Shown piece after piece: positions 1 through 64,000 of a DNA stretch of 64,000 nucleotides. Every line of letters begins with the position of its first letter. Position 1 is the stretch's first letter. Under the pieces are notes generated by a model. That model saw only the letters and a list, made by a program, of their open reading frames with translations. It had not been told where the DNA came from and did no database searches. The position numbers were made by a program, and so were the translations under genes. The stretch lies in sequence record MN871440.1, one strand, 5' to 3'.

Positions 1-87
1 AGATAAAGATATACCTTTAATTAATGAAGATCTATCTTCTCTTCTCCTTAGGTTACAATGAGTTAGCTCCGCAGTCGCTGGCGCGAC
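1..87 (-). repeat. Dispersed quasi-palindromic intergenic element, copy 1 (truncated by window edge, inverted relative to copies 2 and 3)
   Basis: Reverse complement reads gtcgcgccagcgactgcggagctaactcattg...gagaagagaagatagatcttcattaattaaaggtatat, matching 41168-41250 and 16243-16310. Confidence 0.9.
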
Positions 88-95
88 ATTTTTAG

Positions 96-123
96 TTGAC
101 ATCATATCGGAAACGTCTATACT
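96..123 (+). promoter_or_regulatory. sigma70-type early promoter
   Basis: TTGACA (96-101) N16 TATACT (118-123), upstream of GAGGAG RBS and ATG at 150. Confidence 0.7.
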
Positions 124-149
124 ACTGGTATTCAACTGAGGAGATAATC

Positions 150-323
150 ATGAATTACTTGAAGCGTCTGCTTAATCGTATGAAGTACAAGCCGATGATC
201 AAAATCAATGTGTACTCTATGCAGATTCATACCGCTTCTGGTGCTTCTGTGTGTACTCCCGACGGTATCGCTATTAAACAGCGTATCGAACGCCTTAAAC
301 GTGAAATGAGAATGAATAAATGA
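150..323 (+). CDS. Hypothetical protein (57 aa)
   Basis: ATG at 150 with GAGGAG RBS; stop overlaps next start. Confidence 0.7.
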   Translation: MNYLKRLLNRMKYKPMIKINVYSMQIHTASGASVCTPDGIAIKQRIERLKREMRMNK

Positions 324-892
324 TTTGTAAAATTGTTAACCCAAAGCGTCTGACCGTTGGTGATTCGATTCGCTTGCATCGCGACGAACTCCTGACTATC
401 GACAAAATTGAAGACAAGAAAGTTTATCTGACTAACTCAGAGACGGGAGAAAAGGTAGAAGTTGTTTTTTATCAACTGACTTCCAAATCATATCGTTATC
501 GAATGTATCACCCGGACGCGACGTATGACATACGCGGTCACGAAATTACTGGTAGCGGTGTGAACTCTCGCTATGGCATGAGTCTTGGTATGCTGTATGA
601 TTACGGTATAAAGCAGCCAATCGCTGCTGGTGAGATTATCGACTTCTGTGTCGAGTCTACCTATTACAAGAGTATGGTGATGGCTGTGGGCTCGTTTGGT
701 ATGTCTAAAAACGAGATCATTTTTCATAACTGCAAGTCCGAAAGAAACGCTATTGTGGTGAAAACCGAAGACGGTAAAGAGCGTGTTATTGTTGCAACTG
801 GACAAACACTCTACTTTGTAGAACCGGACTCGGAAGGTCGTATGTTTATCAACAATACTCACATCTGTGTAGTCAATCAATATCGGGGTTAA
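320..892 (+). CDS. Hypothetical protein, beta-rich
   Basis: 190-aa ORF, ATGA overlap with upstream gene. Confidence 0.75.
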   Translation: MICKIVNPKRLTVGDSIRLHRDELLTIDKIEDKKVYLTNSETGEKVEVVFYQLTSKSYRYRMYHPDATYDIRGHEITGSGVNSRYGMSLGMLYDYGIKQPIAAGEIIDFCVESTYYKSMVMAVGSFGMSKNEIIFHNCKSERNAIVVKTEDGKERVIVATGQTLYFVEPDSEGRMFINNTHICVVNQYRG

Positions 893-893
893 C

Positions 894-1415
894 ATGTTTC
901 GTTATTCAGAAGACAAGAAAAAAGTCGAAATCGGTAATGTTGTTCGTGTGAAAGGATTGCAAGGTGTTTTGACTGAGGTAACATCAAATTCAATAAAACT
1001 TACAATCGGAAACATCGCTTATTCTGAACTTGTGTTTGAAAATAAACGCTGGCGCAATGCAAAAGATTCGATTGATCGTCCGATGTATCTCGATAATATG
1101 TCCGACTATACAATCGAAAACGGAGAGCTTTTCTATACTAATCGCAGCGTGATTAATGTTGGTGATTTTGTTGATGAAATGAAAGTTGTTGCCGAGACAG
1201 GGATCACGCTGTTATGGGATAAAACCAGCTCTAAAGTTGAGGGTGTGCGAATTGGTATCATAGAAGCAGATTCTTGTTTGATTTTGATTGACAACAAAGG
1301 CATGGCGCACTATGCTATCGCTGTTGAATCTGGCGATTATGAAGCCGTTCAACTCTACTCTACCAATAACGGTAGTCTGGAACATGTACTCGATTTGCCA
1401 TGGAGATATGATTAA
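894..1415 (+). CDS. Hypothetical protein, beta-rich
   Basis: 173-aa ORF tightly packed in operon. Confidence 0.75.
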   Translation: MFRYSEDKKKVEIGNVVRVKGLQGVLTEVTSNSIKLTIGNIAYSELVFENKRWRNAKDSIDRPMYLDNMSDYTIENGELFYTNRSVINVGDFVDEMKVVAETGITLLWDKTSSKVEGVRIGIIEADSCLILIDNKGMAHYAIAVESGDYEAVQLYSTNNGSLEHVLDLPWRYD

Positions 1416-1996
1416 TGTTTGTAATTGAAGAAATCGCAAAGCCAGAAGATCAATACCGAGAGTTGTGTGTTGGTGATTATACTATCATCAAAAGCAAACG
1501 CTGCCGACTTGTTGAGTTTGATTCGAAAGCAAAAGCAGCCACGTTTTTCATGACAATCGGTGATATGGATGTCACTGCTAAGTTTTATCATCTGAAAGGT
1601 GATAGCTGGATCAATAGTGAGTATTCGAGTCCGATTAATCTGATACTGAAAGACGACAAAATCTGGGTCGGTGCCGATGTAAAACGTCAGAAAGAGATTG
1701 CGATTGGGCGCAATTTCCCACTTCGAATCATGAGTCAAGAAAATGGTATTCCGCCGAGTCGTGTTGTTACTCGATTCATAGGCTTTGTTCAGGGATTCAT
1801 GGAACAAGGTGGGATCATTAGTTATACATCGTTTACTAATAACCCATCATCGAATGCAATGCTGTTTATGAGTCAGACTGGGCTAATCTATGCTTATGAC
1901 AAAAACGGCAACTGGTATATGCATAAAAACGACAAAATGGTGAAATCAAACATCAAATATATCGAAACGCATCAAATCCTGAAGTGGGAAGCATAA
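1415..1996 (+). CDS. Hypothetical protein, beta-rich
   Basis: 193-aa ORF, TAATG overlap. Confidence 0.75.
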   Translation: MFVIEEIAKPEDQYRELCVGDYTIIKSKRCRLVEFDSKAKAATFFMTIGDMDVTAKFYHLKGDSWINSEYSSPINLILKDDKIWVGADVKRQKEIAIGRNFPLRIMSQENGIPPSRVVTRFIGFVQGFMEQGGIISYTSFTNNPSSNAMLFMSQTGLIYAYDKNGNWYMHKNDKMVKSNIKYIETHQILKWEA

Positions 1997-2004
1997 GGAG
2001 AGTA

Positions 2005-2889
2005 ATGAAATACGTTATACACAAACAAACAAAAAATAACGGTCTGTTGACATTCATGGAAGTAGACCGAGACGTTGCAAGAGAAATGATTGAGAAAAAT
2101 CATTACTCGAAAAAGTGGAATACCTCGTTTGGAATAGTGAACATTGGCGTGTTTCGTGATGATGTTCTTCTTGGGGTTGCTGTGTTTGGGAATCTGATGA
2201 ACCCGGGTTCTTACAAATCAATTTCAGATGAACTTGAATCAAATAACATAATCGAGTTGAATCGATTGTGGATTGATGATAGTATCGGGCATAATGGCGA
2301 AACCACTATGCTCGGTGCGTCATTTAAAATCATTCGCAAGTGTTATCCTCATATCAAAGCAATTCAAAGCTTTGCTGATGGTAGACTTGGTTGTGGTACA
2401 ATCTACAAAGCATCGAATTTCGATTACTACGGTTTCGATCAAACTCTATTTGCCGAGAACACCGAAACCGGAGAAGTGTTTCATCATGTTCCGTTCGAGA
2501 ACACAAAACGACCGGGTTCTATGCTCGAACGTTGGAGAATGCTTCTCGATGATAAATGCAAGTGGTTTGATGTCAAAACTTATCGCTACATTTATTGGCT
2601 AGACAGAAAGGTAAAGTGCAAGAAAGAAAAATTGCCTTATCCCGAGTATAGCAAAGGCATAGACTATCGAGAATTCACTTATCCGCCGAGAATGTACGCG
2701 AGAGCTTATCTGATGTTCAAGTGGAGAGGCGAAGATAACTATGCTAATCTAGCGAAAGCTAAATCAAAATCTCTTGACTTCGACGCCGAGATAAAAGATC
2801 TCGAAGAAAACGAGACGATGAAATGGCTAAAAACTCTTGACGAATTCAATCGAGATAAAGGGTTGACCGATCTGTTCGGTGACTTCTAA
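2005..2889 (+). CDS. mom: Mu Mom-like DNA adenine modification enzyme (GNAT fold)
   Basis: Motifs KNHYSKK, IGVF..LLGVAVFG, IELNRLW, QSFADGRLG, IYKASNF, YRYIYWL, PYP are collinear with Mu Mom as I recall it (KHYSRR, LGVF, ELNRMW, QSFADERCG, VYQASNF, YRYIRFL, PYPK); AAGGAG RBS before ATG 2005. Confidence 0.85.
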   Translation: MKYVIHKQTKNNGLLTFMEVDRDVAREMIEKNHYSKKWNTSFGIVNIGVFRDDVLLGVAVFGNLMNPGSYKSISDELESNNIIELNRLWIDDSIGHNGETTMLGASFKIIRKCYPHIKAIQSFADGRLGCGTIYKASNFDYYGFDQTLFAENTETGEVFHHVPFENTKRPGSMLERWRMLLDDKCKWFDVKTYRYIYWLDRKVKCKKEKLPYPEYSKGIDYREFTYPPRMYARAYLMFKWRGEDNYANLAKAKSKSLDFDAEIKDLEENETMKWLKTLDEFNRDKGLTDLFGDF

Positions 2890-2896
2890 CTAAATA
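2889..2896 (+). promoter_or_regulatory. T4-type late promoter (ACTAAATA) for gene 49
   Basis: Variant of TATAAATA directly upstream of endonuclease VII; gene 49 has a late promoter in T4. Confidence 0.55.
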
Positions 2897-2911
2897 GAGT
2901 CATATTCACTA

Positions 2912-3412
2912 ATGGAAAATGACTCTATGATCCTGACACCGAAGACATACGACACCGCTAAAGAAAAACTGTACCATGCACAAAACGGCATTTGCCCCCT
3001 CTGTAAGCGTGAGCTTGATAAAGAGATTAACAAAAATCATCTTGATCATGATCACGAATTAGATGGGCCGCAAGCTGGACGTGTGCGCGGTTTGCTGTGT
3101 TGCTTTTGTAACAAGTTTGAAGGTATGGTTAGACATGAGTTTATGCGATCTGGTCTGGCGTCTAGAAATGTCGATTACATCACACAACTAAAAACCTTGA
3201 TATCGTATCTCGAACAAGATACCAAAGAAAATGACATTCACCCGAAACTGTTGCCAGATCTGAAAAAGCGTTTCGCTCGTCAAGATAAGCCAGCGATGAT
3301 TGCCGAGTTGCAAGCAAACGGTTTCGCGTACAACGACGGCATGACTAAGGCGGATCTCTGCAAAGTCTACAACAAAGAAATGCCAAAAAAGATGAAAAAA
3401 CTTCATAATTGA
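2912..3412 (+). CDS. 49: Recombination endonuclease VII (Holliday junction resolvase)
   Basis: QNGICPLC..HLDHDHE..RVRGLLCCFCN Zn/His-Asn motifs. Confidence 0.95.
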   Translation: MENDSMILTPKTYDTAKEKLYHAQNGICPLCKRELDKEINKNHLDHDHELDGPQAGRVRGLLCCFCNKFEGMVRHEFMRSGLASRNVDYITQLKTLISYLEQDTKENDIHPKLLPDLKKRFARQDKPAMIAELQANGFAYNDGMTKADLCKVYNKEMPKKMKKLHN

Positions 3413-3413
3413 T

Positions 3414-3450
3414 TTGACATAACAGCCAGTCTTCTATAGACTGGCTGTTA
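3414..3450 (+). promoter_or_regulatory. Early promoter embedded in 12-bp inverted repeat
   Basis: TTGACA 3414-3419 N17 TAGACT; taacagccagtc/gactggctgtta stem. Confidence 0.65.
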
Positions 3451-3470
3451 TTGTTTTAGAGGATAATATC

Positions 3471-3641
3471 ATGACACTAGAAGAAGCATTTGAAATCAGA
3501 TCAAAGATTAACGCTATGCTCAAGAGCAAAGACAAAACCGAACGATCTACCGCTATGATAATGGATAGTGTTCTGCGTGGCGAATATCTTCGTATTGAAG
3601 ACGCAAAAGAAGATATCAAATTTCTTTCCGAAACTAATTGA
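3471..3641 (+). CDS. Hypothetical protein (56 aa, MTLEEAFEIRSK...)
   Basis: Read by hand: GAGGA RBS, ATG 3471, TGA 3639-3641; not in ORF track. Confidence 0.7.
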   Translation: MTLEEAFEIRSKINAMLKSKDKTERSTAMIMDSVLRGEYLRIEDAKEDIKFLSETN

Positions 3642-3693
3642 CACCGATTGCGAATCTGCTAAGATAGCTACATCAACAAACGAGAGATATATC

Positions 3694-4128
3694 ATGGAAA
3701 ACATTGCAAAAGTTTACGCTGAACAAATCTATACCAGTGAAAAAATTCAACTATGGAAGGATGCTCGCGAAATTCTCAAGAAAGTTATCACTGGTGAATT
3801 GACCCGTTATGATTGCCGGGAAGGTCTGTGTGATTTGCTTCCTATCAATCTGACTGCCAAAGAAATCAACAAAGATTTCGAATACTGGAGTGGCCAGCGT
3901 GGCTATGTTCTTTACTCTGGTAAGACTACCGAGTCCGGTCGTATCAATGAAGAATATTTGGATCAAGCAATCGCAGAGTACAATCAAGAGAATCGGTTCT
4001 GTCGCGGTGAAGTTGATGACACTAATCCGGAATACTGGGAAGCTCGTAAATCATTGGCTTGTCACTGGGTGAAATTCGTTGAACTGGTTCTGAGTAACAT
4101 TGTTAGTCTGGAGAAAAATGATGCTTAA
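3694..4128 (+). CDS. Hypothetical protein, paralog 1 of tandem trio
   Basis: ATG 3694 with GAGAG RBS; shares GLC and YxxxRxxLAxHW motifs with next two ORFs. Confidence 0.8.
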   Translation: MENIAKVYAEQIYTSEKIQLWKDAREILKKVITGELTRYDCREGLCDLLPINLTAKEINKDFEYWSGQRGYVLYSGKTTESGRINEEYLDQAIAEYNQENRFCRGEVDDTNPEYWEARKSLACHWVKFVELVLSNIVSLEKNDA

Positions 4129-4561
4129 TTGGATTCGAAATTGGTTCAAGAAACCGGAACCGATTGATCACGAAAAAGTAGCATTCACTGAACACTTGGA
4201 TGCTTTCATGGACACTGAACGATTTAAGCGTGATGTTCTTTTTCTTAAAAGCGTTAGCACAAAGGATATGGAAGACCTCCGGTTTGGTCTGTGTGTCTGT
4301 ATGAATGGACTAGCGAATCTTGCTTTCAAGCGTTATGCGAATCGCGGCTATAAATATTTTAGTGGTGATCACGTTTATCCGATTGAAGGTGGTATTCATG
4401 CATACCATGATTTCTCTCAACTTCTGATGAAACCGGCGGAGGAGATTGAATACTACAAAAAGCGTGTCGAACTTGCCAATCACTGGCTGAAAGTAATTGA
4501 GCAGTATCAAAACGAGAAAAAAGCGTATACTGGCATTATCTTATCGAGAGGAATAAATTAA
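4118..4561 (+). CDS. Hypothetical protein, paralog 2 of tandem trio
   Basis: GGAG RBS; FGLCVC and YYKKRVELANHWL motifs. Confidence 0.8.
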   Translation: MMLNWIRNWFKKPEPIDHEKVAFTEHLDAFMDTERFKRDVLFLKSVSTKDMEDLRFGLCVCMNGLANLAFKRYANRGYKYFSGDHVYPIEGGIHAYHDFSQLLMKPAEEIEYYKKRVELANHWLKVIEQYQNEKKAYTGIILSRGIN

Positions 4562-5028
4562 TGTTTACTGCACTGCAAGCCAAAATCAAATCCATTTTCA
4601 TGAGCAAGAACGAGCGTCTGAAACTGAAATTTCTGGACAACTCGGATCTGACAAAGTATTATGATTTGCTGAAACTTCGTATTGAAAAGCCAGATCGATA
4701 CGCCGAAGCAATGAAAAAACTGTATAAGATCTCAGATCGAACTTTGGCGCGCAAGACAATTGCGTGTGGCGTCTGCTATCACGTTGGATTTGAATTGGCT
4801 AGTATTCTGCGAGTCGATTCGCTTATGGCGATGTATCCACACTGGGACAAAGAAACATGCAACGACTTGTTTCTGATTGACATCAAAGACGGTAGCAGCC
4901 CTCAAATGCAGTATGCTGACGAACGCTATTACCGGAATAATGTAAAATACTATGAAGCTAGGCTTGAACTAGCTAGACATTGGCTCAATGTGATGACGTT
5001 CGTTGATAATCATTACAATCAAAAGTAA
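4561..5028 (+). CDS. Hypothetical protein, paralog 3 of tandem trio
   Basis: GAGGA RBS; CGVCYH and YYEARLELARHWL motifs. Confidence 0.8.
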   Translation: MFTALQAKIKSIFMSKNERLKLKFLDNSDLTKYYDLLKLRIEKPDRYAEAMKKLYKISDRTLARKTIACGVCYHVGFELASILRVDSLMAMYPHWDKETCNDLFLIDIKDGSSPQMQYADERYYRNNVKYYEARLELARHWLNVMTFVDNHYNQK

Positions 5029-5033
5029 ATAAG

Positions 5034-5057
5034 AAATCCCGTTAAGTCGGGATTTTT
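5034..5057 (+). terminator. Rho-independent terminator
   Basis: aaatcccg-ttaagt-cgggattt plus T run. Confidence 0.75.
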
Positions 5058-5078
5058 AAAAATCTAAAGATGTAAAAT

Positions 5079-5107
5079 GTTTACATCAACCGTGATTAAT
5101 GTATAAT
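5079..5107 (+). promoter_or_regulatory. Early promoter for nrdA
   Basis: GTTTACA...TGTATAAT, T4 early-type -35 and extended -10. Confidence 0.7.
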
Positions 5108-5141
5108 GTATCTCTCCTCCATACAAACACAACGAGGTAAC

Positions 5142-7376
5142 ATGTTAGTAAGAAAATCAAGTGGTATTACAGAAAGCTTTGACAAACAGAAACTTTATCG
5201 CATAATCACGTTTGCTACCACTGGCACACGAATTGATCCGATTGAGATCATGAGTGGTATCATGTCGTCTATAACTAACGGTATGAGCACAAAAGACATT
5301 CAAAAGCTGGCAATCAAGTTTGCCGCAGACAGAATTTCTATTGAACAACCTGATTATCAGTATGTTGCGGCTCGTCTGCAAATGTATGCCTTGCGCAAAC
5401 AAGCATATAATCAGTTTGATCCTCCGCATCTGAAACGCCATACGCTCGAACTGGTACAAGATGGCATCTATGATCCGGATCTTGCTACTAAATGGACTGA
5501 TGAAGAATTCAGTGAGCTGAATAACTATATCATTCACGAACGCGATTTTAATCTGGCTTATGCTGGTGTAATGCAGTTCAAAGAAAAGTATTTGGCGAAA
5601 GATCGCAGTACCGGAGAGTTGTACGAAACTCCACAAATGCTTTATATGCTGGTTGCAATGTGCTTGCATCAAGACGAAAAAACAGATAGACTCGCTAAAG
5701 TTAAAAACTTTTATGACGTCACTTCTCTTGGCAAGCTGAGTCTTCCGACTCCTATTCTGGCTGGTGTTCGTACTCCGACCCGTCAGTTTAGCTCATGCGT
5801 CAAGATTGAAAGTGGCGATGAACTCGATAGCATTAACGCAACCGCTAGTTCTATCGTTGACTATATCAGCAAGAGAGCTGGTATCGGTATCAATGGTGGT
5901 GCTATTCGTGCTGAAGGCTCTAGAATTCGTTCTGGCGAGGTTCGTCATACTGGTATTATCCCATTCTGGAAATACTTTCAGACTGCGGTAAAAAGCTGCT
6001 CACAGGGCGGTGTACGTGGTGGCGCTGCTACTCTGTATTATCCGATGTGGCATCTTGAAGTTGAAAAAATCCTTGTGCTCAAGAACAACAAGGGTGTGGA
6101 AGAAAATCGAATCAGACACTTGGACTACGGTATCCAAATCAATAAAATGTTCTGGGAACGTCTGAAAAACGATGATTATATCACGCTGTTTAGTCCTGAT
6201 GTTCAAAATGGCGAGCTTTACGATCTGTTCTATAAAGATCCCGTTAAGTTCAAAGAGTTGTACGAAATGCTGGAAGAAGAACCGTTTGTTCGCAAAAAGC
6301 GTATCAAAGCATCTGAGATCTTCAACCTGTTTGCGCAAGAGCGTACTGGCACAGGTCGAATTTATCCGATGTTTATTGATAACGTGAACTCGGCTACTCC
6401 GTACAAAGAGCCAATTCGTCAGTCCAACTTGTGTATTGAGATCGCGTTGCCGACATATCCGGTTAAGCGTGATGGTTCCGGCGAGATCGCTTTGTGTACT
6501 CTTGCAGCATATAATCTTGGCGCAATTGAGGGCTATGAAGACTTCCTAAACGTTGCTCGCGCTGCTGTTCGCGCACTCGATAATTTGCTTGACTATCAGG
6601 ATTATCCAGTTGCTCAAGCATTGCCAGCGAAGAAACGCCGCGCACTCGGTATTGGTGTTACAAACGTTGCTTATTTCCTTGCCAAGAACTTTGTCAAGTA
6701 TTCTGACGGTAGTGCGAAGAAAATTATTCATCGTACTATGGAAATGATGCAATTTGCTAATCTTGTTGCGTCTATGGAACTCGCGAAAGAACGTGGTGCG
6801 AATGAATGGCATCACAAGACAAAGTGGGCTGATGGACTGCTGCCGATTGATTGGTATAACAAGAATGTTGACAATATCGTTCCGAACGATCTGAAAATGA
6901 ACTGGGAATGGCTGAGATCTGAAATCAAACAGCACGGCCTGCGAAATGACACTCTAAGCGCATTTATGCCTTGCGAGAGTAGTTCACAGATTACCAACAG
7001 CACAAACGGAATTGAGCCACCACGCGGCCTAGTGAGTACCAAGCAATCCAAAGATGGTGTCTTTAATCAGCTAGTACCGGAAGTGGAAATGCTTGGTAGC
7101 GAATATGAGACTGCATGGCAGATGACTAAGTATGGCATGAAGGGATATCTTGATTGTGTCGCGATTATGCAGAAGTTTGTGGACCAAATGATTAGTGCCA
7201 ACACTTATTATGATCCGTCTGTGTATCCGGGTGAGAAAATCCCGATGAAAGTCGTATTGAAAGATATGTCAAGAGCGCAGAAACATGGTGTTAAATCACT
7301 GTATTATTCTAATACTCGCGATGGTGCTGATGGTACCGAAGATCAAGATTCATCCTGCGATACTTGCAAGGTCTAA
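5142..7376 (+). CDS. nrdA: Class Ia ribonucleotide reductase large subunit
   Basis: N-terminal ATP cone, FSSC, QSNLCIEI, C-terminal CDTC; GAGG RBS before ATG 5142. Confidence 0.97.
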   Translation: MLVRKSSGITESFDKQKLYRIITFATTGTRIDPIEIMSGIMSSITNGMSTKDIQKLAIKFAADRISIEQPDYQYVAARLQMYALRKQAYNQFDPPHLKRHTLELVQDGIYDPDLATKWTDEEFSELNNYIIHERDFNLAYAGVMQFKEKYLAKDRSTGELYETPQMLYMLVAMCLHQDEKTDRLAKVKNFYDVTSLGKLSLPTPILAGVRTPTRQFSSCVKIESGDELDSINATASSIVDYISKRAGIGINGGAIRAEGSRIRSGEVRHTGIIPFWKYFQTAVKSCSQGGVRGGAATLYYPMWHLEVEKILVLKNNKGVEENRIRHLDYGIQINKMFWERLKNDDYITLFSPDVQNGELYDLFYKDPVKFKELYEMLEEEPFVRKKRIKASEIFNLFAQERTGTGRIYPMFIDNVNSATPYKEPIRQSNLCIEIALPTYPVKRDGSGEIALCTLAAYNLGAIEGYEDFLNVARAAVRALDNLLDYQDYPVAQALPAKKRRALGIGVTNVAYFLAKNFVKYSDGSAKKIIHRTMEMMQFANLVASMELAKERGANEWHHKTKWADGLLPIDWYNKNVDNIVPNDLKMNWEWLRSEIKQHGLRNDTLSAFMPCESSSQITNSTNGIEPPRGLVSTKQSKDGVFNQLVPEVEMLGSEYETAWQMTKYGMKGYLDCVAIMQKFVDQMISANTYYDPSVYPGEKIPMKVVLKDMSRAQKHGVKSLYYSNTRDGADGTEDQDSSCDTCKV

Positions 7377-7385
7377 CATTTTCAC

Positions 7386-7401
7386 AGGGGCTTCGGCCCC
7401 T
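7386..7401 (+). terminator. UUCG hairpin between nrdA and nrdB
   Basis: aggggc-ttcg-gcccct, no T tract (stabiliser or weak terminator). Confidence 0.5.
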
Positions 7402-7417
7402 ATAACAAGGAATAAAA

Positions 7418-8548
7418 ATGGATACCGTATTTAATAAAAATGTAGTTGATCATATGAAAGCTCCGTTGTTCTTGGGCGAAGCAATGGGATTAGCCAGATA
7501 TGAAACAGTAAAACACCCAGCGATTGACAAATTAACGGAACGTTCTCTATCATTTTTCTGGCGTCCCGAAGAAGTGGATTTGTCCAAAGATGCAATCGAC
7601 TACAATCAACTGAGTGAAGCCGAACAGCATGTTTTCACCCAGAATCTGAAATATCAAAGTCTGCTTGACTCCGTGCAGGGTCGCGCACCTAACTTGGTAT
7701 TCTTGCCAATCGTGTCCGATGTCGCGCTTGAGACTTGGATCACTACTTGGAGTTTTAGTGAGACAATTCATAGCCGTTCTTATACTCACATCATGCGGAA
7801 TATCTATGTTGATCCGTCTGCTGTGTTTGATAAGATTCTGCTTGACAGTAAGATCATGGCACGTGCCACTTCTGTAACTCAGTATTACGATAATCTGATC
7901 AAAGAGTTGAAAACATACGATCTGGTATCACAGCCCGTATTCTCTCCGGAGTTGCGAATTGCACAACTGACCAAGGTCAAAGAAGCGTTGTATCTTGCAA
8001 TGCACGCCGTAAACGCTTTGGAAGCAATTCGTTTTTATGTTAGCTTTGCTTGCACCTTCTCGTTCGCTGAACGTGGTATCATGGAAGGCAATGCTAAGAT
8101 CATGCGTCTGATTGCGCGGGATGAACAGCTTCATCTGAAAGGCACCCAGTATCTGATCCGTGCTTGGCAGAATGCAGAAGATGATTCCGAAATGTATGAG
8201 ATTGCTAAACGTCTCGAACACAAAGCGGTACAAATCTTCTTGGAAGTTGCCGAACAAGAGAAAGACTGGGCAAGAGACTTGCTGGGTAATGTTACTCTTC
8301 CTGGCCTGAGTCTATCTAGCATGTTGGATTACATCGATTATCTGACTGTAAGCCGTATGCGCTCTGCTGGTCTTCCTGCACCGGAAGAACTGAATACCAG
8401 CATGAAACACCCTCTTCCGTGGATTCGCAAGTGGCTGAATAGTGATTCCGTTCAAGTCGCTGCTCAAGAGGCTGAGTTGTCTAGCTATCTGATCGGACAA
8501 GTTGATTCAACTCTCGATGATAGTTTCTTTGAAGAACTAGAAGTTTAA
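7418..8548 (+). CDS. nrdB: Class Ia ribonucleotide reductase small subunit, no intron
   Basis: FFWRPEE, LDSVQ, ETIHSRSY, EAIRF, DEQLH di-iron motifs. Confidence 0.97.
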   Translation: MDTVFNKNVVDHMKAPLFLGEAMGLARYETVKHPAIDKLTERSLSFFWRPEEVDLSKDAIDYNQLSEAEQHVFTQNLKYQSLLDSVQGRAPNLVFLPIVSDVALETWITTWSFSETIHSRSYTHIMRNIYVDPSAVFDKILLDSKIMARATSVTQYYDNLIKELKTYDLVSQPVFSPELRIAQLTKVKEALYLAMHAVNALEAIRFYVSFACTFSFAERGIMEGNAKIMRLIARDEQLHLKGTQYLIRAWQNAEDDSEMYEIAKRLEHKAVQIFLEVAEQEKDWARDLLGNVTLPGLSLSSMLDYIDYLTVSRMRSAGLPAPEELNTSMKHPLPWIRKWLNSDSVQVAAQEAELSSYLIGQVDSTLDDSFFEELEV

Positions 8549-8551
8549 CAG

Positions 8552-8579
8552 AATCCGCCTTCGGGCGGATTTTTTATTT
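8552..8579 (+). terminator. Rho-independent terminator
   Basis: aatccgcc-ttcg-ggcggatt plus T run. Confidence 0.9.
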
Positions 8580-8645
8580 CCAAAATGTGTTGACACTTGG
8601 TATCGTTCTGATAATATGGACACATCTAAACGAGAGGAACAAATC

Positions 8646-8909
8646 ATGAAATACCAAATTCGAGTTTTTAAGAACGAACAAACTAAGCAAGCTTATGTTG
8701 CTGCAAACAGAGAGGCTATGGCGTCAGAAAACAAAGATTTCGCGCACCGTATGTTTGGTATGGTGTTCTATGATATGAACACATCTGAATTTGACTCTGA
8801 TATCATGAACATAGAAGCAAAGAGCAAGTTCGGTGCTTTCTGTGCTGCTCGTTCGATTGTTCGTAAACAAGGTTTTAAACTCATTACTCAATGTGAGGAT
8901 CTGAAATGA
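8646..8909 (+). CDS. Hypothetical protein (87 aa)
   Basis: GAGGA RBS, ATG 8646, downstream of TTGACA/GATAAT promoter near 8590-8615. Confidence 0.7.
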   Translation: MKYQIRVFKNEQTKQAYVAANREAMASENKDFAHRMFGMVFYDMNTSEFDSDIMNIEAKSKFGAFCAARSIVRKQGFKLITQCEDLK

Positions 8910-8992
8910 AAGGCTTTACTCTGATCGAATTGATTGTTGTTGTTGCAATCCTGGGAATTCTTTTCAGCGTTGTTGCTCCAACAATTTTCTAA
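8906..8992 (+). CDS. 28-aa prepilin-like peptide MKGFTLIELIVVVAILGILFSVVAPTIF
   Basis: Read by hand: GAGGA RBS 8895-8899, ATGA overlap with upstream stop; class III signal G|FTLIE with pilin F1, E5, G14, P22. Confidence 0.8.
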   Translation: MKGFTLIELIVVVAILGILFSVVAPTIF

Positions 8993-9061
8993 AAAGAAGA
9001 TACCGAGTTACTTTCTTTGTTCGGCTAAGTTTATTACCGACATAAATAGTATTACTATAAG

Positions 9062-9089
9062 AACGAGTCGAGAGACTCGTTTTTCTTTT
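9062..9089 (+). terminator. Hairpin with T tract in nrdD leader
   Basis: aacgagtc-gaga-gactcgtt followed by ttttcttt. Confidence 0.6.
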
Positions 9090-9114
9090 CCTACACACTC
9101 ACAACGGAAACAAA

Positions 9115-11229
9115 ATGCAAGTACAAAAACGCGACGGTCGAATCGTTGATTTTGATCGTTCTTTTATTGAAACAGCAATCTCTAATTCTCTGCAATCTAT
9201 CGGCATCACCGATCCCACCTTCCCACACCACGCTACCGAAGCTGTTGTTCGCAAACTCGCTGGACGCTCTAAGGTAACGATTGAAGAAATTCAACACGTA
9301 GTTGAAGACACCTTAATGAAATCACGCTATCCTGCTGTGGCTCGCGCCTATATCGAATATCGATATGATCGTGACGTTGCTCGTGACTTGAATTCAGACA
9401 TGACTAAACGAATCATGGGACTGATGAAGCAGGAAGACGAATCAATCATGAACGAAAACGCCAACAAAGACGCTAAGGTAATCCCAACTCAACGTGATTT
9501 GGTAGCTGGTATCGTTAGCAAGCACTTTGCAAAACATTATCTCCCTTCTAATGTAATACAAGCGCATGAAAACGGCTGGATTCACTTCCACGATCTTGAT
9601 TATTCTCCGTTCTTCCCGTCATTCAACTGTATGCTGATTGATGTTGAAGGGATGTTAACTCGTGGATTCAGAATGGGTAATGCTCAGATTGAAACTCCGA
9701 AAAGCATTTCTACCGCTGCTGCTGTAGTCGCTCAGATTATCGCACAAGTAGCAAGTCACATTTATGGCGGCAACACGATTAATCGCATTGACGAAGTGTT
9801 GGCACCGTATGTTAGAATGACACATGAAAAGCATTTGGATGAAGCGCGTTACTGGAAGATTCCAGATCAACAGCAATATGCTATTGAAAAGACTCGCAAA
9901 GCTGTGTATGATGCTATGCAAGGACTTGAATACGAAGTGAATACCCTTCACTCCGCAAACGGACAAACTCCGTTCTGTACCTTCGGATTTGGTCTTGGTA
10001 CTAGCTGGGAGTCAGAACTGATTCAAGAAGCAATCTTGAAAGTGCGTCTGAAAGGTCTTGGTAAGAAAGGCATCACTGCCGTTTTCCCGAAACTTGTATT
10101 CGCTCTGAAAGACGGACACAACTTGAAGCAAGGTGATCCACTGTATCGTATCAAACAGTTGGCTCTGGAATGCGCGTCAAAACGTATGTATCCGGATATT
10201 CTGAGTTATGATAAAGTAGTTGAAACCACCGGCTCATTTAAGTTCCCAATGGGATGCCGTAGTTTCTTGCATCGCTGGGAAGATGAAAACGGTAATGAAG
10301 TTCACGAAGGTCGAAATAACCTCGGCGTTGTGACTCTGAATCTGCCACGTATCGCTCTTGATGCAAATCAAAATCATATGCGTTTCTGGGAACTTCTGGA
10401 AGAGCGTATGGAAGTAGTCAAGAAAGCTTTAATGGTACGTGTTGATCGTCTGCGCGGAGTTAAGGCAAGCGTTGCTCCTATTCTCTACGTTGAAGGCGCT
10501 TGTGGTGTACGTCTGAATCCAGATGATGACATTATGAAAGCGTTTGAAAACGGTCGTGCTTCTGTTAGTATTGGTTATATCGGTCTGCATGAAGTCACCG
10601 AAATCATGATGTCTAACATTGATGAACACATCATGGAGAATCAATCCAAGCAAGTATTCGCCGTTTCTGTTCTTCAACGAATGAAAGAAATCGCGGATGC
10701 ATGGAAAGCACAAACTGGACTCGCATTCAGTCTGTACGGTACTCCATCCGAAAGTCTGTGCTATCGTTTTGCAAGAATTGACCGCGAACGTTATCCAGAT
10801 CACAAGATCTTTGATAAAGATTATTACACAAACAGTTTCCATCTATCCGTTGATCATAATACAAATCCGTATGACAAGATCGACTTTGAGAAACAGTTTA
10901 TCCCGTTCAGTACCGGTGGATTTATTTCATACGGTGAATATCCGAACATGAAAAATAATCTGGAAGCACTTGAGCAAGTTTGGGATTATGCTTATCTGAA
11001 TACTCCCTACTATGGCACCAATACTCCAGTTGATTCATGTTTCGAATGTGGATTCCACGGTGAATTTACCGCGACTTCTAAAGGATACGAATGTCCTAAG
11101 TGTGGTAATCATGACGGCAAAAAGATGAATGTTATTCGTCGTGTTTGTGGTTATTTGGGTGAAGTTAACGCTCGTCCATTTAACAAAGGCAAACAACAAG
11201 AAGTTATTCGTCGCGTGAAACACATGTAA
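9115..11229 (+). CDS. nrdD: Class III anaerobic ribonucleotide reductase, with ATP cone, no intron
   Basis: VQKRDGR ATP cone, IHFHDLDY, MGCRSFL, NLGVVTLNL, CxxC..CxxC, RRVCGYL glycyl radical loop. Confidence 0.97.
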   Translation: MQVQKRDGRIVDFDRSFIETAISNSLQSIGITDPTFPHHATEAVVRKLAGRSKVTIEEIQHVVEDTLMKSRYPAVARAYIEYRYDRDVARDLNSDMTKRIMGLMKQEDESIMNENANKDAKVIPTQRDLVAGIVSKHFAKHYLPSNVIQAHENGWIHFHDLDYSPFFPSFNCMLIDVEGMLTRGFRMGNAQIETPKSISTAAAVVAQIIAQVASHIYGGNTINRIDEVLAPYVRMTHEKHLDEARYWKIPDQQQYAIEKTRKAVYDAMQGLEYEVNTLHSANGQTPFCTFGFGLGTSWESELIQEAILKVRLKGLGKKGITAVFPKLVFALKDGHNLKQGDPLYRIKQLALECASKRMYPDILSYDKVVETTGSFKFPMGCRSFLHRWEDENGNEVHEGRNNLGVVTLNLPRIALDANQNHMRFWELLEERMEVVKKALMVRVDRLRGVKASVAPILYVEGACGVRLNPDDDIMKAFENGRASVSIGYIGLHEVTEIMMSNIDEHIMENQSKQVFAVSVLQRMKEIADAWKAQTGLAFSLYGTPSESLCYRFARIDRERYPDHKIFDKDYYTNSFHLSVDHNTNPYDKIDFEKQFIPFSTGGFISYGEYPNMKNNLEALEQVWDYAYLNTPYYGTNTPVDSCFECGFHGEFTATSKGYECPKCGNHDGKKMNVIRRVCGYLGEVNARPFNKGKQQEVIRRVKHM

Positions 11230-11230
11230 T

Positions 11231-11252
11231 AAAGGGGGCTTCGGCCCCTTTT
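11231..11252 (+). terminator. Rho-independent terminator
   Basis: aggggg(c)-ttcg-gcccct plus tttt. Confidence 0.75.
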
Positions 11253-11754
11253 GTCATTAAGGAGAATCAAAATTAAGATAATCGATTATAAGACGCTAGA
11301 CGTATTAAACGGAACTGGCACTCGTTCTACAATATGGCTTGCTGGGTGTAGTCACCAATGCAAAGGATGCTTTGGGAAGAATACTTGGAAATGGGAAGGT
11401 AAGACAGAAGAAGAAATCGAACTACGTAAGCTCGTGAAACGCGATATGAGCGATTCCCGTATCAAGCGTGATGGGATATCACTACTTGGTGGTGATCCGC
11501 TGTATGAGCGCAACCTAGACGGTTTAATCGAGTTTCTGAAATGGTTTCGATCTGAGTTCCCGAATAAAACAGTTTGGCTCTGGACAGGATATACCAAAGA
11601 AGAATGTTTACTTGAGCCTAAAAAGAATGTTATAGTTACTTCACTGATTGACGTTCTTGTTGACGGAAAATTCGTTGAAGAACTTAAAGACGTTGATTTA
11701 AAGTTCCGTGGGTCCAGTAATCAACGCATCATTTACATAAGTGAGAATGTATGA
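11251..11754 (+). CDS. nrdG: Anaerobic RNR activase (radical SAM); true start possibly ATT at 11272
   Basis: NGTGTRSTIWLAGCSHQCKGC (CxxxCxxC), GISLLGGDP, RGSSNQR. Confidence 0.93.
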   Translation: MSLRRIKIKIIDYKTLDVLNGTGTRSTIWLAGCSHQCKGCFGKNTWKWEGKTEEEIELRKLVKRDMSDSRIKRDGISLLGGDPLYERNLDGLIEFLKWFRSEFPNKTVWLWTGYTKEECLLEPKKNVIVTSLIDVLVDGKFVEELKDVDLKFRGSSNQRIIYISENV

Positions 11755-12134
11755 AAGCAATTCAAGTATTAAGCGGGCATTTGCGTGGTGCAATTCTATT
11801 TGTTACCGAAGATGCAATCCGAGTTATTTGTGCTCCCGGTTATCATGACGATGAAATTCTCAAAGTCGGCAGCGTTAAATATGATGCCGTGAAGCATCAA
11901 GTTAATGTCTCTGTTACTCGCGAAATCGACATCGTTAAAGAATATCAGCCTAACGGTGGCCAACACCTCAATGTTAATGTGTTCACCCGTGAAACTCTGG
12001 TAAATGCTATGGAACACCCGGAACAATATCCGAATCTGACAATCAGAGTTTCAGGCTATGCCGTTCGTTTCTCTGCTCTGACCAACGAGCAACAACTTGA
12101 TATTATCAATCGAACTTTTACTCAAGTAATTTAA
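11751..12134 (+). CDS. grcA: Autonomous glycyl radical cofactor (GrcA/YfiD, T4 vs.6-like)
   Basis: GGQHLNVNV...HPEQYPNLTIRVSGYAVRF. Confidence 0.95.
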   Translation: MKAIQVLSGHLRGAILFVTEDAIRVICAPGYHDDEILKVGSVKYDAVKHQVNVSVTREIDIVKEYQPNGGQHLNVNVFTRETLVNAMEHPEQYPNLTIRVSGYAVRFSALTNEQQLDIINRTFTQVI

Positions 12135-12143
12135 GGAATAATA

Positions 12144-12416
12144 ATGCTGGAAGTGTACGGTTTCGATCCTCTCGAACTCGAATGCAAACCCTGTCTGAAT
12201 GCCAAGCGTCTGCTTGACACCAGAATGGTAGACTATGTTTTTCTGCCTATTGCAAAAATCAGTAAGACAGAAGAACACAAAACAAATAAAGCTGATCTAA
12301 CTCGCCGTGCAAAAGAACATGGTGTTGTGGTTACTTCTATGCCTCAAGTATTTGCTGATGATGAATATATTGGTGGCTTTGAAGAACTCAAAACTTGGGT
12401 CAACGAAAACGCATGA
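12144..12416 (+). CDS. nrdC: Glutaredoxin-like thioredoxin NrdC
   Basis: EVYGF..CKPCLNAKRLL..MPQVF..YIGGFEEL, T4 NrdC pattern. Confidence 0.85.
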   Translation: MLEVYGFDPLELECKPCLNAKRLLDTRMVDYVFLPIAKISKTEEHKTNKADLTRRAKEHGVVVTSMPQVFADDEYIGGFEELKTWVNENA

Positions 12417-12703
12417 AAATAGAAATCTACGGCGTACCGGAAGAATTTGTTCAATGTCCCGGTTGTAAAGCTGCCGTCGATTTCTGTCGTTCTTATGGGT
12501 TAGAATTTACATTTATACCGGTTCTTATTAAAGATTCATCATCTATTGGTTTCACATATCATCGTGCTAATATTGAAGAATGTAGATTAAGAGCTGGTAA
12601 AGACACGCCTCCGAGATCATACCCTCAGATTTTTGTCAACGATAAATGGGTAGGTGCATACAAAACTTTTAGCGAAAAGTTTGAAGGAGGTTGTCTTGAC
12701 TGA
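12413..12703 (+). CDS. nrdH: Glutaredoxin NrdH
   Basis: MKIEIYGVPE..CPGC..SYPQIFV, T4 NrdH pattern; ATG 12413 overlaps upstream stop. Confidence 0.85.
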   Translation: MKIEIYGVPEEFVQCPGCKAAVDFCRSYGLEFTFIPVLIKDSSSIGFTYHRANIEECRLRAGKDTPPRSYPQIFVNDKWVGAYKTFSEKFEGGCLD

Positions 12704-13196
12704 AAAAGACGTACAGGCAGCGATTGCCAGAAGTCGCGAATTTCAACTTAGGTATGATCTAATCGTACCGAATTGCTATACTCAATATGACAACGAGGCA
12801 GATTTATTTTGCTTGCGTCCTAGTGGGTTGTGTGATGAAATAGAAATCAAAGTGAGTCGATCTGATTTCAAAGTGGATGCAAAGAAACAAGTTCGAATCT
12901 CAGAAAAATTAGAGAAGCCTACACTATACCGAACTCACAGAATGGTGCGCAAGACGAAGCGGGAAGCTTTAGAAGCGGGTCATATGTCGAATTATTTCTG
13001 GTATGCTGTGCCCGAAGGACTGGTCAAGCCAGATGAAGTTCCTTCTTGGGCTGGCCTGATCTATATATATTCTCATGGTAGTGCCGGTGTCGTCAAGAGT
13101 GCGAAACGTTTGCATAAGCAGCCGTTAAGTGCTATTGAGTCGTATAAGACCGCACGAAAGATGGGATACAAGTATTGGAACAAGGTTCTGGCGTAA
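12696..13196 (+). CDS. PD-(D/E)XK nuclease-like protein, MmcB-like
   Basis: EADL...EIEIKVSRSDF..D..K and NYFWYAVP..WAGLI motifs; TTG start after GGAGG. Confidence 0.65.
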   Translation: MTEKDVQAAIARSREFQLRYDLIVPNCYTQYDNEADLFCLRPSGLCDEIEIKVSRSDFKVDAKKQVRISEKLEKPTLYRTHRMVRKTKREALEAGHMSNYFWYAVPEGLVKPDEVPSWAGLIYIYSHGSAGVVKSAKRLHKQPLSAIESYKTARKMGYKYWNKVLA

Positions 13197-13273
13197 GTCA
13201 GAACCTTTTTTGTTGTTGACGAACACCGAATAGTATGCAAGAATGTGCATACATCAAAACGAGAGGTGAATAA

Positions 13274-13522
13274 ATGAACGTTGTATTTGGTAATATCTGT
13301 AACACTCGCATCGTTGAAGCTGTTGAAGCTCGCAAGAAAACTGGTATGGCATGTGATCCGAAATGGCTTGACGAACAAGTCGAATGGATGTATGCTGATG
13401 TCTCCAAGGTAGTTGCTAATACTCAGTGGTTGAAAAACGAGTTGCGTGAGCATCTGGTTGCTTTCATTCTACGTGAATATGATGTAATTGCTTTTGGTGT
13501 GGATAATGGCATCAAGCGTTGA
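13274..13522 (+). CDS. Hypothetical protein (82 aa)
   Basis: GAGGTG RBS, own promoter-like TTGACG upstream. Confidence 0.75.
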   Translation: MNVVFGNICNTRIVEAVEARKKTGMACDPKWLDEQVEWMYADVSKVVANTQWLKNELREHLVAFILREYDVIAFGVDNGIKR

Positions 13523-14948
13523 GATTCTACAGGCGGTCCCTGCTGCTGGTAAAACAAAAGCTATTCTGACTCACGTTCGAAAGAACAAAAAGCCTTGTAT
13601 CATAGCGTCAATTAGTTGTCAGTTATCGCAACAAAGTTTTGACTTTTACAACAAGATTAGTGGTGACAATGACAGTATTATCATTGACTCAGATCATGTT
13701 AGTAGAAGCAAGAGCGTCGCCGAGGTAATAAAAGAAAGCATCGGACAGAATAGAGTCATTTTCATTACTCATGCTGCGTTGCTGGCATATCCAGATTATG
13801 AAGACATGAGAGATCATGAACTCTATATCGATGAAGTACCTGATTTTGTTCAATTAAATCAGTTGAAATTCACTGACAACCTTGACTTTATCGGGAAATA
13901 CTGCGACACTGTTGATGGCAGAATGACATTAAAAGAAGAGTGTCGTTCGAAAGTAGAAAAGATTGCTACCGATGGTCTATATGGTCATGATGTGGTGTCA
14001 AGTTCTGTTTTCTCATTAGCAAGATCTCTGTTGCAAAATATCCCCGTTATTCTCAAAGATAACGTGGTATACTTTATCGATGATAGTACAACCCAAAAGT
14101 GGAACGTCTTTTCTAAGATCACAATCGCTTGTGCAAACTTTAAAGAGACATTCACCGGTGTTGTTCTCAAAGACTTTTGCGGTTGGAAATTCAAAACAAG
14201 CCCGTTGATGAAAAAACTGGATTTCATTCAGTATCCGAATTCGAGTAGAGTCGAGATCGTGCCATTATTCGATGGTATCTGGTCTAGATATGCTGCCGAC
14301 AAAGATATCGACGGAGAAAGTGTTTACAACAAGGTCAAGGATAATGTGTATGATTTAGTTGGCATGACGCCGTTTATCTACACAACAAATAGTTATCGTG
14401 CGGCATTGAAAGTTGGACATCGAGTTGCTTATAACCCACACGGGCTAAACAGCTATATGAGCCACACAACTGCGGTAGCGTTATTCAGCTATAATCCTAT
14501 GCCTTGGCAAATCGAGTTGCTGAAATGTCTGTCTAGCTGTCACGACATGGACACAAACAAGTTGATTGATGCTTATTTGGTATCGAAATATCTTGAGCCT
14601 GTGTTTCAATTGTGCTTGCGTACCGATATTCGTAATCAGCATTCAACATGGAAAGTCACGCTGTTGGTCCCAGATTTACGCGCTGCTGAGTATCTGAAAT
14701 CGAGATATCTGTTAGAGGCTAAGATCGACACAAATCACATGATTAGTGGACCAGCACGTAAAGAGCGAAAGAAAGAAGAACTGCCTCGCAAAAAGAAACT
14801 TAGTTTCGTGAACATGTTCGACTTTACAAAAGCAGAACAAGGAAAGTTCTATCGATGGTCAGCAAAAATGGATTTAAAGCTTGACGTCATACAACCCGAG
14901 CATGTTAAACTGGTATCAGACTGGATAAATAAGCTCCGGAGTTTATAA
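13506..14948 (+). CDS. Divergent SF2-like helicase/P-loop ATPase
   Basis: Walker A AVPAAGKT, Walker B YIDEVP, motif VI-like FQLCLRTDIR, basic C-terminal tail. Confidence 0.7.
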   Translation: MASSVEILQAVPAAGKTKAILTHVRKNKKPCIIASISCQLSQQSFDFYNKISGDNDSIIIDSDHVSRSKSVAEVIKESIGQNRVIFITHAALLAYPDYEDMRDHELYIDEVPDFVQLNQLKFTDNLDFIGKYCDTVDGRMTLKEECRSKVEKIATDGLYGHDVVSSSVFSLARSLLQNIPVILKDNVVYFIDDSTTQKWNVFSKITIACANFKETFTGVVLKDFCGWKFKTSPLMKKLDFIQYPNSSRVEIVPLFDGIWSRYAADKDIDGESVYNKVKDNVYDLVGMTPFIYTTNSYRAALKVGHRVAYNPHGLNSYMSHTTAVALFSYNPMPWQIELLKCLSSCHDMDTNKLIDAYLVSKYLEPVFQLCLRTDIRNQHSTWKVTLLVPDLRAAEYLKSRYLLEAKIDTNHMISGPARKERKKEELPRKKKLSFVNMFDFTKAEQGKFYRWSAKMDLKLDVIQPEHVKLVSDWINKLRSL

Positions 14949-14962
14949 AGTTGCATTTACAT

Positions 14963-15002
14963 AGTATACTTCTTTTGTTGACAAAAACAAAGGAAGTATA
15001 CT
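14963..15002 (+). promoter_or_regulatory. 17-bp hairpin covering the gene 55 ribosome-binding site
   Basis: agtatacttc-ttttgtt / aacaaag-gaagtatact, ends 2 nt before ATG 15005. Confidence 0.7.
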
Positions 15003-15004
15003 GT

Positions 15005-15529
15005 ATGGCAGATTACGTTAACAACGAAGAACTTTATCAAGCATTTGTCGCTTGGAAAGAGAAGTTGAAAGAAAACCCCAGTGAGCGAATGCCCGAGTTC
15101 ATTGGTTCTTCAATCATGAAGATCGCTTATGGGTTCACGAATTATTGGCGATTTAGTCGTTATACCGACACTTGGAAAGAGCTGATGGTTGGTGATGCTG
15201 TTGAAACTTGCTTGAAATACTGCAAGAACTTTGACACCGAACGATATACGAATCCACACGCATATATTACCATGATATGTGCTCGCTCGTTCATTGCTCG
15301 AATTAGACATTCCAAGAAAGAAGAAGCTGCAAAGTATAAGTATTTTTTGGAACACGTCCATGATGCCGAAGATGAAGATATGGCAAAATTAGTTGACCTA
15401 TCTTTCTATAATGACATGATGACCAAAGCAAACGACTTTGAAGCTACAATGAAAAATCAGAAAGCTAAAAAGCCAAAGCAACTAGGCGGATTGTCATTCC
15501 TTGAGGATGACGATGATGCCGACGAATAA
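15005..15529 (+). CDS. 55: Late-transcription sigma factor gp55
   Basis: YVNNEELY, IGSSIMKIA, FSRYT..WKELMVGDA, NPHAYIT, acidic C-tail. Confidence 0.95.
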   Translation: MADYVNNEELYQAFVAWKEKLKENPSERMPEFIGSSIMKIAYGFTNYWRFSRYTDTWKELMVGDAVETCLKYCKNFDTERYTNPHAYITMICARSFIARIRHSKKEEAAKYKYFLEHVHDAEDEDMAKLVDLSFYNDMMTKANDFEATMKNQKAKKPKQLGGLSFLEDDDDADE

Positions 15530-15758
15530 TATTGAAGTAACTATTCCACTCTGGGAAAATTATCATGAGTGCAATGATGAACCCGAATTAGTCCCCTATA
15601 TGCTCAAAATAAAATTACTCGAATCTGGAATCCCGGTGATTATTGATCCTCTTTCAATTCGTTCTAACGTCATAAGCGTCAAGCATGGTAAACTAATTGG
15701 CGAAATCATTTCGCTCGATACCGAAGAATCACACTACAAGTTTAAATGGGAAATGTAA
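15513..15758 (+). CDS. Conserved hypothetical, a-gt.5-like by position
   Basis: Synteny directly after 55; GAGGA RBS. Confidence 0.6.
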   Translation: MMPTNNIEVTIPLWENYHECNDEPELVPYMLKIKLLESGIPVIIDPLSIRSNVISVKHGKLIGEIISLDTEESHYKFKWEM

Positions 15759-16150
15759 TGAACGAGAATATCGATCAACTTATCGATCAAGATCAAAAAG
15801 AAATTAACGAAGCGAAAGAACGCGAACAAGCTTTGATTAAATCTATGGTCGAGAAGAAATCTAAGAAATACTTGGCCAAACATGGCAAAGAAATCAAACG
15901 TTTGCGCGAACACGCCGAAGAATGTTTGCATGTATGTAACAAAGATGGTTACATCTACGCTATCGAAAAGCTTCGTGTTCTGACCATGCAGAAACCTATC
16001 GAACGTTCTGTTCTTGAATCGCTCTGGTTGAGTTCAAAACAGCGTTACGATGAACTTGTGATGGAAGCATATGCGAAAGTAAATGAAAACACTGAGGTAG
16101 CGTCTGGTGAGCAACCAGAGACTGCTACGGTTCCAGTCTGTTCTATCTAA
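15758..16150 (+). CDS. Conserved hypothetical a-gt.4-like
   Basis: KKYLAKHGKEIKRLREHAE..YIYAIEKLR resembles T4 a-gt.4; synteny. Confidence 0.7.
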   Translation: MNENIDQLIDQDQKEINEAKEREQALIKSMVEKKSKKYLAKHGKEIKRLREHAEECLHVCNKDGYIYAIEKLRVLTMQKPIERSVLESLWLSSKQRYDELVMEAYAKVNENTEVASGEQPETATVPVCSI

Positions 16151-16154
16151 ATAA

Positions 16155-16213
16155 AGGGAGCTTCGGCTCCCTGAATTAGCTTAATAAATTAGCCACCTTC
16201 GGGTGGCTTTTTT
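16155..16213 (+). terminator. Tandem UUCG hairpins, second is a terminator
   Basis: agggagc-ttcg-gctccct and agccacc-ttcg-ggtggct plus T6. Confidence 0.85.
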
Positions 16214-16229
16214 GTATCTATTGTGCTTA

Positions 16230-16320
16230 CACTGCGGCTTGCCGCTAACTCATTGAAACCTAAGAAGAAGAGAAGATAGATTCTCATTAAAGATATATAA
16301 GACATTTTATCTTCTCTCGC
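16230..16320 (+). repeat. Dispersed quasi-palindromic intergenic element, copy 2
   Basis: cactgcggcttgccgctaactcattg...gaagagaagatag...cattaaagatatataa...ttatcttctc. Confidence 0.9.
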
Positions 16321-16346
16321 TAACGCGAAGTGCTGCGCACAAACTT

Positions 16347-16376
16347 GTTTACATTCAGTTTCGAAGTGTGTATGAT
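16347..16376 (+). promoter_or_regulatory. Early promoter for 47/46
   Basis: GTTTACA N17 TATGAT. Confidence 0.75.
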
Positions 16377-16404
16377 CGCTTTATCATTCAACAAAGGAAA
16401 CAAT

Positions 16405-17433
16405 ATGAAGATTATCATTGAAGGTGATAAGCATGTTGGGACTCATAAAGATAGCGAGTACATGGAAAACGCTATCTATCTGGGTTCCAAATTCTTGTGT
16501 GACTACGCGAAGAAGAACGGCATCACTGTACTATTGCAAGTAGGTGACTGGTTTGACGTTCGTTCTGGTCTGTCTCAAGCGACTATGAACTTTCAACGTG
16601 AGAAGCTGAACCCGCTTTACACCGAAGCTTTCGAGCAACGTTACAAGCTGGTAGGCAATCATGATATGCATGTGAAAGACAAGATTCATCCGAACTCTGT
16701 TACTGAAATGTTTCATGATGTTCCCGGTGTTCACATCATCGACAAACCGACTACCGTAGCGTTTGGCGATACACTTTGGGATCTGTTCCCGTGGAAGTGT
16801 TCAGAAAATGAAAAAGAAATTCTTGACTTCGTTGAGAAATCCGAGTCAGAATATTGCGCTGGACACTGGGAGCTTGATGGTTTCGAGTTCTACAAGGGTA
16901 TCCCGTCAACTGGTGAAGCAATCGACTTCCTGAGCGATTACAAGCAGGTTGTCAGTGGACACTATCACACATCGAGCCGCAAAGGTAACGTGTTCTATAC
17001 TGGGACTCCTTACACTTTGACTATGGGCGACGCAAACGAAGTTCGCGGTTTCTGGGTGTTTGACACCGACACCGAGACTTTCGAGTTTGTAGCTAACCCA
17101 GATATGTGGCACATCAGAATTGACTATCGTGGCGATTTTGATGAAAAGCTGTTTGACAAGTGCAAAGGCAAAGTGGTAGAATTGGTAGTCTATGAATTCG
17201 ATGAAAAGCTTGACGCTGTTATGGCACAGTTGGAAAACGTGTGTCACGAATTCAAACACAAACAAGTGTATAACTTTTCGTCTGATGTAGAAGACATCAC
17301 CGAAACCAAAAAGGTTATCGAGCAAATGAAAGACTATGTTAAAAACATGCCTATCGATGCTGACGAAAAAACAGTTGTTTCAAAATACGTACAAGATTTG
17401 TACGCGAACGCAACCGCAGGTAAGGGAGCTTAA
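16405..17433 (+). CDS. 47: Recombination nuclease gp47 (Mre11-like)
   Basis: GDKHVG, GDWFD, GNHD, GHWE, SGHYH, YTGTPY phosphoesterase motifs. Confidence 0.95.
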   Translation: MKIIIEGDKHVGTHKDSEYMENAIYLGSKFLCDYAKKNGITVLLQVGDWFDVRSGLSQATMNFQREKLNPLYTEAFEQRYKLVGNHDMHVKDKIHPNSVTEMFHDVPGVHIIDKPTTVAFGDTLWDLFPWKCSENEKEILDFVEKSESEYCAGHWELDGFEFYKGIPSTGEAIDFLSDYKQVVSGHYHTSSRKGNVFYTGTPYTLTMGDANEVRGFWVFDTDTETFEFVANPDMWHIRIDYRGDFDEKLFDKCKGKVVELVVYEFDEKLDAVMAQLENVCHEFKHKQVYNFSSDVEDITETKKVIEQMKDYVKNMPIDADEKTVVSKYVQDLYANATAGKGA

Positions 17434-19751
17434 TGGACGTAGTATTCCATTGGGTCAAGTATCAAAACATTATGTCGGTGGGCGCGAAGCCCATCACAGT
17501 TGTTCTTGACCAACACAAAAAGACTTTGGTAACTGGTACTAACGGTGCTGGTAAATCGACTTTCATCGAAGCATTGACTTTTCTACTTTATGGGAAAGCG
17601 TTTCGAGACATCACAAAGGCACAACTCGTAAACTCACAGAACAAGAAAGGTCTGTTTGTTGAAGGTGAATTGAGCGTTGGTAAAGATCGCTATCACATCG
17701 AGCGCGGTATCAAGCCTAACGTTCTGAAAATTCAGAAAAATGGTGTGCCTTTAAAAGAGGTTGCGAGCGCGACCGAGTATCAAGCGTATTTCGAGAATGA
17801 GCTGTTAGGCATCAACTATGATAGCTTCAAACAGATCATCGTTCTTGGTACTGCTGGTTATAAGCCGTTCATGGAGCTGCCTGCCGGTAAGCGTCGCGAA
17901 CTCGTTGAAGATCTGCTTGATGTCTCTGTTATCGGGGAAATGGACAAGCAGAACAAAGGTCTAATCAAGGAGCTGAAATCTCAACAAGATCTCTTGAAAG
18001 TCAAGTTGGAATCTGCTACTAATGAAGTAGAGTCTGCCGAAGGTGCGATTGCTGCACAACAAAAGCAAACCAACATGATGATCGTTATGTTGACTACCAA
18101 TTTCCGCGAGATTATCGATCAAGCGAAAGATTACAAGGAACGTGCTGCGAAAAGCAAAACCGATCTTGACAATCTGATCGAGCCGGTTTACATTGAACAG
18201 GATGATTCTACAGAAATCGCAGAACGTCGCGGTAATCTGGAGTCTCAGATTGAAGATCTGAGAGTAAAATTCGATGACGACATCGCTGAGTTGAAGTGTC
18301 AGTTAGGTGAACATCATCTGATGGAGCCATATGAATGTGCGCTCGATCATGATGTTATGATGCTGGAAGACAGCAAGCCTACCGAAGAACAGCTTGTGGC
18401 TAAGACTGCGCTCGTTCCTATTCCGGATGAACCAGTTTATGCCGAAGTCGTTGAGCCTGTAAAGGTTGATGTCCGCGAAGATATTCAGTTTGTCACTAAA
18501 CTGTCAACTGCAATGCAGATCGACAAGAGCAAGATCATGGCTCGCCGTGAGTTCTTCGAGAAAGGTGGCGCGTGTCCGACTTGTGGCACCGATTGCTCAA
18601 CTCATTCTCATGAAAGAATTGGTGAACTTGATGTTGAAATCGCCGCGATTGATGCTAAAATTGCAGAACAGGAAGCTATTCTTGCTGAACTGAATGCGCA
18701 AGAGCTGGCTTACAATGAAGCAGTAAAACAATATCGATCTGATCTTGACAGCAACACACAGATTCGTATAGCATATGAGAGACAGACCGCTGCCTATGCG
18801 CAAGCTTGTCGAACTCTGAGCGAAGAACACAACGAAGAAATTCGTCGTATTGATCGCGAAATCGAATCCATGAAGCTGAATCATGTTCAACAGGTCAATA
18901 ACTATCACAACAAGCTGAATCGTATTAACAACGAGATCCGCGACTGTGAGAATTATTACAAGGAACATCGTTCTGAACTGGAACAGCTTATCGATAAGCT
19001 GGACGACGAGGCAGAGCGCAAACGTTCGGAGCGTGAGACTGCACACAACTTGAATCTGGCTCGCTATAACGCTGCGGTAGACGCTTTAAACGCTGCTATC
19101 ATTAGCAATACTGAGTCTTATGACAAGTCGGCAGAGAATGCAAAAAATCTGAAAAATCAGATTGACGAACTAAAAGCGAAAGAGTATGATTGCTCTCAAG
19201 TTGAAGACGCAACGAAACGACTGAATGACTACAAGAAAGAGATCGCTACAATCGTTCTCGAACTGCATCATCGTTCTATCGTTGGTGAAATGCTGAAAGA
19301 CAATGGCGTGAAAGCGCATATCGTCAAACGGTATATCCCTGTCTTTAACAAGAAGATCAACGAATATCTCAAATCGCTTGGTGCTGACTATGTGTTTGCA
19401 CTGGACGAGAGTTTTAACGAGTCGATTCGTTCAAGAGGTCGAGAGGATTTCTGTTACGCTTCCTTCTCAGAAGGTGAGAAAGCACGAATTAATCTCAGTT
19501 TGTTGTTTACATGGCGTGACGTTAGCAGTATGATTAGTGGTGTTAATATCAACTTGCTATGTATGGACGAAGTGTTTGACGGTAGTTGTGATGACGTAGG
19601 CATTGCCGGTATCAACCGAATGCTTGACAAGATGAAATCAAATATTCTTGTGATCTCACACCGCAAAGACGCCGGAGACGACAGCTTTAACCGCCACATT
19701 CGTATGCATAAGCAAGGTCGCTTTACTACGATGGTGGAGAATGTTCGATAA
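17433..19751 (+). CDS. 46: Recombination ATPase gp46 (Rad50-like), long coiled coil
   Basis: GTNGAGKST, zinc hook CPTCG, FSEGEKARI, MDEVFD. Confidence 0.95.
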   Translation: MDVVFHWVKYQNIMSVGAKPITVVLDQHKKTLVTGTNGAGKSTFIEALTFLLYGKAFRDITKAQLVNSQNKKGLFVEGELSVGKDRYHIERGIKPNVLKIQKNGVPLKEVASATEYQAYFENELLGINYDSFKQIIVLGTAGYKPFMELPAGKRRELVEDLLDVSVIGEMDKQNKGLIKELKSQQDLLKVKLESATNEVESAEGAIAAQQKQTNMMIVMLTTNFREIIDQAKDYKERAAKSKTDLDNLIEPVYIEQDDSTEIAERRGNLESQIEDLRVKFDDDIAELKCQLGEHHLMEPYECALDHDVMMLEDSKPTEEQLVAKTALVPIPDEPVYAEVVEPVKVDVREDIQFVTKLSTAMQIDKSKIMARREFFEKGGACPTCGTDCSTHSHERIGELDVEIAAIDAKIAEQEAILAELNAQELAYNEAVKQYRSDLDSNTQIRIAYERQTAAYAQACRTLSEEHNEEIRRIDREIESMKLNHVQQVNNYHNKLNRINNEIRDCENYYKEHRSELEQLIDKLDDEAERKRSERETAHNLNLARYNAAVDALNAAIISNTESYDKSAENAKNLKNQIDELKAKEYDCSQVEDATKRLNDYKKEIATIVLELHHRSIVGEMLKDNGVKAHIVKRYIPVFNKKINEYLKSLGADYVFALDESFNESIRSRGREDFCYASFSEGEKARINLSLLFTWRDVSSMISGVNINLLCMDEVFDGSCDDVGIAGINRMLDKMKSNILVISHRKDAGDDSFNRHIRMHKQGRFTTMVENVR

Positions 19752-19917
19752 TATAGATGGAGTGTACCCAGATGTGGAATTCTGGGTACTATCAAACAAG
19801 GGATTTAACCAAGAAATCAAGTTGACTTATAATCAGTTACTTGCTAGATTTGGCGAAGAGCATTTAGCAAGGGTTATCAACAACTTTGACCCACATTGGA
19901 TAGCATGGAAGCTATAA
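19741..19917 (+). CDS. Hypothetical protein (58 aa, MFDNIDGVYPDVEFW...)
   Basis: Read by hand: GGAG RBS, ATG 19741, TAA overlaps next ATG. Confidence 0.65.
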   Translation: MFDNIDGVYPDVEFWVLSNKGFNQEIKLTYNQLLARFGEEHLARVINNFDPHWIAWKL

Positions 19918-20084
19918 TGAACCGTATAATTCTGACATTGATGTTTCCAATCATTTGTCTGATAGTGCTTTACTTGTGGCTTAAATCGTGTATAATGCAC
20001 GACAACAGCGAGAAAGTTCGAAAACATCTTTCTCGCTCATTGAAACGTTATATTACTTACTTGACTGGAGTTCGAAATGATTGA
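19917..20084 (+). CDS. Small predicted membrane protein (55 aa)
   Basis: TAATG coupling; hydrophobic IILTLMFPIICLIVLYLWL. Confidence 0.55.
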   Translation: MNRIILTLMFPIICLIVLYLWLKSCIMHDNSEKVRKHLSRSLKRYITYLTGVRND

Positions 20085-20373
20085 TTTTATCCCTGGTGAT
20101 TCTCTGAAAACTACTAGCGCCGCATACTACTGGCAGAATCTTGCTCGTAAAAACTGGGTTTGTCTGGTCAGTCAAGAAGATTACGACCGTTTGCAGTGTC
20201 TGGAACGTGATGTTCGTTTCGACGTCTACAAAGAGTTTGACGACGACGTAATGGAAACCGCGCTTCGTCTGTCTAAAGAATTCCGCGCTGCAAATCTGAA
20301 CTGCAAGCGCAATCTGGAAGAATTTGTTACCGAAGCCGCTCTGCTTGTTTACTCTGAGTGGAAAGCAGCTTAA
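20077..20373 (+). CDS. rpbA: Probable RNA polymerase-binding protein RpbA
   Basis: Position immediately before gene 45; RKNWVCLVS resembles T4 RRAWVLSLS; weak similarity. Confidence 0.5.
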   Translation: MIDFIPGDSLKTTSAAYYWQNLARKNWVCLVSQEDYDRLQCLERDVRFDVYKEFDDDVMETALRLSKEFRAANLNCKRNLEEFVTEAALLVYSEWKAA

Positions 20374-20417
20374 ACTAAACACCTAACCGAATATTGAACT
20401 GAAACTGAGGAAATGAA

Positions 20418-21095
20418 ATGCAACTGAGCAAAGAAACTGTAGAAATCCTGTCTAACTTCGCCAAAATCAATCCGTCTGTGGTGCTGAAACCGGGTACTTT
20501 TATCAACACCAAGAGCGTCAACAACGTTCTGTATGCATCCGCTACTATCAAAGATCAAATTGATAGCGAACTGCGAATCTACAGTCTGGGTGAATTGATT
20601 GGTGTAGCCAACATGATTGGTCTGCCTGCTCAAGTGACTGAGGATGGTGAATACATCACTATCAAGAATGCAGCCGGTGGCAAGTCTATGGCTAAGATCA
20701 AGATGGCAGAAGCTGGTACCATCATTCATCCGAAGAAAGCTATCAGCATCCCAACCGCGTCCGTTGTGTTTGAGCTGACCGAAGAACAACTGAAACAGAT
20801 CATGAAATCTGCTTCTACCATGTCACTGGTTGATCTGCACTTTGTAAATGATGGTCGCAAGATTCTGGCTCGACTGACTGGCGGCGACGCTAACAGCAAT
20901 ACCTTTGAAATTCCGGTTGCTGACGATTACGAAGGTAACGACGCTAACTTTGATTTCATCGTTGCACTTGGTAACATGAAAATGACCGATGCGAAATACA
21001 AAGTAATGATTGCTAAAGAAGGTGCAATCTGCTTTGAAGGTGCTAACGCAAGTTACATTATCTCGCTGGATGCCAAGTCCAAATATACCGCTTAA
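20418..21095 (+). CDS. 45: Sliding clamp gp45
   Basis: MQLSKETVEILSNFAKINPS..LKPG..., synteny with 44/62. Confidence 0.95.
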   Translation: MQLSKETVEILSNFAKINPSVVLKPGTFINTKSVNNVLYASATIKDQIDSELRIYSLGELIGVANMIGLPAQVTEDGEYITIKNAAGGKSMAKIKMAEAGTIIHPKKAISIPTASVVFELTEEQLKQIMKSASTMSLVDLHFVNDGRKILARLTGGDANSNTFEIPVADDYEGNDANFDFIVALGNMKMTDAKYKVMIAKEGAICFEGANASYIISLDAKSKYTA

Positions 21096-21185
21096 TGAGT
21101 TCGGGGAGGGTTGACCTCCCCACTTAAAATAGTTTATAATGCTAGTTATTCTAAACTGTTTTACCCCGCAATGAGAGAAATATAA

Positions 21186-22157
21186 ATGACTGTGACTGTT
21201 ACTGATCCAAATGAGTTTATGTGGGAACAAAAGTTCCGACCAAATCTGATTTCTGAGTGTGTTCTTCCTGAATCTGATATCGAGCGTTTTAAAGGTATTG
21301 TTGCTTCTGGTCGAATTCCACACATTCTGCTTTACTCTAAGAGCCCCGGCACTGGTAAGACCACAATGGCTCGCGTTCTGTGTAACGAGATTGACGCCGA
21401 AGTGATGTTTATCTCTGGTGGTAAACTGCGTATCGATGACTTGCGTAATAGCTTGACCGCATTTGCGTGTACTACTACACAAAAGCCCGGTGGCAAAGTT
21501 ATCATCATCGATGAAGGTGATAACAAGGGTATGAAAGCAGTTCACGAAGAACTTCGTTCTTGGATGGAAGCATACAGTTTCAACTGTTCTGTGATCATGA
21601 CTTGTAATCATGTCGAAGCAATCCCGGCGCCGCTCAAGTCTCGTTTCCGTCAGATCGAATTTGGTAATCCGACTGATGCAGACAAGATCCGAATGATGAA
21701 AGAAATGATTCTTCGGTGCGAAAAGATTTGCGAAATCGAAGGTGTTGTAGTAGAATCTCGTAAGGCTATCGCTGCACTGGTTAAGATGAATTTCCCAGAT
21801 CTGCGCGGTACCATTACAACTCTCGATAGCTATGCCAAGTCTGGCAAGATCGATGAAGGTGTTTTGACCAAAGCGACTCAGGCAACTGAGGATATGAACG
21901 AAGTAATCGAAATGCTTCGAACTAAGAAACTCGGCGCGATTCGTGCTATGATTCCGAAGTTTACTGTCGATTATGATAACTTCGTTACCAAGCTTTATGA
22001 GCGTTTGTTTACTGAAATCAAACCGGCTGGATTGCGTGTTATGATCAAGCTGATTGCGGAAAACCAGAAGTACGCAAACGACATTCCGAACATGGAGATT
22101 CACCTGTTTGATCTGCTGGCAGATCTCGCGTTTGAACTCGAAACCACATGGAAATAA
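21186..22157 (+). CDS. 44: Clamp loader large subunit gp44
   Basis: WEQKFRP, SPGTGKTT, IIIDE, LKSRF. Confidence 0.97.
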   Translation: MTVTVTDPNEFMWEQKFRPNLISECVLPESDIERFKGIVASGRIPHILLYSKSPGTGKTTMARVLCNEIDAEVMFISGGKLRIDDLRNSLTAFACTTTQKPGGKVIIIDEGDNKGMKAVHEELRSWMEAYSFNCSVIMTCNHVEAIPAPLKSRFRQIEFGNPTDADKIRMMKEMILRCEKICEIEGVVVESRKAIAALVKMNFPDLRGTITTLDSYAKSGKIDEGVLTKATQATEDMNEVIEMLRTKKLGAIRAMIPKFTVDYDNFVTKLYERLFTEIKPAGLRVMIKLIAENQKYANDIPNMEIHLFDLLADLAFELETTWK

Positions 22158-22160
22158 ATT

Positions 22161-22739
22161 ATGTCTCTAGATTTTCTTGGTGAAGAAAGCTTAAACGAGC
22201 ACGAAGTTGCATGGCGTTCCAGAGATTGGGACGCTGTAAAAGAACTGGCTAAACAGTTCAAAGTTCCAGCTGAACAAAGTCTGTTTGTGGTACTGGACAA
22301 CGTTACCAAGAAACTAGGTCATGGGTCTGTTGCGCGATTTGCCGATTATGACCAACATATGTTGAATAATGCTTTGTCCCAGCATGTTGAAATGAGAGGT
22401 TATGCTTTCGAACTCAACACGATGGAAGGTCACATTTCTGATCAAATGCATTATGATTACATGTATTTTACCATTCGTCAGTGTAGTCTGCCTAAAGTCA
22501 AGTTTGCTAAACTCACTGACGACTGGGAAGAACGAGTGTTCGAATACCTAGTTTCTGACTTTTACGAAGTCTCGACACAACGAGCCAGAGAATATATCAA
22601 TCGCTTCTCTGATGAACAAAAAGCCAAGCTGAGAAAAATGTTTTCTCCGATGGTAAATGATGTCAACGCACCGTGCTTGACAATGATCCCAACTAAAACC
22701 GAACGTGATAAAATTCAACGCGCTATCCGTTCTTGGTAA
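22161..22739 (+). CDS. 62: Clamp loader small subunit gp62
   Basis: N-terminal SLDF, NALSQH, ISDQMHYDY; synteny. Confidence 0.9.
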   Translation: MSLDFLGEESLNEHEVAWRSRDWDAVKELAKQFKVPAEQSLFVVLDNVTKKLGHGSVARFADYDQHMLNNALSQHVEMRGYAFELNTMEGHISDQMHYDYMYFTIRQCSLPKVKFAKLTDDWEERVFEYLVSDFYEVSTQRAREYINRFSDEQKAKLRKMFSPMVNDVNAPCLTMIPTKTERDKIQRAIRSW

Positions 22740-22748
22740 AAGGAAATA

Positions 22749-23117
22749 ATGAAAATGATGCTGCAAATCCAATTGAAAACTGATGAAGACTTCCTGAAAA
22801 TTCGTGAGACTCTGACCCGTATCGGTATCGCGAACAACGTAGAAAAGCGCCTGTATCAAAGCTGCCACATTCTGCAAAAGCAAGGCAAATACTACATCGT
22901 TCACTTTAAAGAACTGCTCCAGCTCGATGGTCGTGTGGTAGAAATCAGTCAAGAAGACATTGATCGTCGTTCTGATATCGCTGTACTGCTGCAAGAATGG
23001 GGAATGTGTGAAATCGTTAGCGAACATACCGCACCCGGCAACAACTTCTTCCGCGTGATCTCTCACAAAGAGAAAGCAAACTGGACTCTGGTACACAAAT
23101 ACAAGTTCGGCTCTTAA
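22749..23117 (+). CDS. regA: Translational repressor RegA
   Basis: DFLKIRETLTRIGIAN..LYQSCHILQKQGKYYIVHFKEL. Confidence 0.97.
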   Translation: MKMMLQIQLKTDEDFLKIRETLTRIGIANNVEKRLYQSCHILQKQGKYYIVHFKELLQLDGRVVEISQEDIDRRSDIAVLLQEWGMCEIVSEHTAPGNNFFRVISHKEKANWTLVHKYKFGS

Positions 23118-23127
23118 TAAAACGTTC

Positions 23128-23163
23128 TGCGCTCTTGACTAACATCGAGAGCGCATCTATAAT
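23128..23163 (+). promoter_or_regulatory. Promoter for gene 43 overlapping a hairpin
   Basis: TTGACT 23135-23140 N17 TATAAT 23158-23163; tgcgctcttga/tcgagagcgca stem. Confidence 0.7.
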
Positions 23164-23245
23164 AGACTTTCAACTTGTGAGAGGTATATTATGGATGTTT
23201 CACCCAAGATGCGACCCCCGAAAGGCGCACTGAAAGAGGTAATGA

Positions 23246-26008
23246 ATGTTTTACACGAATATTTGTATTCAAGGCAATCAGGTTTTAGAACGATTTATCG
23301 ATGACTCTGGACTTTCTCGAACTCGCAAAGTCCCGTTTAAACCGATTATGTATAAGCACTCCGCAAACGGAGATCTAAAAGATATCTATGGTCGTGCTGC
23401 TGTTGCTGTTCAACATGATAGCATTGGCGATGCAAGACGTTGGATGAAAGAAATGCGCGATATAAATCGCGAACCGCTTGGTATGGATGACTTTATTCTT
23501 CAATATCTGTATCACACGTATAGCGGTCCGATTTCATTCAACTATGAGCAACTGGATATCGCGTTTGTCGATATTGAGGTCCCGACTGATGGACCTTTCC
23601 CAGAACCTCATATTTGCGATTGGGAAATTGATGGTATCTGTCATTATAGTACCAAGCGCAAGAAATTCTTTTTGTTCACCACAAGACCGTGGGACATCGC
23701 CAAATCGATTCTCGATAAAGACGATAGTGGTAAGAGCGTTGACACACTCGAACACGTAGAATATACGTTCTGTGCGTCTGAGCGAGAGCTTTTAATCAAG
23801 TATCTGAAATTCTTCCGCGATAATACACCAGATGTATTCTCCGGGTGGAACTCCGAAATGTTCGACTTGCGCTATATTGTAAATCGATATCGCAAGGTTC
23901 TCGGTGAAGTCTATGCAAACAAGCTTAGTCCTTGGGAGCAAATTGTTGAGCGCATAGCTCACAATGACGATGACGAAGATGCCGAAGAAATCATCACCTA
24001 TGAACTTATGGGCATTGCTTGTATCGATTACATGGCAGCTTATAAGAAGTTCACTTTCAAGACTCGTCCAACATATCGTTTGGATTACATCGGTCAAGTT
24101 GAACTGGGTATGAGAAAGTTGGAAATGACCGAGAAGACATACCTCGCATTTAGTCAGAAAAATCCACAGCGATATATTGACTATTTGATTCGAGACGTTG
24201 ACTTGTTGGTTAAACTAGACGCTCGTTTGTCGTTGATGGCACTGATTACCAGTGTAGCGTATTACGCAAAAGTCAACTATCAAAACGTGTTTAGTCCACT
24301 GAAAACTTGGGACGCGATTATTCACAATAGTCTGATCGTACAAGGCATCGTTGTTCCAGAAAACAAGCGTTCGACCAAAGAGAAATTCGCTGGTGCATTT
24401 GTTAAAGAACCGTTCCCCGGTTTCTATAAATGGATTATGAGTTTCGACTTGACATCACTGTATCCACACATCATCAAATGGCTGAACATTAGTCCAGAGA
24501 CGATTATGGGACAGGTTGATGTTCCGCGAACTTTCGTGAAAGATCGCATGGTACCAGATGTATTTGGCACCGGTATGATTGCAAAGACATATGAGATCCC
24601 GAAAGACGATATGACTTTTGCAGCAAATGGGATGCGTTATACTCGCGCTAAACGTGGTATTATCCCGACCGAGATCGATAAAGTGTTCTTGCAGCGTAAA
24701 GCAGCAAAGAATGCCGAATTCACAGCGGATAAGATCGCAACAATCGCATACGATATTATTGTCGGTCGTCAAGACGGTAAGCTGGACGAAAATAATTTCA
24801 GCACCGAGCGATTTGATATTCATTCGATTAATCTTTCTATGAAAGGTCAAGAGTTTGAAGATTTTAAATCTGTTCTGCATTCTCTACCGAGTGCCACACT
24901 TAGCGAAGTTGTTGCTTGGTGTCGCTTTATGGAGAAGCTTGAAAACGTAAACCAACAAGCACGTAAGGTATTGATCAACTCACTTTATGGCGCATTGGGT
25001 AATCAGCATTTCCGTTACTTTGACACAAGAAACGCTGAGGCAATCACTGTATCCGGTCAACTCGCTATTCGTTGGATTATGCGTAAGATGAACGAATATA
25101 TGAATGCTGTGTGTAATACCAATCAGATTGATTATGTTGTTTACGGCGATACTGACTCCATTTATATGACGTTCGAAACTTTCGTAAGTCAAATGGCAGC
25201 TCGAAAAGGTATTGAAGTTGATAGCATCGAGAAAATTCGATGGGTTGATTTCTTGTCGAAATTCGCTAAAGAGAAATGCGAGCCGTATATCGATCAAAGC
25301 TATCGTGAGTTGGCAGAATATACCAACGCATATGATCACCAGTTGTTCATGGACCGAGAGATCATCGCTGATACTTTCTTTATCACAGGTAAAAAGCGTT
25401 ATGCTGCTAACGTGTGGGACTCAGAAGGTAAACGCAAGCTAGACGAACACGGTAAAGTTGTTCCCAAGCTCAAGATCATGGGTATCGAAACTCAACGTTC
25501 AAGCACACCGGTATTCGCTGGTAAATCGCTTGAGAAGAGTATCAAGCTAATCCTGACTAAGGGTGAAGCTGCTCTACAGGAGCACGTTGCAGAAGTTAAG
25601 GCAGCGTATCCTACGAAAGATTATCGAGAGATTGCATCCGTATCGAGCGCGAACAATATTGATAAGAACCACAACAACTGGGTTCCTGTCAAAGGTTGTC
25701 CGGGTCACATCAAAGGCGCATTGGCTTATAACAAGTTTGCCGAACAAAAGCGCGTTGATATGATTCGAAGTGGTGAAAAGATTCAGATTATCATGCTGAA
25801 AGAACCGAACCAGTTACATTCTCCCGTCTTGGCGTTCCCGAGTGGTGAGAAGATCCCAGATGAATTCGAACTCGATTTGAACAAGTATCTGGACTATACT
25901 GGGATGTATGGAAAGCATTTTCTGAGACCACTGGAAAATATCTGCGAAGCTATTGGCTGGGATACTGAGAAGAAAACAAGTCTTACCGATCTTTTTGGCG
26001 ATTGGTAA
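23246..26008 (+). CDS. 43: Family B DNA polymerase gp43 (single chain)
   Basis: DIEV exonuclease, SFDLTSLYP, KVLINSLYG, YGDTDS, KKRY, C-terminal clamp tail SLTDLFGDW. Confidence 0.98.
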   Translation: MFYTNICIQGNQVLERFIDDSGLSRTRKVPFKPIMYKHSANGDLKDIYGRAAVAVQHDSIGDARRWMKEMRDINREPLGMDDFILQYLYHTYSGPISFNYEQLDIAFVDIEVPTDGPFPEPHICDWEIDGICHYSTKRKKFFLFTTRPWDIAKSILDKDDSGKSVDTLEHVEYTFCASERELLIKYLKFFRDNTPDVFSGWNSEMFDLRYIVNRYRKVLGEVYANKLSPWEQIVERIAHNDDDEDAEEIITYELMGIACIDYMAAYKKFTFKTRPTYRLDYIGQVELGMRKLEMTEKTYLAFSQKNPQRYIDYLIRDVDLLVKLDARLSLMALITSVAYYAKVNYQNVFSPLKTWDAIIHNSLIVQGIVVPENKRSTKEKFAGAFVKEPFPGFYKWIMSFDLTSLYPHIIKWLNISPETIMGQVDVPRTFVKDRMVPDVFGTGMIAKTYEIPKDDMTFAANGMRYTRAKRGIIPTEIDKVFLQRKAAKNAEFTADKIATIAYDIIVGRQDGKLDENNFSTERFDIHSINLSMKGQEFEDFKSVLHSLPSATLSEVVAWCRFMEKLENVNQQARKVLINSLYGALGNQHFRYFDTRNAEAITVSGQLAIRWIMRKMNEYMNAVCNTNQIDYVVYGDTDSIYMTFETFVSQMAARKGIEVDSIEKIRWVDFLSKFAKEKCEPYIDQSYRELAEYTNAYDHQLFMDREIIADTFFITGKKRYAANVWDSEGKRKLDEHGKVVPKLKIMGIETQRSSTPVFAGKSLEKSIKLILTKGEAALQEHVAEVKAAYPTKDYREIASVSSANNIDKNHNNWVPVKGCPGHIKGALAYNKFAEQKRVDMIRSGEKIQIIMLKEPNQLHSPVLAFPSGEKIPDEFELDLNKYLDYTGMYGKHFLRPLENICEAIGWDTEKKTSLTDLFGDW

Positions 26009-26045
26009 GTTTATAATGATGTAGGGCTATGAGATAATAGCCCTA
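26009..26045 (+). promoter_or_regulatory. Early promoter for uvsX with -10 inside inverted repeat
   Basis: GTTTATA N17 GATAAT; tagggctat/atagcccta stem. Confidence 0.6.
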
Positions 26046-26113
26046 TGTTGATGACTACTTTATGGAGATTATGAAATAGAAACTAAAACTGATAATAGAG
26101 GCAAAACTGTAAA

Positions 26114-27349
26114 ATGGCTAAAGGTATTAAAACTGCAAGAGCTGGTAACTTAGGCACTCTTATGTCTAAGCTGGCGGGAACATCAACTAATAAAATGAGT
26201 GCTGTTCTATCCGAAAGTAAATTCTTCAACGATAAAGACAGTGTTCGCACTCGCGTACCGTTGCTTAACTTGGCAATGAGCGGTGAACTTGATGGTGGTC
26301 TTGCTCCCGGTCTGACTGTACTTGCTGGCCCGTCTAAGCACTTTAAATCAAATCTAGGTCTGGTGTTTATTGCCGCGTATATGCGCAAATATACAGATGC
26401 CGTTTGTCTGTTCTTTGACAACGAATTCGGCTCTACTCCGGGTTATTTCGAATCACAAGGTGTTGATGTTAGTCGTGTTATTCACTGCCCGTTCAAAAAC
26501 ATTGAAGAACTGAAATTCGACATCGTTAAAAAGCTTGAGGCAATTGAGCGCGGTGATCGCGTTATTGTGTTTATCGATTCCATTGGTAACGCTGCATCTA
26601 AGAAAGAAGTTGATGACGCTATCGACGAGAAATCCGTTAGTGATATGACGAGAGCGAAGCAACTAAAATCTTTGACTCGAATTATGACGCCTTATCTAAC
26701 AATGAATGATATACCGGCTATTGCTATTGCTCACGTCTACGACACACAAGAACTTTATTCCAAAAAAGTCGTTTCTGGTGGTACTGGTATCACTTACTCT
26801 GCCGACACCGTGATCATTATCGGTCGTCAACAAGAGAAAGACGGTAAAGAGTTGCTGGGTTATAACTTTGTTCTGAACATGGAGAAATCTCGTTTCGTCA
26901 AAGAACAAAGCAAACTGCCACTGGAAGTAACTTTCCAAGGTGGTATCAACACTTACTCCGGTATGCTTGACATCGCTCTTGACATCGGTTTCGTTGTTAA
27001 GCCGTCAAATGGTTGGTTTAGTCGTGCATTCCTTGACGAAGAAACTGGCGAGCTGGTCGAAGAAGATCGTAAGTGGCGTCGCGCTGACACCAACTGTCTT
27101 GAATTCTGGAAACCGATGTTCTCACATCAGCCGTTCAAAGACGCTTGTTCCGCACACTACAAGCTGAAATCCGTTTCAGTTAAGGACGAAGTGTTTGATG
27201 AAGTTGATGACCTGTTCTCCGGTACTGGTGAAATCCCAGTTGAACTTGGTCGCAAGCTTGACACCGCAACAGAAGATGAACTCGATCAACTGACAGAAAT
27301 CGACATCGAAGGATCTGATGCCGACGAACTGTTTGAGAATCTGGATTAA
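26114..27349 (+). CDS. uvsX: RecA-like recombinase UvsX
   Basis: LAGPSKHFKS, FDNEFG, IDSIGN, SGGTGITYSAD. Confidence 0.97.
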   Translation: MAKGIKTARAGNLGTLMSKLAGTSTNKMSAVLSESKFFNDKDSVRTRVPLLNLAMSGELDGGLAPGLTVLAGPSKHFKSNLGLVFIAAYMRKYTDAVCLFFDNEFGSTPGYFESQGVDVSRVIHCPFKNIEELKFDIVKKLEAIERGDRVIVFIDSIGNAASKKEVDDAIDEKSVSDMTRAKQLKSLTRIMTPYLTMNDIPAIAIAHVYDTQELYSKKVVSGGTGITYSADTVIIIGRQQEKDGKELLGYNFVLNMEKSRFVKEQSKLPLEVTFQGGINTYSGMLDIALDIGFVVKPSNGWFSRAFLDEETGELVEEDRKWRRADTNCLEFWKPMFSHQPFKDACSAHYKLKSVSVKDEVFDEVDDLFSGTGEIPVELGRKLDTATEDELDQLTEIDIEGSDADELFENLD

Positions 27350-27377
27350 AAAAAGGGGCGAAAGCCCCTTTACTTTT
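27350..27377 (+). terminator. Rho-independent terminator
   Basis: aaaaggggc-gaaa-gccccttt. Confidence 0.8.
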
Positions 27378-27424
27378 GTGTGAGACTATGATAATCTGTT
27401 TGTAGTCTAATCAAGGAGAGATTT

Positions 27425-28150
27425 ATGAAAATCGATCTGCATAAAATTCACACCGCTGTGTTTGCTAATGGCGAACGTCGCGATGATACTCTTATCAATC
27501 TGATTAAGTCTACCAATCGCTTGTGGAAATTCGGGACGTATTTGCACGTTGGTACTTACTCTAAACACTATCACGAAATTCGCGACGGTATTGATAAACA
27601 CGGATTTTACATTCATAACGGTTATCGTCTGACAGGACATGTATACGCTAAAGCTAACTATGCTGGACGCGAAAGCTGGTTTGATATCTTTCGTGGGTTT
27701 AGTACCTGCGCTGGTATCATTCTCGGTGACATGAACAAAGTGATTGATCCCGTTCTGATCTTGCGTGAGTATGATAAGCAATTCAAGCCGAAGACTCGAC
27801 AATGGAATGATCGCGGCGCTCGTAAACACGCATACGGTAGTCGCAACCGCAACATCTTCGGCAAAATGTTTGCTTACACCGAGTCAAAGCGTAAGCAAGA
27901 CATCAGCTATAGCGATTATGAGCGAGGGCTGGACGTTGAATATTACGACAACGGTGTTTATGATGCCTGTTTGGAAATGTGGTGCGATGTCCCAGTTCCA
28001 AAGATTCGTCGTAATGGTCTGGTAGATGCTTTCATGCATCGAGAGCGATGGTGGGATAATGCGGGTCGATCTGTTGAAAAAAGCTGGAAGTATCAAAGCA
28101 AACGGAGACACCAATGGAAACCAAAGAAAGAAATTATCGAGACGTTTTAG
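27425..28150 (+). CDS. Hypothetical protein (241 aa), basic/aromatic C-terminus
   Basis: AAGGAG RBS; ends ...RSVEKSWKYQSKRRHQWK. Confidence 0.8.
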   Translation: MKIDLHKIHTAVFANGERRDDTLINLIKSTNRLWKFGTYLHVGTYSKHYHEIRDGIDKHGFYIHNGYRLTGHVYAKANYAGRESWFDIFRGFSTCAGIILGDMNKVIDPVLILREYDKQFKPKTRQWNDRGARKHAYGSRNRNIFGKMFAYTESKRKQDISYSDYERGLDVEYYDNGVYDACLEMWCDVPVPKIRRNGLVDAFMHRERWWDNAGRSVEKSWKYQSKRRHQWKPKKEIIETF

Positions 28151-28431
28151 ACGAGGCGCTAAAAGACATCAAACAAGAGCTTGTTGTTTTAGTTGACGGC
28201 GAGCCCTTTATCGCGTATATTCACGATCTGACGTACAACGAAGGACGAGTTCACATCGACTGGTCCACCCCTCATAGTGAAGAAGAGATAATGAAAGATG
28301 AATTATTCAAACATGTTCAAGCCGCTATACAAGCGCAAATCAAAGAAGGAAAAGAATGTCAATCGAACAATCTATTCTCACGAATCTCCTCGTTTCTGAG
28401 GAATACTTTCGTCAAGTCTTCCCATTCTTAA
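28114..28431 (+). CDS. 40: Head vertex assembly chaperone gp40
   Basis: IKQELVVLVDGEPFIAYIHDLTYNEGRVHIDW..LFKHVQAAI resembles T4 gp40; synteny before 41. Confidence 0.85.
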   Translation: METKERNYRDVLDEALKDIKQELVVLVDGEPFIAYIHDLTYNEGRVHIDWSTPHSEEEIMKDELFKHVQAAIQAQIKEGKECQSNNLFSRISSFLRNTFVKSSHS

Positions 28432-29810
28432 AATCGGAATACTTCCCGAGAGGTCCGATTCGTATCATTTTCGACCTGATCAAAAAGCATTATGATAACT
28501 ACAAGACAATCCCAACTCATAACGCGCTGGTGATTGCTCTTGAAAAGCGTAGTGGTATTTCTCAGATCGAGTTTGATGAAGCTTATGGTGGTATCGGTGA
28601 GCTGATTGGTGCTCCAGAAGATCTAGCGTGGTTGATGGCAGAAACTGAGAAGTATTGTCAAGAACGAGCGATGAATAATGCTCTGTCCGAGGCAATTCGT
28701 ATTCAGGAAAATCATGCCAAGCCACTCGATGAACGAGACAAAAAGATTTCTGATATCGGTGTTATTCCCGATCTCATGAAAAACGCTTTAGCTGTTGCGT
28801 TTAATCTCGCGATTGGTCATGATTACTTTGATGACGTCGAACAACGTTTTCAAAGCTATCGCATGAAGACCAAAAAGATCTCGTTCATGACCAAAATTCT
28901 GAACACGATCACAAAAGGCGGTGTCGAACGTAAGACACTGAACTTGATTCTTGCTGGTGTTAACGTTGGTAAGTCTCTGGGTCTGTGTCACTTAGCATGT
29001 GAGTACCTGTTACAAGGTTATAACGTGCTTTACGTCTCAATGGAAATGGGTGAAGAGGTTTGCGGTAAGCGTATCGATGCTAACTTGCTGGACGTCACAC
29101 TTGATGATATTGACGACGGTCTGATCACCGAAACCGATTTTATGCGTCGTTTCGGCAATCTGAAACAAAAGAACTGCGGTAAGCTTGTTGTCAAGCAATT
29201 CCCAACTGGTGCGGCTAACGTCAACCATTTGAACAACTTGATGGCAGACTTGCAGATCAAGAAAGGTTTCAAACCAGACATCGTTATCGTGGACTATCTC
29301 GGTATCATGTGCTCAAAGCGTATGACCACGTTTTCCGAGAACAGCTATACATTGGTAAAGGCAATCGCTGAGGAGCTGCGAGGCTTTGCGGTAGAGCATA
29401 ATGTGGTTGTTTGGTCTGCTGCTCAAACCACTCGCGGTGGTTGGGACAGTTCTGATATCAGTATGTCGGACATTGCAGAATCTGCCGGTCTTGCGGCTAC
29501 TGCTGACTTTATTCTGGCTGCGATGGAAACCGAAGAACTCGCTGAGATCGAGCAACAATTGTTCAAACAGATCAAATCTCGATATGGCGACAAGAACAAG
29601 TTTACACGATTTAATCTTTGTGTTAATAAGGGTAAACAACGATGGTCTGAACCAGATGGTAACTTTGGTGGTAATCTGGATGATGCCAGTTCCAGAGTTC
29701 AACAAGCGCACAAGGAAAACGTCGCTCAAGCCAAAGATCTGAGCACTCGTAATAAGATGGATCAGCTTGCGAATATGAATATCGGAGACGATGCTGAATG
29801 GGGGATTTAA
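28356..29810 (+). CDS. 41: Replicative helicase gp41
   Basis: AGVNVGKSLGLC, SMEM, VDYLG, SAAQTTR, IKSRYGD. Confidence 0.97.
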   Translation: MSIEQSILTNLLVSEEYFRQVFPFLKSEYFPRGPIRIIFDLIKKHYDNYKTIPTHNALVIALEKRSGISQIEFDEAYGGIGELIGAPEDLAWLMAETEKYCQERAMNNALSEAIRIQENHAKPLDERDKKISDIGVIPDLMKNALAVAFNLAIGHDYFDDVEQRFQSYRMKTKKISFMTKILNTITKGGVERKTLNLILAGVNVGKSLGLCHLACEYLLQGYNVLYVSMEMGEEVCGKRIDANLLDVTLDDIDDGLITETDFMRRFGNLKQKNCGKLVVKQFPTGAANVNHLNNLMADLQIKKGFKPDIVIVDYLGIMCSKRMTTFSENSYTLVKAIAEELRGFAVEHNVVVWSAAQTTRGGWDSSDISMSDIAESAGLAATADFILAAMETEELAEIEQQLFKQIKSRYGDKNKFTRFNLCVNKGKQRWSEPDGNFGGNLDDASSRVQQAHKENVAQAKDLSTRNKMDQLANMNIGDDAEWGI

Positions 29811-29843
29811 TCCCCTTTTCATAAATAAGATTTTGGAGGTTTT

Positions 29844-30317
29844 ATGAGTGCAAAATCAATAATGGATGCAGTCTATGCATACAGACTGGCGACTCTACTT
29901 GGCAAATCGTTTGCGAAATGGGAAGCACACAAGCTAGGTATCATCGATGATCAAGGGAACGTTTTGCGAAAACCCGAGACACCGAAAGAGAAATCTCATT
30001 ATACAAAATTTCATAGCATGGTTCGCAGTCTAAAACAGACAATTCAGCGATTCAGTGGTGGATTTGGTACAAGTGCTCTTGCTCTGAAAATGGGCTGGAA
30101 TGCTATTATCAAAGAGTATGGCGAGCCAGATCTCTCTATGATGCCTCTAACCGAGTGTGAAGAAAATAGCGATCTGCACAAGCTTATCGAAATGGTAGGT
30201 GGCGATTGTGGTGGCGATGCAACCGCGATTGCAACCGGTGCGAAGTCTGGTAGTGTGACCGATAAAGGACCCGATAATATGGGTAAGAAAAAGGTTGCAA
30301 AATCTAAGACCGAATGA
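29844..30317 (+). CDS. Conserved 61.1-like protein
   Basis: DAVYAYRL..LL.K.F..W.AHKLGIIDDQG; CATAAATA late-type promoter at 29820-29827. Confidence 0.7.
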   Translation: MSAKSIMDAVYAYRLATLLGKSFAKWEAHKLGIIDDQGNVLRKPETPKEKSHYTKFHSMVRSLKQTIQRFSGGFGTSALALKMGWNAIIKEYGEPDLSMMPLTECEENSDLHKLIEMVGGDCGGDATAIATGAKSGSVTDKGPDNMGKKKVAKSKTE

Positions 30318-30320
30318 CAT

Positions 30321-30349
30321 AATGCCTCTTGATTGAGGCATTTTTATTT
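30321..30349 (+). terminator. Rho-independent terminator
   Basis: aatgcctc-ttgatt-gaggcatt plus T run. Confidence 0.75.
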
Positions 30350-30360
30350 GGAGAAACTCA

Positions 30361-31395
30361 TTGTTATACTTACAGCGTCATATGGCACATCAGATAGCAT
30401 TTGTGTTGCCAATGTTTTCGGATCACAGTCGAGCGCATGAGATCAAATACAACTTTCGTTGTCACATCTGCGGCGACTCGATGAAAGACAAGTATAAATC
30501 TCGTGGTTGGTTCTATGAGCGAGAAGGTCAAGTTTGGTATGGTTGCTTCAACTGTGGCAAACAATTGCCGTTCACGCTATATCTTCAGATGTATCATGAG
30601 GAGCTTTATCGTGAATACATCAAAGAGAAGTACAAAGACAACGAACGTCCTAAGCGCCAAGAAGTCAACTTAAATCTTGGCTCAAAACTTGAGAAAAAAG
30701 AACAAAAATCTGTTTGCGAACTGCCGTATTGTGTTAAACTATCTGAACTGAGAGAAGATCATCCAGTCGTTCGCTACATGCTTAGTCGCTGTTTGCCGAA
30801 AGATAAACTGGAATTGTTCTATTTCACAGACAATTGGAAAGCTCTGAGTAATCACATTAAGCCAGAGACATACAAGCACGTTGAAAAGGAATATCGTTTA
30901 GTTATCCCGATTCATAATGCTGATGGTTCTATTAGCTGTATTCAAGGTCGAGCGTTAGGCAATGTTGACAAAAATCAACGTTACTTGACCGTTAAACCTG
31001 ATGATACCGCAAACAAGATCTATGGTCTGGAACGTGTTGACGGTAAAAAAACTGTGTTTTACTTTGAGGGTCCGATTGATAGTGTTTTTATTCCCAACTC
31101 GTTGGCTATCGTTGGTGGTTCTATGCATCTGAATGATGCACCATTCAAAGATAAGCGCGTATGGGTACTAGACAATGAGCCACGTTCGAAAGAGACGGTA
31201 GAACGTCTTGAAAAGCTTATCGACGCTGGCGAAAAAGTGGTCGTGTGGTTAGATTGTCCTTGGTATAAAAAAGACGTCAATGACATGATCAAAGATGAAG
31301 GCGCTACTGCCGAACAAATCGAACAGTATTTGAAGCAGAATATCGTTTCTGGTTTGAGTGCTAAATTTAGACTATCCGAATGGAGAAAAATTTAA
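30361..31395 (+). CDS. 61: DNA primase gp61
   Basis: RCHICGDS, CFNCG zinc finger, EGPIDS, LDNEPR TOPRIM; TTG start with GGAG. Confidence 0.96.
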   Translation: MLYLQRHMAHQIAFVLPMFSDHSRAHEIKYNFRCHICGDSMKDKYKSRGWFYEREGQVWYGCFNCGKQLPFTLYLQMYHEELYREYIKEKYKDNERPKRQEVNLNLGSKLEKKEQKSVCELPYCVKLSELREDHPVVRYMLSRCLPKDKLELFYFTDNWKALSNHIKPETYKHVEKEYRLVIPIHNADGSISCIQGRALGNVDKNQRYLTVKPDDTANKIYGLERVDGKKTVFYFEGPIDSVFIPNSLAIVGGSMHLNDAPFKDKRVWVLDNEPRSKETVERLEKLIDAGEKVVVWLDCPWYKKDVNDMIKDEGATAEQIEQYLKQNIVSGLSAKFRLSEWRKI

Positions 31396-31880
31396 TGAAA
31401 AATATCCCTGTTATTCGTCTTCCTCATTATCGCGACGAATGGGAACTGCCTGAGTTCAAGAGTGCCGAAGCTGCTGGTATTGATCTGCGAGCCGCACTAG
31501 AAGAAACCGTGGTTCTGAAACCCGGTCAAGATCTCGTAATTCCGTCTGGTCTGAAAATGGACATCGGTGCGCTTGATCTCGCGTCATTCTTCTTGGATGT
31601 TGGCGTTTATGGCTGCATTCTGCCGCGCTCTGGTCTGGGTTTCAAGCATTATGTCCGTCTCGCTAATACCGCTGGTGTTATCGATTCCGATTTCCACGGC
31701 GAGATCATGATCAAGCTGCGTAACGAAGGCGAAAGCGATCTGGCTATTTCTCCGGGTGATCGCGTTGTGCAAATGGTATTCCATCTGTATGTGAAAGGCT
31801 TTAAGCTGGAAGAAGTCACCGAGTTTTCACGCAAAACCGTTCGCGGTGAAGCTGGTTTCGGGAGTTCTGGCACCAAATGA
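31395..31880 (+). CDS. dut: Trimeric dUTPase
   Basis: AAGIDL, PRSGL, GVIDSDFHG, GDRVVQ, RGEAGFGSSG motifs I-V. Confidence 0.95.
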   Translation: MKNIPVIRLPHYRDEWELPEFKSAEAAGIDLRAALEETVVLKPGQDLVIPSGLKMDIGALDLASFFLDVGVYGCILPRSGLGFKHYVRLANTAGVIDSDFHGEIMIKLRNEGESDLAISPGDRVVQMVFHLYVKGFKLEEVTEFSRKTVRGEAGFGSSGTK

Positions 31881-32557
31881 TTCAAGTCCCCGAGTACGAT
31901 GATTATATCATCGACATGGAGACACTGAGTAACAAAGCGAATGCGACGATAGTGGATTTATCTGCTATCGTTTATCGGGAGGATATTCAAAATCCTCCCA
32001 GCTTTCAAGAGCTTGTGTCTCGTGGAATTAAAATCAAATTTAACTTGAAGTCTCAGTCAAATCGACATAAAATGAAGTCTGTAATCGAATGGTGGAAGAC
32101 ACAAGAATTCGATGCGAAAAAGAACTTGAAACCGAGTTCGGAAGATGTTGATATCAATGATGGGATGGCAAAGTTCTATGATTATATCAGACGTCCAGAT
32201 TTCAAAATTGACTACTGGAAATCACTGGCTTGGTGTCGTGGGAATAGCTTTGACTTTCCTATGTTCGAGGACATGCTTTCCGAGTCATTAGAGCAAGACG
32301 ATACAATCTTTCAACAGCCTGTTAACTTTAGTCGTCAACGCGACATCAGAACAGCTATTGAACAAAACTTGTGTTCAAGAATGCAAACAATTTGTCCTTT
32401 ACCAAAGGGAACACTTGACGGGTTCGTGAAACATGATAGTATACATGACTGCGCCAAGGACATTTTAATGCTGATTTTTTCTAAGCGTTATGCTTGGGGA
32501 TTGGAAGAAATTCCGACTGGCGATAATGTTGACCCACATTCCATTTTAAGAGGCTAA
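31877..32557 (+). CDS. dexA: Exonuclease A
   Basis: IIDMETL, WCRGNSFDFP, QRDIRT, HDSIHDCAKD. Confidence 0.93.
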   Translation: MIQVPEYDDYIIDMETLSNKANATIVDLSAIVYREDIQNPPSFQELVSRGIKIKFNLKSQSNRHKMKSVIEWWKTQEFDAKKNLKPSSEDVDINDGMAKFYDYIRRPDFKIDYWKSLAWCRGNSFDFPMFEDMLSESLEQDDTIFQQPVNFSRQRDIRTAIEQNLCSRMQTICPLPKGTLDGFVKHDSIHDCAKDILMLIFSKRYAWGLEEIPTGDNVDPHSILRG

Positions 32558-32559
32558 AA

Positions 32560-32733
32560 ATGAAAATCAACGAAGTACGTTATAACGAGATCCTGGCTAG
32601 TGTCGAAGGTGCTTTTGAGCGGACTTCGTATGGCTTTGGCGAAATGACCACCGTAATCTACAACAAAGAAGGTAAAGCATTGGCAGAACGAATCGTTTCT
32701 GATGCTGGTACCGAATACACCGAGGAGCAATAA
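32560..32733 (+). CDS. Hypothetical protein (57 aa)
   Basis: Read by hand: GAGG RBS, ATG 32560, TAA 32731-32733. Confidence 0.65.
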   Translation: MKINEVRYNEILASVEGAFERTSYGFGEMTTVIYNKEGKALAERIVSDAGTEYTEEQ

Positions 32734-32735
32734 AA

Positions 32736-32939
32736 ATGGAAGAAAGAATTTTTACTGAGTTCGAGCAAAAACAAATCGACGCTCTGGACCGTACCGTTTA
32801 CAATCTGATCGAAAGCTCAAGTGAAGTGATTCACCGCGCAATCATGAATCTGCGCGTTCCGTCTGATATCGACATCGCTGCTCGCGTTGAGGGTATCATT
32901 GCCAGCTACAAACGTGCTCACGCTTTTATTAAGGGTTAA
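32736..32939 (+). CDS. Hypothetical protein (67 aa)
   Basis: GAGGAG RBS. Confidence 0.7.
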   Translation: MEERIFTEFEQKQIDALDRTVYNLIESSSEVIHRAIMNLRVPSDIDIAARVEGIIASYKRAHAFIKG

Positions 32940-32941
32940 AA

Positions 32942-33442
32942 ATGTTTCCACTTGATGTTCGTCTTGCTCCGAAAAATCGTATGGAATGCGAGCGAGAATT
33001 CCAGAAAGCTTACAACTGGGAAAATCTGAACGAAGACCAGCAATTCATTGTTCGTGGTAGTTGCTGGAATACTTGGGTAATGGGTTGGAATGCTGCTCAC
33101 AGTATTAACTCGATTGACCCTATCGCCAACGTGCTTGAGACGTCTCAGATTGCACCAGTTGAACGTAGTCAGCACTATGTACTTGGTAAGTGCACCGAAG
33201 AGCTTGGCGAGGCTGCTACAGTCATTAACAAGCCGCATAAGCAGCATCCAGAACCGCTGCACTGTGAGATCGCAGATCTGATTATCAGCGGCATCGATCT
33301 GGTCTATGTTGAGCTATACGAAAAGATGGCAAAAGAAATGGGCGGCAAGCCGGACAAATCGCTCATTGCCGATAAAGCTCGCGAACTGATCGTTACCGCG
33401 ATGATCAGCAAGAACGAAAAGTGGAAGAAACAGGTAATCTAA
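32942..33442 (+). CDS. MazG-like all-alpha NTP pyrophosphohydrolase domain protein
   Basis: KCTEELGEAA...CEIADL (EExxE...ExxD) in C-terminal half. Confidence 0.65.
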   Translation: MFPLDVRLAPKNRMECEREFQKAYNWENLNEDQQFIVRGSCWNTWVMGWNAAHSINSIDPIANVLETSQIAPVERSQHYVLGKCTEELGEAATVINKPHKQHPEPLHCEIADLIISGIDLVYVELYEKMAKEMGGKPDKSLIADKARELIVTAMISKNEKWKKQVI

Positions 33443-33506
33443 GTTTATCTGACAGGTTTATTGTGTATAATGTGGAGTCTAAACACTCCACATCTAAGAG
33501 GTATCA

Positions 33507-35351
33507 ATGTCACAAGATTTTAAAGTTTTATCTGATAAAGAACACTGCCTTATTAACACCGACATGTATATCGGGGCAATTTCTACAGAAGTTCACGATG
33601 TTCTAGTTGATGGTAAATTCGTCCCACATGCATATGTCCCTGGTCTAGTCAAGATCACCGACGAAGTAATCGATAACTGTGTGGATGAAGCGATTCGAAC
33701 CAGTTTCGAACACGCCAATCAGATCGAAGTTTTTATCAAGGACAATCAGGTAACTGTTAAGGATAACGGTCGCGGTCTGCCTCAACAAATTGTAAAGACT
33801 CCGGAAGGTGATGAAGTTCCGTTGCCGTTGGCTGCTTGGACTCGCGCTCGCGCTGGTTCAAACTTCTCCGCTGATCGAAAGACCATTGGTAAAAACGGTG
33901 TTGGTTCTGCACTGACTAACTTTTTCTCTGATAGCTTTGTTGGTGAAACTGGTAACGGTAAATCTGTTGTTACTGTACGTTGCACAAACAACGCTGATGA
34001 AGTGAGTTACACGACCAAAGAAGGCAAGTTCAAAGGCACGGTTGTTACTTTTGTTCCAGATTTCACACGTTTTGGTGTGTTTCAGCTTGACGATCAGTTT
34101 GAGCAAGTGATACAATCTCGACTGATCACATTAGCTGTGAACTTCCCGCAGATCACTTTCAAGTATAATGGCAAGAAAGTTGAGAGCAAGTTTAACAAGT
34201 TCGCTGCACAATTTGGTGAAGTAATCAGTCATAACGATGACAATGTTAGTTTGTTTATCGCTAACTCTGATGAATTCCGTCAACTGAGTTTTGTTAACGG
34301 TGTTCACACTAAGCAGGGCGGTAATCACGTTACTGGCATTATTGACAGTCTGAGTGATGAATTGATTCCGATGATCAAGCGTCAGCATAAGATCGAGATT
34401 CCAAAAGCTCGCATCAAAGAATGTCTGTTGATTGGTTTGTTCATTCGTGATCTGATTGCGCCGAAATATGATGGTCAAACAAAAGAACGATTGAGTTCTC
34501 CGTGGAGTCAGATTAGAGATCACATGAATCTGGATTATAAGGCACTTGCTCGCAAGATGCTGAAAACACCGGAAGTTATTGATCCGATTATCGAATCCGC
34601 ATTGGCTAAAAAGGAAGCCGCTGATAAAGCAGCCGCAACCAAAGCACAAAAGAAAGCAAAGAAAGCGAACGTTGCCAAGCACGTAAAAGCGTCTGGTATG
34701 GGTCGTGTTAAAACCATGCTGTTTCTTGCAGAAGGTGATTCAGCGATTGGTCCGTTTACTCGTTTTCGTAATGAGGAAACACAAGGATCTTATCCGTTGC
34801 GCGGTAAAATGCTGAACGTCTGGGATCTGCCAGATCATGAAGTATTGAAAAACAAAGAGATCTCAGAACTGCTTGGCATTCTGAACGTAGATCTGCGCTC
34901 GAAAGAGGCACCAGCATATAGCGATATCGCTATCATGACTGACGCCGATCAAGACGGTAAAGGTTCTATCGCTATGCTGGCAATCGCGTTTTTCTACAAG
35001 TATTGGCCACAGTGGTTTGAACAAGGTCGTATCTACATCGTTAGAACACCCGAATACATCAGCACTAATGGCAAGAAAACTGATTGGAGCTATTCGCGCG
35101 AAGAATTCCGAGCTAAGAAATTCGATAGCAAGTGGACACATCGACACATCAAGGGACTTGGTTCTTTGACCGTTGAAGGTGACGATTGCGAATACAAACA
35201 ATGTATTGAAAATCTTGTTCTGGAACAAGTAGTTGTAGATTCCAAAACACCAGAGTTGTTGGAAATGCTATTCGGCAAAGACGAGCGCAAGCGCAAACAA
35301 TGGCTTGGTTTTGATGTCGAAGATGTAGAAAATGAAGAGGAGGAGGGTTGA
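33507..35351 (+). CDS. 39: Type II topoisomerase large subunit, fused gp39+gp60
   Basis: DEVIDN, DNGRG, GKNGVGS GHKL motifs; AEGDSA, PLRGK, DADQDG, HIKGLGS TOPRIM in one ORF. Confidence 0.96.
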   Translation: MSQDFKVLSDKEHCLINTDMYIGAISTEVHDVLVDGKFVPHAYVPGLVKITDEVIDNCVDEAIRTSFEHANQIEVFIKDNQVTVKDNGRGLPQQIVKTPEGDEVPLPLAAWTRARAGSNFSADRKTIGKNGVGSALTNFFSDSFVGETGNGKSVVTVRCTNNADEVSYTTKEGKFKGTVVTFVPDFTRFGVFQLDDQFEQVIQSRLITLAVNFPQITFKYNGKKVESKFNKFAAQFGEVISHNDDNVSLFIANSDEFRQLSFVNGVHTKQGGNHVTGIIDSLSDELIPMIKRQHKIEIPKARIKECLLIGLFIRDLIAPKYDGQTKERLSSPWSQIRDHMNLDYKALARKMLKTPEVIDPIIESALAKKEAADKAAATKAQKKAKKANVAKHVKASGMGRVKTMLFLAEGDSAIGPFTRFRNEETQGSYPLRGKMLNVWDLPDHEVLKNKEISELLGILNVDLRSKEAPAYSDIAIMTDADQDGKGSIAMLAIAFFYKYWPQWFEQGRIYIVRTPEYISTNGKKTDWSYSREEFRAKKFDSKWTHRHIKGLGSLTVEGDDCEYKQCIENLVLEQVVVDSKTPELLEMLFGKDERKRKQWLGFDVEDVENEEEEG

Positions 35352-35376
35352 CACCCTCCTTTTTCAAGTATAGACT
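35341..35376 (+). promoter_or_regulatory. Terminator-promoter cassette, -35 box forms the hairpin loop
   Basis: aggaggg-TTGACA-ccctcct-tttt, N17, TAGACT. Confidence 0.75.
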
Positions 35377-35405
35377 GTGATCTGTGTTTGAAAAAGGAGA
35401 GTACA

Positions 35406-35891
35406 ATGTTACACGAAATCGAACGAAAGTTCTTGGTAAAAGACGTTGAAATCAAAGACGTTCCGATGTATAGTATGGATATCGATCAGTTCTATATCGG
35501 TAAGATGCGGTTTCGCAAGCAAGTTCACGGTCTGACTACCTATTACTGGAATATGAAATTCGGTAAAGGCATCAAGAAGATTGAGCTGGAAACCAGAATC
35601 CCGAAATTCGTTTACGAATTCTTCTGGATGAAACATCGTCCGGGTGGAATCCTGACTAAGACACGAAGCGTCTATCGTCACGGTAAACACAAAATCGAGC
35701 TTGACACATTCACTACCGAAATGTATAGTGGATTGAAAGTTGCCGAGATTGAACTGGCACACGAAAACGAAGAAATTCTCCCGCTCCCAGAATGGGTCGG
35801 TGACGAAGTGACTGGCGATAAGCGTTACAACAATCGTCGTATGGCTAACAAAGCAACAAAAAAGGCTCTGAACTCAAAATGGGTAATCTGA
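35406..35891 (+). CDS. CYTH-domain (triphosphate tunnel) protein
   Basis: EIERKFLV start, R.R, K.G, E.E, KTR, ELD.F, VAEIEL, EVTGDKRYNN. Confidence 0.85.
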   Translation: MLHEIERKFLVKDVEIKDVPMYSMDIDQFYIGKMRFRKQVHGLTTYYWNMKFGKGIKKIELETRIPKFVYEFFWMKHRPGGILTKTRSVYRHGKHKIELDTFTTEMYSGLKVAEIELAHENEEILPLPEWVGDEVTGDKRYNNRRMANKATKKALNSKWVI

Positions 35892-36190
35892 CCAAAAATC
35901 TGGGTGATATTTCTAAGAAAATCAGCCCTTGCGTTAAAGTTGGCGAAATGACTTTCTTGCGAGAAAAGTTCATTAAATTCATTGACAACAAGTTCAAAGA
36001 GTGGGAAGATTACTGTGCTGAGAACAACATTCTTGTTCTTTATAGCGTGAAGAAAGAGATCAAGAAGTTTCGCGATTCGCTCGCCGAGACAAAAGAGATC
36101 ACCGAAAAAACTGCTAACTTGCGTCTGATCTTCGGTCACGAAGTAGATCTGAAAGAGCTGGGTGAACGTTGGTTTGACGAGTATCTGTAA
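35879..36190 (+). CDS. Hypothetical protein (103 aa)
   Basis: ORF in operon, phage-like codon use. Confidence 0.7.
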   Translation: MGNLTKNLGDISKKISPCVKVGEMTFLREKFIKFIDNKFKEWEDYCAENNILVLYSVKKEIKKFRDSLAETKEITEKTANLRLIFGHEVDLKELGERWFDEYL

Positions 36191-36273
36191 GTAAACCGTT
36201 GGCATGACTTCGAAATCATGCCATTTTCTGAAATCGAGTGAGAAATATATTATGTCAACAATGAGATTTAATT

Positions 36274-38478
36274 GTGAGAATTCATCAAGAAGAAACCGAG
36301 ATTTTTGGCTCTATCGAACAAAGCGCCGGCTTTAAGATTCTGGCTAGTGCCAAAGCGTTTAAGATTCTGTCTAGTTCGCTGTATAAGTACAAGCAACGCG
36401 CTATCATTCGCGAACTGTGTTGTAATGCGGTAGATGGTCACATTGCTCTGAAACGTTCTGGCGTTGAGCCTCGTTCAACTTTCGACGTTACTCTGCCGAG
36501 TATGTTGAATCAACAATTCAGTGTTCGCGATTACGGCATTGGCTTGTGTCAAGAAGACATCGAAGGTCTTTATTCGACCTACTTTGCAAGTACCAAAGCA
36601 AACAGTAATGATGAAATCGGTGGTTTTGGTCTGGGGTCTAAGTCTCCATTCGCTTACACTGATACTTTCACCGTTACTTCTTGGTTCGGTGGGAAGAAAA
36701 TGGTATTCAGTGCATTCATGAAAAACGGCGAGCCGCAGATCATGAAAATGTACGAGGAAGATACTACTGAGCCGACTGGCGTTGAAGTAACTGTTCCGGT
36801 GTCTAACGACATGAATACTTGGGAAGATGAAGCGAAACGTGTTTTCTGCTCTTTCGACATCTATCGCCCACGTTTCGTTGGCAAACCGATTACTGTTAAC
36901 TATCTGAACTTCGACAAAGACGGAATTTGTCACATCGAGGGTTCTTATGGCAACCGTCCGATGCATAGCAACGGTGTGTATGCTGTAATGGGTGGCGTTG
37001 TGTATCCAATCCCCAGTGAGTATTGGAACGATAGCATGATCGGACTCTACGCTTCTCGTAAAGTTTATTATGTTCGTTTCGAAATTGGCGAACTGGACAT
37101 GACCCCGAGCCGCGAAGAACTGAGTTTGGACCCAGAAACCATTGCTTCTATTCAAAAGCGTATGCGTATTCTGAACAAAGTTCACGACGATCAAATCGCG
37201 GAAGAGTTTGCAAAGTGTAAAGACATTCGCGAACTTCATTCCCGACTGATCAATCGATTCCCGACTGACGTTTGGAATCGTATGGTGCAAAATGTAGTCT
37301 TCCACAAAAAGACTATCAAAGACTGGAAGCAGAAATTTAGCTCTTTTGAACGACCATATCCAGATCTGCCGGTAGTTCGTGCTAGTGTTAGTGCTGGTAC
37401 TGTTCGTAAGGTAAAACAGCGTTGGCACGGTGGTCATGACGTTAGTTTTGGAGCTAATTTCAGACCGATAATCATCAACGACATGAAAACTGGTGCAGCG
37501 GAAGTAATGTACGGTCTGTATCGACTGAACAAATTCCCGGTTGACGGCGCGTATGTTTATGACGTATTCTCCGATGCTCCGATTGATGACAAAAATCCGA
37601 AGAGCAAGAAAACCGGTAAAGCGAATCGCGAAAACATGATCGAATATCTGAAATACTTCCCTAAGCGTATCACTAAGGGTAAAGTAATTCTGTTGTCGAA
37701 AGTTCGCGCCGAAATCTTGAAAGCGATGAAAGACGCTGGTCATACTCAAGTCAAAAAGCGTACTGGCAAAGCAACCAACGTGATCAAGATCGAAAACGGC
37801 GGTTCGTCAGAAGTTCAGATGTATGTCGATGATATCGATGATCTGAAAGATGTTCTTTGGTGTGGTACCGAGTATAGCGCATTGCGCATTGTTACTCCGA
37901 CAATCACAACCGAGACTCTGAAAAACGGTAAGACTCGCGACAAGTACGAGAGCTGGAAATCTGCGAATACCTTTGATGAACGTATTATCAAAGAGTGGTC
38001 AAAGCTTGAGAAGAAAACGATCTATGTGTTCAAGAATCAACATTGGGCTCGCGCTCATAAGAATAGCGATATTCAGCAACTCGAAGAGAAAATGATTGTT
38101 GACTACACCACAAAATTGATCGATAATCTTACTCACGATGATTTTGGCGTGACTGTAAACGAGCGTTGGATTAGCCGTCTGGCATCTAACACGATTACTA
38201 AACCGCTGACTGACAATCTGTGTGGTACTACTGGCTCGCGTAGCGATACCGGTCTGTTTATGAGTCGTATGGCTAACGCAAGACCGAAGCTTGTTGGTAC
38301 TAAGTCTGTTGAAACGCTGGATGTTATTGTTCGTCGTCTCGAAAAAGAAGCTCATGACCGCGCTTATATCAAGGTTCATGAATTCGAGAGAAATAACCCG
38401 CTGATCATCGCGTATCTGAACCAGATTTATGATGTCAAAGACACTATTGCCGCTGATATCGTAAAAATCGCAAAATAA
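36274..38478 (+). CDS. rIIA: rIIA membrane-associated protein
   Basis: ILSSSLYKYKQRAIIRELCCNAVD, DYGIGL, STK..IGGFGLGSKSPFAYTDTF (HATPase-like N-terminus). Confidence 0.95.
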   Translation: MRIHQEETEIFGSIEQSAGFKILASAKAFKILSSSLYKYKQRAIIRELCCNAVDGHIALKRSGVEPRSTFDVTLPSMLNQQFSVRDYGIGLCQEDIEGLYSTYFASTKANSNDEIGGFGLGSKSPFAYTDTFTVTSWFGGKKMVFSAFMKNGEPQIMKMYEEDTTEPTGVEVTVPVSNDMNTWEDEAKRVFCSFDIYRPRFVGKPITVNYLNFDKDGICHIEGSYGNRPMHSNGVYAVMGGVVYPIPSEYWNDSMIGLYASRKVYYVRFEIGELDMTPSREELSLDPETIASIQKRMRILNKVHDDQIAEEFAKCKDIRELHSRLINRFPTDVWNRMVQNVVFHKKTIKDWKQKFSSFERPYPDLPVVRASVSAGTVRKVKQRWHGGHDVSFGANFRPIIINDMKTGAAEVMYGLYRLNKFPVDGAYVYDVFSDAPIDDKNPKSKKTGKANRENMIEYLKYFPKRITKGKVILLSKVRAEILKAMKDAGHTQVKKRTGKATNVIKIENGGSSEVQMYVDDIDDLKDVLWCGTEYSALRIVTPTITTETLKNGKTRDKYESWKSANTFDERIIKEWSKLEKKTIYVFKNQHWARAHKNSDIQQLEEKMIVDYTTKLIDNLTHDDFGVTVNERWISRLASNTITKPLTDNLCGTTGSRSDTGLFMSRMANARPKLVGTKSVETLDVIVRRLEKEAHDRAYIKVHEFERNNPLIIAYLNQIYDVKDTIAADIVKIAK

Positions 38479-38481
38479 TAG

Positions 38482-38520
38482 TTGACATGGGACTACCTAC
38501 ATGAGAAGATAGTCCCATGT
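38482..38520 (+). promoter_or_regulatory. rIIB promoter within 11-bp inverted repeat
   Basis: TTGACA 38482-38487; acatgggacta/tagtcccatgt stem; -10 weak (GAAGAT). Confidence 0.5.
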
Positions 38521-38599
38521 TCTGAGAAAGAGATAATGTTTATGATGAAACTTAAATGCGTTAAACTAATCAAACCTGACAAATGAAGGAAACTGTAAA

Positions 38600-39901
38600 A
38601 TGGCTAAACTGACTGAACAACAAAAATCCCGTATTCTGGCTGGCACTCTGGGTCGTGGCGTACTGTCTCGCGAACTGGGTATCAAAGAATCCGAAGCTCG
38701 TAAAATGATCGAACTCGTTAAAGCCGAAGCTGAACGTGCTGCAAAGCAAAAGACCGGTGGCGTTACCGAAGCAATGCGTACTCAAATCGTTGAAGGCAAG
38801 CTGGGTCGTCTGGCTCTGTCCAAGCAACTGGGTATCAAAGAGCATGAAGCTCGCAAGATCATCGAAGCGATTCGTTCTGAAAAACAGAAACCGGTTGTTG
38901 CTCAAAAGCCTGTTGCACCTGTAGTACCGAAAGCTGCTCCGGTTGCTGCTAAAGTTGAAACTCCGAAAGAGGATCATCTTGGTGCTCGATTTCGTGAAAC
39001 CGACAAACGAGCTGACGAACGAGACGCCAAAATCGTTGAACTCTACAGCACCGGAGAATACAAGTCTCAAAAGACTGTTGCCGCGCTGGTTGGTTGCTCT
39101 GAAAGCACTGTTGGCGAAGTTCTGAAACGTGCTGGTGTAAAAGCTCGCCGTCCTGGTTCTCCTGCTGCTAAAGTTGCCGCACCCGAGCCGAAAGAACTGA
39201 AATGGTTTGCTTCCACCAAGTTCATCAATATCATTGCAGACGGTAAGACTTACACCGCTGATAGCACTCACGAAAGCTTCCGCAAGGCGCTGGATCTGTG
39301 TATCGCTGGTGATGTTCTGAAAGCACTGGGTCTGATTAACGTTGCTAAAGGCGTATCTCAATACGGCAAAGGCAATCTGAAAATCGAAAACGACGTTGTG
39401 ACTTACAAAGGTCTGGAAATTGGTGGTTCTGTTGTTAAGCGTATCATCGCTAACATGCATGACAATAAGCCGTTCGATTATCTGGTAGCTTTCCTTGAGA
39501 AACTGCTGTTGAACCCGAACAAGAAAGCAATCGAAGGTCTGTTTGATTTCCTTGAGCATAACGACATTGAAATCACCAAAGACGGTTTCGTTCACGCTTA
39601 TCGTCGTTGCACCGACAAATATACCGACTTCTATACCGGAAAAATGTCGAACAAAGTTGGCGAAACTGTGAAACTGGATCGTTCTAAGTGTGACAGCTCC
39701 GATGCGACTTGCTCTAGCGGTCTGCACATCGCTGCCAAGACTTACATCCCGCACTATCACGGTGGTCAAGGTCGCATTCTGTTGGTACAAGTTGACCCTC
39801 AGCATGTGATTGCAGTTCCGAAAGATTACAACGGTAGCAAGCTCCGCTGTTGCGAATTCAAGGTTCTGAAAGACATCACATCCACTTTCGGTAAGCATTA
39901 A
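38600..39901 (+). CDS. rIIB: rIIB protein with duplicated N-terminal HTH-like units
   Basis: WFASTKFINI, FLEKLLLNP, LFDFL, DG..AY, CSSGLH, VDP..V..VP.DYNGSKLRCC. Confidence 0.95.
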   Translation: MAKLTEQQKSRILAGTLGRGVLSRELGIKESEARKMIELVKAEAERAAKQKTGGVTEAMRTQIVEGKLGRLALSKQLGIKEHEARKIIEAIRSEKQKPVVAQKPVAPVVPKAAPVAAKVETPKEDHLGARFRETDKRADERDAKIVELYSTGEYKSQKTVAALVGCSESTVGEVLKRAGVKARRPGSPAAKVAAPEPKELKWFASTKFINIIADGKTYTADSTHESFRKALDLCIAGDVLKALGLINVAKGVSQYGKGNLKIENDVVTYKGLEIGGSVVKRIIANMHDNKPFDYLVAFLEKLLLNPNKKAIEGLFDFLEHNDIEITKDGFVHAYRRCTDKYTDFYTGKMSNKVGETVKLDRSKCDSSDATCSSGLHIAAKTYIPHYHGGQGRILLVQVDPQHVIAVPKDYNGSKLRCCEFKVLKDITSTFGKH

Positions 39902-39902
39902 T

Positions 39903-39929
39903 AAAAAAGCCACCTTCGGGTGGCTTTTT
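39903..39929 (+). terminator. Rho-independent terminator (same core as 16191-16213)
   Basis: aaaaaagccacc-ttcg-ggtggcttttt. Confidence 0.9.
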
Positions 39930-39971
39930 CGTTTCTTAAATAACTATGTTATTAAACATAGGAGAAACAAA

Positions 39972-40190
39972 ATGTTAAACGCTTTATTAGAACACGCCGC
40001 ACACGAATTTGAAGAACTTGAATACACTTGGACATCAAGCATAACCGCATTGTGTAAGCTATCTGGTTTGTATTTCGTTGTTACCGAAGCGTATGGCGAG
40101 ATTGGATTTAGTTTATGTGGTGATGAATGGACAATCGACTCCGATCCGTCAAGCTTTATCTCTGCTATACACGCAATTCGTATGCAGTAA
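39972..40190 (+). CDS. Hypothetical protein (72 aa)
   Basis: AGGAG RBS. Confidence 0.7.
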   Translation: MLNALLEHAAHEFEELEYTWTSSITALCKLSGLYFVVTEAYGEIGFSLCGDEWTIDSDPSSFISAIHAIRMQ

Positions 40191-40268
40191 ACATTTTATG
40201 AAAAAATAGTTTGACAGTCGGATTTATAAGCGTATGATGAACGACATACAAACAAGAGGTATAAAGAA

Positions 40269-40829
40269 ATGAAAAAGACATTTAATGATTGCATCGAAGT
40301 AGAATCTGGCGCTCGCGGTAAATCTGATGCCGCTTTCGTGTGTTTCTACTGCGAAAAAGTTCAACCTTACATCAACTCAACCGATCCGTCTTTCCCAGAA
40401 GACAAGAAAAGCGTCTGGGCTCACAAAATTCTGTTGAATGTTCGTTGGGACTCTCGCTTTGGTTTCCCGGGTGGCATGGTTGATGAAGGTGAAACTCTTA
40501 TTGAAGCTGCTGTTCGCGAATGCAAAGAAGAAATCGGTTACACTGTGAATCCGGATCATCTTCTGCATCTTTGCACTCACAAGATCCCAGAAAGCGGTAT
40601 GCATTGTCATCTGTATATGTGCCGAGTTCCAGAAGAGGAGCTGTATGTTATGCAACGTTCCGCAATGGACGCCGAGCACTCACGCATCGAAGCATTTGGT
40701 AACGCCGTTGCGCATCTGACACCGCCTACCATCAAGCAGATGAAACACGCTAACTGTGCTCGCACTGTGAAAGCCGAGCTGGTAGAAGTGTTTGATTTTC
40801 TCGGTGTTGATTATGACTGGAGCCATTGA
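40269..40829 (+). CDS. Nudix hydrolase, NUDT16-like
   Basis: Nudix box GGMVDEGETLIEAAVRECKEEIG preceded by VRWDSRFGFP; promoter TTGACA..TATGAT at 40211-40238. Confidence 0.9.
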   Translation: MKKTFNDCIEVESGARGKSDAAFVCFYCEKVQPYINSTDPSFPEDKKSVWAHKILLNVRWDSRFGFPGGMVDEGETLIEAAVRECKEEIGYTVNPDHLLHLCTHKIPESGMHCHLYMCRVPEEELYVMQRSAMDAEHSRIEAFGNAVAHLTPPTIKQMKHANCARTVKAELVEVFDFLGVDYDWSH

Positions 40830-40830
40830 T

Positions 40831-41043
40831 ATGAAAATGACTGTGCCAGAAACGTACAATCTGATCCGCAAGTCTCTTTACGAAACAAAGAACGAATATC
40901 GATTTGGACAAGCAGTGTTCAACAATCTACCGAAAGAGATTGCAGATCAAATTCGCGGTACCGATAAAGATTTCTTTTATTGGGACAACAATCGTCAGCG
41001 AGAGATCATCGACTATTGCTATGACGAACTAACTGAGGTTTAA
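40831..41043 (+). CDS. Hypothetical protein (70 aa)
   Basis: GGAG RBS, ATG 40831; contains YRFGQAVFN. Confidence 0.7.
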   Translation: MKMTVPETYNLIRKSLYETKNEYRFGQAVFNNLPKEIADQIRGTDKDFFYWDNNRQREIIDYCYDELTEV

Positions 41044-41054
41044 CCTACCGCTCT

Positions 41055-41114
41055 AGGTGCGATTTCTCAATGAGTAGCTATACACTCGTATTGATTACAC
41101 TAGAAATCGCACCT
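41055..41114. repeat. Long hairpin in non-coding gap
   Basis: aggtgcgatttct (41055-41067)/agaaatcgcacct (41102-41114) perfect 13-bp arms with inner caat-gagt/actc-attg stem. Confidence 0.85.
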
Positions 41115-41167
41115 GATTGGTTTTAACCAGTTTAATGAATAGTACAAATAGTAAACTCTCCTAGGAA

Positions 41168-41292
41168 GTCGCGCCAGCGACTGCGTAGCTAACCTATTGA
41201 ATTTATTTAAGAAGAGAAGATAGATCTTCATTAAAGGTATATAAGAAACTTTATCTTCTCTTCTTAAATGAGTTAGCGGCTTACGCCGCAGT
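41168..41292 (+). repeat. Dispersed quasi-palindromic intergenic element, copy 3 (most complete)
   Basis: gtcgcgccagcgactgcg..aagaagagaagata..AT-rich core..tatcttctcttctt..aatgagttagcggcttacgccgcagtg. Confidence 0.9.
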
Positions 41293-41353
41293 GTTGACAC
41301 ACGTTTTATAGTATGTAATAATTCAGTTCTCTACTAACAAAAGGTAAATTGAA

Positions 41354-41854
41354 ATGAAGTTGACAACTAACATGTTGATGGGTTCTACTTACATCGGTAA
41401 TCTCTTTCCTAACAAGGAAGGTACTATCGAGTTTCATAAGTGCCACACCGCATCAATTGGTAACTGTAATCATGATCTGACTACTCCCGGCTTTTATATG
41501 ATTACTGTTTGTATGGAAAACAGTGCTCGCGAAGTCGTTAGCGTGAATCACGTTGGTATTCAGAAACGTAAATCTGGCTTTAAAGAAGTTCTGAGCCGTC
41601 TGAACAATCCACGCACCGAACAAAACAAAGCACTTGGTGATTTCCTGTGTCAGCGGTCTGCCGACATTTTCAATAATGTCAAGATCTTCCGTGCTATTCG
41701 CGAAGTCGAAGCCCGCCATAAAGTCTACTTTCTGACTTACGGCGAAATGCGTGAATTCCTCGACATCGAAGAATACAGTGCCAAGAACAATGGTCTGTCT
41801 ATGATCACCGAACTGCGCTCTAAGTACAAATTCTTTGGTCGCGACAAATCTTGA
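41354..41854 (+). CDS. Hypothetical protein (166 aa)
   Basis: AAGG RBS, TTGACA promoter at 41294. Confidence 0.8.
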   Translation: MKLTTNMLMGSTYIGNLFPNKEGTIEFHKCHTASIGNCNHDLTTPGFYMITVCMENSAREVVSVNHVGIQKRKSGFKEVLSRLNNPRTEQNKALGDFLCQRSADIFNNVKIFRAIREVEARHKVYFLTYGEMREFLDIEEYSAKNNGLSMITELRSKYKFFGRDKS

Positions 41855-41856
41855 TG

Positions 41857-41900
41857 TTGACAACTGTAATCAGTCGTGTATAATCTCATGACTGATTACA
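41857..41900 (+). promoter_or_regulatory. Gene 52 promoter with TATAAT in hairpin loop
   Basis: TTGACA N16 TATAAT; tgtaatcagtcgtg/catgactgattaca stem. Confidence 0.75.
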
Positions 41901-41912
41901 AAAGAGGTAAGA

Positions 41913-43229
41913 ATGAAAGTAACAAAACGTCCAATTTCAAGTATGGTAGATGTAGAAGCTCGTGAATTTGCTATGTATACCATCGAAGAACGAGCACTTC
42001 CAAGCGTAGTTGACGGTCTGAAACCGGCACAGCGTTATATTCTTTATAGCGTACTGAAAAACGCGGGTCGTGAGTTCAAGAAAAATGCGGCAATTGCTGG
42101 TGTTATTTCCGAATATGGTTACAATCATGGCGAAACTGCTGCTATGGATGCCGCTTGTTTGATGGCTTCCACTTGGAATAACAACTTCCCTGTTATTCAA
42201 GGTCGCGGTAACTTTGGTTCTCGCGCTGTTCAAGAAGGTGCGGCAGCTCGATACATTTTCTGTACCAAACACAGTAACTTTGATTCTATGTTCAAGGACA
42301 TGGATCTGTTGGAAGAATCACTGGCAGATGGCTCTATTTTGCCTCGTTATTATCTGCCCATTTTGCCTACTGTTCTGCTTAACGGCGTGAGTGGTATTGC
42401 AACTGGTTTCTCTACCAAGATTCTGCCGCATAATGTTCAAAGCGTTGCGAAATGCGTTGAACAAGTTCTGAAAACTGGAAAATGTGACGAACCAGAGTTG
42501 CAATTCCCTAAGTTCTTTGGTAAGATTATCCCGATTGAAGGTAAATCTCAATCTTGGACGCTTGAAGGTGAATATGAGCTTAGTGGTAAAACCAAGCTTA
42601 CCATCACCGAATTGCCACCAAAGTATGATCGAGTCAAATACGTTACTCTGTTGAATAAACTGGTTGACGCTGACAAGATCGTGAGTTATGATGAATCCAA
42701 GTTTGATGGTCGTGAGTTCTGTTTCAAGATCACGCTAAAGCGAGAGTTTGACGCCACACACGAAAACATCATGAAGACTTTCAAGCTTAGTCAGGCAATC
42801 TCTCAATACATTCGAGTGATTGACCCTAATGGCGAGCTGAAAGCTTATGAGAAAGCATCCGATTTGATTGTCGATTTTGTAAATTTCCGTTTCGGTGTAT
42901 TGCAAAAGCGAATCGACAATGCTAAACTTGTTGCGAATGAAAAGCTTGGGTTTGCTCGCGCTAAAGTGACTTTCATCAAGCACGTATTGGATCAAGATAT
43001 CATCTTTACCAATAACACTCGCAAACAAGTCGTTGAACAGATTTCAGCGTTTGACGATCTGAAAGAGTATGCGGAACAACTGGTACAAATGAACCTGTAT
43101 CATATGACCGACGACGAAGTTCTGAAACTTGAAAAACAAGTTATTGAACTCAAAAAAGAATCTGACTTCTGGGAAACATCTACTCAGAAGAAACAATATC
43201 AATCCGACATCAAGGAATTTTTGAAATGA
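41913..43229 (+). CDS. 52: Type II topoisomerase medium subunit gp52
   Basis: ERALPSVVDGLKPAQR, YNHGE, GNFGSR, AAARY catalytic Tyr, NGVSGIATG. Confidence 0.96.
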   Translation: MKVTKRPISSMVDVEAREFAMYTIEERALPSVVDGLKPAQRYILYSVLKNAGREFKKNAAIAGVISEYGYNHGETAAMDAACLMASTWNNNFPVIQGRGNFGSRAVQEGAAARYIFCTKHSNFDSMFKDMDLLEESLADGSILPRYYLPILPTVLLNGVSGIATGFSTKILPHNVQSVAKCVEQVLKTGKCDEPELQFPKFFGKIIPIEGKSQSWTLEGEYELSGKTKLTITELPPKYDRVKYVTLLNKLVDADKIVSYDESKFDGREFCFKITLKREFDATHENIMKTFKLSQAISQYIRVIDPNGELKAYEKASDLIVDFVNFRFGVLQKRIDNAKLVANEKLGFARAKVTFIKHVLDQDIIFTNNTRKQVVEQISAFDDLKEYAEQLVQMNLYHMTDDEVLKLEKQVIELKKESDFWETSTQKKQYQSDIKEFLK

Positions 43230-43504
43230 GTATTATCTCCTTTTTTCTGAACGCTAAGAAACGTGTTTCCCGTCATCTGAGTGGCGACGACGAACTGACT
43301 ATCGGTCCTCGCGCTCTGACTGACATCGTTGGACAACTCGAACAGAACGTTATCGAGCTGCGTCAACGTCAAGCTGCCGACGTTGCACAGGTTGAGCAAC
43401 TGGACAAAGACATCGCTGTTATCCAGAAGCGTCAAGCTAACAAGCGTCAAGATGCAGATCGCGCCGGTCGTATCGCTGACAAGTTCGCGGAGCTGCTGAA
43501 ATAA
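43226..43504 (+). CDS. Hypothetical coiled-coil protein (92 aa)
   Basis: ATGA overlap, AAGGA RBS. Confidence 0.75.
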   Translation: MSIISFFLNAKKRVSRHLSGDDELTIGPRALTDIVGQLEQNVIELRQRQAADVAQVEQLDKDIAVIQKRQANKRQDADRAGRIADKFAELLK

Positions 43505-43926
43505 TGTTACTTGCCACTCGATTGAATCGTGCTATGAAACAAGAGCAAATCGAGTGGCAATCACTAGCCCGAGGCTTTGGTGTGTTTGGCATAGTGATTG
43601 TCGCTTGTAACGTTCTTGCTATGCTGACCGACGGTAAAACTGAATGGGTACTGAGCTTCAAAATGTGGTGCTCTTTGCTCATGTTAGCAACGCTTGTTAA
43701 GTCCTATGTTCTTGAGTCGAAACGATATCTTATCGGTAAGAATTTCAAGCACATTCTGATTTTCGATTATCTGTGTCGCGAATCAAACGGTAAAGAGATC
43801 TCGGACGAAGTTGCCGACAAATATCTCCGTATGACCGACGACGAAAGATCCAACATAAATAAGAAACTTAACGTACAGCTATTGCTTTCTTATATGATTG
43901 CTGCTACAATCTTTTTATCGTTTTAA
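43504..43926 (+). CDS. Hypothetical membrane protein (140 aa)
   Basis: Three hydrophobic segments; start may be later (ATG 43533). Confidence 0.7.
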   Translation: MLLATRLNRAMKQEQIEWQSLARGFGVFGIVIVACNVLAMLTDGKTEWVLSFKMWCSLLMLATLVKSYVLESKRYLIGKNFKHILIFDYLCRESNGKEISDEVADKYLRMTDDERSNINKKLNVQLLLSYMIAATIFLSF

Positions 43927-43938
43927 GAGGAACAAGAA

Positions 43939-44064
43939 ATGAATAACTTTGTTGCTAAACACGCCCGTGAGTTCAACGTTGCTGCCGTCATGGTAGATCG
44001 TAAAAAGCAAATGAAAGCTGCTGGTACTCGCAAACAAAAACACAAAGGTCGCATCGACTATTAA
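43939..44064 (+). CDS. Small basic protein (41 aa, MNNFVAKHAREFN...KQKHKG)
   Basis: Read by hand: GAGGA RBS; MNN.VAKH..FN..KQKHK pattern recurs in T4-like phages. Confidence 0.75.
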   Translation: MNNFVAKHAREFNVAAVMVDRKKQMKAAGTRKQKHKGRIDY

Positions 44065-44091
44065 TTTAAACTCTGAGCTGAGGTATAAAGA

Positions 44092-44397
44092 ATGAAACGT
44101 TATTTTCTCTTTCGTGGATATCGAGTATTTGCCGTCGATTCGGAGAATGGAACTCTCCCACTAGAAGCTGTTGGTCTATCCGACTTTGTATTTGAGCTTG
44201 ACCAATTCGGTATGCTCTATAGCGTCAAAGATAGAACGACATCACGCTTCCGGTTGTTTGATTATGCTGAAATGTTCGAGCATGTTAGACTTCACAAGGA
44301 ATTGATCGTTGACGGCATCCCACTTGTTTCCATGACAGAAATCGTGGAGAATTTAAGAAATGCCTCGTATGAAGCTTGTAACGGGGTCAGTCGTTGA
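44092..44397 (+). CDS. Hypothetical protein (101 aa)
   Basis: GAGG RBS. Confidence 0.7.
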   Translation: MKRYFLFRGYRVFAVDSENGTLPLEAVGLSDFVFELDQFGMLYSVKDRTTSRFRLFDYAEMFEHVRLHKELIVDGIPLVSMTEIVENLRNASYEACNGVSR

Positions 44398-44620
44398 ATC
44401 GCTGAGTCCAAATTGGCATGAAGATGCCGTAAAAGAAACCGTAAAGATCGATCTCGAAGACTATCAAATGACAGATGTTGACGTTACTCTTTATCGTGAT
44501 GCTAATCACATTGTAACGTCCAGTCTAATCGTGCTAAATGATGGACACCAAGTAAGATTTAAAGGTAATGCGCTATTCAATTCCGACATTACCTTGCGCG
44601 AAGAAGGCTATGAAGTATGA
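44360..44620 (+). CDS. Hypothetical protein (about 85 aa)
   Basis: ORF coupled to asiA by ATGA overlap; start 44360 or 44369. Confidence 0.65.
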   Translation: MPRMKLVTGSVVESLSPNWHEDAVKETVKIDLEDYQMTDVDVTLYRDANHIVTSSLIVLNDGHQVRFKGNALFNSDITLREEGYEV

Positions 44621-44916
44621 ACGCAAAATTAGAACTAATAAAAGATATCATCGCTACCGTTTCACTGATTATTAAACTGGAAGTTGATGGTGAAATTCTG
44701 GACTCACAGCAAAATCTAATCGACTTTCTAAACGAAGCTGGTTTTAGAACCGTTCGCGGATTAGAGTTTACTAAAATGAGTTTCAGACAGATGATCGGAC
44801 GAATGACAGACAAAGAACGAAATGAAGTTCTTAAAGAATTCTCCGCACAAGAACACTATGAAATGTTGAATGCGATGTTGGGTCCACGTGGTGATGTAGA
44901 CTACAATTGCGCATAA
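44617..44916 (+). CDS. asiA: Anti-sigma70 factor AsiA
   Basis: IKDIIATVSLIIK..LIDFLNEAG..MSFRQMI matches T4 AsiA pattern; last early gene before tail block. Confidence 0.88.
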   Translation: MNAKLELIKDIIATVSLIIKLEVDGEILDSQQNLIDFLNEAGFRTVRGLEFTKMSFRQMIGRMTDKERNEVLKEFSAQEHYEMLNAMLGPRGDVDYNCA

Positions 44917-44920
44917 AAAT

Positions 44921-44943
44921 AAAGGGAGCCTAGGCTCCCTTTT
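44921..44943. terminator. Bidirectional terminator between converging early and late units
   Basis: aaagggagc-ctag-gctcccttt flanked by A/T runs. Confidence 0.85.
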
Positions 44944-45028
44944 GTCATTTCTGAATAGCGACGGTTTGTTGATTGTTATCAATCACTGTCTGTAATTTTG
45001 TAATGGATACATTTAAGTTATTAAGTGT

Positions 45029-45274
45029 CTACATCATCTTCTCCGATATCTCGGTAGTTTTCTCTTGTTGCTTCTGTAGATAATCAATCTTGATATCTTG
45101 ATTGATATTCGATGCGTCGTTCTGATTAATACGCTGTTCAACGCGATCCATTCTGTCGATTACTTTCGTGATCGCTTCTTCTGCCGAACCAATACGATAC
45201 CCACCAATAAAGACTCCACCAACTACAGTGCCGATTGCGATCCAATCGCTTAGGCTTAACTTGGAAGTAATCAT
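45029..45274 (-). CDS. Holin-like single-TM coiled-coil protein; frame continues past TAG to TGA at 44945
   Basis: ATG 45274 just after lysozyme stop; TM DWIAIGTVVGGVFIGGY then heptads; holin role inferred from position only. Confidence 0.6.
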   Translation of the reverse strand: MITSKLSLSDWIAIGTVVGGVFIGGYRIGSAEEAITKVIDRMDRVEQRINQNDASNINQDIKIDYLQKQQEKTTEISEKMM

Positions 45275-45276
45275 AA

Positions 45277-45774
45277 TCAAAATCCATATGGAGCATAAGA
45301 CCCCAGTTTCAAAACGCTGGCAACGCGATTGGCGCGGTTTGGTGTCTGCTTTGCCCATGAGCTATCAAGAGCTTGCTTATATGCCATGTTCCAGTCTTTC
45401 GCTTTCAGTGCGCGAAGCATACCCGGGAACTTAGACACACCGATGGCTCCCATTTGAAATACCATGTTTTCGATAGCAGTCTTACGCACTGCATCAAGTT
45501 CGACGTAAACGCTCGCCAAAGCAGGCACAGCCATCATGGTGCGCTGTATCGCTGCTAAGTCACGTTCGAACAACGCAAGCACTTCCGCTCCGCTGATCTT
45601 CCCGTCATTTACGATTCTACCAACATGGGAACTCAATTCGCGATTGATTTCTCCCATATCTCTAGTTTTCTTTTTCAGAATAAGGTGTCCGATACCGATA
45701 GTTGGATATCCTTCTGTGTCCCAATATACCGTTTCTTTATATCCCTCGTCCTGCTTTAGCATTTGTGCAAGCAT
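45277..45774 (-). CDS. e: T4-type lysozyme (endolysin)
   Basis: DEG..VYWDTEGYPTIGIGH catalytic E/D/T, NMVFQMG, WAKQTPNRANRV; GGAGG RBS before ATG 45774. Confidence 0.92.
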   Translation of the reverse strand: MLAQMLKQDEGYKETVYWDTEGYPTIGIGHLILKKKTRDMGEINRELSSHVGRIVNDGKISGAEVLALFERDLAAIQRTMMAVPALASVYVELDAVRKTAIENMVFQMGAIGVSKFPGMLRALKAKDWNMAYKQALDSSWAKQTPNRANRVASVLKLGSYAPYGF

Positions 45775-45775
45775 T

Positions 45776-46306
45776 TTAACCTCCGTCAAATGGATTTAAT
45801 GTAAATACAAACTTCTTCCTTTCGTGCCATGTTCCAGATGTTGCTAGACCAACTATTTTCCAACCAAATCGGAAATAAAATTGTTTGCCGAAAATACTAG
45901 GCTTTCTAACAAAGAACTGAAAATGACCGTCGGGTTGAGTAATAAAATACCACCCGAATCCATGCTCCTGACCGTTTGTATAACCCAATGAACCTTTCCA
46001 ATTAAACTCTGGTGTCTTAGGTTGATAAGCTAATACAGTCCACGCAAATCCGTATGCTGGGTTTCTAATAAGCCACAAGACTCGTTGAATATAACGGGGA
46101 TATCCTTGACAACGTTCTACGTGACCACTATCGCCGTCTAAGGGAGCGTCTGGCGTTTGATACCAGCTCAACCAACTCGGTAGTGTGTCTTTATTTATAG
46201 CGAATAACGGAAGCACTGGTGATAAGATCCAGCACGTTAGGCACATAAACAAATGAATAGGCAACAAAACAATATGTTGTACCATTCTCATTAATACTAA
46301 GTTCAT
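45776..46306 (-). CDS. Hypothetical membrane-anchored, Trp-rich protein
   Basis: N-terminal hydrophobic segment, LPSWLSWYQTPDAPLDGD, WLIRNPAYGF; ACTAAATA late promoter at 46351-46358. Confidence 0.8.
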   Translation of the reverse strand: MNLVLMRMVQHIVLLPIHLFMCLTCWILSPVLPLFAINKDTLPSWLSWYQTPDAPLDGDSGHVERCQGYPRYIQRVLWLIRNPAYGFAWTVLAYQPKTPEFNWKGSLGYTNGQEHGFGWYFITQPDGHFQFFVRKPSIFGKQFYFRFGWKIVGLATSGTWHERKKFVFTLNPFDGG

Positions 46307-46324
46307 TTGATCTCCTTATAAAAG

Positions 46325-46348
46325 AAAAGAGGGCCGAAGCCCTCTTTT
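46325..46348 (-). terminator. Rho-independent terminator
   Basis: aaaagagggc-cgaa-gccctctttt (UUCG loop on minus strand). Confidence 0.8.
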
Positions 46349-46360
46349 GTTATTTAGTGA

Positions 46361-49300
46361 TTAGTTCACTGTTCCCATGTTATATCCAAACACTCTACGC
46401 ATACGACTGTTTTCATAGCTAGTTGCGAACGATCTATTATCAGCGGCAAATCTACCCATCCACTGAATACCGCCAGCACCGCCAGAGATATCATAGTTGA
46501 CGCCTATTGATTGGTTTATCTCCAAATCGTATCTTGAGAATGTCTTGGTAGTTAGTCCACCGTAATCATCCCACAATACACAGAAGCAAACGAAGTCAAA
46601 ATCCGACCACGGTCTGGTTAGAGTAAAGTTTCCCTTGTCAATATTACCGTCCCAAATAATAACAGCGTCTCTTGCTCTCAAATTCGCGTGATTGTGATGA
46701 CCAGCTGGAACTGGGTTACTCGCTGAATAACATCTGTTTCCACTATCATAAACACCAGCCGGCGCTTTAAAGTTCCCATTGATATCAAAGTAAAACGCCG
46801 CTTGTACCCCGGCAGAGTTACTTTCTGCCGAACCAACGCGAATAACGCCTTGACCCCAAGTTCCACCGGAACGCAATACACCAAAATCAACGTCAGTTGT
46901 ATATCCAGAACCAGTCACCCAACCTCTACTACGAACAAGTGGGTAATAATCACTTCCACCCGCAACGGCACCATAACTAACTTGGAATGGAGCAGTGGTA
47001 GAAAACTGACCGGCATAATCATGTCGATAATTTGCAGACCAAGCAGCACCGTTCATTTCCATAGTTGAATTTCCGATAGACACAATACGAGACGCTTCTG
47101 TGAATGATCCGTTCGATGTACCGATATTCAACTGTCCGGTTCCACCATCCATCCACATAATTCGAGCATGTTTTCCCGGCGTATGGAATTCAAGAATGTT
47201 ATGACTGGTCGAGTTAATCTGGAATCTACCGCTATTTACCCATGTTGGTTTACTGATGTTAACTTTATCGGCAGAAATCTTCATTGCACTTAATGTTCCA
47301 TCACCCCACGGTGTTGCACCAACTCCAAGATAAATGCCGTCAACTTTATCGCCTTCGCCATTAAACCCAATACCAGCACTAATAGCACCAGCAGAGTTTA
47401 CAGCACGTAAACCACGAGCCCATCCTCCAACAAATCCAGTGTGATTAACGAAGTAATCACCGTTTCCGTTTTTGCCATTAATCTCAAATCCATGAGTTGC
47501 GGTAACAGTTTTATTTTCGTTAAACTGTAATGCTCTATATGCATAATCAACACTGATATAAGGAGTTTTATCATCACCAACTTCAAGTGCAAGTTTTCTG
47601 GTATTTGAATTAACACCGATAGCGGTGTTTGATGTTATCATTTTGGTGTTAGTCAAGTTACCAATCATATTAACGGCACCATCACTTCCGATACTCAGAA
47701 CATTATTCTGACCAGTTGTTCCTTGACTTATCTTGAATAGATTACCTTCGGAAAACAAATGGAACCAAGTATTCGCACCATCAACAAATTTAACACTTGC
47801 TTTGTCCATCAAGTTAATAGCACCCTTGATCTTCGGCAGTGTCAACGCGCCAGTCATGGTATCACCAGCGCGAGAAACTAAGTTCAAATCCGTATTAGTT
47901 GGTTTGTTTTTGCTGTGATATACATCACCACCACCAACTTGCAGGATTCCACCAACAACATTAAGCTTACCAGCTTCGTAGCAATCTAGTCTAACATCAA
48001 AATCTTTTGTGCTTCCAACTGTATGAAAATCAATATAACGAGCAATTTCAAATACACCATCGCCACCAACTCTCGTAATCTTGCCCAATAGTCCGGTGTA
48101 ATCAGAACTAGCAGCAACATCAGATTTATTCACTTTAGTTGCAATTAATGCGTCAACATAATCTTTCCGTGTGCTAGATGCCGCATTTGTGGATTGCGCT
48201 GTTGTCTGAATAAAGTTTTGTGCAAATACATCGCCTTGAACATCAAGCCAAGCATTACTTGCACCTTTATTATCAGCTGGTTTAAGAACTCTTAATCCAT
48301 ACCCAGCTCTGTATTCATCGTGAACTGAATGCATTAACTCAACGTGTTGATCCCCAGTAGCATGTTCGAATCTAATACGACCATAGTTTTCTGCTTTATC
48401 AACAGCAGATCCAGCGGCGTTTTTCAGAATCAATGCGGCTTGTTCTTTCTCGATTTTGAGATCGCCGGTCATTGGAATAGAACCATCGGCAACTAGAACT
48501 CTGCGATTGCGATCATATACCTCACCACTTCTAATTGCGAATTTAGGCATGATTTCATCAATAACACCTTGATCTGCTTCCGCTTTAGTTCTTGTCAAAA
48601 ACTCTTTCTTATCAGGAGCAACATAACGTTCCAAATTAACTGTAATATCAACGCCGTTAATTCCTTCTTCACTCTGATACCAGTATTCAGCACCACCACC
48701 TCGCAACCAAACAACCAAATAACCAGTTGTCAACGTCATACCACCACAAACTGTTGTGTAAGTTGCACTAAAGTCGGTCACGGTGATTGCTTTTGAGTTT
48801 CCACCCCATTCGGAATCTCCACTCCATATAAACGATAGTGTTAGTCCGCCTCTATGAGTTTTGTTATTCCAAGTCTTGGGTGCTTTTGCATCATATGAGC
48901 GAGATATACAATAACGTTTTGTACCAAACCCGCGAGTCGTGTATGGAATCGTTACTGGATAAAATGTATCAGCATCACCACCAACTTCGAATTTGGTTTT
49001 ATATTGATATCCAAAATCAGTAAACTCGTTAGCATTCTCAATCCAGCCAGTCCATGACATAGCATCATCATTGCGAGTTCTGGTATAACTAATCCCAGTT
49101 CTTTGATCTGTTGCTAATTGAGTGACGAAAGTGTGTCTATCTTTATCAGCGCCAATAACACTCATAGTACCATAATCAAATGGTGGCGGGTTTTTAGATC
49201 CAGTTGCCTTAGCAAGATACAAGTTATAATCGCCAGTGCTTTCCAGTTCATCAAAGTTGATTGGTCCTCTCAACATTTTAGACTTGCCTTCAAGACCAAT

Positions 49301-50434
49301 GCGATCTTTAATACTAGCCCACGGAATAAATCCATCAGTATCAACTAGAACACGGTTTGTATTAGTCCATTTCATTGGCGCATACAGCAATACGTTTTTA
49401 GTCGTAAACTCTTCTGATGTTGTGTTATAACCAACATACAGATCGCCCCCTGCTCCACCAAGAGTAACGTTGCCATTATTATGATCTCTCAGAATAGAAT
49501 ATTCTTTACTGTTATACAGTGATTTGATACCACCGGTGCCTTCAATCTTAATAAACCCATTGTTCTTCATGTTGCCACCGGAACGACTCAATGCATCGGC
49601 GGGTAGATCATCAAGTTTAACTTTGTCTTGTGCGCTCATACTACCAGCAGCGGTACGAGTTGCCTGATTGATTGCCAGCGTTGGGTTAACGCCACCAGTA
49701 GTAGTCAGTGGGGCAGTTGTACCGATGCTCTGTACCGCAGTCCCAACCTTTGTATCGACGTATTTCTTGTTTGTCGCGTGAGTATCAGCAGTCGGCTGAT
49801 CTTGAATAACAGGCAAGTCGGTAAACGTCTTAGTGCCAGCGATATTCTGATTGCCAGTAATCTTAACGTTCTGCGCATTCAGAGTATTAATTCTGGTATT
49901 AGCAGTAGCTAAATCGGCAGTGAGTTTATCAGTTGTTGTTTCGGCAAATGTCATTGCGCGATTGATTTCTTTATCGACGTAATCTTTGCGCGTTGCATTT
50001 GCATCTGCGGATGGAGTCGTCGCTTGAATATAGATTTGACCGTCTTTAAATGAAGTGTAATTAGCATGTTTGTTTGTGTAGATACGCATTTCACCAGAAT
50101 CATTTGTAAGAACTTGAATACCAGCACGTTGACTTCCGTCACGTTTGCGACTTGCAAGCAGCCAATGAGCACCAGCGGTATTATCTTTGTCCATTCCAAA
50201 TGCTGGTTGAGCGACCGAACCCCAAGAAGTATCATTACCAACTGCGGTAAATCTTCCTTTTGTATCAACATCACCAGCTAGTGACAGTGTACCATTAATT
50301 GTCTGACCACCCTTAGAAGTGATCATGTCGAATTCTTTGTAAAATAGGCTATCGTCCAGAGGATTTAATTCTAGAATGCCTTGGTGCCAGATTAGATTTC
50401 CGCCAATCTGTGACCCTAATTTAAGATCTGCCAT
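46361..50434 (-). CDS. Distal long tail fibre B (gp36-like N-terminus, no S74 chaperone)
   Basis: MADLKLGSQIGGNLIWHQG start, TRKDYVD and GDTMTG fibre repeats; own TCTAAATA late promoter 50459-50466. Confidence 0.85.
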   Translation of the reverse strand: MADLKLGSQIGGNLIWHQGILELNPLDDSLFYKEFDMITSKGGQTINGTLSLAGDVDTKGRFTAVGNDTSWGSVAQPAFGMDKDNTAGAHWLLASRKRDGSQRAGIQVLTNDSGEMRIYTNKHANYTSFKDGQIYIQATTPSADANATRKDYVDKEINRAMTFAETTTDKLTADLATANTRINTLNAQNVKITGNQNIAGTKTFTDLPVIQDQPTADTHATNKKYVDTKVGTAVQSIGTTAPLTTTGGVNPTLAINQATRTAAGSMSAQDKVKLDDLPADALSRSGGNMKNNGFIKIEGTGGIKSLYNSKEYSILRDHNNGNVTLGGAGGDLYVGYNTTSEEFTTKNVLLYAPMKWTNTNRVLVDTDGFIPWASIKDRIGLEGKSKMLRGPINFDELESTGDYNLYLAKATGSKNPPPFDYGTMSVIGADKDRHTFVTQLATDQRTGISYTRTRNDDAMSWTGWIENANEFTDFGYQYKTKFEVGGDADTFYPVTIPYTTRGFGTKRYCISRSYDAKAPKTWNNKTHRGGLTLSFIWSGDSEWGGNSKAITVTDFSATYTTVCGGMTLTTGYLVVWLRGGGAEYWYQSEEGINGVDITVNLERYVAPDKKEFLTRTKAEADQGVIDEIMPKFAIRSGEVYDRNRRVLVADGSIPMTGDLKIEKEQAALILKNAAGSAVDKAENYGRIRFEHATGDQHVELMHSVHDEYRAGYGLRVLKPADNKGASNAWLDVQGDVFAQNFIQTTAQSTNAASSTRKDYVDALIATKVNKSDVAASSDYTGLLGKITRVGGDGVFEIARYIDFHTVGSTKDFDVRLDCYEAGKLNVVGGILQVGGGDVYHSKNKPTNTDLNLVSRAGDTMTGALTLPKIKGAINLMDKASVKFVDGANTWFHLFSEGNLFKISQGTTGQNNVLSIGSDGAVNMIGNLTNTKMITSNTAIGVNSNTRKLALEVGDDKTPYISVDYAYRALQFNENKTVTATHGFEINGKNGNGDYFVNHTGFVGGWARGLRAVNSAGAISAGIGFNGEGDKVDGIYLGVGATPWGDGTLSAMKISADKVNISKPTWVNSGRFQINSTSHNILEFHTPGKHARIMWMDGGTGQLNIGTSNGSFTEASRIVSIGNSTMEMNGAAWSANYRHDYAGQFSTTAPFQVSYGAVAGGSDYYPLVRSRGWVTGSGYTTDVDFGVLRSGGTWGQGVIRVGSAESNSAGVQAAFYFDINGNFKAPAGVYDSGNRCYSASNPVPAGHHNHANLRARDAVIIWDGNIDKGNFTLTRPWSDFDFVCFCVLWDDYGGLTTKTFSRYDLEINQSIGVNYDISGGAGGIQWMGRFAADNRSFATSYENSRMRRVFGYNMGTVN

Positions 50435-50472
50435 TGTGACTCCTCTCGTTTATAGTCATATTTAGATAAAAT

Positions 50473-50492
50473 AAAAGGAGCCGAAGCTCCTT
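50473..50492 (-). terminator. Rho-independent terminator after gp38
   Basis: aaggagc-ttcg-gctcctttt on minus strand. Confidence 0.8.
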
Positions 50493-50493
50493 A

Positions 50494-50946
50494 TTATCCA
50501 GTGAAAGTCCAATCATATCGTTTCTGTGGTGAAAATGGCGCGTTACCAAAAGTAACAAACGCTTTTCCGCCATTGCTCCACGCTTTTCTAATCTTAACTG
50601 CGGCCGTGCTCATTCTTTGCCACGTATTAGCGGCAATGCCATCAGCTATCATCGCACCTTCAAATCTAATATAGATCCATGGGTTGCCAGCAATAACAGC
50701 ATATTGAGCTGTAGAGCCATATGGTCCACCATGTTTGATTATAGTGTTGGTGCCATCAAACCAGAAATCAACCGGAACAAAGTTAGCGTATCTCGGCGCC
50801 TCAATTAAATTCAAGAATGCTTTTTCAACGAGTTCACTTATCATACCAGCGGCTGGTAATCCAGCTTGTGTTCTCATATTAGATCCCCAGCCGTTTGCTC
50901 GAAATTCTGCGTTGGCAGTTGTAAGCCAGAAAGGTAATGCTACCAT
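50494..50946 (-). CDS. 38: gp38-like tail fibre adhesin (short, 150 aa)
   Basis: Follows S74-bearing fibre; Trp-containing N-terminus (PFWL..NGWGSNM..AGL..GMISEL) like T2-type gp38 attachment domain. Confidence 0.6.
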   Translation of the reverse strand: MVALPFWLTTANAEFRANGWGSNMRTQAGLPAAGMISELVEKAFLNLIEAPRYANFVPVDFWFDGTNTIIKHGGPYGSTAQYAVIAGNPWIYIRFEGAMIADGIAANTWQRMSTAAVKIRKAWSNGGKAFVTFGNAPFSPQKRYDWTFTG

Positions 50947-50975
50947 AATAATAACGGGATTTCTCCCCGTCCTCC

Positions 50976-53900
50976 TTAGTTAATGTTAAGTTTAGATTTA
51001 AGTTCGTTCAACTCGGCTCTAAGTTCTTTGATTGCTTCTACCAACAGCGCGTTAACGCCAGAGTTAGAAACAGTCAGATACTCGATTGCATTTGGATTCA
51101 TAGAATCTTTCGCTGTTCCAGTAGCTTCTGGCAATACTGCTTTCAAACGTTGTGCGATAATACCCGCTTCGCGAGTTGTTTTGCCAACTTTGTCATATAT
51201 ACAACCAGAAAGAGAATCAACTTTGTCCAAAGCATTCAAAATTGGCTCAAAATTAGATTTCAATCTTTCATCTGAACGAACTTGAACGTCGTTGAAATTA
51301 CCGTTACCAGCAGCATACACACCACCCGATGTACTCAATGCATCGCCTTCTGTATTCGCAACATAAAACTTTTTGCCGTTATACGCACGGAGCCAAGTTG
51401 TGTCGGTCATGTGAATACCGCCGCTGTATGTCGCGTTAAACCAACCGGAGTTACCTGTAGTTCTAATCCAGTTACTTAGAGTTAATGTTCCGTGAGTGGA
51501 ACCCTCATACATTACGCGAGCGCCATTAATCTGCAATTCTTTGTTCATGTAGAAACTTGGTCTATCTGTGTAAATGTGAGCATAACCGGTATTCTGTGCC
51601 CCGATATCAATACTGCCGTTTGTGCTAACAATCTGCAACTGCTTTGATCCGCCAACCATCAATCTAGTTGTAAAATCTTCGGTACTGTTTGTGTCGTGAA
51701 AATCGATGTATTTTCCAATTTCCATAACTCCATTATTACCGATGTAAGGAATCTTACCGACAATTTCATTCCAAGCTGAACTTAGTTTAAAGTTAACATC
51801 GTTTGTGTTAACTTGACGTCTCCATCCAGGTGAATGTGTCGGCCCATGGTTAACATAGATAAACTCGCAACTAGCGTTGTCTTGTGCATTCGGCAACTTG
51901 GTTCCAGTTGTTGTTGGTGTAATAATACGGATAATGTATTGCGATGTTCCGATTACCTCAACAACACAACCAGCTAAGTGAATATTACCATATCCAGTGT
52001 CGGTCAAAACGTTATTACCGGCATAGTTCCAAGTCACTTTACCACACCAATGAACAGTTTTAAATGCGCCCATTGCAGATAGCAATTGAAGGAATCTAGC
52101 TGTTGTAATACCAGTCTCACCCGCAGTCTTACCGCCATCAGCGAAACTAATTTCTTGTCCAGTTACATTCACGTTTGTTTTTGCAAATACATCACCTCCA
52201 GAAGAAATATTACTCGCCACGTTAAGAGCGCCGGCTGGCATAGTGATTGCTCTATCGTTTTCAAATCTAATTGCTTGATATGTCGCATCTACTGAAATGT
52301 AAGGAACTTTAGTTGTTGTATCAACTTCCATTGCCAAAATGCGATCATTTTTAGCAACTGCGACATAACTATCACCAACAAGAGCACCAGTTGCAAGTCT
52401 TCTGTCCGGTGTGACTCGCATAATGTACTTGTCATTCAGTCTAACTCCAAATCCCGCGGAAGGTTTACTACCGGATCTAATGTGTCCGAAAACAAGATTA
52501 TCATCATACCACTGCGAAGTGATTCCACCAATAATACGCTCACCGCCGGTATTGCCTGTATATTCTGTTGTAGCGTTAGTCAACTTGACAGCGTTAGATT
52601 CTCTCGCCTTTAGAATAACATCGTGTGCGAATGTTGATCCTTCCAGTTTGATATTCAGAACTTCGTGTTTTGGTCCAGTTGTGTTGTGCATCCTAAACTT
52701 GAAATACTCGATTCCGTTATCACCGGTTTCAAACCACATGTAACTATCTGCATCTGCGTCCGAGTCGTTCTTGAATCCAATCTTTGCCCAGTCTGTATTT
52801 CTTGACCAAATCAATTGACTATCATTGGTGAATGTCAGATTACCAGTCATGCTATCGCCAACTTTATTAACAGCAGCCGATGGAAGACCATCTAATTTGG
52901 CTTTATCAGCCGCACTCATTGCGCCATCGATTTTGTTTGTTGCGTTGATCAAGCTAATTACAGGGTTAATACCACCGGTGCTCTTAACTGCGCCAGTAGC
53001 TGTTACACTTTGAACCGCGGTACCCACTTTCTGATCAACGTAATCTTTGCGTGTGAGCGCATTTGATGCGTCTTTCTGAGGTACGTTTGTATAAACACCA
53101 TTGCTATCGATCCACAATGGAGCAATGTAAGCACCGCCATCAGTTTTAACACCACTCAAGAAATCAAGGCGATCCGTTGCGATGTTTCCTGTTGTTGCCT
53201 GACGGATGAAGAATCTATTGTCGCCGCTTCTTTGAAACGCAATATAGTTCGGGCCATCATCGGTACAATTCAGAGTCAGCATATTGTCATAAGTGCTTTC
53301 AATTACAATGTTAGGAACTTTGAGTGTGCCTGTCATTGTATCGCCTTTCTTATCAACAAACTGAACAGGATAAGCTTCGCCGTAGAATTCTTTCCATTCT
53401 AACCATCCTGTAGATGATCTTCCTCTCGTGAATTTACGTCCGGTGAATGTGGTATATTCTTGTTGCACTCCGTTAGCCGAACGTATTACGAACAATGTAC
53501 CGGCAAGTTCAACTGGATAATGCTTTTTCGGAGTAGCATTTACGTTTGCACTCTGGAAATAAGAGCCAGGAATTACTACAGAATCCAAATCCACACTAAG
53601 AACAGTCCTAACATCAGCAATAGCTTGAACATCATCCGCAGTTGGTTTATTCCATTCACCGTATGTTTCTCTGCTATTGAATAACAGTTTTCCGTCCAGT
53701 GCTCTCAAAATATCATAATCAGCTTGGACGTTACTATTACCATTTTTTCCGGTTTTGGGGAAAAGAATACCTTCGTTATCAACATCCGATGGATCATTAA
53801 ACGCAAGCATATTAATTCCACCAAGAGAACCGTTATTTAAATTGATAGAATGCGGTGTCCCTAGTTTGTATGCATCCGTAACGTTGATATTCAATGTTCC

Positions 53901-55034
53901 AGTCATTGTATCGCCATCACGGGAAACCAAGTTCAATTCAACGTTAGTTGGCTTGTCTTGTTCGTGATAGATACGTGAGCTTGGAAGCCAAGTAGAGCGT
54001 CCGTGTCTGAACCACAACTGATTTTGATCGACGTCAGAACGCGACCCAGCAAATAAAGACCAAGACGCATATGTGCCGTCCCAACCCTTTATAGTGAATC
54101 CAGAAACCCAACCGGTACTAACATCAGTTTTGTTTGTGAAAAATGATGAAAACTCTCTATTTCCTTGACCGGAAGGACCTGACATTGTTACTCGTTCATC
54201 TTTTACCCGAATGAACTGTTTGTCGTTTACTTCTGCTTTGGTATAAGCATTCAGATCGCCCGGAGTTGGTTTATTAACTGAGCTATATACTTCTTTGTCT
54301 CCATCGACAAATAAACGTCCAACGGTATACATGTTCCCGCTACGCAAGTTAAACCAAATACTGTTTTCGCCATCAGCGACGGCTTTACCAACGCCAACAG
54401 TCGGACTAAAACCGACACCATACCAAGAGTTGATATTAATGTTGGTCTTATCTTTCAGTGCCGCGTCACCTTTACCGCCAAATACACCGCAGTTATTAGC
54501 AACGGATCCGCCTGAAAATTTAACTCGGATACCTTGATTATCTAAGTTGAAATCAAGATTACCAGTCATACCGTCGCCGGATTTATTAACTTTCTTCGCA
54601 TCTTCCGCGTTTACAAAGTCCTTTCTGGTGAATGAGTTTGATGCACTAGATTGTGCCGCATTAGTCAATACCGCTTCTTCGAAAATCGCACCGGTTCCGG
54701 ACAATTGCATTACCAAATCCGAATCTGTGTTCCCTGTCGAAATACGATATACGGAACCTTGAACGGTTTCGTGCCAAATAGCGTCAGTGTCGCCACTTCT
54801 GAACTTTCTTAAAAAGCTTTTTGTATTCTTAGCTTGAGTGGGCATACTAACCAAATCATATTTTGAACCGCCGACGTTGAAGTTAGTTGTTCCCAATAGA
54901 GTTTGATACCCTCTGGTAGTCATTATTTCTTGATCGCGATAGTTTAGCTTATCATCAACCGGATTCAATTCAAGAATCCCCTGATGCCAAACTAAGTTTC
55001 CGCCAATTTGCGTACCTAGTTTTAAATCTGCCAT
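50976..55034 (-). CDS. Distal long tail fibre A (gp36/gp37-like) with C-terminal peptidase S74 chaperone
   Basis: MADLKLGTQIGG start, WSRNTDWAKIGFKND gp37 motif, SDERLKSN..EAGIIAQ S74 domain. Confidence 0.88.
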   Translation of the reverse strand: MADLKLGTQIGGNLVWHQGILELNPVDDKLNYRDQEIMTTRGYQTLLGTTNFNVGGSKYDLVSMPTQAKNTKSFLRKFRSGDTDAIWHETVQGSVYRISTGNTDSDLVMQLSGTGAIFEEAVLTNAAQSSASNSFTRKDFVNAEDAKKVNKSGDGMTGNLDFNLDNQGIRVKFSGGSVANNCGVFGGKGDAALKDKTNININSWYGVGFSPTVGVGKAVADGENSIWFNLRSGNMYTVGRLFVDGDKEVYSSVNKPTPGDLNAYTKAEVNDKQFIRVKDERVTMSGPSGQGNREFSSFFTNKTDVSTGWVSGFTIKGWDGTYASWSLFAGSRSDVDQNQLWFRHGRSTWLPSSRIYHEQDKPTNVELNLVSRDGDTMTGTLNINVTDAYKLGTPHSINLNNGSLGGINMLAFNDPSDVDNEGILFPKTGKNGNSNVQADYDILRALDGKLLFNSRETYGEWNKPTADDVQAIADVRTVLSVDLDSVVIPGSYFQSANVNATPKKHYPVELAGTLFVIRSANGVQQEYTTFTGRKFTRGRSSTGWLEWKEFYGEAYPVQFVDKKGDTMTGTLKVPNIVIESTYDNMLTLNCTDDGPNYIAFQRSGDNRFFIRQATTGNIATDRLDFLSGVKTDGGAYIAPLWIDSNGVYTNVPQKDASNALTRKDYVDQKVGTAVQSVTATGAVKSTGGINPVISLINATNKIDGAMSAADKAKLDGLPSAAVNKVGDSMTGNLTFTNDSQLIWSRNTDWAKIGFKNDSDADADSYMWFETGDNGIEYFKFRMHNTTGPKHEVLNIKLEGSTFAHDVILKARESNAVKLTNATTEYTGNTGGERIIGGITSQWYDDNLVFGHIRSGSKPSAGFGVRLNDKYIMRVTPDRRLATGALVGDSYVAVAKNDRILAMEVDTTTKVPYISVDATYQAIRFENDRAITMPAGALNVASNISSGGDVFAKTNVNVTGQEISFADGGKTAGETGITTARFLQLLSAMGAFKTVHWCGKVTWNYAGNNVLTDTGYGNIHLAGCVVEVIGTSQYIIRIITPTTTGTKLPNAQDNASCEFIYVNHGPTHSPGWRRQVNTNDVNFKLSSAWNEIVGKIPYIGNNGVMEIGKYIDFHDTNSTEDFTTRLMVGGSKQLQIVSTNGSIDIGAQNTGYAHIYTDRPSFYMNKELQINGARVMYEGSTHGTLTLSNWIRTTGNSGWFNATYSGGIHMTDTTWLRAYNGKKFYVANTEGDALSTSGGVYAAGNGNFNDVQVRSDERLKSNFEPILNALDKVDSLSGCIYDKVGKTTREAGIIAQRLKAVLPEATGTAKDSMNPNAIEYLTVSNSGVNALLVEAIKELRAELNELKSKLNIN

Positions 55035-55059
55035 TGAAAAATCTCCGTGTTGTTTCACT

Positions 55060-55067
55060 TATTTATA
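55060..55067 (-). promoter_or_regulatory. T4 late promoter TATAAATA
   Basis: Perfect consensus upstream of fibre A, as for T4 gene 36. Confidence 0.85.
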
Positions 55068-55077
55068 AGCCCGATAT

Positions 55078-55103
55078 AAAAAAGCCCCAACCGAAGTTGG
55101 GGC
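55078..55103 (-). terminator. Rho-independent terminator after gp35
   Basis: gccccaac-ttcg-gttggggc plus T6 on minus strand. Confidence 0.85.
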
Positions 55104-55141
55104 AAAACCGCAGTCGCGGTAAGGGTACCGGGTAGGTACGA

Positions 55142-58100
55142 TTAGATTGAAACCCATGGTTTGGCGTCTGCTATAGAGACTCTTGCTCCAACGCCTTTGG
55201 GTCTAAAAATAACTTTCTTGTTAGTGTTCACGCCACTAAACCAAGTTTTAACTTCATCACTCTCTGGTATTCCGTATCCAGTTGCGTTGATAGTTTGATT
55301 TGCGTTGTATACTCCAAACAACTGCTCATTGTTATTATCATCGATCTGATATAGCTCAACATCGATTGAATTAAATGGTCTCTTATTTCCTACAAAGTGC
55401 AAGTAAGCACTATAACCACTTGTGTTTATAGTAGTAAAAAGATCCATTTGATACCCGTCAATAAACCACGAATCTTTCATTCTCCCGATTTGTTTTTCTT
55501 CACCCGCAGTTCCATCCCATCCATAAATCTTATTCGTGACGTCAATCTCACCGATTCTCATATACTTGATAGCTCCCAGCTCATTCTCAATTACGGTATG
55601 AGTTGGTTTAACTGTAGAGTAATATGACAGGTCATAACGACGGCTATTACATAGCTTGGTCGTTGTGTCGATTAGCTCAACTAGATAGATATCGTTGATG
55701 TAACGTAATCCAGTCTCTCTTGCGCCAATCATTTTGATATATTCCGTTCCGTCTGGATTCCAAGCGCCTGTTACTGTTTTTCCATTTACAGTCAACGTCA
55801 CTTTATTACCACTTACAACTGCGTATATATCAACGATGTCGCCAACTTTTGCACCAGTTTTGACAGTTACACCGGTATTCAACACTTTTTTAGAGTTGTA
55901 TGAAAACAATCTTACGTCTCCAACTGCGTCAAACGTATCGATATTAATAGTGCTTGTGTCGTACTTGTCGCCACTCACAATGGGGTTAACCAAGTCTCTT
56001 AGTTCTCCGATTTTGCATTTAACTCGAATTGCCCAATCTTTTGGATCTGGTTTCCATGCATTCTCGATATGCAAATATCCTTTGTCTGTAGCATCAAACT
56101 TCGGCACCCATTGCAATCTCGGATTCGTCTTCATTACTGGGGATTCTCTTTCATCCAGTTTGTAATTGGAATCGTCTGTATTCGTGATAATACCGTCGGT
56201 GAATACCTCACTCACATTAAGCTTATAAACGATAACATTTTCGTTCAGTTTTGGACTAATTGTTCGAATATAAACACCGTGTGCGTCGGTATTGACTTTG
56301 TAGCACAGCGAACCTTTTCTTCTTCCAGCCGATAGAGATTTAATCTTTGGTGCGTTTCCGTCGTGATTATTTGAATATCTCAGTTCGAAGTCAGTTTCCG
56401 TCTCGATGTCAAAATCAATACGAATCATTGACCCCTTTTTGGCAGCAAACGGGATAACTGCGCCGCTAGGAGTTGTAGCGGTATTGAACTTATAAGACTT
56501 TGTATTCTGCTTCATAGCGGTAGTAAAGAAAGAAAAGTCATTTAGATTCACATTGGAATAAATTGTTCTGGACTTTCCTAATTCGTCTCTGATATAGTTG
56601 TTATATGCATCATAACGACTCACGTTATAATTTTTGTAATAACGATCATCGGCAGATCCGTCAAATGAGAGATCCCAGATATAGCCTTTGAAATACTCAA
56701 TATTGTTATATCGAGCACCAATTCGGTTTACTTGACTTCCTTCTCTGATATAACCACAAATCAGATAGTCTGTGTTAGGAACAACTTTCATTCCGTTGGT
56801 ATACGGCATGCCGTTAATAGTAGATACAACAATAGACCCGCCTACGTTAATAGAGTCCGCGCTATTAATATAGATATAGCCGTATTTGTTATCTGTTTCG
56901 GTAGACGTTCTTCCTTCTAACACGTATTGGGCTTGTCCGGTTTTCTCATAGTTGAACTTAACTTGAAACTCTCCCGGGCCTTTCCACATGGGAATATCCG
57001 CGCATTGATTGACTCCATTGAATCCAGCGATTTGCTTGTTAATATCGATCCAGTCAACGTTGGTAACGGTTCCGTTTATTTTTGGCGATGTAACACATTC
57101 TATTCTGACTTTCATAGTCTTTGCGTTTTTACCAGCTTCTTCAACAATCCAAGCTCCTGACGTTGGAGACAGTGGATTTCTCAGTGCAAATTGACTTTGA
57201 GATTGTACCCAATCCAGTCTGTGGTTATCTAGCCACTTAGGTCGACATAGATATCGCTTATTAAGCTCTAGTCCGTGCGCCAACGTGTTTCCACCCGCAT
57301 CTAGTATCGTGACATATACATCCGTGCTATCATCGCTTAGGCCGCCTGGCACAAGCTTTGACCCAGCTCCACAGTAAAGAGTGTTCGCGCTATCATCCGG
57401 CGTAACGTTATCGGCAAAGTATTCGATGCCGGACCAACGAGATTTTCCAGGAACTGTTCTTTTATCATCGAGTTGTCCAGGACGAACAAAGTTATAATAA
57501 CGATCATTTGTTCCGTTTGTTTTTGTTTTATCAATCATATTAAGTTCATGAACGGAACCACGAATACGATGGATATATGTATTTCCTCGCTTCTCTGCTC
57601 CAACCGCGAAATGGGTTACTTGTCTAAACGGAGTTGCTGTTCCAATTTTAGGTTGCTCTACGCCGTCAATAAAGAATTGGACATTTACTCCGTCAACAAC
57701 AATTTTATATGTATATGGTCTACCATATTCAATTGTTGCTTTTGTGTCGGATCTCGCACCTGCGTAAAATAAAGAATGTGCTTCTCCGTCTGGATGATTA
57801 ATGGTACGGATTCCCATCTTCAAACTGCGATCTTCTTTTCCGTCAGTAACTCCACCCATTCCGGAACGCATCCAAGTTTCTCCATTAACAGGATAATCAT
57901 ATGAAATAGTCTGACTGATTTCAAATTTAGATCCTGGAATCCAATCTGGAATATCAAAATGTCCGTCTTGATTAAATTGAGGTAGCCACTCTTGATCTAA
58001 TTCTTCATATGAATGAGTAATCAAATCTTGACCTTTAGAACTCGCTACCCAGTTAGCGGCAGAATCAGCGGCATTAGCATTCGCAGTAATAAAACCCCAC

Positions 58101-59098
58101 TGTCCAAATGTTCCGTTTGTTCTGTCTTTCTTAACATCAGGCTTTTTGAGTTTAATCATAACATCACGTATACCAATTTTGGAGCTGCTATTTTTGTTTG
58201 GATATCGATATAGAGTTGCCTCTATTCTCGTACATGCAGCCGGAACAATCGCACTATTTGTTCCTTTTTCCCAAGTTTCAACTCCTTTAGCATTAACACT
58301 AAACGAGCTAATATATCTTGAGCCCGGATTGCTAGTTGCCGGAGGAATTGGATCTCCCCAGAACTGTACGATTAGTGCGGAACCAGTTCCAGCGGCGTGC
58401 GCTTCTTTTGATTTCCAAACTTCGGCATTTATCTCAATCATTTCACCTGGTTTAATATTCAGAGTTTGTGGTTTAGTATCAAAATAATTAACTACTCCGT
58501 AACCAGGTGTTTCAACGAATACCTCATTTTCTTCCCAAGCAAGCATGTCACCATAACCAGTTACACCAATATCAGCGAATGTATCAAACACAACACACAA
58601 TTGAGCTTGCATTGTTGTTTTTCCATGACCCATAAACTGTTCGGTCATGATCTTTTTCAGAGGACAATCAATAATAGCGACATAAGAAGAACGATTTGTT
58701 CCTTTATCCGGATTCCAGTAATATTTCCAGCCAACACTACCGATAACATCGAAATAAGTGTTTAGCTTGTCGTTAGTCACGTTTTCTGTGTGACTCATTA
58801 AAAGAATAATGCCAGTAGATAAACTGTTTACCCAGTTTGTAAATCTACCGGTATCAGTAGCAACACTAAAGTCAAATGACATCAATGTTGTTTTAAAATC
58901 TTCTGTTAAATGAATGCAGTTTAAGCCCTTCGTTTGTGAAGGGCTAAGGCTGACTCCATTTAGTGTAGCAACGCAAGTTCCCCCTGCGTTGCCTTGTTGA
59001 CCCTTGATGATCAACTCGTTATCGCCAGAAAATGTTTCCGACAGATCACGCGCTTGTATACCCTGTTCAGTAACACGGGCAATAACTAATTCAGCCAT
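55142..59098 (-). CDS. 35: Tail fibre hinge gp35-like protein extended to 1318 aa
   Basis: Position between 34 and 36; gp35-like N-terminal about 330 aa then repeated beta-sandwich units. Confidence 0.75.
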   Translation of the reverse strand: MAELVIARVTEQGIQARDLSETFSGDNELIIKGQQGNAGGTCVATLNGVSLSPSQTKGLNCIHLTEDFKTTLMSFDFSVATDTGRFTNWVNSLSTGIILLMSHTENVTNDKLNTYFDVIGSVGWKYYWNPDKGTNRSSYVAIIDCPLKKIMTEQFMGHGKTTMQAQLCVVFDTFADIGVTGYGDMLAWEENEVFVETPGYGVVNYFDTKPQTLNIKPGEMIEINAEVWKSKEAHAAGTGSALIVQFWGDPIPPATSNPGSRYISSFSVNAKGVETWEKGTNSAIVPAACTRIEATLYRYPNKNSSSKIGIRDVMIKLKKPDVKKDRTNGTFGQWGFITANANAADSAANWVASSKGQDLITHSYEELDQEWLPQFNQDGHFDIPDWIPGSKFEISQTISYDYPVNGETWMRSGMGGVTDGKEDRSLKMGIRTINHPDGEAHSLFYAGARSDTKATIEYGRPYTYKIVVDGVNVQFFIDGVEQPKIGTATPFRQVTHFAVGAEKRGNTYIHRIRGSVHELNMIDKTKTNGTNDRYYNFVRPGQLDDKRTVPGKSRWSGIEYFADNVTPDDSANTLYCGAGSKLVPGGLSDDSTDVYVTILDAGGNTLAHGLELNKRYLCRPKWLDNHRLDWVQSQSQFALRNPLSPTSGAWIVEEAGKNAKTMKVRIECVTSPKINGTVTNVDWIDINKQIAGFNGVNQCADIPMWKGPGEFQVKFNYEKTGQAQYVLEGRTSTETDNKYGYIYINSADSINVGGSIVVSTINGMPYTNGMKVVPNTDYLICGYIREGSQVNRIGARYNNIEYFKGYIWDLSFDGSADDRYYKNYNVSRYDAYNNYIRDELGKSRTIYSNVNLNDFSFFTTAMKQNTKSYKFNTATTPSGAVIPFAAKKGSMIRIDFDIETETDFELRYSNNHDGNAPKIKSLSAGRRKGSLCYKVNTDAHGVYIRTISPKLNENVIVYKLNVSEVFTDGIITNTDDSNYKLDERESPVMKTNPRLQWVPKFDATDKGYLHIENAWKPDPKDWAIRVKCKIGELRDLVNPIVSGDKYDTSTINIDTFDAVGDVRLFSYNSKKVLNTGVTVKTGAKVGDIVDIYAVVSGNKVTLTVNGKTVTGAWNPDGTEYIKMIGARETGLRYINDIYLVELIDTTTKLCNSRRYDLSYYSTVKPTHTVIENELGAIKYMRIGEIDVTNKIYGWDGTAGEEKQIGRMKDSWFIDGYQMDLFTTINTSGYSAYLHFVGNKRPFNSIDVELYQIDDNNNEQLFGVYNANQTINATGYGIPESDEVKTWFSGVNTNKKVIFRPKGVGARVSIADAKPWVSI

Positions 59099-59109
59099 TT
59101 GGCCTCCGA

Positions 59110-62100
59110 TTAACTAATCCATACGAAATCAACTGATCTGGTTGTTGCATTCGGTCTAATTTCCAAGAACTCGCCGTTACCGACTTCGATTCTCAGATTT
59201 TTAACTGTTAGCAATTCTTTGATTGTCACGGCACCGTTCGCTGTAATAGCTTGCGGAGAAGTAATAATCAATTCGCCAGTCATGTTGTCACCTTTCTTAT
59301 TTACGCGACTGTCTGCGCTCTTGGTCACATCATCGATAAGTTCGTCAACGTAATCCTTGCGGGTTAAGTCGTTAGCGTCTTTCGGTGCGGTTGCCAAAGA
59401 TTTAACTTGACTAGCCACTGTCATTACGCCGTTTGTATCAATAGATGTTTGATTGGTAGCATCTGTCATTGATTTTGGACGCAATCTCAAAATACCGTTT
59501 GAGCCAACAGCAAGTGTTCCATCTGGATGAGCGTAAATACCAGATTTCTCGGAATCAGGACCAATTTTAATACTAAAAGCGTTACCAACACCAGCACTGA
59601 ATGTTGTGTTATTCAGGAAAGTTTTAAAACCGGTAATAGTTTCAGCAAAGTTTCCAGTCTTTCTCAAATAACGATCTTCGGTATATCCCCAACGGGTCAA
59701 ATGGTTAACTACCGTTGGATCTTGTCCACCATTAAGAACGTGGTTTGTTGCCGTAACAATACCAGCTCGACTAATATAGAATGTTGGATCTGTTGTTGTT
59801 CCGTCGATAGTTGTCGCAGTAAGTGCGCCATCAAGGTTATTAACACCAAACGCCCAACCATTATCCTTCGCTGATGTCAAGAATTTGATATCAGTAACAT
59901 GTGATGTTCCTGAGTTTTTCAGAATCAAAGATGCTTTGGCTTTGAAAATGGTCAAATCTTGGCTATGTGTAAACGCACCAGTAATAGTCTGAGCTACTGT
60001 ACGACGAACCCAATCATCTGCTTTAACTCTTGTGCCATCGGTTGTGTTCATAGAACGCGAACTTTCGGCGACGCCAAGAATAGGCAAATAATGAGTCAAT
60101 GCGGTATTCAGTGCGCGTGGGCTAACAACGATATTATCGGTAGCGTAGTTATTAATCGGACGAGTTGAGCCCTGAATATCATTACCCTGCCAAACAGTGT
60201 TTACGCTTGCGTCATTATTAAGAGTACACATCATGCCTACGCCATAACGACTTTCATTCATTCTATGGTTAGCACTTGTGCGAATAGAATCAAGAACACG
60301 TAATGGAGTAACAGCTCGCAATGCGTCGATACCAGCATCAACTTCTGCCTTTGTTGCAATCTCAATAATACCAGTCAAAGTCTCGGTCGCAGTTCTTGCG
60401 CTCAATTTCTTTGGAGTAATAATGGCATTGTCAATCGGGTTGATCATTGTATTGCTTTCTGCTTGAGTAGCTACTCGCAAGGTTCCGCGCTGTGCTTCTA
60501 ATGATTCAACGATGTTAAACTTCTGTCCTTGCCAAATTGTACCGGTTGTGATTAAACCACTTGACGCTTCAACTGTTAGTCGTGTAGCATCTAGCCATAC
60601 TTTGTTGGTCTTTGGAGTAACAAAGTAGCGATCATGCAAAACGCCAGCATCGACTTCTGCTTGAGTTGCGGTTTCTGCCAGACCCCAGCGAGTTTCGTTA
60701 GCTGTACGTTTAACGATTGCATTCGGTGTAACATGAATGTTATCACCAGCCGGAGGAGTGTTTGAACTCATTTCCGCATCGGTAACAGCTCTTGACAAAC
60801 CGGTCAAAGCTGTGGTAGCTTGTCTAGCTTGCAGTGTCTTAGCAGTTATAAACAGTGGACCATTTGCGTGATCTTCTGTGCCTGCGTTAGTCTCAGCTTG
60901 GTTAGCAACAAAGCCCATACCCTGTGAAAACTCGGTAGCGACTTTTTCAAACAGAGTCTTTGGTGTAACATAGCGATAATGTTCGTCAAAATCATGAACA
61001 CCAACGCCTTTTGTTCCACGCTCTGCTTGTTTTGCTCCAGCTTGAATTACTTGATAAGTGATACCAGTTTGTGTTTCGGTTGACTTTCTGCCATCAAGCA
61101 CTTTTGGAGTGATTGCAGTCTGTGCCCACATTTCTCCGGTGCCGCTCATAGCGTTTGCTTGTGCTTGAGTCGCTACAGTCAAAACACCACGCATTGTCTC
61201 GGTAGCCAATCTGTTGTTGACACGCTCTGGAGTCATGATTACACTGTTCCAAGCTTCTGTTGTGCCTGATGTTGCTTTGGATTCTGCATCAGTTGCAAGT
61301 CGAGCGATACCACGGTTTGCTTGTGTTGCTAGTTTGTTTGCCAGTGTTTCTGGTGTAACAAAAGTTTCACAATCACGATTTTGTCCGGTTGTAATCTGCT
61401 CTTTGTTCTTGTTAACTTCTGCCTGATTTGCTATTGCAGCCAGACCAACAAATGATGTATCATTGCGATCAACACGGAATGGAACTGGTGTGTTTGTAAC
61501 AAGTACCCAGACATCCAGACCGGTATTAAGAGCATTTCTAAAGTAGGTGAATTCCCACTGGTGAGAACGTCCATCAATTGTGAAAGTTTCTGTCTTGGTA
61601 GTGAACTTAGTCAGATTCTTAACGAGGTCACGATATTTTGTGACATAAGGGGTTGACAACGCATTATCATCTGGTACGATGTAATCGTTAGCTTGTGCAT
61701 CTGGGATCTTCAAGATGATCTTGGAACCAGCAATCATATAACTTGTATCAACGACGAAGCTATCACCATTCGACGCTTCTTGAGGGAAAGTTACTGTGAT
61801 GATGTCGGTAGTTTTACCAGCATGAACAGCTAGTTTTTCGCCAAGAATCGCTGTATAATTCGATTCAATCATGTTCCAGCGTTGTGTGCGATCTGCGTCA
61901 AAAACTCGCCATTGATTAATGCGTGAGTCAAAGACAAAGTAACCCCATCCGGTACTGTCAAACTTTGCAGTGTCAACGGGAGTCGCACCAACCTCAGTCA
62001 AAATTTTGTGACCGCTGTTTGGATAAACATAGAATTCAGTTTTTGTTACTGGGTTCAGTCCGTCCAAGTCATAGGTAACGATTGTGTCGCCGTGATTTGC

Positions 62101-62817
62101 GTAACGTGGCAAACGAATACGAATACCGCCGCCGTATTGAGTTTCGCGAACAAGATGATCGCCAACTTTAGCGCGATAAAAGTTTTCGCCAACGATATAG
62201 CTTGACGAACTAACGTAAGTTCTGTTATGCTCGCCTTGTGACCAAATCTGTGCTACCCACTCGGTACCATTGTAAATGAATACTGTGGTTGAGCCAGATA
62301 GAGTGATACGATGTGTTGCAGATCCATTGATGTGTTTACCGTTACCGTTAACAACGATTTCATAATCGTGTGTAGCGAACCCGTTATCTTTGATAACTAC
62401 GGTATCACCGGCAGCAGGGATAGAGTTTGCAGCATCGAACGGCATAGTGTATACTGAGTTTGCACCAACAACTTGCGATAGGATGTATTCACCCTGACGA
62501 AGGTTGCCTTGCAAATTCGCAGTAGAATTAACAACTCTCCATGATGGGTCAACGCGAGTTGCTTTCCATTTGTTGAGATTGAATGCTTCTGGTGCTGTGA
62601 TTGCTACTTGACTAATATAGATACGGTTGTTGTATACTACCGCAAAATCTTTTGGATATGTTCTGCTCGGACTGTGAGGTTGAATTGTGTTTTCATAGAT
62701 GAAAAAATCTACGTTAACGCCGTCTCCACCAAACGACTTGTCCGGATAGCCGAAGTTAATAGCGCGTTTACCAGCAGCATCCAAACCTGCCGTTGCGCGA
62801 AGTGGTTGTAAAGCCAT
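59110..62817 (-). CDS. 34: Proximal long tail fibre gp34
   Basis: RATAGLDAAG, VNVDFFIYEN, repeated ATQAE...ITPK.L motifs; ACTAAATA late promoter 62848-62855. Confidence 0.95.
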   Translation of the reverse strand: MALQPLRATAGLDAAGKRAINFGYPDKSFGGDGVNVDFFIYENTIQPHSPSRTYPKDFAVVYNNRIYISQVAITAPEAFNLNKWKATRVDPSWRVVNSTANLQGNLRQGEYILSQVVGANSVYTMPFDAANSIPAAGDTVVIKDNGFATHDYEIVVNGNGKHINGSATHRITLSGSTTVFIYNGTEWVAQIWSQGEHNRTYVSSSSYIVGENFYRAKVGDHLVRETQYGGGIRIRLPRYANHGDTIVTYDLDGLNPVTKTEFYVYPNSGHKILTEVGATPVDTAKFDSTGWGYFVFDSRINQWRVFDADRTQRWNMIESNYTAILGEKLAVHAGKTTDIITVTFPQEASNGDSFVVDTSYMIAGSKIILKIPDAQANDYIVPDDNALSTPYVTKYRDLVKNLTKFTTKTETFTIDGRSHQWEFTYFRNALNTGLDVWVLVTNTPVPFRVDRNDTSFVGLAAIANQAEVNKNKEQITTGQNRDCETFVTPETLANKLATQANRGIARLATDAESKATSGTTEAWNSVIMTPERVNNRLATETMRGVLTVATQAQANAMSGTGEMWAQTAITPKVLDGRKSTETQTGITYQVIQAGAKQAERGTKGVGVHDFDEHYRYVTPKTLFEKVATEFSQGMGFVANQAETNAGTEDHANGPLFITAKTLQARQATTALTGLSRAVTDAEMSSNTPPAGDNIHVTPNAIVKRTANETRWGLAETATQAEVDAGVLHDRYFVTPKTNKVWLDATRLTVEASSGLITTGTIWQGQKFNIVESLEAQRGTLRVATQAESNTMINPIDNAIITPKKLSARTATETLTGIIEIATKAEVDAGIDALRAVTPLRVLDSIRTSANHRMNESRYGVGMMCTLNNDASVNTVWQGNDIQGSTRPINNYATDNIVVSPRALNTALTHYLPILGVAESSRSMNTTDGTRVKADDWVRRTVAQTITGAFTHSQDLTIFKAKASLILKNSGTSHVTDIKFLTSAKDNGWAFGVNNLDGALTATTIDGTTTDPTFYISRAGIVTATNHVLNGGQDPTVVNHLTRWGYTEDRYLRKTGNFAETITGFKTFLNNTTFSAGVGNAFSIKIGPDSEKSGIYAHPDGTLAVGSNGILRLRPKSMTDATNQTSIDTNGVMTVASQVKSLATAPKDANDLTRKDYVDELIDDVTKSADSRVNKKGDNMTGELIITSPQAITANGAVTIKELLTVKNLRIEVGNGEFLEIRPNATTRSVDFVWIS

Positions 62818-62893
62818 TGCGTTACCTCGTTCTGTGTGTTATGCTAGTATTTAGTAATGATGTTAAAAAATAGAGTCTTTAAAAAGAGGAAAC

Positions 62894-63814
62894 ATGAGTT
62901 TAGCACAATTTATGGACGAAGCTGATAGCCAAGGATTCTGTATCTTTGACTTTAGTCAGATCGCCATTGCAACGATCATGCAGACGTATGAGCCAACCGA
63001 TAAGATCGACGCCAATCTGGTGCGTCATTTGGTGCTTTCGTCTCTGAAATATAACGTACTGAACAGAAAGCAAGAGTATCCGAATATCATCATTGCTGTG
63101 GATAACAGTGCTGATGGTGGTTACTGGCGACGTCAGAAATATTACTTCTATAAGAAGCATCGCGAGAAAGATCGAGATTCATCCGACTGGGACTGGGAAG
63201 GCATCTTTGATGCAATCAAGACCGTCGCTTATGAGTTGCGCGACAATCTGCCGTACAAAACTTTGATCTTGCCTCACACCGAAGCAGATGATATAATCGG
63301 TGTTCTGTGTAAGTATCTGGATGAAAAATTCCCAGATGCACCGGTACTGATTGTTTCGTCTGATGGTGATATGACACAAACGCAACGTTTCAAGAATGTT
63401 CGTCAGTGGAGTCCCGGTCAGAAAAAGTGGGTCAAGCCAAAAGAAGGTACTTGGCGCAAAGATTTGATTACCAAAATCATCAAAGGCGACGGCGGTGACG
63501 GAATTGCTAACATCAAGTCTCGTTCTGATTATATTCTGACAAAGCTTGACGGTGAGCGTCAAAAGTCGATAAGCTCTAAGCTGTTGGCACAAGCGTTTGA
63601 ACTGAAAGATCCCAGCGAGTTGTTTACTGGTGACGAGTTCACACGTTATAATGAGAACCGAGAATTAGTTGACTTTGAAATGATTCCTGATAACATTCGT
63701 CAAGCGATTATCACGGAGTTTGAGACAATCAAAGTCCCAGGTCGAAGTAAGATTTACCCGTATTTCGTGAAGAAAGCAATTAAAAAACTGCTTGACCACG
63801 TAAACGAATTTTGA
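62894..63814 (+). CDS. rnh: RNase H (5'-3' exonuclease, FEN family)
   Basis: DFSQIAIAT, YWRR..YK..R, EADDIIG, SSDGD..Q, KGDGGDGIANI; divergent from gene 34 as in T4. Confidence 0.96.
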   Translation: MSLAQFMDEADSQGFCIFDFSQIAIATIMQTYEPTDKIDANLVRHLVLSSLKYNVLNRKQEYPNIIIAVDNSADGGYWRRQKYYFYKKHREKDRDSSDWDWEGIFDAIKTVAYELRDNLPYKTLILPHTEADDIIGVLCKYLDEKFPDAPVLIVSSDGDMTQTQRFKNVRQWSPGQKKWVKPKEGTWRKDLITKIIKGDGGDGIANIKSRSDYILTKLDGERQKSISSKLLAQAFELKDPSELFTGDEFTRYNENRELVDFEMIPDNIRQAIITEFETIKVPGRSKIYPYFVKKAIKKLLDHVNEF

Positions 63815-63851
63815 TAAGATAAACGAACTTAATAACTGAGAGAACAGAAAA

Positions 63852-64000
63852 ATGACCAAAGAGAAAAAAGTCAAGAAAGCACCAGTAGAATTCAACGTAA
63901 ACGCACACTCCGAGCGTCTGGCTGAACTGATCAGCGAAGCGGAAGGTCATATGACTCAGATCGCATCCTATCAGGAAATGATCAAAGAGATCAAAGCAGT
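63852..64000 (+). CDS. dsbA: dsDNA-binding protein DsbA (partial, runs off window)
   Basis: VEFN..HSERLAELISEA..IASYQEMIKEIK; synteny after rnh. Confidence 0.8.
   Translation, partial: MTKEKKVKKAPVEFNVNAHSERLAELISEAEGHMTQIASYQEMIKEIKA

Follow-up and report, generated by a model that had tools for sequence, protein, structure and literature searches.

Genomic setting of the Mom-like gene

We analyzed a stretch of 64,000 nucleotides from the Aeromonas phage AsFcp_1 (MN871440.1), hereafter called the window, in which window coordinates are AsFcp_1 coordinates. Phages of the PX29/AsFcp group are T4-like myoviruses (Straboviridae, Angelvirus) with Aeromonas salmonicida as host. The gene considered here is an open reading frame on the plus strand (2005-2889) that has no internal stops and encodes 294 amino acids followed by a stop codon, and its DNA is 100% identical in phage PX29 and in AsFcp_1, AsFcp_2 and AsFcp_4. 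The identity of the gene is already known, as its PX29 copy (CL89_gp046) carries the RefSeq name 'Mom-like DNA modification protein', with no annotation of the C-terminal tail. The translation together with profile, PDB and Foldseek matches delimits a Mom/GNAT catalytic domain (residues 15-213, 2047-2643), a helical C-terminal extension (residues 214-280, 2644-2844) and a flexible tail (residues 281-294, 2845-2886), the last of which includes a putative gp45-binding motif encoded at 2863-2886. Gene 49, encoding endonuclease VII, and nrd genes lie downstream, and genes 55, 47, 46, 45, 44, 62, regA and 43 follow farther downstream on the same strand. The products of this run include the gp55 late sigma factor (15005-15529), which belongs to a known class of gp45 partner and carries L-S-F-L close to its acidic C-terminus. 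From the Mom gene to gene 55 (2889-15005) the offset between AsFcp_1 and PX29 coordinates shifts by 476 bases, indicating at least one indel in that interval.

The Mom gene is situated in a same-strand run of small genes of early type with sigma-70-like promoters upstream, and no late-promoter-like site was found directly upstream of it. A late-promoter variant has been reported for the phage Aeh1, and three ACTAAATA sites that fit this type occur in the window (2889-2896, 46351-46358 and 62848-62855), a count that is not above chance. Each is directly upstream of a gene, namely gene 49, a neighbor of the lysozyme gene and a tail-fibre gene, the latter two being of late type; the first of these octamers is on the plus strand directly 3′ of the Mom stop codon. 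The setting weakly suggests that Mom expression goes with that of the replication genes and is not late as it is in Mu.

The encoded protein is probably an active Mom-type enzyme

A first-pass annotation of the window, made from its letters alone, had placed the open reading frame in the Mom family, and profile and structure searches bear this out. The protein matched Pfam PF25680 over residues 15-213 with 193.4 bits (E 4.6e-57) against a curated cut-off of 27.1 bits, and PHROG 1384 at 4.5e-56, and a sequence search of the PDB returned Mu Mom (8bv8; E 3e-27) as the sole match. An AlphaFold2 model built from 69 sequences had a mean pLDDT of 93.9. When this model was searched with Foldseek, chains A and B of 8bv8 were the top matches (E 2e-17, TM 0.71-0.78 normalized by target), with other GNATs far behind at E about 1e-4.

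In a 2026 mechanistic study, Mu Mom was shown to transfer glycine, after replication, from Gly-tRNA(Gly) to the adenine N6 of duplex DNA, with R111, S124, D149 and R151 as essential residues and H58, Y59 and Y159 as important ones. Alignment of the window protein with Mu Mom and 235 relatives placed H33, Y34, R87, D125, R127 and Y134 opposite Mu H58, Y59, R111, D149, R151 and Y159, respectively, so that six of the seven active-site residues are identical. The seventh position, Mu S124, is occupied by T100, and threonine is found there in 107 of the 120 closest relatives. We conclude that the gene encodes a Mom-type enzyme that is probably active.

The chemistry of a clamp-tethered Mom might nevertheless differ from that of Mu, with another aminoacyl-tRNA, acyl donor or acceptor giving a product other than carbamoylmethyl-adenine. 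Identity to Mu Mom is about 34%, threonine replaces Ser124, and equivalents of Mu W48 and W181 are absent. The product is moreover not readable from sequence, and the Mu study found that the substrate of a Mom enzyme cannot be predicted from structure. Set against this are the six identical active-site residues, the fold match to 8bv8, which far exceeds that to other GNATs, and the report in the same study that metagenomic Mom homologues are active. We therefore regard a different product as fairly unlikely. As a separate observation, the tRNA cluster of the phage includes a tRNA-Gly(UCC) (L004:569-642, L004 being one of the further loci of this genome).

Mom and the phage DNA polymerase end in the same peptide

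The C-terminus of Mom reads GLTDLFGDF, and that of the 920-residue gp43 family-B DNA polymerase, encoded on the plus strand at 23246-26008, reads SLTDLFGDW. Seven of the last eight Mom residues are thus those of gp43, the common LTDLFGD being encoded at 2863-2883 in Mom and at 25982-26002 in gene 43, within the stretch that encodes the C-terminal clamp-binding tail of the polymerase (25979-26005). It had been proposed that the two tails are alike as peptides and not through DNA copying, and that the seven residues are identical by different codons. The seven residues hold, as does the first of these proposals; the codons differ at five of the seven positions, each difference being synonymous. 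Across the 21 nucleotides that encode the peptide, 15 are identical, and of the 30 nucleotides upstream only 9 are, which is the level of unrelated sequence.

We compared the last nine residues in all 46,665 pairs of the 306 likely genes of the whole genome, which were read piecewise from the window and from loci L002-L005. Mom and the polymerase have 7/9 terminal residues in common, and just one other pair exceeds 5/9, formed by two small, paralogue-like ORFs. Because codons and flanks differ and the 7/9 score stands apart, the Mom tail is neither a chance match nor a recent DNA copy from gene 43: chance is excluded, and copying of gene 43 DNA was rejected as a poor fit. The two small ORFs (AsFcp_1 106239-106466 and 185782-186051) agree at 8/9 terminal residues and are probably paralogues.

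The polymerase tail corresponds to the gp45-docking tails of T4 and RB69

The alignment of the window gp43 with RB69 gp43 reaches to within two residues of the C-terminus, ...EKKTSLTDLF lying opposite ...EKKASLFDMF. Crystal structures show the last 11 residues of the RB69 polymerase on the sliding clamp gp45 and the T4 motif LDFLF filling a hydrophobic pocket in it; T4 gp43 ends in ...ASLDFLFG. It is reported that the motifs at the C-termini of gp43, gp33 and gp55 are freely interchangeable, with linkers that are divergent and probably unstructured, and gp45 offers three sites only, which are common to replication and late-transcription partners. The same genome encodes a cognate clamp and its loader, both on the plus strand: gp45 (20418-21095) was identified by profile and PDB matches, at 8.6e-33 with T4 gp45 (1czd) and 4e-31 with RB69 gp45 (1b77/1b8h), and the adjacent genes encode the gp44 and gp62 clamp loader (21186-22739). 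Two points of the first-pass annotation, that the gp43 tail is akin to the gp45-docking tails of T4 and RB69 and that the phage has a gp45 clamp of its own, are thereby corroborated, and gp45 becomes the proposed docking partner of Mom.

The tail of Mom is a short motif on a divergent, flexible tether

The Mom model is confident to about residue 280, including the helical extension past the Pfam domain, and confidence then drops to pLDDT 52-59 over residues 281-294 (the last two 10-residue blocks), against an average of about 94 elsewhere in the model. The model thus predicts a short linear motif held on a flexible tether. Residues 214-280 are typical of a long-form Mom subfamily, with the last part divergent in sequence. 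The closest relative, the metagenomic protein P0002, is 62% identical, aligns end to end and terminates in ...LSSLFGD, a tail of the type seen on the polymerase of the PX29 relative Aeh1 (...SLSDLFGDM). P0024, at 49-52% identity, terminates in ...SLDELFA. The three proteins form one clade in a neighbor-joining tree of the catalytic core, and an alignment of the three is scrambled over the last ~40 residues save for the invariant L287, L290 and F291.

The P0024 contig is T4-like and carries PNK, dCMP deaminase, Mom, two small ORFs, endonuclease VII and nrdD, its endonuclease VII being 47% identical to that of the window; the neighborhood from Mom to gene 49 is therefore common to this contig and the window. 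On the 1.2 kb P0002 contig, the fragment upstream of Mom is unrelated to the gene upstream of Mom in the window. A scan of IMG/VR with a degenerate DNA pattern of the exact Mom tail returned PX29 only, plus four non-terminal chance matches, and a tblastn search of cultured phages with the C-terminal 81 residues returned the PX29/AsFcp group only. Among 80 IMG/VR Mom loci, no further gp45-type tail and one beta-clamp-type tail were found, so that clamp-type tails are rare among these loci. The Mom homologues of the T4-like phages Phynn and S-SSM6a are short and have no tail, and neither do most family members, including the short Mu-like forms, from which it follows that the tail is not needed for Mom activity. 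In another group of Mom homologues (L091-L099 and L102-L103), several of which come from large phage contigs (51-304 kb), the proteins end in ...S-x-S-F-F, ...E-F-F-E or ...P-F-F-G, which may be another clamp-type tail.

Similar tails occur on other proteins of the same genome

The motif L..[LMF]F was sought in the last nine residues of the 306 likely genes; it was framed after several tails had been seen, and its count of six genes against 0.7 expected is illustrative and not a formal test. The six encode gp43, gp33, Mom, a D12 adenine methylase of Dam type, a fusion of a P-loop ATPase with a GNAT domain, and one baseplate hub protein, which we take as a chance match. The late-transcription coactivator gp33, encoded just beyond the window, was identified by Pfam Trans_coact (1.4e-19) and ends in L-E-Q-F-F.

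The two remaining genes were compared with their families, independently of the genome-wide count. Homologues of the Dam methylase (L004:41309-42178, AsFcp_1 202309-203178) end at a conserved ...EIL..N[FL] block, to which the AsFcp_1 copy adds a Lys-rich linker and the clamp-like tail SSLMKMFDI; its nearest homologues were found without the appended linker and tail. The ATPase-GNAT protein (L004:45385-46563, AsFcp_1 206385-207563), which has a tail of LDF type, belongs to phrog_11143, a family of unknown function with more than 7000 matches and a usual end of ...SHEYIG. Only the nearest relatives of the AsFcp_1 protein have tails, TLDFLF, SSLDFLFG and TLDDFF for example, which match the published T4 motif, and one metagenomic member has a tail of the T4 gp43 type. 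On these family comparisons, both tails lie past the usual family ends. The contigs of three tailed homologues, two of the ATPase-GNAT and one of Dam, are from T4-like or large lytic phages. The Dam gene is full-length in AsFcp_1 and AsFcp_2; the match in PX29 covers the C-terminal ~42% only, and that in AsFcp_4 is in four pieces.

Modifier tails in other phages

A comparable pair was found in Vibrio phage vB_VmeM-32, where ...LNAVLDI terminates the polymerase and ...IKDILDI the ATPase-GNAT homologue, both of the form [VI]LDI. At another phage locus (L105:2902-11119), a Tet_JBP dioxygenase, two glycosyltransferases (Glycos_transf_1 and TAGT) and an ATPase-GNAT protein occur together and all four end in L-x-[DE]-F-F, an ending that is found on no gene of the locus besides these DNA-modification enzymes. 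Judged from these endings, modifier tails in other phages appear to track the local polymerase tail, and the position of the ATPase-GNAT protein beside the Tet/JBP and glycosyltransferase cluster suggests an uncharacterized DNA-modifying role for it. The vB_VmeM-32 polymerase (L109:1-1381) is annotated as two adjacent CDSs, with the LDI tail on the second.

A different tail type is found among Mom proteins themselves. The motif Q..[LIM]F is present in the last 12 residues of 18 of the 120 Mom proteins closest to that of the window, with 0.04 as the expectation derived from internal windows; P0007, P0059, P0061, P0072, P0087, P0090, P0091, P0100 and P0119 are among them. These tails are of the bacterial beta-clamp-binding pentapeptide type (consensus QL[SD]LF). 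Proteins that carry them are scattered across the tree, and two whose surroundings were looked up are in replication modules on small phage contigs, with no clamp gene in the stretch read. The motif Q-x-x-[LIM]-F was not found near the terminus of the window Mom, whose tail has no glutamine.

We suggest tentatively, at a little under even chances, that clamp-binding tails are a general, portable device that couples post-replicative DNA modification in phages to replication, the tails of Mom, Dam, Tet/JBP proteins, glycosyltransferases and ATPase-GNAT proteins co-evolving with the gp45-type clamp of the phage itself or with the beta clamp of the host.

Probable recruitment of Mom to gp45-loaded DNA and alternative explanations

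Taken together, these findings make it probable that a portable clamp-binding motif recruits Mom to phage DNA loaded with gp45. In the series of steps that we infer, from Mom-gp45 binding through the chemical product to the anti-restriction benefit, gp44/62 would load gp45 rings onto phage DNA and the Mom tail would dock in the hydrophobic pocket of a free gp45 subunit. Bound in this way, Mom would be concentrated on fresh phage duplex and slide along it, and modification of adenines would be prompt and selective for phage DNA, preceding both the action of restriction enzymes and packaging. The first-pass annotation had Mom working at the fork. Tethering to the clamp is supported, and 'behind the fork on loaded clamps' is the more apt description of the site of action, because the substrate of Mu Mom is duplex DNA that has already been replicated.

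An analogy bears on the size of the effect. T4 alpha-glucosyltransferase co-purifies with gp45 and its clamp binding has been confirmed, yet the share of DNA that is modified is set mainly by the level of expression and not by binding to the clamp. A large effect of tethering should therefore not be assumed for Mom, and the benefit may be modest. The same finding can be read in favor of a regulatory tail, which would bind gp45 so as to compete with the polymerase, gp33 or gp55, or would sequester Mom; the three gp45 sites, being common to replication and late-transcription partners, would allow for such competition. Several DNA-modifying enzymes unrelated to one another have like tails, in this phage and elsewhere, which fits recruitment to the substrate better, and we consider regulation improbable.

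Binding of the tail to something other than gp45, for example the beta clamp of the host or a further protein of the replisome, is very improbable. The close Mom relatives with Q..[LIM]F tails do make an ancestral interaction with the beta clamp plausible, but the tail of the window Mom is without glutamine, and is the same as the tail of the phage's own polymerase, which is homologous to tails that dock on gp45. Finally, although Mom and gene 43 are on the same strand and 21 kb apart in one genome, a tail without function that recombination with the gene 43 3′ end left behind, or that arose by chance, is disfavored to the point of being scarcely credible by the differing codons and unrelated flanks, by a 7/9 match that is unique among unrelated gene pairs and by retention of the motif in relatives at about 50-62% identity despite a diverged linker.

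Relation to known systems

The window protein is like Mu Mom (8bv8) in its Pfam family, its GNAT fold and its equivalents of H58, Y59, R111, D149, R151 and Y159, and it is probably likewise an anti-restriction DNA modifier. It is unlike Mu Mom in having threonine at the position of S124 and an extra C-terminal extension of ~80 residues that ends in a clamp motif; it also belongs to a lytic, T4-like phage with its own replisome, has no com-type neighbor and is probably not a late gene. With the gp45 partners of T4 and RB69 (the C-termini of gp43, gp33 and gp55 and an internal loop of T4 DNA ligase) it shares a short hydrophobic L..[LMF]F-type motif; in Mom this motif stands at the very C-terminus, is carried by a flexible linker of divergent sequence and is identical to the cognate polymerase tail, but Mom is a base-modifying enzyme and not a replication or transcription factor.

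T4 alpha-glucosyltransferase is also a post-replicative, anti-restriction DNA modifier of a T4-type phage that associates with gp45, whereas its enzyme family and chemistry are other than those of Mom, and we found no description of a polymerase-like C-terminal tail on it. Dnmt1 resembles the proposed Mom system in that a DNA-modifying enzyme is brought to new DNA by a clamp-binding motif, and differs from it in that a PIP box directs cytosine methylation for epigenetic maintenance on PCNA in a eukaryote. Our literature searches found no paper on a clamp motif of Mom, Dam, phage methylases or other hypermodification enzymes, and the 2026 paper on the Mom mechanism makes no mention of a clamp. 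The 'sliding clamp' of a paper on a T-dioxygenase was rejected as a precedent, as the term there means ParB. The Mom annotation, the gp45 motif, which is textbook knowledge, and the clamp association of DNA modifiers are already known. The first-pass annotation had called a replisome-coupled modifier undescribed; this stands for Mom in that no paper was found, while the pairing of T4 alpha-glucosyltransferase with gp45 and that of Dnmt1 with PCNA are precedents for the concept itself.

If Mom is recruited in this manner, it would explain how a slow, tRNA-dependent, post-replicative base modification can match very fast replication and be confined to phage DNA, and the gp45 'tool belt' would gain DNA modifiers. 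A terminal clamp motif that matches the tail of the resident polymerase would then be a signature for DNA-acting enzymes among unknown phage genes. The ATPase-GNAT family is one candidate for being flagged as DNA-acting by its tail, and the broader tail pattern merits a systematic survey. A clamp-like segment was also noted inside a protein: the 486-residue product of the gene at 13488-14948 of the window (phrog_2467, function unknown) has K-L-S-F-V-N-M-F-D-F ~40 residues from its end, which recalls the internal gp45-binding loop of T4 ligase.

What the first reader, a model, noticed from the sequence alone, without database searches (positions are those of the whole stretch)
8906..8992. Hidden 28-aa gene that is only a type IV pilin N-terminal helix
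Seen: below the ORF-track cutoff, with GAGGA RBS and ATGA coupling to the upstream early gene, MK-G|FTLIELIVVVAILGILFSVVAPTIF. Numbered from the prepilin-peptidase site it has F1, E5, G14 and P22, the conserved positions of type IVa pilins and T2SS pseudopilins. No globular domain follows in any frame. Known: these residues drive processing, methylation and polymerisation in pili and pseudopili. Inference: a headless pilin decoy that saturates prepilin peptidase or poisons T4P/MSHA/T2SS assembly, excluding pilus-dependent competitor phages or shutting down secretion. Alternatively the motif is borrowed simply to insert a peptide in the inner membrane.
Basis: partly seen in the sequence, partly recalled or inferred. 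Interest (0 to 1): 0.85.

Follow-up and report, generated by a model that had tools for sequence, protein, structure and literature searches.

The report
Phage micro-gene encoding a headless pilin
A real, conserved 28-codon early gene of an Aeromonas T4-like phage encodes only the signal peptide and membrane helix of a type IV pilin, with no head domain; it most likely jams the host's pilus or secretion machinery, but this has never been tested.

Summary
Window 8906-8992 (+) encodes MKGFTLIELIVVVAILGILFSVVAPTIF. It has a GAGGA ribosome-binding site and an ATGA overlap with the upstream gene, and a terminator follows. The peptide passes the curated cut-offs of both prepilin N-terminal models (Pfam N_methyl 32.9 vs 21.2 bits; TIGR02532 35.8 vs 16.3).

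The window is Aeromonas phage AsFcp_1. The same 27-29-codon gene sits between nrdB and nrdD in seven T4-like Aeromonas phages of three genera. Synonymous changes far outnumber replacements (10 vs 3). G-1, F1, E5, G14, the proline and the stop position are all fixed. Its conservation (67-96%) is closer to that of nrdB/nrdD (82-96%) than to the co-transcribed orf87 (37-44%). It is therefore neither a truncation nor a remnant.

It is the short extreme of a wider, uncharacterised set of phage "mini-pilins" of 34-82 aa in Aeromonas, Vibrio, Pseudomonas and Delftia phages and in metagenomic phage contigs.

The gene is not hidden. Annotators of Aeh1 and PX29 already noted the pilin-like N-terminus, but I found no functional study.

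The decoy or poison mechanism is plausible. Truncated and synthetic pilin helices are active in Caulobacter, and small phage membrane peptides inhibit pili in Pseudomonas. It remains unproven here.

The parts
8550..8573 (+). Intrinsic-terminator-like hairpin ending the nrdB transcript
   Evidence: 10-pair stem, 5 GC pairs, T-run. nrdB is the ORF 7418-8548.
8590..8617 (+). Sigma-70-type (T4-early-like) promoter match for the two-gene unit
   Evidence: TTGACA-16 nt-TAATAT, 10/12 matches, TG before the -10. In PX29 the same 5' leader (atggacacatc...) runs straight into the mini-pilin gene.
8646..8909 (+). orf87, an 87-aa soluble protein of unknown function; its stop overlaps the mini-pilin start (ATGA)
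   Evidence: No Pfam hit. phrog_23306, unknown function. AF2 pLDDT 85.5, alpha/beta fold, no significant PDB match. Only 37-44% identical between genera. Absent in PX29.
8895..8899 (+). GAGGA ribosome-binding site, 6 nt before the ATG
   Evidence: Conserved in all seven phages, with 6-7 nt spacing to the MKG start.
8906..8992 (+). Mini-pilin gene: leader MKG (8906-8914), 25-residue alpha1N helix (8915-8989), TAA stop (8990-8992)
   Evidence: Orthologues of 27-29 aa in Ah1, Aeh1, avDM12, phiAS5, phiWae14 and PX29. 10 synonymous vs 3 conservative replacement codons against phiAS5.
9059..9084 (+). Intrinsic-terminator-like hairpin closing the unit, before nrdD (9115-11229)
   Evidence: 11-pair stem followed by a T-run. 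nrdD ORF.

Best explanation
The ORF is a genuine, early-expressed phage micro-gene. Its whole product is a class III (prepilin) signal peptide: a 3-residue leader (MKG) plus the 25-residue hydrophobic alpha1N helix of a type IV pilin or pseudopilin, with no alpha1C and no globular head.

Shown here: the gene exists, it is conserved as a short gene in three phage genera, it is under purifying selection, and it keeps G-1, F1, E5, G14 and the proline at position 21 or 22.

Inferred: the peptide inserts N-in into the inner membrane. It is too short for co-translational SRP targeting, so insertion would be post-translational. The host prepilin peptidase (TapD/PilD class) then cleaves it after Gly and N-methylates it. 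The product sits in the membrane as a pilin stem that can dock wherever a pilin stem docks: the peptidase, the platform protein, the PilN/O or GspL/M partners, or the base of a growing filament through the E5-to-N-terminus contact. It offers nothing to clamp, extract or stack.

The expected net effect is competitive jamming of type IV filament machines (Tap and MSHA pili and/or the Exe type II secretion pseudopilus) within minutes of infection. This would remove pilus receptors used by competing phages and shut down pilus-dependent functions of the infected cell.
For: - Motif above curated cut-offs: N_methyl 32.9/21.2 bits, TIGR02532 35.8/16.3 bits. The best full-family models are GspG, GspH and PilA, matched over their first ~27 positions only.
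- Seven syntenic orthologues of 27-29 aa were found by DNA similarity, not by motif. M, K, G-1, F1, T2, L3, I4, E5, L6, G14, the proline and the last Phe are invariant.
- Codon differences in the first 19 codons: 10 synonymous vs 3 conservative replacements (AsFcp_1 vs phiAS5), 5 vs 2 (vs PX29), 3 vs 0 (vs Aeh1).
- Identity of 96/70/67/75% to Aeh1/phiAS5/phiWae14/PX29. This compares with 82-96% for nrdB/nrdD and 37-44% for the co-transcribed orf87.
- The gene is kept while the surrounding nrdB-nrdD gap gains and loses genes.
- Early-type promoter and strong RBS.
- Similar head-less genes occur in unrelated phages: T5-like Aeromonas phage AhP_Mru1 (37 aa, same MKG leader), PhiW-14 (44 aa), PAK_P3-like (59 aa), KVP40-like (61-82 aa), and complete 34-50-aa genes inside metagenomic phage-like contigs.
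- tblastn hits among 50,697 phage records fall in phages of Synechococcus, Pseudomonas, Vibrio, Aeromonas, Acinetobacter, Delftia and Microcystis. No Escherichia, Salmonella or Klebsiella appears in the organism counts.
- In bacterial genomes the shortest genuine motif-bearing ORF among 105 was 88 aa. Full-length bacterial pilins with the same MKG leader exist.
- Precedents: Caulobacter PilA cut down to 17 or 25 mature residues still signals from the membrane. A synthetic 17-mer lowers susceptibility to the pilus-specific phage CbK by 77% and attachment by 71% (PMC7196804). Pf4 PfsE suppresses twitching and excludes pilus-dependent phages by binding PilC (PMC8764522). Virus-encoded pilins are handled by host machinery in a haloarchaeon (PMC12426801). 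The 'drill-chuck' model of pilin extraction clamps the helix just below the head, which this peptide lacks (PMC10191384).
Against: - There is no experimental evidence of translation, processing or any phenotype for this or any phage mini-pilin. Nine literature searches that ran found no paper on them.
- A 28-residue product is finished before it leaves the ribosome. The SRP/Sec route used by true prepilins (PMC10191384) cannot apply, so topology and peptidase access are assumptions.
- The leader is at the short extreme.
- I do not know these phages' receptors. KVP40 is reported, from my own knowledge, to use an outer-membrane protein. The benefit to a fast lytic phage is therefore conjectural.
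- I could not compare the peptide with the Aeromonas TapA, MshA and ExeG stems, so the target system is unidentified.
- Conservation of G-1/F1/E5 would also be expected if only processing mattered, and not interference.
Confidence: 0.45

Rival explanations
1. Generic small membrane peptide. The prepilin signal is borrowed only to place, and perhaps trim, a single-span helix in the inner membrane. There it acts on an unrelated target such as a transporter, a sensor, membrane potential or another phage's DNA entry, in the way the T4 Imm and Sp proteins or the YIP peptide do.
For: - Very high hydrophobicity: GRAVY 2.5 for the mature part.
- The C-terminal half varies between genera (VVAPTIF, ILPKIF, VSIPALFH).
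- Other lytic phages use ~32-aa transmembrane peptides against non-pilus membrane targets. YIP, for example, binds the YfiN transmembrane region (PMC8085984).
- The Vibrio, Pseudomonas and metagenomic relatives carry unrelated hydrophilic tails.
Against: - A plain anchor has no need for an invariant Gly-Phe cleavage site, a buried Glu at position 5, Gly14 and the proline. All of these are fixed in orthologues that were found by synteny.
- The motif is absent from the hits in phages of enterobacteria, despite their abundance in the collection.
Confidence: 0.2
2. Signal mimic rather than mechanical poison. The peptide imitates a full inner-membrane pool of retracted pilin. It acts on a sensor that reads the pilin stem (PilS-type kinase, PleC-type kinase or Chp-type receptor), reprogramming pilin expression or cyclic-nucleotide signalling in the infected cell.
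For: - In Caulobacter the first 17 mature residues of PilA suffice to activate PleC through its first transmembrane helix. The peptide alone alters c-di-GMP, pili and phage susceptibility (PMC7196804).
- P. aeruginosa PilS is reported to sense PilA by intramembrane contact (Kilmury and Burrows 2016, cited in PMC6058289). I could not read the paper itself.
Against: - Transcriptional outputs are slow relative to a T4-type lytic cycle. Such phages generally shut off host transcription (general knowledge).
- No sensor of this type was examined in Aeromonas.
Confidence: 0.15
3. Lysis-related membrane peptide: a holin, antiholin or other lysis-timing factor that happens to carry a prepilin-like helix.
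For: One metagenomic 50-aa relative overlaps the end of a cell-wall hydrolase gene (PF07486) and lies near a Peptidase_M23 gene (L180).
Against: - In AsFcp_1 and all six relatives the gene sits behind an early-type promoter among nucleotide-metabolism genes, not in a lysis cassette.
- The other metagenomic relatives are not next to lysins.
Confidence: 0.07
4. No function: either a decaying fragment of a captured host pilin gene, or the first piece of a longer protein made by frameshift or read-through.
For: - The N-terminal motif is so widespread that capture from a host is easy.
- The DNA is 83.6% identical over 60 nt to the KVP40-group gene.
- The gene is not annotated in Ah1 or phiAS5.
Against: - The length is conserved within one or two codons in three genera. 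Synonymous changes far outnumber replacements, and the RBS is conserved. Conservation is far above that of the neighbouring gene.
- The downstream sequence differs between relatives: a terminator here, a promoter there. No shared extension exists in any frame.
Confidence: 0.05

Closest known systems
Aeh1ORF040c (Aeh1p044) and PX29p038, the annotated orthologues in Aeromonas phages Aeh1 and PX29
   Same: Same gene at the same locus. Aeh1's copy is 96% identical and PX29's 75%. The depositors noted 'similar to N-terminal sequence of bacterial secretion protein pilin' and 'similar to N-terminal part of fimbrial protein (pilin)'.
   Different: Nothing essential differs. They are hypothetical proteins with no assigned function. 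PX29's annotated start (MKMKG) is probably 2 codons too long.
Other phage 'mini-pilins': KVP40.0030 / phrog_13280 (61-82 aa), PAK_P3 gp139 / phrog_10597 (59 aa), PhiW-14 gp120 (44 aa), AhP_Mru1 CDS0313 (37 aa)
   Same: Phage-encoded. Where tested, the only Pfam hit is N_methyl. The GFTLIE core is the same, they lack a pilin head, they sit in early or small-gene regions, and their function is unknown.
   Different: They carry 10-55 extra periplasmic residues and lie at other loci (next to td in the Vibrio phages). The AsFcp_1 type stops exactly at the end of the membrane helix and belongs to no PHROG of its own.
Geobacter PilA-N (geopilin domain 1, 61 mature residues)
   Same: It is the best match among solved structures over residues 1-25 (E 3e-5). 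To my knowledge it is also the shortest natural type IVa pilin.
   Different: PilA-N keeps the whole alpha1 helix (N and C halves) and, from my own knowledge, polymerises with a partner, PilA-C. The phage peptide has only alpha1N and is less than half as long.
Caulobacter CIP peptide (PilA residues 1-17, experimental truncation and synthetic peptide)
   Same: A head-less pilin stem that is biologically active in the membrane. It reduces pilus function and susceptibility to a pilus-specific phage (PMC7196804).
   Different: It is a laboratory construct from a Tad/Flp-type pilin and acts through the kinase PleC. It is not phage-encoded and no natural gene for it is known.
PfsE of Pf4, and YIP of PB1-like phages: tiny phage membrane peptides
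   Same: Small phage peptides that suppress twitching. PfsE binds the platform protein PilC and excludes pilus-dependent phages (PMC8764522). YIP is about 3.6 kDa with a predicted transmembrane helix (PMC8085984).
   Different: I did not compare sequences. Neither paper describes a prepilin cleavage motif. PfsE comes from a temperate filamentous phage. YIP acts through the diguanylate cyclase YfiN.
Virus-encoded full-length pilins: SNJ2 PilA1/2, cyanophage 'pilin' phrog_3433, LESphi3/F10 213-aa protein
   Same: Viral genes with a class III signal peptide. For SNJ2 the pilins are shown to be assembled by host machinery (PMC12426801).
   Different: They have globular domains and, in the case of SNJ2, build filaments. 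The AsFcp_1 peptide cannot build a filament surface.

Membership tests
Class III signal peptide / prepilin-type N-terminal cleavage-methylation domain (PF07963, TIGR02532, IPR012902) | HMM score above the curated cut-off | tested here: met
   PF07963 32.9 bits vs 21.2; TIGR02532 35.8 bits vs 16.3.
Class III signal peptide / prepilin-type N-terminal cleavage-methylation domain | Short hydrophilic leader ending in Gly or Ala, then 20-25 mainly hydrophobic residues, often with Glu at position 5 (definition in PMC10191384) | tested here: met
   Leader MKG. The 25 residues FTLIELIVVVAILGILFSVVAPTIF include E5. The leader is at the short extreme but occurs in four full-length bacterial pilins.
Class III signal peptide / prepilin-type N-terminal cleavage-methylation domain | Cleavage after Gly and N-methylation by a prepilin peptidase | not testable with these tools
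   Needs mass spectrometry in wild-type and peptidase-deletion hosts.
Type IV pilin / pseudopilin (structural subunit of a type IV filament) | 'Lollipop' architecture: alpha1C plus a globular head after alpha1N | tested here: not met
   The ORF stops at mature residue 25. The stop position is conserved in seven phages and is followed by a terminator or a promoter. It is therefore not filed as a pilin subunit.
Type IV pilin / pseudopilin (structural subunit of a type IV filament) | Polymerises into a filament through the host machinery | not testable with these tools
Without a head it could at most enter the helix core.
GspG major pseudopilin (TIGR01710 equivalog) | Whole-protein score above 88.85 bits over the 134-position model | tested here: not met
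   30.9 bits, covering model positions 1-27 only.
KVP40-type phage mini-pilin (phrog_13280) | Match over the whole 67-position profile, including the conserved tail (...YEIDGQLMQCTPV...) | tested here: not met
   Only profile positions 4-30 match (37.6 bits), whereas VH7D matches 1-67 at 156.7 bits.
Phage superinfection-exclusion inhibitors of type IV pili (PfsE, Aqs1, Tip, Zip) | Binds a pilus-machine component and abolishes twitching and plating of pilus-dependent phages | not testable with these tools
   This family is defined by function, not by sequence. The precedents are in PMC8764522 and PMC13436744.

The most novel reading that the evidence does not exclude
Virulent phages of bacteria that make type IV pili (Aeromonas, Vibrio, Pseudomonas, Delftia and uncultured hosts) carry a family of genes that encode bare or nearly bare pilin stems. 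The 25-residue Aeromonas version is the minimal natural pilin. After processing by the host's own prepilin peptidase, it would act as a non-extractable plug or chain terminator in the platform or filament base. That would switch off type IV pili and/or type II secretion early in infection. This would be a new mechanistic class of phage-encoded inhibitor, working by substrate mimicry, and a natural peptide template for anti-pilus and anti-secretion compounds.
Probability: 0.35. Interest if true: 0.8.

Novelty: new variant of a known kind. Interest (0 to 1): 0.6.

Why it matters
If the peptide is processed and interferes with filament assembly, it would be the smallest natural substrate of a prepilin peptidase. 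It would also be a natural experiment showing what the first 25 residues of a pilin can do alone. That bears directly on an open question: how the platform protein grips and extracts pilins.

It would add substrate mimicry to the known phage strategies against pili, which so far target PilB, PilC or PilZ with unrelated proteins. The N-terminal helix is nearly universal, so such a peptide could act across pili, MSHA, competence pili and type II secretion. This matters for anti-virulence design and for phage-phage competition in aquaculture pathogens.

Even if the mechanism proves to be different, about 30-codon genes like this fall under common gene-caller length limits. This one is unannotated in Ah1 and phiAS5. 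The case argues for motif-aware calling of micro-genes in phage genomes.

Tried and rejected
I used exact-sequence look-up and the 31-aa PX29 form against 1.84 billion representatives instead. That search gave 3341 hits at E<=0.001. Many short hits there are contig-end fragments (P0047 and P0053, for example, are one gene cut twice). I used only those verified as complete internal genes.
- The bacterial genome scan returned pilins from many phyla and no Aeromonas, because the search patterns were narrow. The planned comparison with host TapA, MshA and ExeG stems could not be done.
- orf87 gave no lead. It has no Pfam hit, an unknown PHROG, and a confident AF2 model (pLDDT 85.5) without any significant PDB match (best E 1.2 to a GIY-YIG domain, TM 0.46).
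- The Rfam scan of 8400-9300 found only sub-threshold chance matches. There are no tRNAs in the window.
- Structure prediction of the peptide itself was not possible (30-aa minimum). No multimer modelling is available.
- The Kilmury and Burrows 2016 paper on PilS is not held.
- Rejected readings: truncation, pseudogene, frameshift extension, and upstream regulatory ORF. Nothing lies downstream in the operon here, and a promoter follows the stop in relatives.

Full report
**Identity of the window.** The region is 100% identical, at the same coordinates, to Aeromonas phage AsFcp_1 (MN871440.1). This is a T4-like phage of A. salmonicida, close to Ah1 and Aeh1 (Straboviridae, Cinqassovirus).

**The observation.** The ORF at 8906-8992 (+) reads MKGFTLIELIVVVAILGILFSVVAPTIF.
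- GAGGA lies at 8895-8899, 6 nt before the ATG.
- The ATG overlaps the TGA of an upstream 87-codon ORF at 8646-8909.
- The two genes form a compact unit: nrdB (7418-8548), terminator (8550-8573), sigma-70/T4-early-type promoter (8590-8617, TTGACA-16-TAATAT with TG), orf87, the small ORF, terminator (9059-9084), nrdD (9115-).
- The peptide exceeds the curated thresholds of Pfam N_methyl (32.9 vs 21.2 bits, E 4e-8) and TIGR02532 (35.8 vs 16.3 bits).
- With 929 ORFs of at least 20 codons in the window, about 4e-5 such hits are expected by chance. It is the only one.
- Nothing coding follows in any frame. Rfam and tRNA scans found nothing.

**It is a real gene, and short on purpose.** DNA search found the same locus in Ah1, AsFcp_2/4, Aeh1, avDM12-TAAL, phiAS5, phiWae14 and PX29, which span three genera.
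- Each carries a 27-29-codon ORF with the same MKG leader, the same GAGGA 6-7 nt upstream, and a stop one to three codons after a conserved Pro-x-(I/L)-Phe.
- In five relatives a promoter-like GTTGAC follows the stop within a few bases. Ah1 shares this window's terminator-bearing downstream sequence, and in PX29 the next gene follows directly. No common extension is possible.
- In PX29 the upstream orf87 is missing, and the small gene sits directly behind the shared 5' leader.
- Codon comparison over the first 19 codons gives 10 synonymous vs 3 conservative replacement differences (AsFcp_1 vs phiAS5), 5 vs 2 (vs PX29) and 3 vs 0 (vs Aeh1).
- Amino-acid identity to AsFcp_1 is 96/70/67/75% (Aeh1/phiAS5/phiWae14/PX29). 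The flanking nrdB and nrdD segments are 82-96% identical, and the co-transcribed orf87 only 37-44%.
- The nrdB-nrdD gap itself is plastic. Two extra genes are present in Aeh1, phiAS5, phiWae14, avDM12 and PX29, and none here. The small gene is always kept.

**How unusual is the length?**
- Among the best 80 IMG/VR loci encoding the motif, only the three Aeromonas phage genomes have a 25-26-residue mature part. The others range from 67 to about 380 residues, mostly DUF1559 proteins.
- Among 105 motif-bearing ORFs in 80 bacterial loci, the shortest genuine one is 88 residues.
- The nearest solved structures are Geobacter PilA-N (61 mature residues), a PilA and an MshA, all aligned over residues 1-25 only.

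**It is the extreme of a wider phage phenomenon.** tblastn over 50,697 phage records found 163 records. They fall in phages of Synechococcus, Pseudomonas, Vibrio, Aeromonas, Acinetobacter, Delftia and Microcystis, with no enterobacterial genus in the organism counts.

| Phage or group | Length (aa) | Note |
|---|---|---|
| AhP_Mru1 (T5-like, Aeromonas) | 37 | same MKG leader, followed by a hairpin and T-run |
| PhiW-14 | 44 | |
| PAK_P3 / KPP10 group | 59 | |
| KVP40 group | 61-82 | next to td |
| Acibel004 | 107 | |
| Cyanophage 'pilin' | 127 | |
| LESphi3 / F10 | 213 | tail-module gene |

- The four tested short forms (37, 44, 59 and 66 aa) hit only N_methyl in Pfam.
- Six PHROGs share the N-terminus, and five of them are of unknown function.
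- A search of 1.84 billion representative proteins gave many short hits. Four that I checked (34, 45, 47 and 50 aa) are complete genes inside phage-like contigs.

**What is already known.** The Aeh1 and PX29 annotators recorded the resemblance to a pilin N-terminus, and UniRef names the proteins automatically. Nine literature searches that ran found no study of any phage mini-pilin, and a 2025 review of mobile elements versus competence pili mentions none.

**Mechanism.**

*Shown:* the product is a bare class III signal peptide as defined in PMC10191384. The positions that are fixed under selection are G-1, F1, E5, G14 and the proline. By established knowledge of pilins, these govern cleavage (G-1), methylation and docking (F1, E5) and melting of the helix (G14, P22).

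*Inferred:*
- The single Lys orients the N-terminus to the cytoplasm.
- The peptide is too short for SRP, so it enters the membrane after translation.
- The host peptidase trims and methylates it.
- The 25-mer then competes with host pilins and pseudopilins for the peptidase, the platform or the filament base.
- It cannot be clamped below a head, as the drill-chuck model requires (PMC10191384), and it cannot contribute a surface. It therefore blocks or destabilises assembly.

*Published precedents that make this credible:*
- Caulobacter PilA truncated to 17 or 25 mature residues is active in the membrane. A synthetic 17-mer reduces CbK susceptibility by 77% (PMC7196804).
- PfsE of Pf4 blocks pili through PilC (PMC8764522).
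- YIP, about 3.6 kDa, reduces twitching through YfiN (PMC8085984).
- Viral pilins are accepted by host machinery in an archaeon (PMC12426801).

I put 0.45 on interference with type IV filament machines. The rivals are a generic membrane peptide with another target (0.20), a pilin-pool signal mimic (0.15), a lysis-related role (0.07, suggested only by one metagenomic neighbour), and no function or an extension product (0.05).

**Weak points.** There are no expression or processing data. The insertion route and topology are assumed. The leader is very short, although four full-length bacterial pilins share it. The benefit for a lytic phage is unknown.

**Verdict.** The gene is a new variant of a known kind, namely the minimal member of an unstudied set of phage-encoded head-less pilins. 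Annotators have already seen it but it has never been examined. Interest is 0.6.

Noticed in passing
window 8646-8909: orf87, translationally coupled to the mini-pilin, folds confidently (AF2 pLDDT 85.5, beta-beta-alpha-beta-alpha). It has no Pfam family and no significant PDB match. It evolves much faster (37-44% identity between genera) than its 28-codon partner. Only its last 12 residues, which overlie the mini-pilin RBS, are well conserved.
   Followed up: partly
L174 1201-1314 (Aeromonas phage AhP_Mru1, T5-like): An unrelated Aeromonas phage carries a 37-aa N_methyl-only gene with the same MKG leader (MKGFTLIELIVVIAIVAILVSIVLPMFTGGAVLTPRP). A 30-aa hydrophobic ORF precedes it, and a GC-rich hairpin with a T-run (terminator-like, read by eye) follows.
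   Followed up: partly
L179 4001-4105 and 1474-1578 (JGI metagenome contig): A complete 34-aa N_methyl-only gene lies beside a phrog_1383 virion structural protein and an ATPase. The 7-kb contig is a mirror-image inverted duplication, probably an assembly artefact.
   Followed up: partly
L180 3001-3153: A 50-aa N_methyl-only gene overlaps the end of a Hydrolase_2 (PF07486) cell-wall hydrolase gene, near Peptidase_M23 and DNA ligase genes. This is the only case hinting at a lysis-module position.
   Followed up: no
L018-L093 (IMG/VR): Dozens of viral contigs, up to 171 kb, encode full-length DUF1559 (PF07596) proteins with a prepilin N-terminus and a mature part of about 300-320 aa. Their role in viruses is unclear, or the contigs are misassigned.
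   Followed up: partly
L006 997-1092 (PX29): The annotated start MKMKG puts the ATG 1 nt after GAGGA. The second ATG, at 7 nt spacing, gives the same MKG leader as all the orthologues, so the annotated start is probably wrong.
   Followed up: yes
L003 (avDM12-TAAL): The record is filed under Chrysonvirus, but its orf87 is 99% identical to that of AsFcp_1 and its mini-pilin is identical to that of Aeh1 (Cinqassovirus). This points to either mosaicism or misclassification.
   Followed up: no
L012 1267-1725 (AhFM11): A pilin-like gene is annotated as 152 aa with the cleavage motif at residue 79. A start at MKLKERKSKRTVPGVKAN-G would give a long type-IVb-like leader and a 74-residue mature part.
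   Followed up: no
L178 1486-2127 (LESphi3; also F10): A 213-aa prepilin-type protein is encoded inside the tail gene module of temperate Pseudomonas phages, between the gene annotated as major tail sheath protein and the tail assembly gene.
   Followed up: no

What the first reader, a model, noticed from the sequence alone, without database searches (positions are those of the whole stretch)
41168..41292. Three dispersed copies of a quasi-palindromic element: candidate replication origins or mobile cassettes
Seen: 1-87 (inverted), 16230-16320 and 41168-41292 share inverted purine tracts GAAGAGAAGATA...TATCTTCTC(TTC) around an AT-rich core (cattaaag.tatata). They are flanked by a (c)aatgagttagc..cgcagt module that occurs on either side in opposite orientation. 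Each copy is non-coding and immediately followed by an early promoter (96, 16347, 41294). Copy 2 occupies the slot of T4 a-gt. Inference: inverted protein-binding arms plus a meltable centre plus an adjacent promoter fit a transcription-primed origin; alternatively a MITE-like recombination cassette. It is longer and more complex than ordinary terminator-promoter cassettes.
Basis: partly seen in the sequence, partly recalled or inferred. Interest (0 to 1): 0.7.

Follow-up and report, generated by a model that had tools for sequence, protein, structure and literature searches.

The report
Seven evenly spaced palindromic phage cassettes
The three look-alike non-coding stretches are real: they belong to a family of about 150-base hairpin-forming cassettes that sit at the same seven, evenly spaced places in the genomes of a group of T4-like Aeromonas phages, which makes them good but unproven candidates for DNA replication start sites.

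Summary
The window is the first 64 kb of Aeromonas phage AsFcp_1, a T4-like phage of the PX29/Aeh1 group. Its three copies belong to a family with seven loci per genome. All seven loci are syntenic in three genera: Angelvirus (PX29/AsFcp), Cinqassovirus (Aeh1/Ah1) and Chrysonvirus (phiAS5). No empty site was found, so this is not a recently mobile MITE.

The unit is polar, not a simple palindrome. It reads: P-box, GC hairpin, L-box (IHF-like), AT-rich arm, conserved 16-nt centre, inverted arm, variable spacer, GC hairpin. An 86-nt core aligns without gaps in 29 copies.

- The arms co-vary between genera.
- The end hairpins keep pairing through double substitutions, and their loops vary.
- The cores are among the least stable duplex stretches of each genome.
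- The seven loci are far more evenly spaced than chance (p about 0.0003-0.002).
- Whole units are flipped at two loci in some lineages.
- One copy marks a sharp mosaic boundary.

My best reading, at confidence 0.35, is a DNA-level initiation site for replication or recombination. The rivals are an RNA boundary or processing element, a PeSL-like recombination cassette or relic, and a regulator site. Nothing here tests function directly. I found no description of the family in the papers searched.

The parts
41142..41167 (+). Copy 3, P-box. This is a conserved flank on the forward-left side of the unit. It carries a TAAACT hexamer and a CTCCTAGGAA box.
   Evidence: It is identical at c4 and differs by 4-5 mismatches at c6 and c5. 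A related ...TCCAGAAA box sits on the same side in Aeh1 and phiAS5 copies. The sigma-70 scan does not call it a promoter.
41168..41181 (+). Copy 3, hairpin A: stem GTCGC/GCGAC with a 4-nt loop.
   Evidence: Predicted in the RNA and DNA folds. The same hairpin is present in 13 of 29 copies, and other copies carry compensated stems.
41188..41199 (+). Copy 3, L-box (GCTAAC..ATTG). On the other strand it resembles the IHF consensus.
   Evidence: GCTAAC and TTG are invariant in 29 copies, at a fixed distance from the arm. The match to WATCAANNNNTTR is perfect in 8/8 Aeh1, 2/7 PX29 and 3/7 phiAS5 copies; this copy is one mismatch off.
41209..41229 (+). Copy 3, left purine-rich arm.
   Evidence: It pairs with 41246-41265 in the folds. 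Covariation is counted.
41230..41245 (+). Copy 3, AT-rich centre. It is not palindromic and is the best conserved part across genera.
   Evidence: Invariant columns are listed. It lies within the least stable 0.0-0.14% of 40-60 bp windows of the genome.
41246..41265 (+). Copy 3, right pyrimidine-rich arm (inverted copy of the left arm).
41266..41293 (+). Copy 3, right end: the inverted L-box, then hairpin B (GCGGC-TTAC-GCCGC, 41276-41289), then CAGTG.
41294..41322 (+). Flank of copy 3: the early promoter of the Ndd-like gene (TTGACA, 17 nt, AATAAT). It fires away from the element and is not part of the repeated unit.
   Evidence: The gene is named from the PX29 annotation.
16223..16340 (+). 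Copy 2, forward orientation, between a-gt.4 and gene 47. Its parts are a hairpin at 16234-16245, L-box at 16244-16255, left arm at 16262-16285, centre at 16286-16301, right arm at 16302-16317 and a degenerate right end.
   Evidence: The same locus is occupied in PX29, Aeh1, Ah1 and phiAS5.
16155..16208 (+). Flank of copy 2: terminator hairpins just upstream. The copy therefore lies between a terminator and the next promoter.
   Evidence: On the + strand, which is the direction of transcription, only the hairpin at 16191-16208 is called. The hairpin at 16155-16172 is called on the - strand only.
16348..16376 (+). Flank of copy 2: the early promoter of gene 47 (TTTACA, 17 nt, TATGAT).
1..87 (-). 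Copy 1, reverse orientation, cut by the start of the window and record. Present are part of the centre at 1-25, the arm at 26-46, the L-box at 56-67 and hairpin A at 74-87.
   Evidence: The other half lies at the record's end. The intact form is in PX29 at 38869-38990.
96..123 (+). Flank of copy 1: an early promoter (TTGACA, 16 nt, TATACT). Hairpin A plus a T run just before it scores as terminator-like.

Best explanation
The element is a cis-acting site that works at the level of the DNA molecule. Most likely it is one of seven dispersed start sites for phage DNA replication, or for the recombination that primes replication in T4-type phages.

**Proposed working (inferred, not shown).** A rigid 86-bp core carries an IHF-like L-box, two inverted arms and a sequence-conserved centre. 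This core assembles a protein complex on the most easily melted DNA of the genome. Once the core is opened, or is transcribed from the P-box side, the forward strand folds into the long AT-rich hairpin and the small GC hairpins. That structure either holds the region open for helicase loading or is cut to give an end for recombination-dependent replication.

**Shown here:** the anatomy, seven fixed loci in three genera, concerted evolution, hairpin covariation, low duplex stability, even spacing and tolerance of inversion.

**Inferred:** every step of function.
For: 1. **Even spacing.** Gaps between the seven loci are 17-44 kb in PX29, 25-44 kb in Aeh1 and 19-44 kb in phiAS5. The chance of a gap variance this low is 0.0019, 0.00033 and 0.00094. 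A job done on RNA or on a neighbouring gene gives no reason for this.
2. **Fixed loci.** All seven loci are syntenic in three genera whose flanking proteins are only 60-80% identical. No further copy turns up at E up to 10.
3. **Rigid core.** 86 columns align without a gap in 29 copies, with invariant GCTAAC, TTG and centre. The spacer to the right hairpin varies from 0 to about 45 nt. That pattern is typical of a protein-DNA assembly site.
4. **Co-evolving arms.** The arm sequence differs between genera but is uniform within a genome. phiAS5 keeps the same imperfect pair of arms in most of its copies. This fits co-evolution with a trans-acting factor or homogenisation by gene conversion.
5. 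**Easily melted.** The cores fall in the least stable 0.0-0.14% of 40-60 bp windows. They are among the 16 least stable loci in PX29 (all 7), and among the top 9 in Aeh1 (6) and phiAS5 (7).
6. **Orientation does not matter.** Whole units, P-box included, are flipped at c3 in Aeh1/Ah1 and at c1 in phiAS5. The c4 unit is antisense to its neighbours in all genomes.
7. **Setting.** Copies sit in spacers after gene ends or terminators and before the next promoter. T4 oriF and oriG are a promoter plus an AT-rich unwinding element, and the active T4 origins are dispersed around its genome (PMC3016281).
8. **Mosaic boundary.** Divergence between PX29 and AsFcp_1 jumps from 0.1% to 27% exactly at the A end of c7. 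T4 origins double as recombination hot spots (my own knowledge).
Against: - There is no direct evidence of initiation.
- GC and AT skew show no shift at the loci.
- The T4 origins share no common motif (PMC3016281), so a sequence-defined origin family would be unlike T4.
- No initiator protein is identified.
- No MotA domain was found next to asiA, and the P-box fails a sigma-70 promoter scan.
- The 5-bp GC hairpins, with their compensatory changes, variable loops and excess of G-T over A-C mismatches (49 versus 9 cells), point to a single-stranded form. That form could simply be RNA.
- The spacing statistic was noticed after the fact, and the three genomes are not independent.
Confidence: 0.35

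Rival explanations
1. The element marks the boundary of a transcription unit and works as RNA. Read-through transcripts fold into the long AU-rich hairpin, a possible RNase III substrate as at the T7 processing sites. The small GC hairpins protect the new ends or attenuate transcription. This would be a phage counterpart of bacterial REP/BIME elements.
For: - Most copies follow a stop codon directly and precede the next promoter.
- RNA folds are strong, with z of -6.7 and -5.6 for copy 3.
- The central helix is 91% paired, with 3 pairs changed on both sides.
- Mismatches are biased to G-U on the forward strand, 49 versus 9 cells.
- The end hairpins use five different, fully complementary stems with loops of 2-5 nt.
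- At c1, hairpin A plus a T run scores as a terminator.
Against: - Only seven of well over a hundred gene boundaries carry the element, and even spacing is left unexplained.
- Copy 2 lies behind a terminator called on the transcribed strand.
- The forward strand is antisense to the neighbouring genes at 2-3 loci per genome, and always at c4.
- The loop of the big hairpin is the most conserved part, and the left spacing is rigid, which is unusual for a purely structural RNA.
- No Rfam family reaches threshold.
Confidence: 0.22
2. The element is a recombination cassette or a relic. One version is a PeSL-like patch of homology that mediates modular exchange between co-infecting phages. The other is a set of 'solo' remains of the 5' control region of a once-mobile gene, the zinc-finger gene gp270 that still sits next to c5. 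In both versions gene conversion keeps the copies alike.
For: - The copies are mosaics of left and right spacer variants.
- Whole-unit inversions occur.
- There is a sharp mosaic boundary at c7 and weaker ones at c6 and c1.
- The P-box read backwards is the Shine-Dalgarno and start codon of gp270 at c5. Other copies keep remnants of it.
- gp270 hits phage endonuclease families over their non-catalytic part.
- PeSLs are known in T4-type phages (PMC2839356, PMC4122927).
Against: - All seven sites are occupied in three genera, with no empty site and no target duplication.
- The copies are not concentrated in hyperplastic regions, and there are only seven.
- The identity jumps at the elements are not more extreme than at random genome positions, except at c7.
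- The promoter is not part of the repeated unit.
- Strong conservation of an 86-nt gap-free core argues for selection rather than decay.
Confidence: 0.18
3. The element is an operator-like site for a phage or host regulator (for example IHF plus a clade-specific protein) that controls the promoter next to it.
For: - Every copy abuts a promoter: early at c1-c3, late (CTAAATA) at c5-c7.
- The L-box matches the IHF consensus.
- Spacing within the core is rigid.
- The left half holds a sigma-70-like TTGAnn, 18 nt, TA(G/A)AT(T/C), which scores 9/12 at copy 2.
Against: - The downstream genes form no coherent set: gene 47, an Ndd-like gene, vs.1, gene 15, gene 26 and a large unknown ORF.
- The distance and orientation to the promoter change when the unit flips.
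- The -10-like hexamer has C at its sixth position in 6 of 7 PX29 copies.
- Even spacing is left unexplained.
Confidence: 0.1

Closest known systems
T4 ori(uvsY)/ori(34) (oriF, oriG): R-loop origins
   Same: - About 100 bp, non-coding and next to promoters.
- Contains an AT-rich, easily unwound stretch.
- Several copies are dispersed around a circularly permuted T4-type genome.
- Linked to recombination.
   Different: - The T4 origins share no sequence motif and depend on a MotA middle promoter upstream of the unwinding element (PMC3016281).
- Here seven copies share one conserved, structured unit.
- No MotA box or MotA gene was found.
- None of the seven loci is syntenic with uvsY or gene 34.
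Palindromic viral origins such as herpes simplex oriL/oriS (from my own knowledge)
   Same: - A palindrome of about 45-144 bp with an AT-rich centre and inverted protein-binding arms.
- Sits between promoters.
- More than one copy per genome.
- Unstable in cloning or assembly.
   Different: - The organisms and replication machinery are unrelated.
- No initiator is known here.
- The phage unit is polar, with extra GC hairpins and an L-box.
PeSL (promoter-early stem-loop) cassettes of T4-type phages
   Same: - Repeated intergenic composite of stem-loop and promoter context.
- Can mark exchange junctions between close relatives.
- At c1, hairpin A plus a T run followed by an early promoter looks like a PeSL.
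   Different: - PeSLs are the promoter plus terminator themselves, number in the dozens, cluster in hyperplastic regions and flank ORFans (PMC2839356, PMC4122927).
- Here the promoter lies outside the repeat and may be early or late.
- The core is a long AT-rich inverted repeat.
- There are only seven fixed loci.
Bacterial REP/BIME elements, especially the IHF-binding RIP/RIB type (from my own knowledge)
   Same: - Extragenic mosaics of small palindromes in alternating orientation with an IHF-like site.
- Located after gene ends.
- Variable combinations of motifs.
   Different: - BIMEs are bacterial, number in the hundreds and are linked to RAYT transposases.
- Here the host is a phage, there are seven copies, no transposase is present and the unit has a long AT-rich central palindrome.
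T7 RNase III processing sites
   Same: Long intergenic hairpins at intervals along polycistronic transcripts.
   Different: - T7 sites all lie in the sense orientation and are not followed by GC clamp hairpins.
- Here 2-3 copies per genome are antisense.
- Here the loop sequence is conserved.

Membership tests
MITE / mobile cassette | Presence or absence varies between related genomes (occupied and empty sites) | tested here: not met
   All seven loci are occupied in PX29, AsFcp_1, Aeh1 and phiAS5. Ah1 has 8 copies at the same kinds of site.
MITE / mobile cassette | Terminal inverted repeats with a target-site duplication, and a related autonomous transposon | tested here: not met
   Outer inverted ACTGCG...CGCAGT motifs exist, but no flanking direct duplication was seen. 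No transposase lies nearby in the annotations.
PeSL | The repeated unit itself contains a sigma-70-like early promoter with an adjacent terminator stem-loop, then the SD and start of the next gene | tested here: not met
   The promoters lie outside the repeated sequence and differ from copy to copy, early or late. Only c1 has a terminator-like hairpin plus promoter.
PeSL | Many copies concentrated in hyperplastic regions, flanking ORFans and indels | tested here: not met
   There are seven loci spread evenly, two of them among late structural genes. One clear exchange junction was found, at c7.
T4 oriF/oriG-type origin | Middle-mode (MotA-dependent) promoter reading into the element | tested here: inconclusive
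   The P-box carries only a -10-like TAnACT. There is no conserved -30 box and no sigma-70 call. AsiA is present, but no MotA domain was found in the neighbouring ORFs.
T4 oriF/oriG-type origin | AT-rich DNA unwinding element downstream of that promoter | tested here: met
   The cores lie in the least stable 0.0-0.14% of 40-60 bp windows in three genomes.
T4 oriF/oriG-type origin | Persistent R-loop, and autonomous replication of a plasmid carrying the element during infection | not testable with these tools
   This needs wet-lab assays. The public runs held only metagenome contigs.
Palindromic origin (HSV oriL/oriS type) | Inverted arms around an AT-rich centre | tested here: met
Palindromic origin (HSV oriL/oriS type) | A sequence-specific initiator binds the arms | not testable with these tools
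   The only lead is that the arms co-vary by genus and that a clade-restricted zinc-finger protein, gp270, is encoded beside c5.
REP/BIME | Extragenic mosaic of short palindromes with an IHF site, in hundreds of copies, with a RAYT transposase | tested here: not met
   The mosaic structure and IHF-like L-box are present. But there are only seven copies, no RAYT, and the host is a phage.
RNase III site / RNA family | Match to a curated RNA family, or sense orientation in transcripts | tested here: not met
   Rfam gives only sub-threshold matches to generic microRNA-precursor hairpins. Orientation relative to the flanking genes is mixed.
Intrinsic terminator | GC-rich stem followed directly by a T run | tested here: not met
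   No terminator is called inside copies 2 and 3. One is called only at c1, in reverse orientation.

The most novel reading that the evidence does not exclude
A clade of T4-like phages uses seven sequence-defined, evenly spaced replication origins built from one conserved polar cassette. The cassette is opened with the help of a host bending protein and a clade-specific zinc-finger protein (gp270) that co-evolves with the arms. This would differ from T4, whose origins share no motif.
Probability: 0.25. Interest if true: 0.8.

Novelty: new variant of a known kind. Interest (0 to 1): 0.6.

Why it matters
What defines a replication origin in T4-type phages is still unclear outside two T4 origins, and the T4 origins share no motif. 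A family of seven near-identical, positionally conserved candidates would make the question testable with one plasmid assay and one time-course of sequencing depth.

Whatever their function, the elements have practical consequences:
- They break assemblies. The AsFcp records are cut, gapped or filled with homopolymers at them.
- They have been annotated as small ORFs in Aeh1, and they stretch one ORF in phiAS5.
- They mark at least one recombination boundary.
- They identify seven conserved non-coding landmarks, useful for comparing or engineering these phages, which are studied for use in fish farming.

Tried and rejected
- **Rfam with permissive thresholds.** Only sub-threshold generic hairpin matches.
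- **Public reads.** Only Logan contigs of wastewater metagenomes were available. They break and branch at the repeat, which confirms the repeat in wild relatives but says nothing on transcription or initiation.
- **Pattern for hairpin B in IMG/VR.** Too unspecific, with 119+ chance hits.
- **Pattern for hairpin A.** It hit GC-rich unrelated phages by chance.
- **Core pattern in JGI metagenome contigs.** Seven chance AT-rich hits and no new member.
- **P-box as a promoter.** Not a sigma-70 promoter by scan and not the clade's late promoter, CTAAATA. No MotA domain near asiA.
- **GC/AT skew on either side of each locus.** No consistent shift. The signals at c6 and c3 come from nearby strand switches.
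- **Identity jumps between PX29 and AsFcp_1.** Only c7 stands out against random positions.
- **The apparent deletions in AsFcp_1 c4, c6 and c7.** Rejected as biology. AsFcp_4 has a run of N at the same place, and AsFcp_2 and PX29 are intact.
- **gp270 structure.** The AlphaFold2 model is too poor (pLDDT 56.6, pTM 0.37) for a fold search. There was no NCBIfam hit and only a non-significant PDB hit (8r2c_A, E = 0.24).
- **Small ORFs across the elements.** Not conserved between copies, by my own reading.

Full report
**Identity of the window.** Window 40900-41700 is 100% identical to Aeromonas phage AsFcp_1 (MN871440.1) at the same coordinates, and 99.5% identical to phage PX29. The window is therefore the first 64 kb of a 221-kb T4-like genome (Straboviridae, Angelvirus). 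I rebuilt the whole AsFcp_1 genome from the window plus four fetched pieces. I also fetched the annotated genomes of PX29, Aeh1 and phiAS5.

**Check of the observation.**
- The arm motif occurs four times in the window at up to 2 mismatches, against 0.18 expected. Three hits are exact and the fourth is the inverted arm of copy 3.
- The AATGAGTTAGC module sits at 57-67 (+), 16244-16254 (-) and 41267-41277 (+).
- The repeat finder links the three copies at 91% identity.
- The three adjacent sigma-70-like promoters are called at 96, 16348 and 41294.
- Copy 1 is truncated because the record starts inside it. Its other half is at the record's end.
- PX29 shows the intact form of copy 1.

**Census.**
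- Motif scans and a profile of the core find seven loci in AsFcp_1 and seven in PX29.
- Aeh1 has eight copies at seven loci, with two side by side between genes 26 and 54. phiAS5 has seven loci.
- Nothing else appears at E up to 10.
- Ah1 shows eight copies in the IMG/VR scan.
- The seven loci are the same in all three genera:
  - upstream of gene 47;
  - beside a small T7-0.6-like ORF;
  - between an ADP-ribosylglycohydrolase gene and a very large ORF;
  - between genes 54 and 26;
  - between gp270 and gene 15;
  - between pseT.2 and vs.1;
  - upstream of the Ndd-like gene.
- Flanking proteins are only 60-80% identical between genera, so the sites are old.
- No empty site was found.
- BLAST against 50,697 phage records finds the element only in 13 records of this clade. 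Pattern scans of IMG/VR and JGI metagenome contigs add no new member.

**Anatomy.** Oriented by the centre, each unit reads:
1. P-box, with a TAnACT hexamer and a (C)TCCAGAAA-like box;
2. a 5-bp GC hairpin;
3. L-box (GCTAAC..ATTGA);
4. a fixed spacer;
5. purine-rich arm;
6. a 16-nt AT-rich centre;
7. the inverted arm;
8. a spacer of 0 to about 45 nt;
9. one or two further GC hairpins.

From the L-box to the right arm, 29 copies from five genomes align over 86 columns without a single gap. GCTAAC, TTG and most of the centre are invariant. The unit is polar: the profile scores 60-78 bits forward and 8-21 bits reverse.

**Evolution.**
- The arms differ between genera but are uniform within a genome. 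PX29 has GAGAAGATA, Aeh1 has GACAAAATA, and phiAS5 has a mixed, imperfect pair shared by most of its copies. This is concerted evolution.
- On the central helix, 91% of cells pair and three pairs change on both sides. All 500 shuffles fall below the observed pairing and covariation score.
- Non-Watson-Crick cells are G-T on the forward strand 49 times and A-C 9 times. By position this is 7 against 2, which is only suggestive.
- The end hairpins use five different, perfectly complementary stems (GTCGC, GCGGC, GTGGC, GCGCC, GCGAC), with loops of 2-5 nt of many sequences. Stems this short with variable loop length point to folding of a single strand, RNA or DNA, rather than to a dimeric protein on duplex DNA.
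- PX29 copies are mosaics of left and right spacer variants.
- Whole units, P-box included, are inverted at the Ndd locus in Aeh1/Ah1 and at the c1 locus in phiAS5.

**Genome-scale pattern.** The gaps between loci are 17-44 kb (PX29), 25-44 kb (Aeh1) and 19-44 kb (phiAS5). Seven random points give a gap variance this small with p = 0.0019, 0.00033 and 0.00094. The three genomes are not independent, and I noticed the pattern after the fact, so the real weight is lower. It is still the most telling clue, because RNA-level or gene-local functions do not predict it.

**Physical properties.**
- Copy 3 folds as two small hairpins around a 25-bp stem, with z of -6.7 (RNA, + strand), -5.6 (RNA, - strand), and -6.8 and -6.0 as DNA.
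- By nearest-neighbour energies the cores lie in the least stable 0.0-0.14% of 40-60 bp windows.
- They rank among the 16 least stable loci in PX29 (all 7), and among the top 9 in Aeh1 (6) and phiAS5 (7).

**Setting.**
- Each copy lies after a gene end or terminator and before the next promoter.
- At c1-c3 that promoter is an early one.
- At c5-c7 it is a late promoter, which in this clade reads CTAAATA.
- The sigma-70 scan does not call the P-box. No MotA domain was found beside asiA.
- The L-box matches the IHF consensus perfectly in 8/8 Aeh1, 2/7 PX29 and 3/7 phiAS5 copies, and is one mismatch off in most others. This is a lead, not a test.

**Recombination.**
- Aligning AsFcp_1 to PX29 shows alignment breaks at c1, c4, c6 and c7.
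- The breaks at c4 and c6, and the internal part of the break at c7, are homopolymer fills in AsFcp_1. AsFcp_4 has a run of N at c4, while AsFcp_2 and PX29 are intact there, so I read these as assembly artefacts.
- The break at c7 is also a true mosaic boundary. Divergence is 0.1% on one side and 27% within 1 kb on the other. The AsFcp_1 flank is identical to that of Ah1.
- Against random positions only c7 is extreme, at the 97th percentile.

**A possible partner.**
- At c5 the P-box read backwards is the ribosome-binding site and start codon of gp270, which diverges from gene 15.
- gp270 has three Cys/His modules. It resembles DUF723, DUF4379 (treble-clef) and CapR-like proteins, and the non-catalytic part of phage endonuclease families.
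- Its homologues were found only in this clade.
- Its predicted structure is too uncertain to use.
- Any link to the element is speculation.

**Interpretation.** Taken together, five observations fit a DNA-level nucleoprotein site better than an RNA element: even spacing, fixed loci, a rigid protein-site-like core, extreme meltability and indifference to orientation. In T4-type biology the obvious candidate is a start site for replication or for recombination-dependent replication. T4 origins are a promoter plus an AT-rich unwinding element, they are dispersed around the genome, and they share no motif (PMC3016281). A shared cassette would therefore be a new variant. I give this 0.35. The hairpin covariation keeps an RNA boundary or processing role alive (0.22). 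The mosaic structure, the inversions and the gp270 link keep a recombination-cassette or relic reading alive (0.18). A regulator site for the adjacent promoters gets 0.10. The rest is unknown.

**Literature.** The PeSL papers (PMC2839356, PMC4122927), the T4-relatives genome review (PMC2993671) and full-text searches contain no description of this element.

Noticed in passing
window 1-25 and the end of record MN871440.1 (L004, last ~65 bases): The GenBank record starts and ends inside copy 1, with about 20 bases duplicated at the junction compared with PX29. The assembly was probably broken at the palindrome.
   Followed up: partly
AsFcp_1 84007-84076 (L001), 152255-152370 (L002), 181631-181737 (L003); AsFcp_4 L184: Three AsFcp_1 copies have runs of T13, A6 or A12 in place of part of the palindrome. 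AsFcp_4 has a run of N at the same place, while AsFcp_2 and PX29 are intact. These are most likely assembly artefacts, not deletions.
   Followed up: yes
PX29 L007-L009, upstream of genes 48, 9, wac, 15, 19, 20, 22, 23, 24, uvsW, 34: The late promoter motif of this clade reads CTAAATA rather than the T4 TATAAATA.
   Followed up: partly
PX29 L007:34855-35469 (-), Aeh1 L155:48189-48794 (-), phiAS5 L158:7133-7828 (-): gp270 is a clade-restricted protein with three Cys/His modules. It is DUF723/DUF4379/CapR-like and similar to the non-catalytic part of phage endonucleases. It diverges from gene 15, and its start lies in the P-box of copy c5. The phiAS5 ORF is annotated 27 codons too long, running into the element.
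   Followed up: partly
Aeh1 49489-49671, 187049-187153, 230599-230766 (L153, L156, L157): The annotated small ORFs Aeh1p059, p285 and p349 lie on top of the elements and are probably not genes.
   Followed up: no
PX29 77085-77139 / AsFcp_1 181547-181629: The C-terminal end of the ADP-ribosylglycohydrolase gene differs between PX29 and AsFcp_1. The AsFcp_1 version is identical to that of Ah1, and the switch begins exactly at the edge of copy c7.
   Followed up: partly
Aeh1 119976-120226 (L155) and Ah1 L168:3946-4302: In Aeh1 and Ah1 the locus between genes 26 and 54 holds two copies in the same orientation, about 170 bases apart. PX29 and phiAS5 have one.
   Followed up: no
window 8543-8581, 11227-11250, 16149-16219, 39898-39936, 44917-44940, 50469-50492: There are recurrent terminator-like hairpins, most of them with a CTTCGG-type loop. 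They form small repeat families of their own (D4 and D5).
   Followed up: no
window 38642-38713 and 38795-38866: A 72-base direct repeat at 74% identity, 153 bases apart, apparently inside a coding region.
   Followed up: no
window 46700-62800: Several diverged direct repeats of 25-92 bases recur in what corresponds to the tail-fibre region by the PX29 annotation. They are probably internal repeats of the fibre genes.
   Followed up: no
Aeh1 22534-32037 (L153): Aeh1 carries about 10 kb (five ORFs, three of them very large) between the element upstream of gene 47 and a-gt.4. PX29 has nothing there. The insertion widens the shortest gap between elements from 17 to 27 kb.
   Followed up: no
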